35,021 nucleotides of DNA from a virus. Its lineage: Duplodnaviria > Caudoviricetes. How positions within the stretch are numbered: the first letter of the stretch is position 1; every line of letters begins with the position of its first letter. The notes beneath the pieces are model-generated. The model did no database searches. It saw nothing but the letters and a program-made list of their open reading frames with translations, and was not told the origin of the DNA. This document shows, piece after piece, positions 1 to 35,021 of the stretch. Both the position numbers and the translations under genes were made by a program. The DNA lies in IMG/VR virus record IMGVR_UViG_3300035397_000030, positions 1-35,021 of that record; one strand, given 5' to 3'.

Positions 1-174
1 CAAGATGTTGCATCTGATATTTGGGTTGTTGTGCATAATTTAGGAAAGTTTCCATCAGCAACTATCGTCGATAGTGGTGGAACCGCTGTATATGGGGATA
101 TAAAGTACACCGATAACATGAGTTTAACCATCAGCTTCTCAGCTATATTTAGCGGGAAAGTATACTGCAACTAG
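1..174 (+). CDS. 3' end of a tail/tail-fibre-associated protein (partial)
   Basis: Frame 1 is open from the window start to TAG at 172-174 (QDVASDIWVVVHNLGKFPSATIVDSGG...KVYCN). Its WxVxHNL motif recurs at the C-terminus of the next ORF (VTHNLNT). Confidence 0.7.
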   Translation, partial: QDVASDIWVVVHNLGKFPSATIVDSGGTAVYGDIKYTDNMSLTISFSAIFSGKVYCN

Positions 175-186
175 GAGGATTTAATA

Positions 187-1476
187 ATGAAACTTTTAAA
201 CAATCTTGACCTACTAAAAAATCAGATACAAAACGTAGTACTTCATCTCTTGGGAACTGATCCGGCCGGTCAAGCGGGTCAAGTGTACTACAATACAACA
301 GATAATCGTCCAAAAGTTCACAATGGAACTAGTTGGTTCTATTTACTAACTAGTAATTTACTAGGTGTAAATAATGGTTTAGCGTCTTTGGACGGAAATG
401 GTAAAATACCAACCACGCAACTTCCAGACTCAATACTTGGTCAATTAGAATATCAAGGTGTTTGGGATGCTTCTGGTGGCTCAGCTCCTGGTTCTCCAGC
501 TAAAGGATTCTATTGGGTTATTTCTGTAGGTGGAACTATTAGTTCTGTTCCATATGGAGTTGGTGACTGGATAGTTTACAATGGGGCGACATTCGATAAG
601 GTTGATAATACAGACGCCGTAATGAGCGTTGCTGGTAGAACTGGCGCTGTAGTTTTAACGACTGCTGATGTAGCTGCGTCTGGCGATAGACAATACGTTA
701 CTGCTGCACAACAAACCGTTATTACAAATACTTCCGGCACTAATAGTGGTAATGAGACCGCTACAAGTATTGGTACCATAATTGTTGGTTCTGCTGCTAA
801 AGCAACTCCTGTTGATGCTGATAACTTTGGTTATAGTGACTCCGCGGCTTCGAACGTTCTTAAGAAGTTTACTTTCGCTAATATGAAGGCAGCTCTCAAG
901 ACTTATTTCGATACCTTATACAACAATTACTCCCATCCAAATCATACAGGAGAAGTAACCTCTACTGGCGATGGCGCAACAGTTATTGCGACTAATGCGG
1001 TAACTAATGCAAAGTTAGCACAAGTAGCGACTGCTACAATTAAAGGTCGTGTTACTGCTGCTACTGGTAATGTTGAAGACTTAACCGCAGCTCAAGTAAG
1101 AACGTTAATCAATGTTGCAGACGGAGCTAATAACTATGTACATCCTTCAACTGATGGTAGTTTGCACGTTCCTGCAAATGGTACGGGTAACAATGGTAAG
1201 TTTTTACAAGCAACTGGTGTAGCAGGATCATATCAATGGGCTAATGTTCCCGCTGGTATATCTAAATTCTCAGTAACAATTGGTAATGGTACACTAACAA
1301 GTTTACCAGTAACACATAACCTTAATACAAGAGCTGTTACAGTGACGTTGTTCGAGACAGCTTCTCCATACGCAGAAGTTCTCACTGATGTTGAGCATAC
1401 GGACTTAAATAATGTTACATTCAAATTTGCAGTAGCTCCAACAGCTGGACAATATACCGCTGTAGTAATAGGATAA
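187..1476 (+). CDS. tail fibre / virion structural protein
   Basis: 429 aa, Gly/Thr/Ala-rich, AGGAGG RBS. Contains motifs typical of phage fibres (NGLASLDGNGKIPTTQLP, SVAGRTGAVVLT, NNYxHP twice) and a C-terminal HNL domain. Confidence 0.75.
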   Translation: MKLLNNLDLLKNQIQNVVLHLLGTDPAGQAGQVYYNTTDNRPKVHNGTSWFYLLTSNLLGVNNGLASLDGNGKIPTTQLPDSILGQLEYQGVWDASGGSAPGSPAKGFYWVISVGGTISSVPYGVGDWIVYNGATFDKVDNTDAVMSVAGRTGAVVLTTADVAASGDRQYVTAAQQTVITNTSGTNSGNETATSIGTIIVGSAAKATPVDADNFGYSDSAASNVLKKFTFANMKAALKTYFDTLYNNYSHPNHTGEVTSTGDGATVIATNAVTNAKLAQVATATIKGRVTAATGNVEDLTAAQVRTLINVADGANNYVHPSTDGSLHVPANGTGNNGKFLQATGVAGSYQWANVPAGISKFSVTIGNGTLTSLPVTHNLNTRAVTVTLFETASPYAEVLTDVEHTDLNNVTFKFAVAPTAGQYTAVVIG

Positions 1477-1493
1477 TGAAAGGAAGATAAGCC

Positions 1494-3053
1494 ATGAAGT
1501 TTTTAAACGCTCCTAAAAATCATAATAATTTTGTATATTTGGGACCTTGGTCATCAGCCACAACCTATAAAGCTGGTGATATTGTGTCTAAAAGTACGTA
1601 TCTATACTACTCTTTAAGCACAAATACTAATTTAGATCCTCCGGCAAACACGAGTGATTGGATGGTTATAAATTTTGTCCCTTCTAATACTGGCACGAGT
1701 GGCCAAATACTTACAAAAACAGGGGCGTTAGACACTAACTACTCATGGCAAAATCCTCCGGCGGCTACTATTGATAAACATAACGTAATAGCTAGATGGG
1801 ATGCTACGGTAACATATACGGATCACGATATGGCTATAGATGCTTATGGTGTTCCATGGGCATCTCTTCAGAATAATAATATAAATCATGCAACTCCTTT
1901 GGACGGAACCTCTGCTAATGCTTGGTGGGGGTTTCCTCCTTTGGTGTCTAGTTCTACAGGAACTGCTGGCCAGGTGTTGACTAAAAATGGTTCTGATTGG
2001 AGTGACTATGGTTGGGGAAATCCTCCAGCAGCATTCATAGATCGAACGGACGTAGTTGCTAAATGGAGCGCTGTTACAGAATATGCAAATGGCGATATAG
2101 TAACGGACGCTAATGGCAATATATGGATGTCAACAGATGAACCAAATTTAAATAATACACCGGCCGCATTGAGTGATTGGTGGTCATTGGCTACAGATAT
2201 TTATCGAGAGTTTATTGATCTCAATAATAATATTTACAATCAAAATACGGCAGTTGGTGTGAATGCCTTGAATGTGTTAGGGACAAGCAAAGAATTAACG
2301 GCTATTGGATACGAAGCTTTAATGTCTAACAATCCAGACCTAACACAAGATGCTGGTAGATATAATACTGCTGTTGGTTATCGCGCTATGCGAGCAAATA
2401 CAATAGGTCATCATAACACCTCTATGGGTTGGAGTTCAATGGCTGCTAATACTACAGGTATAGGTAATACGGCAGTTGGCGAAGATGCATTAATGTCGAA
2501 TACAGTTAATGGTGGTAATTCGGCAGTTGGGGCTCATACTTTATATTTAAGTACAGGAGCAAATAATACGGCTATTGGTGGAAATGCGTTATCTAATAAT
2601 ACTACCGGATTTTATAATACGGCTATTGGTGCTGACACCGGTATTAGTAATTTTGGTGGGATAGGTACGGTTCAAACCGACGATAAATTAACATTTGTAG
2701 GAGCCTTAGCCAGTGTAGATAAAAGTGTAAACACTGGGCCATTTACAAATTCGACTGCTGTTGGCTATGGCGCAAAAGTCAATAAGAGTAATATGGTTCG
2801 TCTTGGTAATAGTTCAACAGTATCTGTGGAATCTAATGGCAATTTTGAAACCCTGGTTAATGGTGTAGGCTTTGTATCTAAGTCTCCGGACGGAACAAGA
2901 CATAAAATAGTCATAGAAGATGACGGTGCTATAAATGTAGTAAATTTAACAACTAGCGCTGAAAAAATACAACAAACAACTTTATACGGTACAGGAAATC
3001 CACCAGACCCAACGACTCTTCGTGAAGGGACTATTTACATCAAGTATATTTAG
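1494..3053 (+). CDS. receptor-binding tail fibre with three CBM5/12-like modules and NTA(V/I)G beta-roll repeats
   Basis: Three Wxxxx(T/E)YxxxDxV...NxxP...W modules, a duplicated GTxGQxLTK...WxNPPAA linker, then repeated NTA(V/I)GxxAL units resembling a YadA-like head. Confidence 0.7.
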   Translation: MKFLNAPKNHNNFVYLGPWSSATTYKAGDIVSKSTYLYYSLSTNTNLDPPANTSDWMVINFVPSNTGTSGQILTKTGALDTNYSWQNPPAATIDKHNVIARWDATVTYTDHDMAIDAYGVPWASLQNNNINHATPLDGTSANAWWGFPPLVSSSTGTAGQVLTKNGSDWSDYGWGNPPAAFIDRTDVVAKWSAVTEYANGDIVTDANGNIWMSTDEPNLNNTPAALSDWWSLATDIYREFIDLNNNIYNQNTAVGVNALNVLGTSKELTAIGYEALMSNNPDLTQDAGRYNTAVGYRAMRANTIGHHNTSMGWSSMAANTTGIGNTAVGEDALMSNTVNGGNSAVGAHTLYLSTGANNTAIGGNALSNNTTGFYNTAIGADTGISNFGGIGTVQTDDKLTFVGALASVDKSVNTGPFTNSTAVGYGAKVNKSNMVRLGNSSTVSVESNGNFETLVNGVGFVSKSPDGTRHKIVIEDDGAINVVNLTTSAEKIQQTTLYGTGNPPDPTTLREGTIYIKYI

Positions 3054-3064
3054 GAGGTAATTAC

Positions 3065-3901
3065 ATGGCAATAGATAGTTTAGACGGTCTTGTGAAGGGT
3101 ATGGGTCAAGGTATGAGATATCCTTTCCAGAAGGCCTCTATGAGCACTATGGTTGCAGGACATCAAGCTTCTTTATGGAGAGCAACCGGTGTTCCGACAC
3201 AAGCGGCAATACCAACAACAGCAGCTATTTGTGCATTTCCGTTATCTGGCTCGAATGCACTCCCTACAAAAGCCGCTGATCAACATCGCGTTTTAGCTCA
3301 ATTAACTTTTCAAATGGCTTTCGCCGGTAGTACATTATTAATAGAGGATCGCCTTATGCATATGGGCGGTCTTCTTGGTAACTCGGTAGCAATACAAACC
3401 GCAAATGTTAATCTATATTCAAACTTGGCTAATAATAATCTTGCGGAAAGAATTGGCGAGTCTGATTATTCCGAAGTCCAATGGTTTTTAGAATGGTATA
3501 CGGCTACAGGAGCAACGGTTTCTACACCAACAGCGCAATGTACTTTCCATGACGGTACTACAGGCAGTGTTAACATCTACGCTTGGGGTGCGACTGCTTT
3601 ACCAGCGTCAGTGGCAGCAGGTAGACGATATCGGATAAATCCGACAAATGGTAAATATATAAGATCGGTAGAGGCTGTAACCTTATCAGCGTCTACAGGT
3701 ACTGCTGGTAACTTTGGAGTAACGGCGGTTCGTCCTAGGGCTGCGGCACTCTGTCCAACAGCTAGCCAACTTACGACCATAGATTGGTCAATGCTTGGCG
3801 CACCAAGAATATTTGATCAATCGTGTATTACTTTTAGTCAGGCATGTATAACTACTACCTCTGGTGCGTTAGTTGGCGATATGTTATTCGCGGTGGCTTA
3901 A
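3065..3901 (+). CDS. hypothetical protein in tail module
   Basis: 278-aa ORF, AGGAGG RBS, Ala/Thr/Gly-rich. Confidence 0.7.
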   Translation: MAIDSLDGLVKGMGQGMRYPFQKASMSTMVAGHQASLWRATGVPTQAAIPTTAAICAFPLSGSNALPTKAADQHRVLAQLTFQMAFAGSTLLIEDRLMHMGGLLGNSVAIQTANVNLYSNLANNNLAERIGESDYSEVQWFLEWYTATGATVSTPTAQCTFHDGTTGSVNIYAWGATALPASVAAGRRYRINPTNGKYIRSVEAVTLSASTGTAGNFGVTAVRPRAAALCPTASQLTTIDWSMLGAPRIFDQSCITFSQACITTTSGALVGDMLFAVA

Positions 3902-3902
3902 A

Positions 3903-4496
3903 ATGTTACGGCGTAATATATATTTAAACAGGTCCCTGTTTAATCCTATCGGGATTGCTGCGCCAATGATACTTCAAACGGTATGGCCTCTACGGAATAA
4001 AGTTTGTATTAGTAATGTCTGGCGAGAGTGGAGTGGCGCAAAAGTCGCTTATATGGATGAATGGCGTGGTGTACTAAGTGTAAGTACAATAATAAATGGT
4101 GCATGGCAAACTAAGAGTTTAGAGTATAATGATATAGTTACTGATACAAGACCGGTATCGAATACGGTTGGAATATCAACAACTATAATACCATTTCGTA
4201 AATATACTTTTATATCTGATGCGGTAACAGGTATTGCGTCTTGGCGCCACGAGTTTCGTTTTAGAAAAAATGGCGTTGACGTCGATACGCCAACCGCTAA
4301 TATTAAATCGCTTGATAATTCCGCCGGATTATACTACAATACAGGAACTAAAGAATGGGTAAGTAATTATAACAATACTGGTCTATGGTTTAGTTTCCAA
4401 GATATTGATGCGGACGAAGTGGTCATCTACTTAAATAATTCACCAGGCGCCACTACTGTAAATAGTAGATTAACGTTAATACGACGAAGTGTTTAG
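3903..4496 (+). CDS. hypothetical protein in tail module
   Basis: ORF track gives 3873..4496. The ATG at 3903 lies right after the upstream stop (TAAAATG), suggesting translational coupling. Confidence 0.6.
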   Translation: MLRRNIYLNRSLFNPIGIAAPMILQTVWPLRNKVCISNVWREWSGAKVAYMDEWRGVLSVSTIINGAWQTKSLEYNDIVTDTRPVSNTVGISTTIIPFRKYTFISDAVTGIASWRHEFRFRKNGVDVDTPTANIKSLDNSAGLYYNTGTKEWVSNYNNTGLWFSFQDIDADEVVIYLNNSPGATTVNSRLTLIRRSV

Positions 4497-4508
4497 AAAA
4501 GGAGAATT

Positions 4509-4856
4509 ATGCAAAAATTAGTTAATGTCGAATTTGTAAAAGCTGCCTTGACAAGAGCGGTTAAGACTATGGCACAAACAGCCGTATCCTTAATGACGAT
4601 TGGTCAAGCGGTTACCGCTATGGACTGGAAGAATATTGTAACGATATCTGTTGGCGCGGGCGTAATGTCAATTCTAACAAGTATTGCTACAGGCATTCCA
4701 GGTACAGAAACTCCTACGGACGGAAAGATCTTGATAGATAATTCCGGCGATAGGGAAGTATTACGCTTAGCTTTAAATGAACCAACAGATTACTACCAAA
4801 ATAAGAAGAGTTTGACGCTAGAATTAGATGCTAAGTCAATTTTGGAGAAAAAATAG
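4509..4856 (+). CDS. r1t-like holin with extra C-terminal soluble domain
   Basis: KAALTRAVKTMAQTA...DW...SILTSIA matches the r1t holin pattern; two hydrophobic segments. Confidence 0.75.
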   Translation: MQKLVNVEFVKAALTRAVKTMAQTAVSLMTIGQAVTAMDWKNIVTISVGAGVMSILTSIATGIPGTETPTDGKILIDNSGDREVLRLALNEPTDYYQNKKSLTLELDAKSILEKK

Positions 4857-4867
4857 CAGTTTAAGAA

Positions 4868-5000
4868 AAAAGTGACCTCGTATACGGCGATTACAGCCAT
4901 TCTCCTACTGGTCCTCGACCAATTCCTTCAAAATGGGGGTAAACTCTAAGGAATAGGCGTATACCGCTTTATACGAGGTTTCTATATTTTTGGTCATTTT
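4868..5000 (+). ncRNA. candidate structured intergenic RNA/DNA element
   Basis: Perfect 10-bp inverted repeat ACCTCGTATA (4875-4884)/TATACGAGGT (4970-4979) encloses nested stems TGGTC/GACCA and ATTCCTT/AAGGAAT. No ORF with an RBS. Confidence 0.4.
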
Positions 5001-5023
5001 TAAGACATCTAAAGGAGGTTTAT

Positions 5024-5656
5024 ATGTCAGAATATATAGAACATGGTAAAAAAGGTATGAAATGGGGCTATACCAATGGCGTAAAGAATGGTAAGAAGAC
5101 TGCCGTGGATGAAGTGGCAGGATTACTAGCTAAGCGCGCAGCTACACGTACCACCACTAGTCAAATACGTCAAGACTTTGCTAAAGCCGATGTTAAGATT
5201 AAAGATGATGCCAGAGTATTTGTTGATATTAATGGTAAGTCTGTGGAAATAAAAAATGGCGGCGGTGGCTTTTATGCTAATGGTACACCTATAGCAGAAT
5301 ATACGAAAAAAGAAATGGATTATGCGAAAGAGTTAAAAGATGCAATAAATGCTATTAAAACTTCAAAAAATGGAACTGGACCAAGTCTAGTTAAAAAGAA
5401 CTTTGATCCACTCGTCCTAAAAGCTGGGGAGGCTTTCTTGAAGCTCATAACTAATCGCCAGAATGCGGTTCTTGCGGAGCAAGCTGCTAAAAATCGTGAG
5501 AAGAATCCAATATCCGAAAAGGTTCAAAACAAACGAGATAAAGATCAACGAGAGGGTAAATTTACAAAAGACTTAAACAAGGTATGGCGAGACAGCAGTA
5601 ATATAATATACGACCAAAAAGTACTTGGTTTAGCACAAAGAAGAAACAGAAACTAA
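5024..5656 (+). CDS. basic protein with N-terminal HGKKGMKWG motif
   Basis: AAGGAGG RBS. N-terminus MSEYIEHGKKGMKWG resembles the H-x-G-x-KGMKWG motif I recall from related siphovirus proteins. Confidence 0.75.
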   Translation: MSEYIEHGKKGMKWGYTNGVKNGKKTAVDEVAGLLAKRAATRTTTSQIRQDFAKADVKIKDDARVFVDINGKSVEIKNGGGGFYANGTPIAEYTKKEMDYAKELKDAINAIKTSKNGTGPSLVKKNFDPLVLKAGEAFLKLITNRQNAVLAEQAAKNREKNPISEKVQNKRDKDQREGKFTKDLNKVWRDSSNIIYDQKVLGLAQRRNRN

Positions 5657-5669
5657 AGGAGAATAAATT

Positions 5670-5894
5670 ATGAATACAGCCACCGTAATACTATTAATAA
5701 TGAATATTTTTTTAGTCCTAACACTTATATATGTCCTTAAAAGGAAGTACAAGTGCGAGGGTGAATTACAGATTGACTCCTCCGGAGAAGATACGGATAT
5801 TTACCGATTTGTCCTTGACGAGTATGCCGACAATCTTGCGACTAAAACGTCCGTTAGATTTAAGGTTGTTCGTGACGTTCATTTTACGCGATAA
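5670..5894 (+). CDS. small membrane protein
   Basis: N-terminal TM helix; soluble part resembles the holin C-terminal domain. Confidence 0.75.
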   Translation: MNTATVILLIMNIFLVLTLIYVLKRKYKCEGELQIDSSGEDTDIYRFVLDEYADNLATKTSVRFKVVRDVHFTR

Positions 5895-5914
5895 AATCGT
5901 ATGTTATAATAGAA
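5887..5914 (+). promoter_or_regulatory. CGCG-N14-TATAAT promoter-like motif, copy 1
   Basis: cgcg ataaaatcgtatgt tataat agaa. Confidence 0.75.
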
Positions 5915-5948
5915 GACATTACGTCTTCGAAAGGAGGAAAGAAAAGTC

Positions 5949-6275
5949 ATGTTTAAAAAACAAACGAATTGGGGTCGCAAATTAGCGGAATCTCAGTTAG
6001 ATTATCTTTACCTTGAAAGGGATCGGTATTCACCATTAACGGAAGAGTACCAGTGCTTAACGGCACGCATAAAAGAGGAGACCGAGGCAATTAAGAATTT
6101 GGCTAGCGCTGTAGCAAGCGACAAGACAAAAACGAAAATTAATTGGGAACCTTGGATAGGTGCGGCTGTTGGAGTTGCTGGTAATATTACGTTAGCGATA
6201 TTAACGATGCAATTTCAAGAGAAGGGGCATCTACCGGATTTCAAGATAATGGGTCTATTCAAAAGTCGTGGTTAA
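5949..6275 (+). CDS. hypothetical protein with C-terminal TM segment
   Basis: 108 aa, AAGGAGG RBS, hydrophobic stretch WIGAAVGVAGNITLAILTM. Confidence 0.75.
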   Translation: MFKKQTNWGRKLAESQLDYLYLERDRYSPLTEEYQCLTARIKEETEAIKNLASAVASDKTKTKINWEPWIGAAVGVAGNITLAILTMQFQEKGHLPDFKIMGLFKSRG

Positions 6276-6295
6276 TTCACGGCTTTTCTTTTTTT

Positions 6296-6319
6296 CGCGG
6301 AAAATTCATTTCCTATAAT
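6296..6319 (+). promoter_or_regulatory. CGCG-N14-TATAAT motif, copy 2
   Basis: cgcg gaaaattcatttcc tataat agag. Confidence 0.75.
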
Positions 6320-6347
6320 AGAGATTACTCGCGAAAGGAGAACAATT

Positions 6348-6602
6348 ATGAACAATACAACGTATATAGAAGTTGCAATAGACAAAGAAGATGATATGTA
6401 TGAGGATTTAATCAAGGACTTAATTAAGTGGGTGCCAAAACTAAAAGGACGCAAAGGCCGTTATAAAGACGGTAAAAAGCACTATAGTGGGCACCTAACT
6501 AAAGAAGAACTTGACGAATTCTTATTACTAACAAAAATGAGTCCATGGGGCGGAAGTTATGAGTATGGATATTATAATGGTAAAAAATGGATAGAGAGTT
6601 AA
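6348..6602 (+). CDS. hypothetical protein
   Basis: 84 aa, AAGGAGA RBS, lies between promoter motif and terminator. Confidence 0.75.
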   Translation: MNNTTYIEVAIDKEDDMYEDLIKDLIKWVPKLKGRKGRYKDGKKHYSGHLTKEELDEFLLLTKMSPWGGSYEYGYYNGKKWIES

Positions 6603-6610
6603 ATTTCAAA

Positions 6611-6635
6611 AAGAGAACGTAAGTTCTTTTTTTTT
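6611..6635 (+). terminator. intrinsic terminator
   Basis: AAGAGAAC-gtaa-GTTCTTTT followed by a T run. Confidence 0.65.
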
Positions 6636-6663
6636 CGCGGAAAAAACATATCCTATAATAGAA
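6636..6663 (+). promoter_or_regulatory. CGCG-N14-TATAAT motif, copy 3
   Basis: cgcg gaaaaaacatatcc tataat agaa. Confidence 0.8.
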
Positions 6664-6685
6664 ATTATTAAAGGAGGATTTAAAA

Positions 6686-6826
6686 ATGGATATAGGAAGT
6701 ATATTATTAGGGATGTTAATTTTGGTATTACTAGTAGTCATTATTGTGGCTGTAGTATTATTGAGAGGTGTATTCAAAATATTATTCGGAGGAATTTTCC
6801 GTTTAATGAAACTAATCAAAAGATAA
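6686..6826 (+). CDS. 46-aa membrane peptide (not in ORF track)
   Basis: AAGGAGG RBS; MDIGSILLGMLILVLLVVIIVAVVLLRGVFKILFGGIFRLMKLIKR. Confidence 0.75.
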   Translation: MDIGSILLGMLILVLLVVIIVAVVLLRGVFKILFGGIFRLMKLIKR

Positions 6827-6837
6827 TTCAAAGGATC

Positions 6838-6866
6838 GAAGCTAGAAATTAGCTTCTTTCTTTTTT
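6838..6866 (+). terminator. intrinsic terminator
   Basis: GAAGCTA-gaaat-TAGCTTC followed by a T-rich tail. Confidence 0.65.
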
Positions 6867-6894
6867 CGCGAAGAATTCGTATGCTATAATAGAA
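6867..6894 (+). promoter_or_regulatory. CGCG-N14-TATAAT motif, copy 4
   Basis: cgcg aagaattcgtatgc tataat agaa. Confidence 0.8.
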
Positions 6895-6919
6895 AATAAA
6901 TTTTAGGAGGAAAAGCATT

Positions 6920-7123
6920 ATGAGTAAAGAAGGATTAATAGAAACTTGTTTAGAATTAGAATCGGAGATTAATTGTATACACGGTACAAACTATTCATTA
7001 CCATATTTAACAGGTGTTGGATATGTAAGTGGATTAAATAACGTATATGATTACGACGAAGATCAATTGAAACAAGCTATAGAGATAGGCACTCGTATGG
7101 CATACAACCAAGAAGAAATGTAA
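6920..7123 (+). CDS. hypothetical protein
   Basis: 67 aa, AGGAGG RBS, cassette context. Confidence 0.75.
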   Translation: MSKEGLIETCLELESEINCIHGTNYSLPYLTGVGYVSGLNNVYDYDEDQLKQAIEIGTRMAYNQEEM

Positions 7124-7130
7124 TTTCTAA

Positions 7131-7164
7131 AGAGGATTAAGGAAACTTAGTCTTCTTTTTTCTT
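7131..7164 (+). terminator. intrinsic terminator (repeated at 7822 and 19775)
   Basis: AGAGGATTAAG-gaaa-CTTAGTCTTCT followed by a T run. Confidence 0.7.
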
Positions 7165-7192
7165 CGCGTCTAAAACATTGCCTATAATAGAA
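7165..7192 (+). promoter_or_regulatory. CGCG-N14-TATAAT motif, copy 5
   Basis: cgcg tctaaaacattgcc tataat agaa. Confidence 0.8.
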
Positions 7193-7214
7193 ACTATTAT
7201 AAGGAGGAATTAAA

Positions 7215-7478
7215 ATGAGAGATTTGTTAGAGCTTATTAAAGCATTATTTGGAGGTATCCACATTGGATTGATGGCAGGAGTAAACATGTATTATATTGG
7301 CGTATTTAATAAAAAAATACCGTGGCTATTAGCTGCGTTTATTATGATTATTATGATACCAGTTAATTTAATATTGTTAGTGTTCTCGCTAATCAAATAC
7401 GGGTGGAAAACAATGGTCGTAATGACTATAAAGGAAGTCGATCGATGTCTTGAAATGTATAAGGACGAGGAAGAATAG
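7215..7478 (+). CDS. membrane protein
   Basis: 87 aa, hydrophobic segments, AAGGAGG RBS. Confidence 0.75.
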   Translation: MRDLLELIKALFGGIHIGLMAGVNMYYIGVFNKKIPWLLAAFIMIIMIPVNLILLVFSLIKYGWKTMVVMTIKEVDRCLEMYKDEEE

Positions 7479-7512
7479 TAGAAAGAGGGTATAACAACCC
7501 TTCTTTTTTCTT

Positions 7513-7536
7513 CGCGAATAATTCGTATGCTATAAT
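7513..7536 (+). promoter_or_regulatory. CGCG-N14-TATAAT motif, copy 6
   Basis: cgcg aataattcgtatgc tataat gata; preceded by a GAGGGT/ACCCTT hairpin and T run. Confidence 0.75.
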
Positions 7537-7576
7537 GATAAATATTATTTTTTATAATCTAAAGGAGGATTTAAAA

Positions 7577-7813
7577 ATGAATAAAAGAGAAGTATTAGAA
7601 ATGGCAGTAGCTAGAAAAAAAACTTTGCAGAAGTTATTAAAGATCACGAAAAGGGATGCAGATATCATGTTTGAATTTGACAAGGATGGAGATCACCCAT
7701 CGGACTTTACTAAAAGACTGCATAAAGACGTTTCAAGTTGTATGACGGATATAGCATTACTCGATTACATCATAGAAGATCTTGAACAAGAGGTTAAAAA
7801 AGAAGAAAAATAA
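7577..7813 (+). CDS. hypothetical protein
   Basis: ORF track starts at 7535; the AAGGAGG RBS supports the ATG at 7577 (MNKREVLE...). Confidence 0.75.
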   Translation: MNKREVLEMAVARKKTLQKLLKITKRDADIMFEFDKDGDHPSDFTKRLHKDVSSCMTDIALLDYIIEDLEQEVKKEEK

Positions 7814-7821
7814 ATATCGAA

Positions 7822-7855
7822 AGAGGATTAAGGAAACTTAGTCTTCTTTTTTCTT
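7822..7855 (+). terminator. intrinsic terminator identical to the 7131 copy
   Basis: AGAGGATTAAG-gaaa-CTTAGTCTTCT followed by a T run. Confidence 0.7.
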
Positions 7856-7879
7856 CGCGTCAAAAACATCCCCTATAAT
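7856..7879 (+). promoter_or_regulatory. CGCG-N14-TATAAT motif, copy 7
   Basis: cgcg tcaaaaacatcccc tataat agta. Confidence 0.75.
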
Positions 7880-7917
7880 AGTAGTAGTAAAAATATTATA
7901 TTATTGGAGGATTTAAA

Positions 7918-8193
7918 ATGAAGAAAGCATTAAGAATTTACAACCAGTACAAAACAGAAATGTTGTTGGCAATAGCCATATACATCACAATGATAGGCAT
8001 TTATTTGCTGTCAATGCGACATGTCGATTTCGACGCTCGTATTGCCGGTAGAGAGGTTATCTATAATTACATGATGGTATATGATATTCCAACAGCGGTT
8101 GGTTATTTTGTAGTTGGTTGTGTATTGGCTTATTTTGGAGGATTATACATCTCTGAGAAATGGGATATACAAATTAAGATTACTAAAAGATAG
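7918..8193 (+). CDS. two-TM membrane protein
   Basis: 91 aa, two hydrophobic helices, GGAGG RBS. Confidence 0.75.
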   Translation: MKKALRIYNQYKTEMLLAIAIYITMIGIYLLSMRHVDFDARIAGREVIYNYMMVYDIPTAVGYFVVGCVLAYFGGLYISEKWDIQIKITKR

Positions 8194-8216
8194 AGGCGAA
8201 AGTCTCTTTTCTTTTT
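8192..8216 (+). terminator. intrinsic terminator
   Basis: AGAGGC-gaaa-GTCTCT followed by a T-rich tail. Confidence 0.65.
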
Positions 8217-8244
8217 CGCGACTAATACATTGCTTATAATAGAA
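8217..8244 (+). promoter_or_regulatory. CGCG-N14-TATAAT motif, copy 8
   Basis: cgcg actaatacattgct tataat agaa. Confidence 0.8.
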
Positions 8245-8268
8245 TTAAAAATCTAAGGAGGAATTAAA

Positions 8269-8568
8269 ATGAATACTAAAGGTTTAGAAAAAATCTACAA
8301 GGCCGCTTGGGATAATAAAGGAAAATTTATTGGCCCAGCAAAATATTTTGTTGAGAAATATGTAGGACCAGTTGAGGGTGGAACGTTAAGTGAAGCTTCT
8401 CGATTAGTCATTGCAGAATGTTCTGCGACAGATATGTATATTGGAGCGCAATTGGTTAAAAACCGTTATTTATTGACAGGCGCTGTTCTTGGAGGAGCAA
8501 TTGGAATCGCTAGTACTATGCTAGTTTTAAAACTAAGAAAGGATAATTCGAAAGAAGAGGAAGCTTAA
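8269..8568 (+). CDS. C-terminally anchored membrane protein, paralog of 17454..17717
   Basis: GKFIGPA...DMYIGAQLVKNRY followed by a TM helix. Confidence 0.75.
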   Translation: MNTKGLEKIYKAAWDNKGKFIGPAKYFVEKYVGPVEGGTLSEASRLVIAECSATDMYIGAQLVKNRYLLTGAVLGGAIGIASTMLVLKLRKDNSKEEEA

Positions 8569-8600
8569 GGGCTTCTTTTTTTTATCGAAAGGTCGTACCT

Positions 8601-8810
8601 ATGACTAATAAGGATCTATTAAAAATAAACCCAGTACTACACAAAGAGGCACTACGAGACATATTTCGTAAATCGATTATTTACAGATGTCCTAAAGATC
8701 GTCCGAAGTGTCGAGAAGAGGTTACCAGAAATTGCAAGACGTTAAATGACGAGTTAGACTATTGCGTAAATTGTCTGCATAACTCGCTTGTGGGTCGAAG
8801 TAAAATTTGA
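8601..8810 (+). CDS. small Cys-rich hypothetical protein
   Basis: 69 aa, five Cys including CVNC; weak RBS. Confidence 0.55.
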   Translation: MTNKDLLKINPVLHKEALRDIFRKSIIYRCPKDRPKCREEVTRNCKTLNDELDYCVNCLHNSLVGRSKI

Positions 8811-8811
8811 T

Positions 8812-8839
8812 CGCGTAGAATACATATCCTATAATAGAA
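8812..8839 (+). promoter_or_regulatory. CGCG-N14-TATAAT motif, copy 9
   Basis: cgcg tagaatacatatcc tataat agaa. Confidence 0.8.
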
Positions 8840-8860
8840 TATATTAAAGGAGGATTTAAA

Positions 8861-9022
8861 ATGTTAAATATTATAAGAAAATTATTCGCCAAAAAAGTTA
8901 TAAATTATTCGTACGAAGGAGTCGTCACAACAGTGAAGGTTCTTGACGACTACGAGAGTAATATGATAGCTTTGATTGGGGAGGACGCTTATAACGACAT
9001 GGTACTGAACGTTATATATTAA
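8861..9022 (+). CDS. 53-aa hypothetical protein (not in ORF track)
   Basis: AAGGAGG RBS; MLNIIRKLFAKKVINYSYEGVVTTVKVLDDYESNMIALIGEDAYNDMVLNVIY. Confidence 0.7.
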   Translation: MLNIIRKLFAKKVINYSYEGVVTTVKVLDDYESNMIALIGEDAYNDMVLNVIY

Positions 9023-9052
9023 AAAGGAAGAGTTTATACTCTTTTCTTTTTC

Positions 9053-9080
9053 CGCGTAGAATACATCTCCTATAATAGAA
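9053..9080 (+). promoter_or_regulatory. CGCG-N14-TATAAT motif, copy 10
   Basis: cgcg tagaatacatctcc tataat agaa; preceded by a GGAAGAGT/ACTCTTTT terminator. Confidence 0.8.
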
Positions 9081-9104
9081 TTTAAATTAAAGGAGGTAAT
9101 GAAA

Positions 9105-9230
9105 ATGTATGATATGATAATCATAGTTATGGTCTTAGGTATAATATATCTGGTATTTAAACAGGTATTTGCCGGGCTTAAAGCTATATTAAACGGGATA
9201 TACAATATCATTATGAAATTAATTAAATAA
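9105..9230 (+). CDS. 41-aa membrane peptide (not in ORF track)
   Basis: AAGGAGG RBS; MYDMIIIVMVLGIIYLVFKQVFAGLKAILNGIYNIIMKLIK. Confidence 0.7.
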   Translation: MYDMIIIVMVLGIIYLVFKQVFAGLKAILNGIYNIIMKLIK

Positions 9231-9294
9231 CAAAAAAAATAAAGATAAAGATAAAGGGTTTTACAAACTCTTTTCTTTTTCGAAGGAGGATATT

Positions 9295-9951
9295 ATGAAA
9301 AAATTAAACGATGGTTTTATTTATGGAATGATCGGGTCTACAATAAGTCTTACGTTTCTTATGGTGTTTACATTTGGATATTATCTTTTTAACCGTCCGG
9401 ATATTTTACCAACGGTAGAGCCAGAAACAGTTGTATCCGTCGAACAAACTGAGGATTTCTATGACAAAGAATTGGAGGAGTTAATTATTATGTTAGATGA
9501 TATCGAAAAACGAACCGCAGCGCTAGAGGATGATATGGAGTTACTGCAAGAGGAAATATCTACGAGTGCATATCGTATATCTTTTACGGACGAAGAATTT
9601 TATGAGCTAGCAATGCTTATTGAACATGAGGCGGGAGCCGAGTCATATGATTGTATGTTATGGACGGCGTGTGTAGTAGTCAATAGGGTTTTGGACGAAC
9701 AATATCCGAACACTTTATATGAGGTTATATACGATAATAAACATGCGGTACAGTTCAGTCCAACTATTGATGGTCTATATAAGAAACCTTCTCAAAATGT
9801 CCTTAACGCGTGCACAGCGGCATTAAAAAAGGACTATACTAGTGGCTCATTAATATTTAACAACTCCACACTGACGAGTAATGACAAACAAGCATGGTTC
9901 GAGAAATTCACTCTTGTTGCCGAGATTGACGATGTGCAATTTAGGAGGTAA
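9295..9951 (+). CDS. membrane-anchored SleB/CwlJ-like cell wall hydrolase (Hydrolase_2)
   Basis: N-terminal TM and coiled coil, then LAMLIEHEAGAE...VVVNRV...YPNTLYEVIY...QFSP, typical of the SleB lytic transglycosylase domain with catalytic Glu. Confidence 0.85.
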   Translation: MKKLNDGFIYGMIGSTISLTFLMVFTFGYYLFNRPDILPTVEPETVVSVEQTEDFYDKELEELIIMLDDIEKRTAALEDDMELLQEEISTSAYRISFTDEEFYELAMLIEHEAGAESYDCMLWTACVVVNRVLDEQYPNTLYEVIYDNKHAVQFSPTIDGLYKKPSQNVLNACTAALKKDYTSGSLIFNNSTLTSNDKQAWFEKFTLVAEIDDVQFRR

Positions 9952-10010
9952 TCATGGAAAAGAAATTATTTATAATCATGGGTCGGCGTAATGGAAAAAC
10001 TGCCATAACT

Positions 10011-10038
10011 CGCGAAATAAACGCAGCTTATAATAGAA
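10011..10038 (+). promoter_or_regulatory. CGCG-N14-TATAAT motif, copy 11
   Basis: cgcg aaataaacgcagct tataat agaa; identical to copy 12. Confidence 0.8.
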
Positions 10039-10064
10039 TCTATTATAAGGAGGATTTTATAAAA

Positions 10065-10211
10065 ATGGAAAAAGAGCAAGTTAAACGCATTGAAGAATTA
10101 TCAATTTCAGACGCAGAGAAAGAAAAAGAAAAATTTGAATTGTGCAAGGATTGTGGATTATTTCCTTGTTATGCAACCGCTCCAAATTGTTATAGGTATG
10201 AAGAAGAATAG
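10065..10211 (+). CDS. 48-aa protein with C-terminal four-Cys motif
   Basis: AAGGAGG RBS supports the ATG at 10065; CKDC...C...C. In frame with an upstream ATG at 9954. Confidence 0.7.
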   Translation: MEKEQVKRIEELSISDAEKEKEKFELCKDCGLFPCYATAPNCYRYEEE

Positions 10212-10240
10212 AACTAGAGCTTAACCGCTCTTTTTCTTTT

Positions 10241-10268
10241 CGCGAAATAAACGCAGCTTATAATAGAA
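10241..10268 (+). promoter_or_regulatory. CGCG-N14-TATAAT motif, copy 12
   Basis: cgcg aaataaacgcagct tataat agaa; preceded by an AGAGC/GCTCT terminator. Confidence 0.8.
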
Positions 10269-10271
10269 ATT

Positions 10272-10344
10272 AAAAGGTGACTTTGTATATTGAATTATAT
10301 ATCAAACTAGGGTAATTGCCCTGGAGGCTACACCTTTTTCTTTT
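10272..10344 (+). ncRNA. candidate promoter-driven small RNA (three-way junction)
   Basis: No RBS-ATG between promoter copies 12 and 13. AAAAGGTG/CACCTTTT encloses two hairpins and is followed by a T run. Confidence 0.55.
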
Positions 10345-10372
10345 CGCGAATTAAACATATCCTATAATAGAA
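10345..10372 (+). promoter_or_regulatory. CGCG-N14-TATAAT motif, copy 13
   Basis: cgcg aattaaacatatcc tataat agaa. Confidence 0.8.
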
Positions 10373-10398
10373 GTTAAAAAATTTTAGGAGGATACAAA

Positions 10399-10560
10399 AT
10401 GGATAATGTTAAAGAATTGGAATATGAAAACAAAAAACTTAAAGAGGAACTTGCAGTTGAACGTGACAAAGCGAACAAGTACGAAACTCTCTGGAAGAGA
10501 GAATGTTTCTGTTTCGCAGAATTAGCAAAAAAACATAACGATTGGCTAGAAGCAAAATAA
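10399..10560 (+). CDS. 53-aa coiled-coil protein (not in ORF track)
   Basis: AGGAGG RBS; MDNVKELEYENKKLKEELAVERDKANKYETLWKRECFCFAELAKKHNDWLEAK. Confidence 0.75.
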   Translation: MDNVKELEYENKKLKEELAVERDKANKYETLWKRECFCFAELAKKHNDWLEAK

Positions 10561-10572
10561 TTCAAAAAGAAT

Positions 10573-10600
10573 AGGGGAAATTATATCCCCTTTTTCTTTC
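10573..10600 (+). terminator. intrinsic terminator
   Basis: AGGGGA-aattata-TCCCCT followed by a T-rich tail. Confidence 0.7.
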
Positions 10601-10610
10601 ACTAAAAATG

Positions 10611-10625
10611 TCTCTTGAAAGGAGA
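10611..10625 (+). promoter_or_regulatory. TCTCTTGAAAGGAGA extended-RBS hairpin motif (first of 8 copies)
   Basis: Also at 11157, 11796 (variant), 13766, 15608, 16497, 19805 and 23390; always just upstream of a start codon. Confidence 0.6.
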
Positions 10626-10633
10626 ACAAAAAC

Positions 10634-11155
10634 ATGAAAAATATAATAATGGTATCAACAGCAGTAGTATCGGTAGCATCAATTGGTTACGCAATTTACA
10701 CAGGTAGAAAAATGGACAAATTGTACACGCTTACGGTTGATAGTTTAGCTGGAAAAGTTGATGTAAAGATTTCAGATGAGCTTATACATGACGCCGTACA
10801 AGTAGCTGTAAACAGAGAAGCTACGAACAGAGTCCGAACAGAAGCTAATTCGGCGACAGCTGCTATCAAAGCTAAAATATATTCGGAGATTAAAACGTCT
10901 GTTGATGCATCTTTTAGCGATATTAAAACTTCTGTAACTTCTGAAGCAGCAAGACAAGTATCTAATATTGATATTTTAGCTCTTAAAAAAGAAGTGCGCG
11001 AGAAAGCTAAAGAAGAAGTTCTTAAGAAATTCAATAACGAGTTAGATACTCTATTGAATGATTTTAACCAAAACCTAACAAATGTCTCCAAAATATACAG
11101 TTCAATTGCAGAAAACATGACAAAAAATAAAGAAACGGTTATTAAATTAGGATAA
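10634..11155 (+). CDS. N-terminally anchored helical/coiled-coil protein
   Basis: 173 aa, N-terminal hydrophobic segment, amphipathic helices. Confidence 0.8.
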   Translation: MKNIIMVSTAVVSVASIGYAIYTGRKMDKLYTLTVDSLAGKVDVKISDELIHDAVQVAVNREATNRVRTEANSATAAIKAKIYSEIKTSVDASFSDIKTSVTSEAARQVSNIDILALKKEVREKAKEEVLKKFNNELDTLLNDFNQNLTNVSKIYSSIAENMTKNKETVIKLG

Positions 11156-11175
11156 GCTCTTGAAAGGAGAATACT

Positions 11176-11484
11176 ATGAAACATAAAGTATATAAAGCCA
11201 CCACAACTATCTCTGGTCAGGAGGCCAGAGTATATACCGAAGTTGATGTAGAGAAAATAATAAAACAAGAATTAGTTAACAGATTGGTCGAGCTAATTAA
11301 AGATGATGTATTTTCTATTATTTATAGAACTGACGATTTATTAAGCGATCGAATAATATTTTCAACTGAACTAATAACTATTTCTAGAAAAGACTTTGAT
11401 GCTCTTCGAGCGGCAGCCGAGTCAAACATTAAGATTTATGATAAAAGGATAGACGACTATGTGCTGCTATCCGATTTGATTTAG
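11176..11484 (+). CDS. hypothetical protein
   Basis: 102 aa, AAGGAGA RBS. Confidence 0.75.
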   Translation: MKHKVYKATTTISGQEARVYTEVDVEKIIKQELVNRLVELIKDDVFSIIYRTDDLLSDRIIFSTELITISRKDFDALRAAAESNIKIYDKRIDDYVLLSDLI

Positions 11485-11496
11485 AGGTGGATAAAG

Positions 11497-11802
11497 ATGA
11501 ATAATCCTTATGATAAAAAAGTTGGAAAAGAAGTTCGTGAAGTACCATTTATAAATGGTTATACGGTAATTTTATCAGAGTATGCTCCACCAGCAATACC
11601 CACAATTACGCGTAAAAAATTAAAACTTAATAAATGGACTGGATTACGCATCGCCTATAATAAAAAATATGGTGGAAAACCTGGGGAGGTGTACGTATTT
11701 GACAGGCGACTCATAATGCATCCGTCAACCTATAGTCTCATATCTAAATCCTTAATACCCCAGTCTACTCCGTTATTTAAGACAGTCTTTAATAACTCTT
11801 GA
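11497..11802 (+). CDS. hypothetical protein
   Basis: 101 aa, GAGGTG RBS. Confidence 0.7.
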   Translation: MNNPYDKKVGKEVREVPFINGYTVILSEYAPPAIPTITRKKLKLNKWTGLRIAYNKKYGGKPGEVYVFDRRLIMHPSTYSLISKSLIPQSTPLFKTVFNNS

Positions 11803-11818
11803 AAGGGGCTAATAACTG

Positions 11819-11956
11819 TTGAAGAAATTAAACTTAATTGAATTGTTCTTATCCGGGCGCATCGTTAAAAATAGAGCGCTCGGAATATCTTATCAAGTAA
11901 TTTATGTGCCACCACAACTGTTGAAAAAATATGCTAATCGAAAAGGAGAAAAATAA
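11819..11956 (+). CDS. 45-aa hypothetical protein, TTG start (not in ORF track)
   Basis: Follows CTCTTGAAAGGGG and fills the gap up to the next gene; (M)KKLNLIELFLSGRIVKNRALGISYQVIYVPPQLLKKYANRKGEK. Confidence 0.45.
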   Translation: MKKLNLIELFLSGRIVKNRALGISYQVIYVPPQLLKKYANRKGEK

Positions 11957-11958
11957 AT

Positions 11959-12408
11959 ATGCCTATTTATAATTATTATGGAAACTTATTAGTTGATGAT
12001 GTTAATATAGCAATTATCAATGTGACTGTTGGTGCGGAATCTATGGACGAATCGGTAACAAAAGTCATGAAATCACTTCGAAGAACCTATAAAATACAAG
12101 AAGATAAATGGTTAACGCTACCTAGGCCGTGTATAGTACCTCCAGAAGTACCTACTAAAAAGTATATATTTGAGATGGCCGAAATAACAAGTTGCCGTTT
12201 CTGTCCATTTACTTCACCAGTGAGTGAATATACTGATGATGTTAATTGTTGGCATCCTGAATCACCATTTGGAAATACAAATATATCGAGTTATTGTTAT
12301 GAAGATAAAAAACCAGGCAAATGTCCTCTAAAAGAGTTTGTACCAGATACTAACAGTTATTTAGAAAGTCGAGGGTTAAATAATGGCGAAGAAAAAAGTA
12401 ATATCTAG
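11959..12408 (+). CDS. hypothetical protein with C-terminal CxxC...C...CPL motif
   Basis: SCRFCPF...C...KCPLKE; AAGGAGA RBS. Confidence 0.75.
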   Translation: MPIYNYYGNLLVDDVNIAIINVTVGAESMDESVTKVMKSLRRTYKIQEDKWLTLPRPCIVPPEVPTKKYIFEMAEITSCRFCPFTSPVSEYTDDVNCWHPESPFGNTNISSYCYEDKKPGKCPLKEFVPDTNSYLESRGLNNGEEKSNI

Positions 12409-12583
12409 AAGAAAAGTGTTTGCGCTATACAATAATAGAGATGAAATACTAGGAACTGGTACTTACGAAGAATTGGGTGAGTCTTTTGGTTTTACAGACG
12501 CCATTCTTAGACACTATGCCTCTAAAAGAAATAGTGGGGCTAAATTTATATTAATAGAGATTGAGAAAGATAAGGAGGAATAA
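12383..12583 (+). CDS. small possible DNA-binding protein
   Basis: FALYN..DEILGTGTYEELGESFG resembles small phage HTH-like proteins. Confidence 0.6.
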   Translation: MAKKKVISRRKVFALYNNRDEILGTGTYEELGESFGFTDAILRHYASKRNSGAKFILIEIEKDKEE

Positions 12584-12586
12584 CAA

Positions 12587-13228
12587 ATGGATAAAATATA
12601 TGTGGTTATGTATGACAATGGTAGTGATTATGAGGATCATATGGTGTTCAATGAATTTGCATGTCTTGACAGAGAGTCTGCGGAATTATTTGTTGACCAT
12701 AAGAACCGCGTAATTGATTCCGAAAATGAACAATATGAGCAACTTAGGACAGAATACGAAACAAACTGCCCTCTTTTCGAAAAGCAAGGTTTTGATACGG
12801 CTGGTTTTCGATTGCCTCGTAGAATTCGTGAAGAGGAATATTTTAAAGGTGAGCGCTACAATATTTATTGCGAGTTGAAGTTTGTCGCTCAATTATATCC
12901 AAATCGCCATTATACATTCGAAGAGCTTGAGACCTTAGTTCCTAGAAAAGAGATATTGGCCGATCCAAAAAAAGTTAACGGTTTAAAAAGTATTATCAAT
13001 ATGTTTTATGGAAGAGGCGCTTTTGTGGAAGCAGCAACTGATACTCCTCCTATCTGTAAAGACAGATATTTTATTAAGTGCTCCCATTGCGTATTCGATG
13101 GTGGGCAACTAAAAGAATATAGTAAGTGTTGTAAATGCTCATCTAATCCGAATATGAGGGATTTTTTTCAAGCAGCGGATCCTGCTTCCGAAGAGTTGTA
13201 CAAAACATTAACCAAGGAGGATAAATAA
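12587..13228 (+). CDS. hypothetical protein with C-terminal Zn-finger-like Cys pairs
   Basis: 213 aa, CSHC...CCKC, AGGAGG RBS. Confidence 0.8.
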   Translation: MDKIYVVMYDNGSDYEDHMVFNEFACLDRESAELFVDHKNRVIDSENEQYEQLRTEYETNCPLFEKQGFDTAGFRLPRRIREEEYFKGERYNIYCELKFVAQLYPNRHYTFEELETLVPRKEILADPKKVNGLKSIINMFYGRGAFVEAATDTPPICKDRYFIKCSHCVFDGGQLKEYSKCCKCSSNPNMRDFFQAADPASEELYKTLTKEDK

Positions 13229-13229
13229 T

Positions 13230-13466
13230 ATGGGAATAATACGTGTTGACTGCTCTACCTGCAGCCATAATAATGTGTGTTCGCTTAAAAAAGACTTTGT
13301 TAAAAAAGCTGACTTATTATTGGCTGGGCAGGAGTTACCCGCTTTTATGCTTATAACAATTAATTGTTTAGAGTACAGTAAAGTTATTGCAACTGGGCAG
13401 TTTAGAAAAGCAGCATTTGATGGCGTAGGAAATATTACGGACGGTCGCTGCACATTTGATGAATAG
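13230..13466 (+). CDS. small Cys-rich protein
   Basis: CSTCSHNNVC...C; AAGGAGG RBS. Confidence 0.75.
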   Translation: MGIIRVDCSTCSHNNVCSLKKDFVKKADLLLAGQELPAFMLITINCLEYSKVIATGQFRKAAFDGVGNITDGRCTFDE

Positions 13467-13478
13467 GAGGAAGTTAAT

Positions 13479-13763
13479 ATGACATTTTCAATAGCAAATA
13501 AAGATCCAATATCTGAGCTAGAGTTAAACTCTTCAATCGAGTCCGAATTAGACTTCTTTACAGAACAAAATAAATTAAAACGTGAGGATTTCTACGACTA
13601 TTACAATAACCATACAATGTGTGAAATTCCAAGACAAGTAATCACAATATATTCAGCGGCCATCTCACTCGTTGAGAATCAACTAGGCATTAAATTGTAT
13701 CAGTATCAAAAAGAAATGATATTTAACATTATCTGTAGTAGAAAAGGCATCGTTAAAAAATAG
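13479..13763 (+). CDS. hypothetical protein
   Basis: 94 aa, AGGAGG RBS. Confidence 0.75.
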   Translation: MTFSIANKDPISELELNSSIESELDFFTEQNKLKREDFYDYYNNHTMCEIPRQVITIYSAAISLVENQLGIKLYQYQKEMIFNIICSRKGIVKK

Positions 13764-13788
13764 TTTCTCTTGAAAGGAGATAAAAAAA

Positions 13789-14256
13789 ATGAACGGTATT
13801 AATGAAATAAATTTATCAAAAGATGGACCAATTGGTTATGCAAAAAAAGTGGTAAACGAGTATGGCCACAATAAAAATGTAGACTCTTTAGATTTGGTAG
13901 TAGCTATTAGGGCTCTACTTGACTATTTTAAAACCTTACCATCACCAGCAGGCGAGTTTAAATTATTAAGCGATAAAGTCATAGAGCTTACAAGATTTAA
14001 AGATCGAATATTAGTGGAAAATGAACAGTTAAGGACTCAATTATTTGACTCGAGTGTGGACCATCTAAATGCTACAAAAGGCCATGAACTACATGTTGAA
14101 AACTTAACCGTGCAAATAGCTATGTTAGAGAAGAAAATATATGATGCGGAAGCATTAGATGTCTATCAGTGCTCACTAATTGATTCTAAATTTAACGAAA
14201 TGTTAGAAAAAAACCGCAAGAAAGAAAAACTTTTTTTTATTCGCTATACAAACTAA
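13789..14256 (+). CDS. coiled-coil protein (possibly continues by frameshift to 14503)
   Basis: 155 aa, AAGGAGA RBS; T8 run at 14231-14238 near the end. Confidence 0.7.
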   Translation: MNGINEINLSKDGPIGYAKKVVNEYGHNKNVDSLDLVVAIRALLDYFKTLPSPAGEFKLLSDKVIELTRFKDRILVENEQLRTQLFDSSVDHLNATKGHELHVENLTVQIAMLEKKIYDAEALDVYQCSLIDSKFNEMLEKNRKKEKLFFIRYTN

Positions 14257-14296
14257 AGACTTAGGTTATGTTGTTAAATATCAGGATTATCTCGAT

Positions 14297-14503
14297 TTGG
14301 TCTCTGAGAATATTGAAAAAAATGAGCGCATTAAAGAGCTTGAGGATATTTGTGAATGTAAAGATCTTATTATCGAGAAACAAAAAGAGTATGAACCAAT
14401 TACTATAAATATAGATAGATCCGGTCTTACTATATCTGGACCATCCGCCGAGGAAATAATTAAAGCTTTTAGTGCTGACATTAAGAAGGGTATGGTGCAA
14501 TAA
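14297..14503 (+). CDS. ORF lacking an RBS; probable +1-frame continuation of the 13789 gene
   Basis: Frame is open from 14207; TTG start has no SD; coiled-coil-like sequence. Confidence 0.5.
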   Translation: MVSENIEKNERIKELEDICECKDLIIEKQKEYEPITINIDRSGLTISGPSAEEIIKAFSADIKKGMVQ

Positions 14504-14504
14504 T

Positions 14505-14738
14505 ATGGCTAACTATATGATATTAAAAGAGAGGCCTGTTTCCGAGATAACCGCCTCAGACGTTAAGGCTGGGCGAATATATTTCCAACAAAATAGAAGC
14601 TCAGAACTTATTTTATGTAATATGGAAGTTCCAAAATTTACACTACAATTACTTACAACCGGAGTATTCTATATAATGACATTTAACTCTGATGAGAATG
14701 ATGAAGCGAATAGAATCCGAAGAAGTAGCGAAGTATAG
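14505..14738 (+). CDS. hypothetical protein
   Basis: ATG at 14505 directly after the upstream stop (MANYMILKE...). Confidence 0.65.
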   Translation: MANYMILKERPVSEITASDVKAGRIYFQQNRSSELILCNMEVPKFTLQLLTTGVFYIMTFNSDENDEANRIRRSSEV

Positions 14739-14788
14739 AAAGGCAACTAATATACCACCATATATTATGAACAAAAAGGAGAAAACTA

Positions 14789-15319
14789 ATGAAAAACGAA
14801 ATTGATATTAACCAATTAAAAGCAAGGCTAGAAAGAGTCGACAATCGTATTAAGGCGCTTGACCGCGAGAAAGCAGAATTAGCGGACGAACACAACGCAA
14901 TAAACACGCTTGTAAAATTATATGGGCACCGTACGTATGACCCCGTATACCCAGAGGTAAGCACTTTTATAATGACTCCTGACTCCGTAACCATAACTAC
15001 TGGTATTACGGCTAAATCCTCAGAAGAGGTTCCTAAACGTGAGAATCGTAAAGCTAAATCTCCATCTGCATGGAGAAAAGAAATACTAGAATCTATCATC
15101 GCCTTTGGTGCGAACGGCGCTAGTATAAAAGAACTTGAGTCTTTCTTAGAGGCTACTTATAGCACGCTTAGTAAGCATATGACTTGGTTAAAAGGTTATG
15201 GATTTGTAGATATCCAATATAACAAGAAGTACAAAATCACAAGTAAGGGTCGCACTTATTTAAACTGTAATTGTGACTACAACGCGTATATGGTTAAGTC
15301 GGGAGCAACTAATTTATAA
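14789..15319 (+). CDS. coiled-coil plus C-terminal winged-HTH DNA-binding protein
   Basis: ASIKELESFLEATYSTLSKHMTWLKGYGFV...YKITSKGRTYL is a typical MarR/ArsR-like wHTH pattern. Confidence 0.75.
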   Translation: MKNEIDINQLKARLERVDNRIKALDREKAELADEHNAINTLVKLYGHRTYDPVYPEVSTFIMTPDSVTITTGITAKSSEEVPKRENRKAKSPSAWRKEILESIIAFGANGASIKELESFLEATYSTLSKHMTWLKGYGFVDIQYNKKYKITSKGRTYLNCNCDYNAYMVKSGATNL

Positions 15320-15322
15320 GTT

Positions 15323-15350
15323 CGCGATCAAAACATATCCTATAATAGAA
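15323..15350 (+). promoter_or_regulatory. CGCG-N14-TATAAT motif, copy 14
   Basis: cgcg atcaaaacatatcc tataat agaa. Confidence 0.8.
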
Positions 15351-15373
15351 ATTAAATTATAGGAGGATAAGAA

Positions 15374-15571
15374 ATGATGACTAATGGAGAACATGATCGA
15401 TATGAGGTTCGTAAGTATGAAAATATCAATAGTATAACTATTTCATTAAAAATAGCTAATAGATTAGCGTTTATAAAGGAATGTTATGCTACGGGAATTA
15501 TTAACGAGGCGAATTACAGAGAACAAATGAAAAAATTAGAAACACTTGTCGGCTATGAATTAGATCTTTAA
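15374..15571 (+). CDS. hypothetical protein
   Basis: 65 aa, AGGAGG RBS, followed by an AGGGTT/AACCCT terminator. Confidence 0.75.
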   Translation: MMTNGEHDRYEVRKYENINSITISLKIANRLAFIKECYATGIINEANYREQMKKLETLVGYELDL

Positions 15572-15629
15572 AAAAAGAATTAGGGTTATTAAAACCCTTT
15601 TTCTTTTTCTCTTGAAAGGAGATACCACA

Positions 15630-15866
15630 ATGGATGATACAAAATATGCAAACCTTGGAACCAGAGGACATCTTACTGATGATGAAATTCTTAAGCAAGC
15701 ATCAAATGCTGGATACACTTTATTAGACGATAAGGACGGCTTCATGTGGTTCGCAAAGCGAATGAGTAAAACCATAACCAATAGACGAACGAATTTTGTA
15801 ATTATAAATAAGAAGAATAAAATTATAGGATACAGCGGACCTGGAGTTCCTCCTAGAATTTATTAA
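15630..15866 (+). CDS. hypothetical protein
   Basis: RBS motif at 15608-15622 supports the ATG at 15630. Confidence 0.7.
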   Translation: MDDTKYANLGTRGHLTDDEILKQASNAGYTLLDDKDGFMWFAKRMSKTITNRRTNFVIINKKNKIIGYSGPGVPPRIY

Positions 15867-15881
15867 AGAAAGGATGTTTAT

Positions 15882-16067
15882 ATGAAATTTATAACTTATG
15901 AACCATCTCTAGAATTTGGAGATAATGCTATATTTGAGGGTGTTGTCGCAAAAATAAATACAAAATTTAATGCTAAACTCGAGGCAACTGGTGTGGTTAC
16001 GGCCGAAGAAGTTATTGAATCTTTATTGGAAGAATTGGGATACGAACCTACTACTTATATTTTTTAA
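15882..16067 (+). CDS. hypothetical protein
   Basis: 61 aa, acidic, AAGGA RBS. Confidence 0.65.
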   Translation: MKFITYEPSLEFGDNAIFEGVVAKINTKFNAKLEATGVVTAEEVIESLLEELGYEPTTYIF

Positions 16068-16070
16068 TTT

Positions 16071-16098
16071 CGCGAAAAAAACATATGCTATAATAGAA
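16071..16098 (+). promoter_or_regulatory. CGCG-N14-TATAAT motif, copy 15
   Basis: cgcg aaaaaaacatatgc tataat agaa. Confidence 0.8.
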
Positions 16099-16159
16099 GG
16101 TCATACACTGAATATCAGTAGGTGTTGGTAGTAGCAATATTACATGGCTTTCTATTTTT
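16095..16159 (+). ncRNA. candidate structured small RNA or leader (three-way junction)
   Basis: AGAAGGTCAT/ATGGCTTTCT encloses ACTGA/TCAGT and GTGTTG/CAATAT hairpins, followed by ATTTTT. Confidence 0.45.
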
Positions 16160-16197
16160 GCAACTATTAATTTTTTATCACAAAGGAGGACATAGAA

Positions 16198-16488
16198 ATG
16201 TCTAATGAAACCACTGTAGAAAAAACACCAATTGAGGAGATAAAACTTTTTGTAAAACAAAATGAAAAACTCCTAATAGCACTCGGGAGCTCGCTAACCA
16301 CATCATTAGTAATGGGTATTTTTATGAAAAAAATCACCAAAAATGTTTATAAAAAAGGGTTCTATCATGGTGGAATAAATGGGTTCTTTATAGCTCAGAG
16401 CTGGTTTGATGAAACCTTGGGTACTGATCTTGTAGCTATGTATAAAACATGGGCTGAAGCTAATCCGGACAAACTAACCACTTTTTAA
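16198..16488 (+). CDS. single-TM protein
   Basis: 96 aa, AAGGAGG RBS, hydrophobic segment. Confidence 0.75.
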   Translation: MSNETTVEKTPIEEIKLFVKQNEKLLIALGSSLTTSLVMGIFMKKITKNVYKKGFYHGGINGFFIAQSWFDETLGTDLVAMYKTWAEANPDKLTTF

Positions 16489-16515
16489 TAGTCTAACTCT
16501 TGAAAGGAGAATAAG

Positions 16516-17451
16516 ATGATTTGTTTCTACCACAACGATGCGGACGGTCAAATGTCCGCGATGTGGATAATGGCGTATGCTTATAAGGACGCCTTTGTCC
16601 CCAGATATATACCAATGCAATATGGGGATGAATTTCCTCTAGATAAAATAAACGAAAACGAATATGTCTATATTGTTGACTACAGCCTGGACATTGAAGT
16701 AATGAATACTTTATTACTTTCAAAAACTAAGAATGTTGTATGGATAGACCACCATAAAACAGCAATAGAGAAATATGAAAATTATCCTTTCTATATAAAA
16801 GGTTTGCGTTATGATGGTATTGCTGCTTGTGAATTAACATACGCATATCTTATGAAGATGACCGAATATCTTGGTACGGGCGCATTATTAGCTGATTTCG
16901 ATCCGGAAATGGTTGAGGATTGTCCTATGCATACTCGTTATATTGGAGACCGCGATGTTTGGAAATATCAATTTGGAGACCTTACTAGATTATTCTATGA
17001 TGGTTATCAATTGTTAAATCACGATATAAATAACCTGTATCATACATTTTTGCTGATGTATAATGCGGAGAACGTCGTAGACCTTTTAATAGATAATGGC
17101 GTAATCATAGGCCAATACAAGAAAAATATGAGAACGAAATCGATAGCCAACTATGCATATACCGCTATATTTGAGGATCAATTATGTTTAGTATGTAATT
17201 GTCAGGACAGAACCTCGGAATTATTTGGCGAGTATTTTAAAAAATATCCACTATGTATAGCATATGTACAGGTAGCAAACGGATATTCGGTTAGTCTATA
17301 TTCCGCTTATCTGGACGTTAGCGAGCTCGCCAAGAAGCATGGGGGCGGAGGACATAAAGGCGCTGCAGGATTTGTTTCTCAAAAATCACTGGATGAATTA
17401 TTTACAGACCGTACACCATTCACAGAAACTACAAAAGTTATGGAGGAGTAA
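16516..17451 (+). CDS. DHH/DHHA1 family phosphoesterase
   Basis: Motifs YHNDADG, YIVDYS, WIDHH and C-terminal GGGGHKGAAG. Confidence 0.92.
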   Translation: MICFYHNDADGQMSAMWIMAYAYKDAFVPRYIPMQYGDEFPLDKINENEYVYIVDYSLDIEVMNTLLLSKTKNVVWIDHHKTAIEKYENYPFYIKGLRYDGIAACELTYAYLMKMTEYLGTGALLADFDPEMVEDCPMHTRYIGDRDVWKYQFGDLTRLFYDGYQLLNHDINNLYHTFLLMYNAENVVDLLIDNGVIIGQYKKNMRTKSIANYAYTAIFEDQLCLVCNCQDRTSELFGEYFKKYPLCIAYVQVANGYSVSLYSAYLDVSELAKKHGGGGHKGAAGFVSQKSLDELFTDRTPFTETTKVMEE

Positions 17452-17453
17452 CT

Positions 17454-17717
17454 ATGAAAAATATAAACATCGTATTAAACAAAAGCTTTAAATATGGTAA
17501 ATTCATAAAGCCAGCCACAGTATTAATGGCAAAAAAATACCCACACATATCAGATGGAATCAGGGATAAAGCTATCCTTGAGCTTGCACAAGATTTGTGG
17601 ATCGGTTCTCAGTTAACTAAAGGTAAATATATTGCATCTGGTGTTATTATTGGTGCGGCAGTTACTTATTTTTATCTTAAGAATACTGAGAAAAAGAGCG
17701 AAGAAGTTTCCGAATAA
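17454..17717 (+). CDS. membrane protein, paralog of 8269..8568
   Basis: GKFIKPA...DLWIGSQLTKGKY followed by a TM helix. Confidence 0.75.
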   Translation: MKNINIVLNKSFKYGKFIKPATVLMAKKYPHISDGIRDKAILELAQDLWIGSQLTKGKYIASGVIIGAAVTYFYLKNTEKKSEEVSE

Positions 17718-17720
17718 CTT

Positions 17721-17748
17721 CGCGAAAAAAACACACCTTATAATAGAA
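17721..17748 (+). promoter_or_regulatory. CGCG-N14-TATAAT motif, copy 16
   Basis: cgcg aaaaaaacacacct tataat agaa. Confidence 0.8.
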
Positions 17749-17778
17749 GTTAAAAAAAATCTTAGGAGGATTATATCA

Positions 17779-18084
17779 ATGGAAGAAAATACAGTAGTAG
17801 AAGTAGTATCAACAGAGGTAGCAATAGTTAAAGAAGACGGCAAATTCAAGAAATTTGTGAACGGAACAAAGAAAGTAGCAAAAAAAGCGAAACCATTTGT
17901 CTTGACAGCATTAGCGGCATCAGCCGTGACGGTTGTTGGACTAATAGTATTAGCAACAAAAAGTGAAAAATCTGAGGAACCCGACACAAGTGTTGAAGTT
18001 GACGACGACGTAATTGAAGGTTACACAGTTGAGAAAGACGAAACACCAGTAGTCTTTATTGAAGACGAACCACAAGAAAATTAA
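17779..18084 (+). CDS. single-TM protein with acidic tail
   Basis: AGGAGG RBS supports the ATG at 17779 (MEENTVVEVV...); basic patch, TM, D/E-rich C-terminus. Confidence 0.8.
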   Translation: MEENTVVEVVSTEVAIVKEDGKFKKFVNGTKKVAKKAKPFVLTALAASAVTVVGLIVLATKSEKSEEPDTSVEVDDDVIEGYTVEKDETPVVFIEDEPQEN

Positions 18085-18090
18085 CAACCA

Positions 18091-18129
18091 AAGAGTATTA
18101 TACGAAAGTATAGTGCTCTTTTTTTCTTT
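18091..18129 (+). terminator. intrinsic terminator
   Basis: AAGAGTATTATAC-gaaa-GTATAGTGCTCTT followed by a T run. Confidence 0.75.
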
Positions 18130-18158
18130 CAAAAAATTATACAAAGGAGAATAATATT

Positions 18159-18749
18159 ATGCTAGAAGAAATTAAAAAGATTCGAGAGTATCTCAGTTAT
18201 CTTGAGGAGCATGTCTGTAATGTTAAATGGGCATGGGAAAAAATGATTGATATATTTGGATTTGAGGAATTTGTGCAGGATCCTTATATGTTCGGACGTA
18301 TCAGTAAGTTGATTGCCAACCATGATGCGAGTAAAATATCGGATGTTGAATTTGATCCTTATCGCAGACATTTCTACCCGACATTTGATGAGCAAATGAT
18401 TGATGCGAAGTATGTTACAACCAAACAGTATTATGACGATATGTATGAAGCGGCTTGGCAAGCTCACCTAACTCTCAATCCTCATCATTGGGAGAACTGG
18501 ACTAAGCTATATGATGTTGGTGCATCAGAAAAAGACATAGCTATTCATATTATAACGATGCTTTGTGATTGGATTGCTATGGCAAGATTTAATGGAGGAA
18601 CAGCTCTTAAATGGTATGAGGAAAATAAGCAGACAATTATGATTCCGCAGTTCGCTCACGACCTTGTTAGTGAACTTCTCACTGAGTTCTACAAATCCCC
18701 ATTCGTATTATATAGGGTAGAAGGTGGCGACTATGAAAGTAATCAATAG
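18159..18749 (+). CDS. HD-superfamily (DUF5662-like) phosphohydrolase
   Basis: H...HDASK...H...NPHHWE...MLCDW metal-binding pattern. Confidence 0.75.
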   Translation: MLEEIKKIREYLSYLEEHVCNVKWAWEKMIDIFGFEEFVQDPYMFGRISKLIANHDASKISDVEFDPYRRHFYPTFDEQMIDAKYVTTKQYYDDMYEAAWQAHLTLNPHHWENWTKLYDVGASEKDIAIHIITMLCDWIAMARFNGGTALKWYEENKQTIMIPQFAHDLVSELLTEFYKSPFVLYRVEGGDYESNQ

Positions 18750-19476
18750 TTTATTTAAATATTGTAGAGACCATTCTTCAACGGTTCTAACGGCAGTATC
18801 TATTGGTGGATTATTTGCTACAACAGCTTCGGCAATTGTTGGAACGCCTAAGGCTATTAGGATACTTGAAGAGCGTGAGTATTTCCTAGCTGAGGAAGGT
18901 CTACCCCCATTATCAAACTGGGGTGTTGTAAAGGAGACATACAAATGTTATATTCCCACATTTGGTTTCTTAACGTTGACAACCGCTTGTATGGTTGGCG
19001 CGAATAAGATAAGTATGAACCGTTATGCAGCACTGGCATCATTATATGCTTTCACTGATACTGCTTACAAGGAATACCGATATAAGGTTGCTGAGACGCT
19101 TGGGGATTCTGTACATAAGCAGATAAGGGGCGACATCGCTAAAGACCATATAGTTAAGAAACCGGCTCGCGACAACTCAGTGATTATAATAGGCTCTGGC
19201 GATATATTATGCTTTGATGACTTATCCGGACGATATTTCAAAAGCTCCCGAGCGCATATTATAGATGCAATAAATAATTGTAATCGACAATTAATGAGGG
19301 ATATGCGTATTACAATTAATACATTCTATCAAGAACTAGGTCTCCCAGATATTGGTATCGGCGATTCTGTTGGTTGGGATATTGATAACGGATTCATAGA
19401 CGTAACTATATCTTCAACAATTGATCCAGACGGTAATCCAGCATTAGCTCTTATATACGATGCGGAGCCGATTTAA
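18733..19476 (+). CDS. DUF6353-like membrane protein, paralog of 21905..22837
   Basis: STVLTAVSIGG...TPKA, second TM, AALASLY, and a C-terminal INTFYQELGLP...VGW pattern. Confidence 0.75.
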   Translation: MKVINSLFKYCRDHSSTVLTAVSIGGLFATTASAIVGTPKAIRILEEREYFLAEEGLPPLSNWGVVKETYKCYIPTFGFLTLTTACMVGANKISMNRYAALASLYAFTDTAYKEYRYKVAETLGDSVHKQIRGDIAKDHIVKKPARDNSVIIIGSGDILCFDDLSGRYFKSSRAHIIDAINNCNRQLMRDMRITINTFYQELGLPDIGIGDSVGWDIDNGFIDVTISSTIDPDGNPALALIYDAEPI

Positions 19477-19480
19477 TATT

Positions 19481-19504
19481 CGCGAAAAAAACATGTGGTA
19501 TAAT
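19481..19504 (+). promoter_or_regulatory. CGCG-N14-TATAAT motif, copy 17
   Basis: cgcg aaaaaaacatgtgg tataat gata. Confidence 0.75.
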
Positions 19505-19543
19505 GATAAATATTAATTTAGATTAAAAATGGAGGATTTAAAA

Positions 19544-19756
19544 ATGAAAAATTTAAAAACATTAGTAGTAACGAACAAAGGAAGAATAGGTAAAACTGGT
19601 CTTGTGTTAGGTTTGTTAGGATTGGGTGCATTTGCAGTGACACACTTTCTTAAGAAAGCCGAGGACGAGAAAGTTTATGCTGAGTATCCTGAAGAGGATG
19701 ATGACGACATGGATTTTGAAGATGATTTTGAAGAAACTGAGCCAGAAGAAGTTTAA
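19544..19756 (+). CDS. single-TM protein with very acidic tail
   Basis: GGAGG RBS supports the ATG at 19544; tail contains EEDDDDMDFEDDFEE. Confidence 0.75.
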   Translation: MKNLKTLVVTNKGRIGKTGLVLGLLGLGAFAVTHFLKKAEDEKVYAEYPEEDDDDMDFEDDFEETEPEEV

Positions 19757-19774
19757 TTGGTAACTATCAAAATT

Positions 19775-19805
19775 GGAAGATTAAGGAAACTTAGTCTTCT
19801 TTTTT
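19775..19805 (+). terminator. intrinsic terminator (variant of 7131/7822)
   Basis: GGAAGATTAAG-gaaa-CTTAGTCTTCT followed by a T run. Confidence 0.7.
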
Positions 19806-19825
19806 CTCTTGAAAGGAGAGATATT

Positions 19826-20035
19826 ATGTTTGGAAAAGCCACTAAAAAATTAGTAGTACAAGCAAGCGAAGCAGTTAAAGAAGAATTTAAAGAAGAGATT
19901 GATGCATTCAAAATTATTGCCGGGGTGTCAATTGTCCTAAACGTTCTATTATTATTTCAGAATCATAAGCTAAAGATTCCTGTACAACCTCAGATGAATC
20001 CAGTTACTGTTATATTTGCGCCACCAACGCGATAA
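19826..20035 (+). CDS. single-TM protein
   Basis: RBS motif at 19805-19819 supports the ATG at 19826 (MFGKATKK...). Confidence 0.7.
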   Translation: MFGKATKKLVVQASEAVKEEFKEEIDAFKIIAGVSIVLNVLLLFQNHKLKIPVQPQMNPVTVIFAPPTR

Positions 20036-20055
20036 AAACATATGATATAATAGAA
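20028..20055 (+). promoter_or_regulatory. CGCG-N14-TATAAT motif, copy 18
   Basis: cgcg ataaaaacatatga tataat agaa. Confidence 0.8.
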
Positions 20056-20075
20056 ACTATTAAAGGAGGAAAATT

Positions 20076-20363
20076 ATGAATAAAATTAAAGTAGTACGGA
20101 CAATTGGTAAAGGTATCTCAGCAGCAGCTGTAGGGGTCGTTACCGTAGGAGTTGGAGCGATTGGAAAGAACATCATGCTAAACAATTTACCAAAAATGCC
20201 ATGGCACATACAAGTGTGCACTAATATGGCAGCTTTAGTAATTGGAGCAATGATGGTTGACAAAGTCACTGACTACTGCGTAGCGCCCATAGAGAAGACT
20301 GTGGATGACGTTGCCGAGGCTGTAGTTGCAGACATTGAGGAAGCAGAAGAAACTAAAATTTAA
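20076..20363 (+). CDS. two-helix membrane protein
   Basis: 95 aa, Gly/Ala-rich hydrophobic helices, AAGGAGG RBS, followed by an AAAGGAGTGG/CTATTCCTTT terminator. Confidence 0.8.
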   Translation: MNKIKVVRTIGKGISAAAVGVVTVGVGAIGKNIMLNNLPKMPWHIQVCTNMAALVIGAMMVDKVTDYCVAPIEKTVDDVAEAVVADIEEAEETKI

Positions 20364-20433
20364 AAGTTTTAAAAGGAGTGGGACAAACGTTCTATTCCTT
20401 TTTTCCACTATAATATATTTGAAGGAGAATAAT

Positions 20434-21105
20434 ATGAGTAGAGTACCAATGAAAGTTGATGGCGGTCCTTACGGATCAAAAAGAACAGATGTGAACTATC
20501 CTAGCAACAGTGATAAATCTAAAAGAGAAGCTTCAGAACCAGGAAAAGAACCAGCAAAATTAGCCCCTGTAGTAAAAGGGAAGACTGTTCGAAAGAAAAA
20601 GGGTTTCTTTTCTAAAGCTAAAGATGTATTTATTGGCGAAGATGTTGAAAATGTTGGCGAATACATCATGTATGATGTAGTTATACCAGCTGTAAAAAAC
20701 ACAATTGCTGATTTAATAATTGGTAGTATTAGTATGACCTTATTTGGTGATGCAAAGCATACTACAAATACTTATCGCGATAAAGGTAAGTCTTATGTAT
20801 CTTATAATAATTATTATAAGAATAAAGAGTCCGGAAGACAACAAAGGACTGTAAATAAAAGAGCGATGCATTCATTTGATGATATAATTCTCGAATCAAA
20901 AGGTGAAGCTGAGCAAGTATTGGATTTAATGGTGGATAGAGTTCTTGATTATGACCGAGCAAGTGTGGCTAATCTATATGACCTTGTGAATATGAACTCC
21001 ACGTGGCAAGACCATAAATTTGGTTGGGAAGACTTAAGCTCCGCATATGTTAGTAGGGTTCGCGAAGGTTATTTATTAGTTCTACCTAAACCTATAGAAT
21101 TGTAG
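20434..21105 (+). CDS. phage hypothetical protein
   Basis: AAGGAGA RBS supports the ATG at 20434; C-terminal domain is shared with 21638..21886. Confidence 0.8.
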   Translation: MSRVPMKVDGGPYGSKRTDVNYPSNSDKSKREASEPGKEPAKLAPVVKGKTVRKKKGFFSKAKDVFIGEDVENVGEYIMYDVVIPAVKNTIADLIIGSISMTLFGDAKHTTNTYRDKGKSYVSYNNYYKNKESGRQQRTVNKRAMHSFDDIILESKGEAEQVLDLMVDRVLDYDRASVANLYDLVNMNSTWQDHKFGWEDLSSAYVSRVREGYLLVLPKPIEL

Positions 21106-21115
21106 GAGGTATAAT

Positions 21116-21310
21116 ATGGGCGATACATCTGAGCAATGGAACTTAGAAGGACGTTGTGAATTATGCCGCAAGGGAAACTATTGTAAAAAATACTGTAAAG
21201 CACGTGATAAATATATTCGCGAATCCATACGCAAACAAGTAGAAGCAACTCCTTATGGTCAATTAATGAAATTACTTCAAACTAATATTGGAGGCGATTT
21301 GAAATTATGA
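21116..21310 (+). CDS. small Cys-rich protein
   Basis: EQW...GRCELCRK..YCKK.C; AGGAGG RBS. Confidence 0.75.
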   Translation: MGDTSEQWNLEGRCELCRKGNYCKKYCKARDKYIRESIRKQVEATPYGQLMKLLQTNIGGDLKL

Positions 21311-21693
21311 GGAAAGTAAATATTAACCCATACACCGATACAAGGCCTGTAGTAATGGCCTTACGAGCTAATGCGGTTGGTACACCTCCGGCAATAACAG
21401 ATGTCTGGGGTGTATTAAAATATCGCAAGTTATGTAAGGACTCCGCTGATGTTATAGACCGATTAGTAGCATTACAGATGACTCACGAAAAAGCCCTCCA
21501 ACTTCTAATGAAGCAATTAGATATGGGCATAGTTAAGCGTCAAGAATTCCTAAATATCATAAGAAGTGTTTATGCTGAGAATGGTAAGGATGTTGATGAT
21601 ATTTATGGTACATTTTCAAATTTAGAAGGAGAAAACGATGATAAAACAAATGACGTTTCAGTCAGCGCATCAAGCGAACAAAGTTCTAAATAA
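21307..21693 (+). CDS. hypothetical protein
   Basis: 128 aa, ATGA overlap with the upstream stop. Confidence 0.7.
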   Translation: MRKVNINPYTDTRPVVMALRANAVGTPPAITDVWGVLKYRKLCKDSADVIDRLVALQMTHEKALQLLMKQLDMGIVKRQEFLNIIRSVYAENGKDVDDIYGTFSNLEGENDDKTNDVSVSASSEQSSK

Positions 21694-21886
21694 ATTGACC
21701 GAGCGGGCCGACTACTGCGGACACGCAACAGTTGCTGATTTATATGAAGCATCAGGTAAAAAAAATGACCGCCCTAATTATGAATATGGGTGGTTAGCAC
21801 AAGATATGAACAAGGCTTATATCGAGCATTTTAACGATAGACACACATTAAGGCTACCAGAACCAAGACAAATCGACGAAATATAA
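21638..21886 (+). CDS. standalone copy of the C-terminal domain of 20434..21105
   Basis: ATVADLYE...YGW...AYIE...LRLPEP aligns with ASVANLYD...FGW...AYVS...LVLPKP. Confidence 0.75.
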   Translation: MIKQMTFQSAHQANKVLNKLTERADYCGHATVADLYEASGKKNDRPNYEYGWLAQDMNKAYIEHFNDRHTLRLPEPRQIDEI

Positions 21887-21904
21887 GAATAGGAGAATAA
21901 TATT

Positions 21905-22837
21905 ATGGTATGCAAATTAGCAGGAAATTGTAAGTATTTGGCAAAAGCCATGCAGACAAGCAGCAGATTATTTGTATTAGGTAAAAAAGCAAGCCCAACT
22001 ATATTTTTAGGGTTGGGTATTATTGGTGTAGTAGGTAGTGCTATTGGCGCTTGTGCCGCTACATTAAAAGTTGAAAGTGTAATGGATGAGGCTAAAGAAA
22101 AGATAGACAAAATTCATTATGCTAAGGAAAATTTCCCGGAAGAGAAATATAGCGAAGAAGATATGAAAAAAGATCTAATGATAACATATGTGCAAACAGG
22201 TGTTGCGTTCGCTAAGTTATATTGGGGGCCAGTAACCATTGGTACCTTATCAATTATTAGTATTGTTGGTAGTAATCGTATTCTTCAAAATCGTAATGTG
22301 GCACTAGCAGCTGCGTACAAGGCTGTATCCGAAGGCTTCGCTCAATATCGCTCAAGAGTAGTTAAGGATGTAGGTGTTGAGAAGGACCGCGAATATCGCT
22401 ATGGCTACAAAGAAGAAAAATATATTGATCAAGAGACTGATGCGGACGGTAATATAACTAATATTGAAAGAACTAAAAAAGTGTATGACCCTAATAATGT
22501 ATCTATATATGCTAGATTCTATGATGAGACTAGTACCGCATGGTCTAAAACTCCTGAATATAATTTAGTATTCTTGAAGAATAATCAAGCGATGGCGAAT
22601 GACCTTCTACATGCTAGAGGACATTTATTCTTGAACGAAGTATATGATATGTTAGGTCTACCAAGGTCACAAGCAGGTCAAGTTGTTGGTTGGGTTATAT
22701 CTAAAGACGGAGATAATTATGTCGACTTTGGATTGGCTAATCTTGACAACGAACGAATGAGAGCTTTTGTAAATGGCTACGAGCATACGGTCTTATTAGA
22801 CTTTAATGTTGACGGGGTTGTTTACGATTTGATATGA
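21905..22837 (+). CDS. DUF6353-like membrane protein
   Basis: SPTIFLGLGIIG...ACAATLK, RNVALAAAY, and C-terminal FLNEVYDMLG...GQVVGW...LLDFNVDG. Confidence 0.8.
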   Translation: MVCKLAGNCKYLAKAMQTSSRLFVLGKKASPTIFLGLGIIGVVGSAIGACAATLKVESVMDEAKEKIDKIHYAKENFPEEKYSEEDMKKDLMITYVQTGVAFAKLYWGPVTIGTLSIISIVGSNRILQNRNVALAAAYKAVSEGFAQYRSRVVKDVGVEKDREYRYGYKEEKYIDQETDADGNITNIERTKKVYDPNNVSIYARFYDETSTAWSKTPEYNLVFLKNNQAMANDLLHARGHLFLNEVYDMLGLPRSQAGQVVGWVISKDGDNYVDFGLANLDNERMRAFVNGYEHTVLLDFNVDGVVYDLI

Positions 22838-22936
22838 ATTCGTGATGGGTTAGACTTTGTAGGCTCAGGTGATTTTAATCGAGATATTATGGATTATCCA
22901 GGAAGATATATGTTATCAAGCTAAGGAGGTTATAAA

Positions 22937-23215
22937 ATGGGACATATTAGTATTATTGATAAAGTTATAGCAGAGCGCAATGCTGTTTATTTACCTTTTA
23001 CTCATGATATATTTATTAATCTAATTTATGACCCCTTAGATAATTATTTTGTTGATGAAGAAGGTATGGTTGTATATGAATTATTTACATTGATATCCAC
23101 TAACGACTTATATTTATTCAAACATGATAAAAAAGATGTAGTTATATATAACAAAGAAATGGATGTAAATTTTTATTTAATTTACAAGAAAGGAGACACT
23201 AAATGGATGATTTAA
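22937..23215 (+). CDS. hypothetical protein
   Basis: 92 aa, AAGGAGG RBS. Confidence 0.75.
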   Translation: MGHISIIDKVIAERNAVYLPFTHDIFINLIYDPLDNYFVDEEGMVVYELFTLISTNDLYLFKHDKKDVVIYNKEMDVNFYLIYKKGDTKWMI

Positions 23216-23382
23216 CTGATTATGTTATGGATAAAGTAGAGTTAGAGTTCTGGAATGGTGAACGATGGGTTTACGTGGGGGATTTCCCAAATGAAAAAAT
23301 AGCATGGTTATCGCTTGGTGATGACAATGAGAAGTATAGAACTATAAGTTGTAACAATGGCTCTGTTATCAGAGAAAACTAA
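23203..23382 (+). CDS. 59-aa hypothetical protein (not in ORF track)
   Basis: AAGGAGA RBS; MDDLTDYVMDKVELEFWNGERWVYVGDFPNEKIAWLSLGDDNEKYRTISCNNGSVIREN. Confidence 0.65.
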   Translation: MDDLTDYVMDKVELEFWNGERWVYVGDFPNEKIAWLSLGDDNEKYRTISCNNGSVIREN

Positions 23383-23412
23383 AAACTAGTCTCTTGAAAG
23401 GAGAACGAAGAC

Positions 23413-24042
23413 ATGAATAGAAATTTAGAAAGAGTTTTAATATTAGCGGCAGGTTTAGCTTTAGGTGCGATAGGTACAAATTTTGTATTAAGGAAAAAAT
23501 ATGAGGACCTTGTTGATAGCGAATTAACATCTCTTCGAGAAACTTATCGTGAAAAAGCTATAACTAAACAACAAATAGATGAAGTGGCTAAAGAGTACAA
23601 AACTGACGCCAAAGGTGAAAAACCAACAAATATTAAGAACTTCAAACGTCCTGAAACTGAGAAAATTGACTACAATAAATTATCAACAGCCGGACATGTT
23701 AGTAAAGAAATAGAAGATCTTAAAGCTAACTATGTACCTAAGAGCGAGCGAATTGATAAGGATTTACCAGTATATCCTATTGAAATGCACGAGTATCTTG
23801 ATACATATGTTGATTATGAAAAAATTGAATTAACATATTATGCTGCCGATGATGTATTAGCAGATGAGGATGATGAACCAATTGATGATGTGTTATATTA
23901 TTTAGGTGTTGTTGAGTGTCAAACATTATTTGATGTTGACGACGATGACCCTGATACTGCATATGTGCGCAACAACGGAATGTCTACAGATTTCTTGATC
24001 AATCGTTCCGCAAAGGCCCACGAAGGAGTGGTTTCTAGATGA
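23413..24042 (+). CDS. N-terminally anchored acidic phage protein
   Basis: N-terminal TM (AAGLALGAIG); C-terminal LTYYAADDVLADE...YVRN domain. Confidence 0.8.
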   Translation: MNRNLERVLILAAGLALGAIGTNFVLRKKYEDLVDSELTSLRETYREKAITKQQIDEVAKEYKTDAKGEKPTNIKNFKRPETEKIDYNKLSTAGHVSKEIEDLKANYVPKSERIDKDLPVYPIEMHEYLDTYVDYEKIELTYYAADDVLADEDDEPIDDVLYYLGVVECQTLFDVDDDDPDTAYVRNNGMSTDFLINRSAKAHEGVVSR

Positions 24043-24617
24043 TGCCAACTCTAAATAATGATGAGATAAAACATGGATATTTCATGCTATTATGTAGCAT
24101 CATTAATGTTAATATTGATTCGGTAGAGGAAAGAAGTTATTGGATACTTTGTAAATATTTATTTAATCGGGAATTTTATTGGAGTGTTCATAACGACGAT
24201 AATCGCCTTATGGACGCTGTAAAATTGCGCGAGGAGTATATTGATACTTTTGAAGAGCCGGTGGTTTTAATTCACCCTATTTCAGTCTTGGAAGTATTAA
24301 TAGGTATTGCATATCGAATGACGGATTTAATGAATGAGGTTGACCAAGCTAATAGTACCGCGGACGTTGTTGGTTGGTTTTGGCATATTATCAGAAATCT
24401 GGATTTATGGCAGTTTGACGATGCTGAATATAGTTTACCTGGTTCAAAAACACGGGTAACTATTATCATAGATCGTTTACTTTCACGGACGTATGATAGA
24501 GATGGGCATGGTGGATTATTTCCATTAACCAGCCCTAAAAAAGACCAACGAAAAGTAGAAATATGGTACCAGATGAGTGGTTATTTATTAGAGAATTACT
24601 ATAAAGATTTTAGTTAA
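24039..24617 (+). CDS. phage hypothetical protein
   Basis: 192 aa; DDNRxxD, SVLEVLI, WFW, GGLFP and EIWYQ motifs. Confidence 0.8.
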   Translation: MMPTLNNDEIKHGYFMLLCSIINVNIDSVEERSYWILCKYLFNREFYWSVHNDDNRLMDAVKLREEYIDTFEEPVVLIHPISVLEVLIGIAYRMTDLMNEVDQANSTADVVGWFWHIIRNLDLWQFDDAEYSLPGSKTRVTIIIDRLLSRTYDRDGHGGLFPLTSPKKDQRKVEIWYQMSGYLLENYYKDFS

Positions 24618-24618
24618 A

Positions 24619-24903
24619 GTGTGACACTTTTGTGACACTTTTTTAAAAGTAGTGATTTTTTGTGACACTTTTTTAAAGATTTTTTGTGTATTTTTATGAC
24701 AATTTTATAGGTTTTTTAAATTTTGTGACACTTTTATGTCACAGTGTGACACTTTTGTGACACTTTTTAAAACCTGGGGATCCGCTCTGGTGGCGGGTTT
24801 GAGGCACTTTTGTGACACTTTTACACTTTTTTACTCATAAACTTTATAAATTTATATATATATATTATAGAAAGTTTATAGACTATACCGTAAAAGTGTC
24901 ACA
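24619..24903. repeat. iteron array with AT-rich segment: candidate replication origin
   Basis: Seven direct TGTGACACTTTT copies (24620, 24631, 24661, 24724, 24745, 24756, 24811), inverted copies at 24737 (partial) and 24892-24903, and a (TA)n tract near 24853-24865; lies upstream of the replicase. Confidence 0.75.
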
Positions 24904-24931
24904 AAATAAAAAAAACTTGAAAGGAGCCGCT

Positions 24932-25234
24932 ATGGATAATCAAACAAAGAATATAGTAAAAGAGACTATTAATAAATTTGAAAATGCTTCAAATGAATTT
25001 CGTCTTAAAAATTTATCTAATATTGAGATATTAATTCTTGGTTTATTAGATAACTCTGTTATGCTTAATAAATTATTATTAGCTGAGACAGAGAATTTAG
25101 AATACACCACTATGCCAATTACAAGCCCTCAAGGAGCTAATATATTATTTTGTCCAGAAGCCAGAGATATAACAAAATCGGTTATATACAATGATTATAT
25201 TCATTGTCATGCTAGAAAGGTAAAACGAAGATGA
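24932..25234 (+). CDS. hypothetical protein
   Basis: AAGGAG RBS supports the ATG at 24932 (MDNQTKN...). Confidence 0.7.
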   Translation: MDNQTKNIVKETINKFENASNEFRLKNLSNIEILILGLLDNSVMLNKLLLAETENLEYTTMPITSPQGANILFCPEARDITKSVIYNDYIHCHARKVKRR

Positions 25235-25434
25235 GTCTTATAACGTATATTAGTATATTTATAACACTATCAATTCTTATTTATATTAGAGAGTCGAAAC
25301 ACGACAAACATATTAGATTTTCTAAAATGTTAGCAATTCTGATAGTAGCATTATTATGGCCTTTCCTTTTTATATTAGTTGTTGTTATAGTTTTTAGATA
25401 TTTATTAAAAGAAATAATAACTACTAAAAAATAA
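25231..25434 (+). CDS. two-TM membrane protein
   Basis: 67 aa, very hydrophobic, LLWPF motif, ATGA overlap. Confidence 0.65.
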   Translation: MSLITYISIFITLSILIYIRESKHDKHIRFSKMLAILIVALLWPFLFILVVVIVFRYLLKEIITTKK

Positions 25435-25449
25435 AAGAAAGGAGCCATT

Positions 25450-28400
25450 ATGGATTTTTATCAAATAAAAGAAAGGAGTACTAAAAATGGTATCATTGAA
25501 GTATATCCTGATTTTAAAGTTGGACGCTCAAAAGACTTAATGGTTAGAGGGAAAGCCTTTTATGCTATATGGGACGAAGAGCAAAAATTATGGTCAACAG
25601 ATGAGTATGATGTACAACGGTTAGTTGATCAAGATGTGCGAGAGCATAAAGAAAAAATTCAAAGTAGAACTGATGGGATAGTTCATGCTAAATTAATGAG
25701 TGATTTCTCTTCAAAAATATGGACAGAGTTTCGATACTATATTGCGCATATATCGGATAATTCACATCAATTAGATGAAGAGTTAACTTTCTCCAACACT
25801 ATATTAACAAAAAAACATTATGCAAGTAAGCGATTACCATATCCATTAGTTACAGGACCTATTGAATCATATGAATTAATAATGTCCACATTGTATGACG
25901 AAGAAGAGCGCCAAAAACTTGAATGGGCTATTGGCGCAGTTGTTACCGGCGAAGCTAAACATATTCAAAAATTTATAGTTTTATATGGAGAGTTTGGTTC
26001 TGGTAAATCAACCTTTATAAATATTATGTTAAAATTATTTCAAGGGTATTACACAACCTTCGAGGCTAAATCTTTAACCGCCTCAGCAAACCAATTTGCA
26101 ACTGAAGTATTTAAACAGAATCCATTAATAGCTATACAACATGATGGTGATTTAAGTAAGATAGAGGATAACTCTAAATTAAATAGTATTATATCTCACG
26201 AAGAGATGACTATGAATGAAAAGTATAAACCATCATATATGTCTAGAATTAATGCCTTTTTATTTATGGCTACAAATCGTCCGGTTAAGATAACGGATGC
26301 TAAGTCTGGTATTATTAGAAGACTCATAGATGTTAAACCGTCTGGTAGAAGAATCACGCCTCATAAATATGAAGCCGCTATGGCTCATATAGATTTTGAG
26401 TTGGGTGGAATCGCTACACATTGCGCAGATGTTTTTAATAATATGGGTAAGAATTATTACAACAATTATAAACCTTTAGATATGATATTCAAAACGGATG
26501 TATTCTTTAACTTCGTTGAGAGTAATTACTACATATTCAAGGATTCAGAAGGCGTCTCATTAAAACAAGCTTATACTATGTATAAAGAATATTGTGATGA
26601 TGCGCTTACGGGTTTTAAATTACCACTTCATAAATTTAGAGAAGAGCTTAAAAACTATTTTGGTGGTTTTGATGATGTTGCTAGAATTGACGGAAAACAA
26701 ATCCGCAGTTACTATACTAACTTCTTAACTGAGAAATTCAGTGCTTTAGCAGCAATAGTAGAAGAAAAACCTTTAAGTTTAGTTTTAGAACATAGTGATT
26801 CATTATTAGATGAACAATGTGGATCCTGTTTAGCTCAATATTCTAATAAATATGAAACACCAAATGTCCAATGGGCTAATGTTAAAACTACATTATCTAA
26901 AATAAATACAAGAAAATTACATTTTGTAAAGATTCCAGAGAACCATATTGTTATAGATTTTGACATACAAGATGACGATGGTAAAAAATCTTTAGAAAAG
27001 AATATAGAAGCAGCTTCTAAATGGCCACCAACATATGCGGAGTTTAGTAAGTCTGGGCAAGGTATTCATCTACATTATATATATGATGGTGATGTTGATT
27101 TATTATCTAACATTTATGAGCCGCATATTGAAATAAAAGTTTTTAAGGGTAACAGTTCTCTTAGAAGAAAATTGACAAAATGTAATAATATACCGATTCA
27201 GACTATTAACTCCGGATTACCATTGAAAGGAGAAAAAGTGATAAACTTTGAAGCGGTTAAAAGTGAAAGAGTTTTAAGAAATCTTATTGAAAAAAATCTA
27301 AGAAAAGAAATACATCCAGGGACAAAACCTTCAATGGATTTTATTAATAAGATATTAACCGACGCGTATGAATCAGGTTTACATTATGATATTACAGATA
27401 TGCGTCCGAGAATATTAGCATTTGCTAATAATAGTACCAATCAATCAGCAGCCTGTTTAAAATTAGTAACAGAGATGCCTTTTCGTAGTGCGGAACCAAG
27501 TCCTCCAGGAAATGATGATTCGGCAGAAATAGCTTTCTATGACGTCGAAGTATTTCCAAATCTATTTGTTATAGATTGGAAGTTTAGAGGGAAACCACAT
27601 CATGTATCTTTAATAAATCCTAAACCTAAAGATATTGAAGAATTATTGAAATTAAAATTAGTTGGTTTTAATTGTAGAAGGTATGACAATCATATATTAT
27701 ATGCTGCTTATATAGGGTATAATAATGAACAATTGTTCCAATTAAGTCAAAAGATTATTAATAGTAGTGAGAATGCAATGTTTAGTGAAGCTTATAATAT
27801 TTCATATACAGACATTTATGATTTCTCATCTATTAAACAAAGTCTGAAAAAATTTGAGATTGATTTAGGAATACACCATTTAGAATTAGGTTTGCCATGG
27901 GAAGAACCGGTTGATCCATCCCTGTGGCAAAAAGTAGCAGATTATTGTAAAAATGACGTCGATGCCTCAGAAGCAGTATTTGAGGAAAGATATCAAGATT
28001 TTGTAGCCAGACAAATATTGGCTGAGCTAAGTAATTTAACATTAAATGACACAACCCAAAAACATGCCGAAAGAATAATGTTTGGAACAGACCCAAATCC
28101 TCAAAGTAAATTTGTTTATACAGATTTAAGCGAGATGTTTCCAGGTTATAAATATGAGCGAGGTAGGAGTCTATATAGAGGTGAAGACCCTAAAGAAGGT
28201 GGTTATGTTGATGCTACCCCAGGTATGTATGGTAATGCCGCATTATTAGACGTAGCTTCCATGCATCCTAACAGTGGTATAAATCTCAATATATTCGGAC
28301 CATATACTCATAAATTAAAAGAATTAGTTGATGCTCGTATTGCTATCAAACATAATGATTATGCTAGTGCTAGAAAAATGTTAGGCGGAATACTCGAAAA

Positions 28401-29388
28401 GTATTTAATAAAAGAGGACCCAGAAGAAGCTGGAGCTTTATCTTATGCTTTAAAGATAGTTATTAACATTATCTATGGTTTAACATCAGCTAAATTCCCT
28501 AACAAGTTCAAAGACCCACGTAATGTAGATAATATAGTTGCTAAGCGTGGCGCATTATTTATGATTGATTTAAAACATGCAGTAAAAGAACAAGGTTATA
28601 CCGTTGCTCATATTAAAACAGATTCAATTAAGATTCCAGATGCGACGCCAGAGATTATCGAATTTGTTATGGAGTTTGGTAGAAAATATGGGTATACATT
28701 TGAGCATGAGGCAACATATGATAAATTCTGCCTAGTAAATGATGCAGTATATATCGCCAAATATGGTTGGGCGGCTAAGAGTAAATTAATAAATACATGG
28801 ACCGCAACAGGTACACAATTTAAACAACCTTATGTATTTAAAACATTATTTAGTCATGAGCCATTAGTCTTCGCTGATTTTTGTGAAACTAAGACTGTAA
28901 AAACTTCTCTATATTTGGATATGAATGAAAACCTACCAGATGTAACAATGTATGAAAAAGAATTAGAAGAAAGAATTAAAGACGAAAAAGATAATGTACC
29001 AATCTCTAGGATGACCGCCAATAGAAAAAAACACCCAGAACTAATTAATATTAGTATGGAAGAACTAGAAGCGCTCATTGCGTCTGGTCATAATTATCAT
29101 TTCGTTGGGAAAGCCGGAGCGTTTACACCAATAAAAGAAGGCGCTGGTGGAGGAAAACTTTTAAGAAAAAGTGATAACACGTATTACTCAGCAACTGGAG
29201 CTAAAGATTATCGATGGTTAGAATCTGAAATGGTTCTCGCTCTTAATAAAGAGAAAGATATTGATATGTCGTATTATGAGTTATTAGCTTCTAATGCTAA
29301 AAAAGATATTAATAACTTTGGCGATTTTGATTGGTTTGCGTCAGAACAGCCATATGATATTAATGATAATTGGATACTACCATTTTAG
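25450..29388 (+). CDS. multifunctional replicase: SF3/D5-like helicase, AEP-like primase, 3'-5' exonuclease and family B DNA polymerase
   Basis: Walker A GEFGSGKS; primase-like VIDFD and SKSGQGIHLHY; exonuclease FYDVEVF, GFNCRRYD and YCKNDV; PolB motifs LDVASMHP, KIVINIIYG and KTDS. Confidence 0.9.
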   Translation: MDFYQIKERSTKNGIIEVYPDFKVGRSKDLMVRGKAFYAIWDEEQKLWSTDEYDVQRLVDQDVREHKEKIQSRTDGIVHAKLMSDFSSKIWTEFRYYIAHISDNSHQLDEELTFSNTILTKKHYASKRLPYPLVTGPIESYELIMSTLYDEEERQKLEWAIGAVVTGEAKHIQKFIVLYGEFGSGKSTFINIMLKLFQGYYTTFEAKSLTASANQFATEVFKQNPLIAIQHDGDLSKIEDNSKLNSIISHEEMTMNEKYKPSYMSRINAFLFMATNRPVKITDAKSGIIRRLIDVKPSGRRITPHKYEAAMAHIDFELGGIATHCADVFNNMGKNYYNNYKPLDMIFKTDVFFNFVESNYYIFKDSEGVSLKQAYTMYKEYCDDALTGFKLPLHKFREELKNYFGGFDDVARIDGKQIRSYYTNFLTEKFSALAAIVEEKPLSLVLEHSDSLLDEQCGSCLAQYSNKYETPNVQWANVKTTLSKINTRKLHFVKIPENHIVIDFDIQDDDGKKSLEKNIEAASKWPPTYAEFSKSGQGIHLHYIYDGDVDLLSNIYEPHIEIKVFKGNSSLRRKLTKCNNIPIQTINSGLPLKGEKVINFEAVKSERVLRNLIEKNLRKEIHPGTKPSMDFINKILTDAYESGLHYDITDMRPRILAFANNSTNQSAACLKLVTEMPFRSAEPSPPGNDDSAEIAFYDVEVFPNLFVIDWKFRGKPHHVSLINPKPKDIEELLKLKLVGFNCRRYDNHILYAAYIGYNNEQLFQLSQKIINSSENAMFSEAYNISYTDIYDFSSIKQSLKKFEIDLGIHHLELGLPWEEPVDPSLWQKVADYCKNDVDASEAVFEERYQDFVARQILAELSNLTLNDTTQKHAERIMFGTDPNPQSKFVYTDLSEMFPGYKYERGRSLYRGEDPKEGGYVDATPGMYGNAALLDVASMHPNSGINLNIFGPYTHKLKELVDARIAIKHNDYASARKMLGGILEKYLIKEDPEEAGALSYALKIVINIIYGLTSAKFPNKFKDPRNVDNIVAKRGALFMIDLKHAVKEQGYTVAHIKTDSIKIPDATPEIIEFVMEFGRKYGYTFEHEATYDKFCLVNDAVYIAKYGWAAKSKLINTWTATGTQFKQPYVFKTLFSHEPLVFADFCETKTVKTSLYLDMNENLPDVTMYEKELEERIKDEKDNVPISRMTANRKKHPELINISMEELEALIASGHNYHFVGKAGAFTPIKEGAGGGKLLRKSDNTYYSATGAKDYRWLESEMVLALNKEKDIDMSYYELLASNAKKDINNFGDFDWFASEQPYDINDNWILPF

Positions 29389-29407
29389 ATTTGAAAGGAG
29401 ACATAAA

Positions 29408-29920
29408 ATGTCAGAAAAAAAAAGAGTAGAAACTAATATTAAGATTGAGAATGCGAGAATTGGTTTTAAGAATTTCTCAGGAAAGGAAGGCCAGTTTAAC
29501 CCAGCAGGTAGAAGAAATTTTTGTGTATTTCTTGAAGATGACTTAGCAAGAATCCTTCAAGCTGATGGTTGGAATGTTCGATGGTTAGAGCCAAAAGATG
29601 ATGGTGATGAACCAGTGCCTTATCTACAAGCTGCCGTTTCCTTTGATCCAATACCACCTAAAATTATGCTTGTGACTCGTTCGGGTATGACACAACTTGA
29701 TGCAGCTACTGTTGAAATATTAGACTTTGCAGATATAGAATCTGTTGATTTAGTTTTAAATCCTTATAATTGGTCCATGAAAAATGGTTCAGCAGGTGTT
29801 AAGGCTTATGTAAAAGTAATGTATGTTACAATAGCAGAGGATGCATTTGAGGATAAATATCATAATGCCCCAGATTCTGCTATAAAATGTGTTGGGCCGA
29901 ATTGTCCAATAAATGATTAA
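29408..29920 (+). CDS. probable single-stranded DNA-binding protein
   Basis: AAGGAGA RBS supports the ATG at 29408; IENARIGFKNFSG...RNFCV pattern; located between polymerase and helicase. Confidence 0.6.
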   Translation: MSEKKRVETNIKIENARIGFKNFSGKEGQFNPAGRRNFCVFLEDDLARILQADGWNVRWLEPKDDGDEPVPYLQAAVSFDPIPPKIMLVTRSGMTQLDAATVEILDFADIESVDLVLNPYNWSMKNGSAGVKAYVKVMYVTIAEDAFEDKYHNAPDSAIKCVGPNCPIND

Positions 29921-31124
29921 TCTTTATGACCATCAACTAGAAGCGCTTGATAACTTAAAGACTGGCTCCATCCTTTGTGGTGGAGTTGGGTCTGGAAAGT
30001 CTCTGACTTCGCTTGCATATTTTATTAAATCTTGCGGTGGTGATATAAATATTAATGGCTCGTCAGATTACTCACCAATGACAAAACCAAAAGATTTATA
30101 TATAATAACAACTGCTCGTAAAAGAGACTCTTTAGAGTGGCATAGTGAATGTGCTCATTTTGCGCTATCTACCAAAAAAGAGTTGAGTGTTGATGGTGTT
30201 ACTGTCGTTATTGATTCATGGAATAATATAAAAAAGTATAAAGAGGTTGTTAATGCATTCTTTATATTCGATGAGCAACGAATAGTTGGAACAGGAACCT
30301 GGGTTAAATCATTTATTAAAATTTCAAAATCAAATGATTGGATTTTATTAAGCGCCACACCAGGTGATGTATGGATGGATTATGTTCCGGTTTTCATTGG
30401 AAATAAATTCTATAAAAATCATAGAGAATTTATTAGAACCCATGTAGTTTATGATAACTTTAGTAAATTTCCAAAAATTGATCATTATGTTAATGTTGGT
30501 ATATTAGAAAAACATAAAAAAGATATATTAGTTGATATGTCTTTTGAGCGCCTAACCACATCTATACATAAAGATATTATAGCATCATATGATACTTATA
30601 AATTTAACCGAGTAATGAAAGATAGGTGGAATGTTTATGAAAATAAACCCATAAAAGACATTAGTCAATTGTATCATCTTATGCGAAAAGTTGTAAATGA
30701 AGACACAAATCGTTTAGCAATAGTTAAACATTTAGCGAGTATTCATAAAAAAATAATAATATTTTATAATTTTAATTATGAGTTAGATATATTGAGAACG
30801 CTTAATAAAGACTATGAGGTTGCTGAATGGAATGGACATAATCATGACCCGTTACCAACATCAGACTCTTGGATTTATTTAGTTCAATACTTAGCTGGGG
30901 CAGAAGGTTGGAATTGTATAACTACTAATGTTGTAGTTTATTATTCTTTAAATTACTCATATAAATTAACTGCACAAGCCGGCGGAAGAATCGATAGATT
31001 AAATACTCCTTTTAGAGAATTATATTATTATCACATTATATCAAAATCGCCAATTGATATTGCTATACAAAAATCTTTAAAACAAAAAAGAAACTTCCAA
31101 GAGAACAATTTCATTAAAGAGTAG
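29913..31124 (+). CDS. superfamily 2 helicase
   Basis: LYDHQ (Q motif), GVGSGKS, FIFDEQR (variant motif II), LSATP, EGWN, QAGGRIDR. Confidence 0.9.
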   Translation: MINLYDHQLEALDNLKTGSILCGGVGSGKSLTSLAYFIKSCGGDININGSSDYSPMTKPKDLYIITTARKRDSLEWHSECAHFALSTKKELSVDGVTVVIDSWNNIKKYKEVVNAFFIFDEQRIVGTGTWVKSFIKISKSNDWILLSATPGDVWMDYVPVFIGNKFYKNHREFIRTHVVYDNFSKFPKIDHYVNVGILEKHKKDILVDMSFERLTTSIHKDIIASYDTYKFNRVMKDRWNVYENKPIKDISQLYHLMRKVVNEDTNRLAIVKHLASIHKKIIIFYNFNYELDILRTLNKDYEVAEWNGHNHDPLPTSDSWIYLVQYLAGAEGWNCITTNVVVYYSLNYSYKLTAQAGGRIDRLNTPFRELYYYHIISKSPIDIAIQKSLKQKRNFQENNFIKE

Positions 31125-31128
31125 TGGT

Positions 31129-31156
31129 CGCGTCAAATACATATGCTATAATAGAA
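31129..31156 (+). promoter_or_regulatory. CGCG-N14-TATAAT motif, copy 19 (upstream of the nuclease-RNAP cluster)
   Basis: cgcg tcaaatacatatgc tataat agaa. Confidence 0.8.
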
Positions 31157-31205
31157 GGAGTAGAGAATCGCTATTCCTTTTATTTTTTTTTAGGAGAAAA
31201 CAATA

Positions 31206-31499
31206 ATGGAAAGTAAATTTCAAAGTGACTTAATCAAAAAGTTAGAAGCTATATTTCCAGGATGTCTGGTTCTTAAAAATGATGCGAACTATATTCAAGG
31301 TTTTCCAGACCTTACCATTTTATGGAATGAATATTGGGCAGTTCTTGAATGTAAAAAATCGGCGAATGAACCATTTCGTCCAAACCAAGAACACTACATA
31401 GACTATTGTGATAATATGTTCTTTGGTAGATGCATCTATCCAGAAAATATGGAGGTTATATTATATGAACTTCAACAAGCATTTCGAGTTAAAAGATAA
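31206..31499 (+). CDS. VRR-NUC-like nuclease
   Basis: ESKFQ...GFPDL...LECK...RPNQ PD-(D/E)XK pattern. Confidence 0.8.
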   Translation: MESKFQSDLIKKLEAIFPGCLVLKNDANYIQGFPDLTILWNEYWAVLECKKSANEPFRPNQEHYIDYCDNMFFGRCIYPENMEVILYELQQAFRVKR

Positions 31500-32019
31500 A
31501 CATGCTTTTTTAAGTCCTAGTAAATATCATTGGGTAAATTATGATGAGGCTAAGCTAGAAGAAAACTATTCAAAATATCAAGCTAAAGAAAAAGGTGTAA
31601 GATTACACGCTCATGCCTGTGAGTCGATATTACTTGGTATTGATTTACCGAAAAGAAACAAAACATTAAATTTATATATTAACGATGCTATAGGGTTTAT
31701 GATGACGCCAGAACAACCTCTTAAATATTCAGATAATTGTTTTGGAACAGCTGACGCAATTAGCTTCAGAAAAAACATGCTTAGGATCCATGACTTTAAA
31801 AGTGGAGAGACAAAATCATCAATGAAGCAATTGGAGATTTATGCAGCTCTCTTTTGTTTAGAATATGATGTTAATCCTAACGATATCCAAATAGAATTAA
31901 GAATATATCAATTAGATTGTGTGCTTATACATAATCCAGATAAAGAAGACATATTATATATTATGCAGAAAATTATATCATCCGATAAACATATCAATGA
32001 AATGAAAGCTGAGGTGTAA
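31465..32019 (+). CDS. PD-(D/E)XK exonuclease (RecB/Cas4-like fold)
   Basis: GGAGG RBS supports the ATG at 31465; HAFLSPS, GVRLH, FGTADAI, IHDFKSG and QLEIYA motifs. Confidence 0.8.
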   Translation: MNFNKHFELKDKHAFLSPSKYHWVNYDEAKLEENYSKYQAKEKGVRLHAHACESILLGIDLPKRNKTLNLYINDAIGFMMTPEQPLKYSDNCFGTADAISFRKNMLRIHDFKSGETKSSMKQLEIYAALFCLEYDVNPNDIQIELRIYQLDCVLIHNPDKEDILYIMQKIISSDKHINEMKAEV

Positions 32020-32022
32020 AGT

Positions 32023-34707
32023 ATGACAGAGTTTCTCAAACACGAAGGTACAAAGCGACACTCTGGAAGATATCCTTGGGGTTCAGGAGATACGCCTTAT
32101 CAAAGTGATAAAAATTTTATAGCTTATGTTAATGATTTAAAAAGAAAAGGCCTTAGCGATAAAATGATTGCTGATGGTATAGGCTGGAAGGTTAATGAAT
32201 TAAGAGCAAATAAATCAATAGCGACTAACTCTGTTAGAAAAGAAGATTTAGCCACGGCTTCTAAATTAAAAGCTAAAGGTTATTCCGACACAGCTATTGG
32301 ATTGAAAATGGGTAAAAATGAATCTTCTATTAGAAGTTTATTAAATGCCGAAACCAAAGCACGCAAAGAAGTCACCGAAGCAACTGCCAATATGTTAAAG
32401 GAAAATTTGGAAAGAAAACAATATTTAGACATAGGCGCTGGAGTAGAGAGACATATCGGTCTAAATAGAACAAAATTTAGAACTGCCGTTGCAATGCTAG
32501 AAGAAGAAGGATACACAACCCATTATATTCCAGTAACCCAATTAGGAACCGGTAAAGTAACAACATTGTTTGTACTTGCTAAACCAGGAACTACTTGGTC
32601 TGAAGTTTCTAAGAATAGGGCAGAGATAAAACAAATAAAAGATTATACTGAAGATGGTGGAAGATCTTTCTTAGGTCTAGAACCAATAAGAAGTATTGAT
32701 TCAAAACGACTTACGATAAACTATGCCGAAGATGGTGGAACAAAAAAAGATGGAGTTATCGAACTTCGTCGAGGCGTAGATGATATATCGTTAGGAAGAG
32801 CTAGATATGCTCAAGTTCGTATTGGGGTTGATGATAAACATTTTCTAAAAGGAATGGCCGTATATGCTGATGACCTACCGCCAGGAATTGATATTAGATT
32901 CAACACCAACAAGTCAAAAACAACCCCTTTTGATAAGGTTTTAAAACCTATGAAAGAATTAGATGGCGATATAGATTCTGACAATCCTTTTGGTTCTACC
33001 GTAAAACAAAGACATTATATTGATAAAGATGGTAATAAAGCGCTGTCTGCAATAAATATGGTGTATGAAGAAGGTAACTGGAAAGAATGGTCCAGAAGTC
33101 TATCATCACAAGTATTATCTAAACAACATCCTTCGTTAGCTAAAAAACAATTAGATTTAGCTTTTGATATTAAAAAAGCAGAATATGATGAAATAATGGC
33201 TCTAGATAATCCTGTTGTTAAGAAAAAATTATTAGATACATTTGCTGATGACTGTGATTCTGCAGCTGTACATTTGAAAGCTGCCGCACTACCTAGACAA
33301 GGGTCACATGTTATATTACCATTTCCAAATATGAAAGAGAATGAAATATATGCTCCTAATTATAGAGATGGCGAAACAGTTGTTCTTATAAGATATCCTC
33401 ATGGAGGAACCTTTGAGATACCACAACTAACCGTTAATAATAATTATGCCCCTGCTAAAAAGATATTAGGAAATCAATCTCCTGACGCTGTTGGTATTAA
33501 CCATAAAGTTGCAGAAAGACTATCTGGTGCCGATTTTGATGGAGATACTGTATTAGTAATACCAAATCCTGATGGTAAAGTAATAAAGAGCACCGCCCCA
33601 TTAAAAGGGCTTATAGATTTTGATCCTAAAGCTTTATATAAGTTACCAGATAGCGCACCTAGAGTTAAAGTTACTACTAAGAATGCAGAAATGGGTAAAG
33701 TATCAAACCTTATTGCTGATATGTCTATGAAAGGCGCTAATGATGGAGAGATTGCTCGTGCTGTTAAACATAGTATGGTTGTAATTGATTCAGAGAAGCA
33801 TCATTTAGATTATAAACAATCAGCAATAGATAATGATATAGCTGGATTAAAAACGAAATACCAAGGTGGCGCTAGAAAAGGTGCTTCTACCGTAATATCA
33901 AGAGCTTCCTCAGATGCAAGGCCACTAGCAAGAAAAGATGGTGTTGAAGTAGTAAATCCGGAAACAGGTAAAGTTAAACGTGTGTATGTCGACCCCGAAA
34001 CAGGTAAAAAATTATACACCTACACAGGTGAAAGTTATGTTAATATTAAAGGGAAGACGGTTATGCGTACAACTAAGTCCACCAAGATGTACGAGGCGGA
34101 TGATGCTTTTAGTTTATCCTCCGGCACTACAATGGAGACTGTTTATGCAACCCATGCCAATAAACTCAAGGCTTTAGGTAATGAGACTAGAAAGAGCGCT
34201 ATTGCAGCAGCTTCAAGCTTCACTAAGTCAGACCCTAATGCTAAGAAAGAGTATGCTAAAGAAGTAGCTAGTCTTAAAGCTAAACTTAATATCGCCCTAT
34301 TGAACGCCCCATTAGAAAGACAAGCCCAATTACTAGCTAATGCTGTAGTTGCATCTAGAAAGGCCGCTAATCCAGACATGGATGCTGATGACCTTAAGAA
34401 AGTTAAAGGTCAAGCTTTAGCAGAACAGCGTGCACGTATTGGCGCAGGCAAAGAGCGTGTTCCAGTAACACCAGAAGAATGGAATGCTATTCAGAAAGGT
34501 GCTATAAGTACTAATCTATTGAAGAGTATACTAGACAACACAGACCTTGATGTAATCAAACAGTATGCTACACCTAGAGTTTCTAATGGTTTAACCCCAG
34601 TTCAATCAACACGTGCTCGCAACATGCTTGCTAATGGTTACTCACAAGCAGACATCGCCGAGTTCTTAGGAGTTTCAACTAATAGTATTAATTCTATTGC
34701 TAATTAG
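32023..34707 (+). CDS. putative single-subunit double-psi-beta-barrel RNA polymerase with fused HTH domains
   Basis: LSGADFDGD (DxDGD, 33526-33546), upstream LIRYPH (RxP) and QVR...LKG; HTH-like segments near the N-terminus and at the C-terminus (GYSQADIAEFLGVSTNSI). Confidence 0.78.
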   Translation: MTEFLKHEGTKRHSGRYPWGSGDTPYQSDKNFIAYVNDLKRKGLSDKMIADGIGWKVNELRANKSIATNSVRKEDLATASKLKAKGYSDTAIGLKMGKNESSIRSLLNAETKARKEVTEATANMLKENLERKQYLDIGAGVERHIGLNRTKFRTAVAMLEEEGYTTHYIPVTQLGTGKVTTLFVLAKPGTTWSEVSKNRAEIKQIKDYTEDGGRSFLGLEPIRSIDSKRLTINYAEDGGTKKDGVIELRRGVDDISLGRARYAQVRIGVDDKHFLKGMAVYADDLPPGIDIRFNTNKSKTTPFDKVLKPMKELDGDIDSDNPFGSTVKQRHYIDKDGNKALSAINMVYEEGNWKEWSRSLSSQVLSKQHPSLAKKQLDLAFDIKKAEYDEIMALDNPVVKKKLLDTFADDCDSAAVHLKAAALPRQGSHVILPFPNMKENEIYAPNYRDGETVVLIRYPHGGTFEIPQLTVNNNYAPAKKILGNQSPDAVGINHKVAERLSGADFDGDTVLVIPNPDGKVIKSTAPLKGLIDFDPKALYKLPDSAPRVKVTTKNAEMGKVSNLIADMSMKGANDGEIARAVKHSMVVIDSEKHHLDYKQSAIDNDIAGLKTKYQGGARKGASTVISRASSDARPLARKDGVEVVNPETGKVKRVYVDPETGKKLYTYTGESYVNIKGKTVMRTTKSTKMYEADDAFSLSSGTTMETVYATHANKLKALGNETRKSAIAAASSFTKSDPNAKKEYAKEVASLKAKLNIALLNAPLERQAQLLANAVVASRKAANPDMDADDLKKVKGQALAEQRARIGAGKERVPVTPEEWNAIQKGAISTNLLKSILDNTDLDVIKQYATPRVSNGLTPVQSTRARNMLANGYSQADIAEFLGVSTNSINSIAN

Positions 34708-34723
34708 GAAGGAGTGTTTTAGA

Positions 34724-34963
34724 ATGAGAGAAGTAATGCTTACCACCCTTGATAATCCTTTCGACCCATTCACACAATCTGATGATTGGTATGCGTTTGA
34801 CGAGAGTAAAGGTTATCATAGCTGTGGTTATATAGCCCGTATCGCTAGAACATCCCCTGAATTAGGAGAAGAAGATGAACTTCGAGAGATTGAAAAGGCT
34901 ATTGATGAGATTGTAGACCTTAATGTCTTAGGAATCTACAAAAAAGTAGTAAAAGAAATATAA
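34724..34963 (+). CDS. phage hypothetical protein
   Basis: AAGGAG RBS supports the ATG at 34724; MLTTLDNPFDPF...W...D..KGY. Confidence 0.75.
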   Translation: MREVMLTTLDNPFDPFTQSDDWYAFDESKGYHSCGYIARIARTSPELGEEDELREIEKAIDEIVDLNVLGIYKKVVKEI

Positions 34964-35021
34964 TATAACGTAATATAACAGTAATATAATATAATATAGG
35001 TTGATATACATAGGGGGGGGG

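Follow-up and report, generated by a model that had tools for sequence, protein, structure and literature searches.

A putative single-chain two-barrel RNA polymerase with fused DNA-binding modules and a promoter-like motif in an uncultured phage

The window, that is, the whole stretch of 35,021 nucleotides analyzed here, encodes an 894-amino-acids-long protein that is likely a DNA-dependent RNA polymerase recognizing its own promoters via fused DNA-binding modules. According to the predicted structure, the protein almost certainly adopts a two-barrel fold, and it is very likely an active polymerase. DNA-templated transcription of phage genes by this enzyme is quite probable, while its reading of a TCGCG-N14-TATAAT motif found in the window is slightly favored. 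The enzyme transcribing all cellular genomes has minimal relatives in the single-chain two-barrel RNA polymerases, and bench or structural work could be found in the literature for only a handful of these. The present family is very large, yet it is almost always labeled as a DNA-binding protein only, and it occurs in easily grown phage-host pairs of Lactococcus, Arthrobacter, Gordonia, and Streptomyces. As the promoter-like motif is sharply defined, sigma-free promoter recognition is directly testable on a short DNA template using the purified protein. If such a test succeeded, the polymerase and its promoter would form a compact pair and reveal how promoter DNA is located and opened by a minimal two-barrel enzyme.

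Polymerase gene and family assignment

The ATG of the polymerase gene was located 3 nt past the stop codon of the exonuclease gene upstream (Table 1). A profile search matched the full-length protein to PHROG 4291 ('RNA-dependent RNA polymerase'; E = 0, 1222.6 bits), where protein residues 3–892 aligned to profile positions 10–904 of 909. When the polymerase was used as a tblastn query, 250 phage records were matched, 249 of them at full length; the phage records listed shared 36–55% identity, and none of them exceeded 60%. At least 8000 protein clusters matched the family, and approximately 4900 viral stretches were estimated to carry a polymerase match. The sequence-only reading of this DNA had anticipated that such a protein could easily be annotated only as an HTH protein. 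This was indeed the case, as nearly all of the 40 tblastn records listed were labeled 'helix-turn-helix DNA binding domain protein' or 'hypothetical protein', and HTH_3 was the sole Pfam family over the cut-off. NCBIfam contained no model matching either the polymerase or the small downstream ORF.

The members of PHROG 4291 include ORF75 of Lactococcus phage 1706 (40% identity to the present polymerase), a 'putative RNA polymerase' of Faecalibacterium phage FP_oengus, and proteins labeled 'HTH DNA-binding domain protein' from actinophages infecting Arthrobacter, Gordonia, Streptomyces, Microbacterium, and Curtobacterium. Compared to these members, the present copy is from a contig of an uncultured phage with a low GC content (about 35%), and it is without the extra HTH insertions of some relatives. 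Phage 1706 ORF75 was listed as YonO-like by Ruprich-Robert and Thuriaux in 2010 (PMC2919709); the available text of that paper places the 1706 protein in one of five 'YonO-like' families and regards the 1706 group and that of YonO as distant relatives only. The YonO-like grouping of the present polymerase is taken from this source. A 2021 preprint by Koert et al., as far as its accessible text goes, considers members of this 'HTH protein' family, which have the same domain plan, to be probable RNA polymerases. The present polymerase is a further member of a family already in print and in PHROGs, and the novelty that the sequence-only reading had implied is lost to the 2010 and 2021 publications and PHROG 4291. 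For the studied DNA alone, the outcome is the correct annotation of a known family. A literature search for a bench test of the polymerase family found none.

Table 1. Features of the polymerase gene, its neighbor, and the motif sites in the window
Feature	Location	Strand	Basis
Thirteen motif sites; most after a hairpin plus T-run and before a small gene	5887..10368	+	motif scan
Five further motif sites, starts 15323, 16071, 17721, 19481, 20028	15323..20051	+	motif scan
Motif site before the VRR-NUC / exonuclease / polymerase gene run	31129..31152	+	motif scan
Polymerase gene, 894 aa, predicted single-chain two-barrel with HTH modules	32023..34707	+	ORF list, PHROG, AF2 model
Conserved, disordered N-terminal peptide (FLKHEG..HSGRYPWGSG), residues 1–25	32023..32097	+	pLDDT < 50, alignment, regex scan
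Two tri-helical HTH modules with long helices between, residues 29–132	32107..32418	+	AF2 model, fold searches
Winged-helix domain, residues 134–200	32422..32622	+	fold search
First beta-barrel (beta/Rpb2-like), residues 222–350; invariant D243, Q264-V265-R266, K276-G277	32686..33072	+	alignment, model, fold alignment
Second beta-barrel (beta'/Rpb1-like), residues 421–530; R457-x-P459-H460, metal-binding loop D504-F-D506-G-D508	33283..33612	+	alignment, VIA-align, Pfam
Helices and small beta domain, residues 531–735, still aligned with QDE-1 and RDR2	33613..34227	+	VIA-align
C-terminal helical modules, residues 813–894, the last being an HTH (864–893)	34459..34704	+	Pfam, AF2 model
Small acidic 79-aa ORF, PHROG 4303, right after the polymerase gene	34724..34963	+	PHROG, neighborhood survey

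Predicted fold and catalytic core

The AF2 model of the polymerase (mean pLDDT 84.7, pTM 0.75), together with the Foldseek and VIA-align searches, revealed two barrels arranged as in solved two-barrel (double-psi beta-barrel) RNA polymerases. Foldseek gave 26 matches at E ≤ 0.001, and every row listed was an RNA polymerase, ranks 11, 14, 15, 17, and 18 being unlisted further chains of the same entries; the leading matches were QDE-1 (2j7n_B, 3.3e-9) and phage P32 gp64 (8f72, 1.4e-7), followed by RDR2. VIA-align gave the highest scores for RDR2 (7w82; Z 16.5, 342 aligned, rmsd 4.4) and QDE-1 (2j7n_A; Z 16.0, 378 aligned, model residues 223–734), then P74 gp62 (Z 12.8) and P32 gp64 (Z 12.7). The core matching QDE-1, RDR2, and the Thermus-phage polymerases spanned residues 222–734 (Z 12.7–16.5), and Rpb1-type subunits were aligned against residues 418–620 (Z about 9.5). 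These matches of the model to QDE-1, RDR2, and Thermus-phage gp64/gp62 bear out the minimal two-barrel polymerase core that had been proposed from the letters alone. Of the folds suggested there for comparison, QDE-1 was a strong Foldseek match, while crAss phi14:2 gp66 was a weak one (E 5.9e-3, probability 0.44).

A full-length sequence profile searched against solved structures returned HTH and designed-repeat matches only, with no solved polymerase reaching significance. The core-only profile gave nothing significant, the best match being the catalytic loop of P23-45 gp96 (E 0.6). RdRP (PF05183) was the Pfam family nearest to the polymerase core; it covered residues 495–598 only at 16.9 bits (E 0.0027), under its gathering cut-off of 23.8 bits, and it could be detected at E ≤ 0.01 in 17 of 28 polymerase relatives (best 3.9e-6).

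The motifs quoted in the sequence-only reading could all be located in the protein. VVLIRYPH occurred once, at residues 453–460, and AERLSGADFDGDTVLV was found at 497–512 with DFDGD at 504–508; the two starts were 44 residues apart, where a spacing of about 40 had been given. YAQVRIG (262–268) and LKGM (275–278), the earlier QVR...LKGM motif, each occurred once. The two GxSDxxI-type segments of the N-terminal part, GLSDKMIADGIG (43–54) and GYSDTAIGLKMG (86–97), were each present once, as was the C-terminal HTH segment GYSQADIAEFLGVSTNSI (872–889). In an alignment of 72 sequences, with relatives at 48–72% identity, residues D243, Q264, V265, R266, K276, G277, R457, P459, H460, and S501 through D508 were invariant in 72/72, in agreement with the expected conservation of the aspartates and RxP in homologues. 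This invariance indicates that the quoted motifs are beyond chance. The beta-like barrel contributes one acidic and two basic residues, which in Rpb2 are D837, K979, and K987 (PMC2919709, available text); D243, R266, and K276, invariant and placed in the first barrel of the model, may be their equivalents.

Public records give the protein an HTH label only, which would fit a catalytically dead polymerase fold now serving only as a large DNA-binding regulator. However, the three aspartates, the R-x-P, and the basic first-barrel residues were invariant in all 72 sequences despite identities of 48–72%. Retention of these residues would be unexpected once catalysis had been lost, and such a loss is scarcely credible.

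The PHROG label raises another reading, namely an RNA-dependent RNA polymerase making double-stranded or antisense RNA. The closest solved folds, QDE-1 and RDR2, are RNA-dependent enzymes, and RdRP is the nearest Pfam family. QDE-1 of Neurospora and plant RDR2 also share the barrel order of the present polymerase, and the DxDGD loop is described as common to RdRPs in the accessible text of Koert et al. (2021). Against this, the phage has double-stranded DNA, the protein has about five DNA-binding modules, and QDE-1 itself copies DNA too (PMC9508822, available text). P23-45 gp64 and gp96, which have the same fold, are described as transcribing phage genes in the part of PMC10770324 at hand, and both YonO (PMC5467207) and phi14:2 gp66 (PDB entry title) are DNA-dependent according to their titles. 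RNA-dependent synthesis is therefore highly improbable, and the template of the present polymerase is probably DNA, unlike that of QDE-1 and RDR2. The sequence identity to these two enzymes was 10–16% (VIA-align), and the present polymerase has HTH and winged-helix ends where they have eukaryotic N-terminal domains.

Among phage enzymes, the P23-45-type gp64 proteins of Thermus phages (P32 gp64, P74 gp62) are single-chain two-barrel polymerases like the present protein. The solved gp64-type chains have approximately 590 residues compared to 894 here, and helix-turn-helix modules go unmentioned in the available text of PMC10770324. YonO of Bacillus prophage SPbeta is likewise a single-chain DNA-dependent two-barrel RNA polymerase (PMC5467207, available text).

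DNA-binding modules at the protein ends

Fold searches with residues 71–114 recovered HTHs of the LsrR/SorC/DeoR, LuxR, and sigma domain 4 types (Z 6.5–8.3), and residues 109–202 matched the extended winged helix of TFIIIC tau138 (Z 8.3, 86 aligned) and GntR-type winged helices. The C-terminal modules matched HTH_3 in Pfam (E 5.4e-5), and Sigma70_r4_2 was found at residues 871–891 with 15.6 bits, below its cut-off of 25.7. The HTH domains had been described beforehand as sigma-like. They matched the types of the LuxR/sigma-region-4/resolvase class about equally: region 4 models were matched by 25 and 23 of 28 relatives, HTH_23, GerE, and resolvase HTH models equally so, and in the fold search, sigma domain 4 (Z 6.5–7.1) was level with many other HTH proteins. 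No Pfam match of the polymerase to Sigma-70 region 2 (Sigma70_r2) was listed at E ≤ 1, and a winged helix follows the N-terminal HTHs. By these matches, the protein falls outside the sigma-70 family, which is defined by region 2 together with region 4. The end modules are generic HTH and winged-helix domains, 'sigma-like' only in a generic sense.

Gene neighborhood

The polymerase gene closes the replication module, its neighbors being an exonuclease, a helicase, and a single-strand annealing protein. The order exonuclease, polymerase, small ORF was found at the right genome end, as in related phages, and the polymerase was the last large gene before this end in complete genomes. In 84/84 loci where the polymerase ORF was full, a homologue of the small ORF (PHROG 4303) began between −4 and +644 nt past the polymerase end, and the order of polymerase followed by small ORF was also seen in four named phages. 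A 1312-aa helicase-primase-polymerase protein encoded nearby carries primase-type and polymerase B-type domains. A primase reading of the 894-aa protein, prompted by the replication-module context, was dropped since this neighbor already has these domains.

Promoter-like motif and its co-occurrence with the polymerase

The motif tTCGCG-N14-TATAAT-AGAA precedes small genes as well as the polymerase operon. Over the whole window, CGCG-N14-TATAAT occurred at 19 sites on the plus strand, which is the gene strand, and at none on the minus strand, compared to 0.10 expected. An RBS and a start codon were located 24–53 nt downstream of 17 of the 19 sites. The same motif was seen approximately 0.9 kb upstream of the polymerase gene in five other loci (L004, L006, L062, L083, L086). 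The region 5500–10500 of the window was contained in eight DNA-type runs, all microbial mat metagenomes, and no RNA sequencing run containing it was listed.

When 25 viral records were picked by the motif alone, 19 of them encoded the polymerase, as did 10 of the 11 records that were at least 90% complete; five of the six motif-bearing records without polymerase were fragments. The remaining one (G018) is a complete record with a single motif match, probably a chance occurrence. It had been suspected to be the genome of the window itself, but a blastn comparison gave no similarity at E < 1e-20. Conversely, 20 records were picked by the polymerase alone, of which 19 contained a relaxed form of the motif and 16 had at least three matches on the polymerase strand. 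The relaxed motif gave 105 matches in these 20 records compared to 9 for a reversed-pattern control, while in four of them (G035, G042, G043, G044) the matches were not above the control. Arthrobacter phage Mooshroom, Gordonia phage TenaciousP, Streptomyces phage LibertyBell, and Lactococcus phage 1706, with genome GC from 34% to 59%, have the same motif architecture. The motif and the polymerase gene thus occur together in phages of two bacterial phyla (Firmicutes and Actinobacteria hosts). Promoter recognition built into the polymerase is plausible, since a conserved promoter-like motif travels with the polymerase gene; this link is a co-occurrence of sequences among related phages, which shared ancestry alone could give. 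According to the available text of PMC10770324, two polymerases of this kind are encoded by Thermus phage P23-45, and each is linked to a promoter motif of its own; these motifs are GC-rich or AT-rich, unlike TCGCG-N14-TATAAT.

Based on these observations, the HTH modules of the polymerase would bind the upstream half of the motif (TCGCR..TACA), and the polymerase would open the TATAAT half and synthesize RNA from the DNA template. Early and middle genes would in this way be transcribed without the host sigma factor.

The −10 consensus recognized by host primary sigma factors is likewise TATAAT, so the motif could also be read by the host polymerase, either alone or aided by a phage activator. 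The phage polymerase would then be real, but the motif would be read by host RNA polymerase, with the primary sigma at TATAAT and perhaps a phage activator on TCGCR..TACA, and the phage enzyme would have another task, for example transcribing late genes or making RNA at the replication origin. The perfect host-type −10 hexamer fits this explanation, and so does the gene position at the end of the replication module, as the final large gene at the right end of the genome would sit just upstream of the structural genes after circularization. However, the sites are without a TTGACA-like −35 or a TG extension, and only 2 of the 13 motif sites in 5500–11000 passed a sigma-70 hexamer scan. The conserved upstream half is shared by phages infecting Firmicutes and Actinobacteria, suggesting that its reader is encoded by the phage. 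No sigma domain was detected in the 41 other window ORFs scanned. A role in origin RNA synthesis is also at odds with the primase domain already present in the 1312-aa protein. Reading of the motif by the host enzyme is accordingly considered unlikely.

N-terminal peptide and the virion question

In the N-terminal peptide of the polymerase, H7, G9, S14–Y17, and G20–G22 were invariant across the 72-sequence alignment, and Pfam gave no match at E ≤ 1 for residues 1–50. The peptide resembles L-x-H-Y-G-x-x-G-M-K-W-G, with which head-module proteins of related phages begin; a regex scan detected this head-module peptide in 5/5 complete genomes and not once on the minus strands. Known virion RNA polymerases enter the cell together with the DNA. 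More tentatively than the preceding steps, the N-terminal peptide could load the polymerase into the capsid, from where it would enter the cell with the DNA. Carriage of the polymerase in the virion is hinted at by this peptide likeness and by the 'structural protein' label of Lactococcus phage 1706 orf75 in database annotation, and it is conceivable at somewhat less than even chances.

The motif at 31129, upstream of the operon of the polymerase itself, would fit a self-reinforcing middle-phase enzyme, namely a polymerase absent from the virion that is synthesized after infection, from transcripts depending on the host, and takes over middle expression via the motif. A close fold match, Thermus phage P23-45 gp64, is such a non-virion polymerase, while P23-45 gp96 is a tape-measure-fused virion RNA polymerase (PMC10770324, available text). 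On the other hand, no separate host-type promoter class was seen ahead of the motif-driven small genes, and both the annotation of 1706 orf75 and the peptide shared with head-module proteins speak for the virion. Synthesis only after infection is somewhat unlikely.

The fullest form of the own-promoter reading would be a sigma-independent, capsid-loaded, and injected polymerase that reads a cross-phylum TCGCR-N14-TATA(A/G)T motif, drives early and middle expression, its own operon included, and belongs to a very widespread phage lineage with Firmicutes and Actinobacteria hosts. Taken jointly, these parts make a possible but somewhat unlikely whole. The crAss-like phi14:2 gp66 also has the two-barrel fold; with 2166 residues, it is a virion-packaged RNA polymerase according to its PDB entry title, whereas packaging of the present polymerase is only hinted at.

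Fold and conservation of the polymerase core

The sequence-only reading had proposed a compact single-chain two-barrel RNA polymerase, and each motif that it quoted from the 894-residue ORF could be located once, where it had been placed. The AlphaFold2 model, based on an alignment of 72 relatives, had a mean pLDDT of 84.7 and a pTM of 0.75, with values <50 only at residues 1-25 and 209-217. A Foldseek comparison against the PDB revealed 26 matches at E ≤ 0.001; among the matches listed, all were two-barrel RNA polymerases, with QDE-1 (2j7n_B, 3.3e-9) and Thermus-phage P32 gp64 (8f72, 1.4e-7) as the best, and with P74 gp62, maize and Arabidopsis RDR2, and P23-45 gp96 also included. The matches absent from the listing, at ranks 11, 14, 15, 17, and 18, are additional chains of entries in it. 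The crAss-like phi14:2 gp66 (5.9e-3) ranked lower, followed by the largest subunits of cellular polymerases. VIA-align placed the match on model residues 222-734, with the closest similarity to RDR2 (7w82; Z 16.5, 342 aligned, rmsd 4.4) and QDE-1 (2j7n_A; Z 16.0, 378 residues aligned), followed by P74 gp62 (Z 12.8) and P32 gp64 (Z 12.7), while Rpb1-type subunits aligned on residues 418-620 (Z ~9.5). Sequence profiles alone gave no significant match to any solved polymerase.

The 72 relatives were at 48-72% identity; 19 came from the protein collection and 52 were translated viral loci, which had been thinned to <80% mutual identity. Invariant residues were D243, G244, R249, Y262, Q264, V265, R266, K276, and G277 in the first barrel, R457, P459, H460, and S501 through D508 in the second, and H7, G9, S14-Y17, and G20-G22 at the N-terminus. 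Since the model has both barrels and the aspartates are invariant, neither a missing barrel nor a variable aspartate, two of the grounds named for rejecting the proposal, was found. By fold, the protein is a genuine polymerase of the single-chain two-barrel kind that bears DNA-binding modules at both ends.

Features of the window and the polymerase
Feature	Position	Strand	Remark
Polymerase ORF	32023..34707	+	894 residues
VVLIRYPH	polymerase residues 453-460		single occurrence
AERLSGADFDGDTVLV	polymerase residues 497-512		single occurrence; DFDGD at 504-508
YAQVRIG	polymerase residues 262-268		single occurrence
LKGM	polymerase residues 275-278		single occurrence
GLSDKMIADGIG	polymerase residues 43-54		single occurrence
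GYSDTAIGLKMG	polymerase residues 86-97		single occurrence
GYSQADIAEFLGVSTNSI	polymerase residues 872-889		single occurrence
Extra HTH	after query residue 191		5/28 relatives: P0074, P0080, P0085, P0104, P0111
Extra HTH	near query residue 312		1/28 relatives: P0085
Extra HTH	near query residue 340		3/28 relatives: P0009, P0116, P0120
13 motif sites	5887..10368	+	most preceded by hairpin plus T-run
5 motif sites	15323..20051	+	
1 motif site	31129	+	upstream of VRR-NUC, exonuclease and polymerase genes
DUF6353 / PHROG 2152 proteins	18724..19476 and 21905..22837	+	
PHROG 4079, two matches	20326..21105 and fragment 21638..21886	+	
1312-aa protein	25450..29388	+	full-length match to PHROG 4210 'DNA polymerase'
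Small acidic 79-aa ORF	34724-34963	+	PHROG 4303; 3' of polymerase gene

Family assignment and prior reports

The polymerase matched PHROG 4291 ('RNA-dependent RNA polymerase') over residues 3-892 (E = 0). HTH_3 (867-893) was the only Pfam family above the cut-off; Pfam RdRP (PF05183) scored 16.9 bits at residues 495-598, below its 23.8-bit cut-off, and NCBIfam held no model for the protein. Among 50,697 phage records, tblastn revealed matches in 250, all at <60% identity and, in 249, over 80% or more of the query length, with host genera including Arthrobacter (95), Gordonia (55), Streptomyces (54), and Lactococcus (13). Among the 40 records listed, almost all carried the label helix-turn-helix DNA-binding protein or hypothetical protein, in line with the sequence-only reading, where annotation as an HTH protein only had been foreseen as a possibility. 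The large protein collection contained at least 8000 matches, and PF05183 was absent from the precomputed Pfam lists of all 120 matches listed; a degenerate-pattern scan of IMG/VR gave an estimate of ~4900 matching stretches.

In Ruprich-Robert and Thuriaux 2010 (PMC2919709), the phage 1706 protein is placed among five 'YonO-like' families, all of which retain the eight residues invariant in the active sites of two-barrel polymerases. The preprint of Koert et al. 2021 (bioRxiv 10.1101/842583) describes the family as the 'HTH domain-containing protein' of the actinobacteriophage supercluster, also present in the Lactococcus 1706 group and Faecalibacterium phage FP_oengus, with an HHpred match to PF05183 (95.68%), HTHs at both ends, and a DxDGD loop, and concludes that it may be an RNA polymerase. 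The polymerase reading of the PHROG 4291 family is thus already in print and catalogued, and the window copy adds a member; no bench study of the family was found in the literature search.

DNA-binding ends

Residues 26-206 were modelled on their own (pLDDT 91.0) and searched against 48,161 representative chains. A tri-helical HTH at residues 71-114 ties with LsrR/SorC (Z 8.3, rmsd 0.9, 44 aligned), with DeoR, Lrp/AsnC, resolvase, and LuxR-type proteins, and with sigma domain 4 (Z 6.5-7.1). Residues 109-202 are a winged helix whose closest match is the extended winged helix of TFIIIC tau138 (Z 8.3, 86 residues aligned), ahead of the GntR type. By sequence profile, the HTHs of NarL, lambda repressor, and resolvase were nearest to the N-terminal region, and sigma factors reached only E 0.13-0.27. 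Among 28 relatives, HTH_23 and HTH_3 were present in 28/28, Sigma70_r4_2 in 25, Sigma70_r4 in 23, and GerE and HTH_7 in 21 each; the Pfam matches listed for the polymerase included no sigma region 2. The earlier description as fused sigma-like HTH domains therefore stands for HTH ends of region-4 type, but sigma factors are not favoured over other HTH classes, and 'sigma-like' holds solely in that restricted sense.

Some relatives in alignment A1 carried extra HTH modules of ~35 residues. Their three different insertion places suggest that HTH modules of this family are readily gained and lost, like mobile cassettes.

A promoter-like motif in the window

A k-mer count on intergenic DNA singled out TATAATAG, with 18 copies on the + strand and two on the - strand (expected 4.8; maximum 12 in 100 shuffles), and its sites align across ~30 bases. 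The pattern CGCG-N14-TATAAT was found at 19 sites, on the + strand only, against 0.10 expected, with the consensus t..tttttt.tTCGCGaaaAAaaCaTatccTATAATAGAA. A ribosome-binding site and start codon followed within 24-53 bases at 17 of the 19. The region scanned around 13 of the sites contained 15 terminator-like sites vs 2.4 expected; only 2 of these 13 motif sites qualified in a sigma-70-type promoter scan, and none had a TTGACA-like -35 at proper spacing.

The genes at 5887-10368 (+) are a run of small genes with unassigned function, each with a terminator-like hairpin and T-run, the motif, and a strong ribosome-binding site, and the run looks like an early-gene cassette array. At 10029-10047 and 7183-7201, TATAATAG is followed 3 nt on by its own reverse complement (TATAATAGAA.CTATTATA), and this short palindrome sits directly downstream of the -10-like element.

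Co-occurrence of motif and polymerase

An IMG/VR scan for CGCG-N14-TATAATAGAA gave 131 stretches. Among records picked by the motif, 19 of the 25 searched encode the polymerase, as do 10 of the 11 with a completeness of 90% or more. G018, a record at least 90% complete that has the motif and lacks the polymerase, was unrelated to the window. In the reverse direction, 20 records picked by polymerase homology alone were searched with the relaxed pattern CRCR-N14-TATART, which matched in 19/20, with at least 3 matches on the polymerase strand in 16/20. There were 105 matches in total, 101 on the majority strand, vs 9 for the reversed-pattern control; in four records (G035, G042, G043, G044) matches did not exceed that control. 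Arthrobacter phage Mooshroom had ten exact sites (control 0).

Site alignments demonstrated a single architecture over genomes of 34% to 59% GC, in the forms TCGCGTAAATTACAaGGGgTATAAT (Mooshroom), cTCGCAnnAAtTACACgnCCTATAATGAGACCCC (Gordonia phage TenaciousP), CTCGCAGAAAAAACAcgCCCTATAaTGAGACCCC (Streptomyces phage LibertyBell), and CACAtgTTTTACATAcaCTATAGTAGAAAG (Lactococcus phage 1706). The ACA triplet, unspecified in the pattern, was present in 52/67 relaxed matches of six polymerase-bearing genomes vs 1/10 in G018. In the aligned genomes, the sites fall among small genes that lie past the lysis genes and ahead of, or among, the replication genes; the structural module is without them. For cluster AU phages of Arthrobacter, a preprint (10.1101/2020.01.10.891226) describes an intergenic repeat of 32 bp, located at 28.5-30 kb and read there as a recombination boundary; this is probably the same element.

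Co-occurrence in related phages is no proof that the polymerase reads the motif. That the upstream half of the motif is conserved between phages of two phyla nevertheless speaks for a phage-encoded reader, and no sigma-like protein was found among the 41 other window ORFs scanned. A sub-threshold winged-helix protein lies at 14789..15319.

The analysis shows the polymerase fold, the residues that never vary, and the enrichment of the motif. The most likely mechanism is inferred to be DNA-dependent transcription of early and middle genes: the enzyme would polymerize on a DNA template from TCGCG-N14-TATAAT sites, with its HTH and winged-helix modules standing in for a sigma factor there, and may arrive in the virion. 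A very common, mislabelled enzyme family thereby gains an explicit candidate promoter.

Possible virion association and the N-terminal peptide

GenBank labels Lactococcus phage 1706 orf75 'structural protein'. The disordered N-terminus of the polymerase (window 32023-32097) reads L-x-H-Y-G-x-x-R-x-S-G-R-Y-P-W-G-S-G and resembles a peptide, L-x-H-Y/H/R/K-G-V/I-x-G-M-K/R-W-G, of left-hand proteins in relatives; Pfam found nothing in residues 1-50. In 1706, Mooshroom, LibertyBell, TenaciousP, and the viral record G001, the peptide occurs at two to four places each in the left-hand 2-13 kb, the head-gene region, mostly at the protein start and sometimes repeated inside; 1706 orf7, also labelled structural, is one such protein. 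LibertyBell had one more regex match at 14 kb, outside the peptide consensus, and the minus strands of the five genomes had none. Within the window, which is without the head module, only the polymerase carries it. The peptide may be a capsid-loading signal. Together with the label of 1706 orf75, its presence supports, and does not establish, packaging of the polymerase in the virion.

Genomic neighbourhood

The 35,021-base window comprises one whole IMG/VR virus record, with an estimated completeness of 58%, and all its large ORFs lie on the + strand. The polymerase ATG follows the exonuclease stop after 3 bases. The order of exonuclease, polymerase, one small ORF, and right genome end is the same in four named phages and is matched by the window, which ends 58 bases past the small ORF. 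A homologue of this ORF lies 3' of the polymerase in 84/84 loci with a full polymerase ORF and in the four named phages, starting -4 to +644 nt from the polymerase end and within 130 nt in 72/84 loci. The 79-aa product, without a Pfam or NCBIfam match, may be a polymerase partner or regulator.

The 1312-aa protein had partial matches to P4-type primase and polymerase II-type models, with a DUF5906/P4-type primase-helicase region around residues 150-420 and resemblance to polymerase B around 915-1060. Given these and the PHROG 4210 match, it fits the same kind of fusion as 1706 gp55, which Kazlauskas et al. 2016 (PMC4889955) identify as a helicase-primase-polymerase B fusion. A duplicated gene pair, made up of the two DUF6353 / PHROG 2152 proteins and the two PHROG 4079 matches, occupies 18724-22837 (+).

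At 34964-35021, the record closes with short AT-rich repeats (TAATATAA-like) and then a nine-G run; since the polymerase sits at the right end in complete relatives, this segment may lie at the physical end of the genome or close to it.
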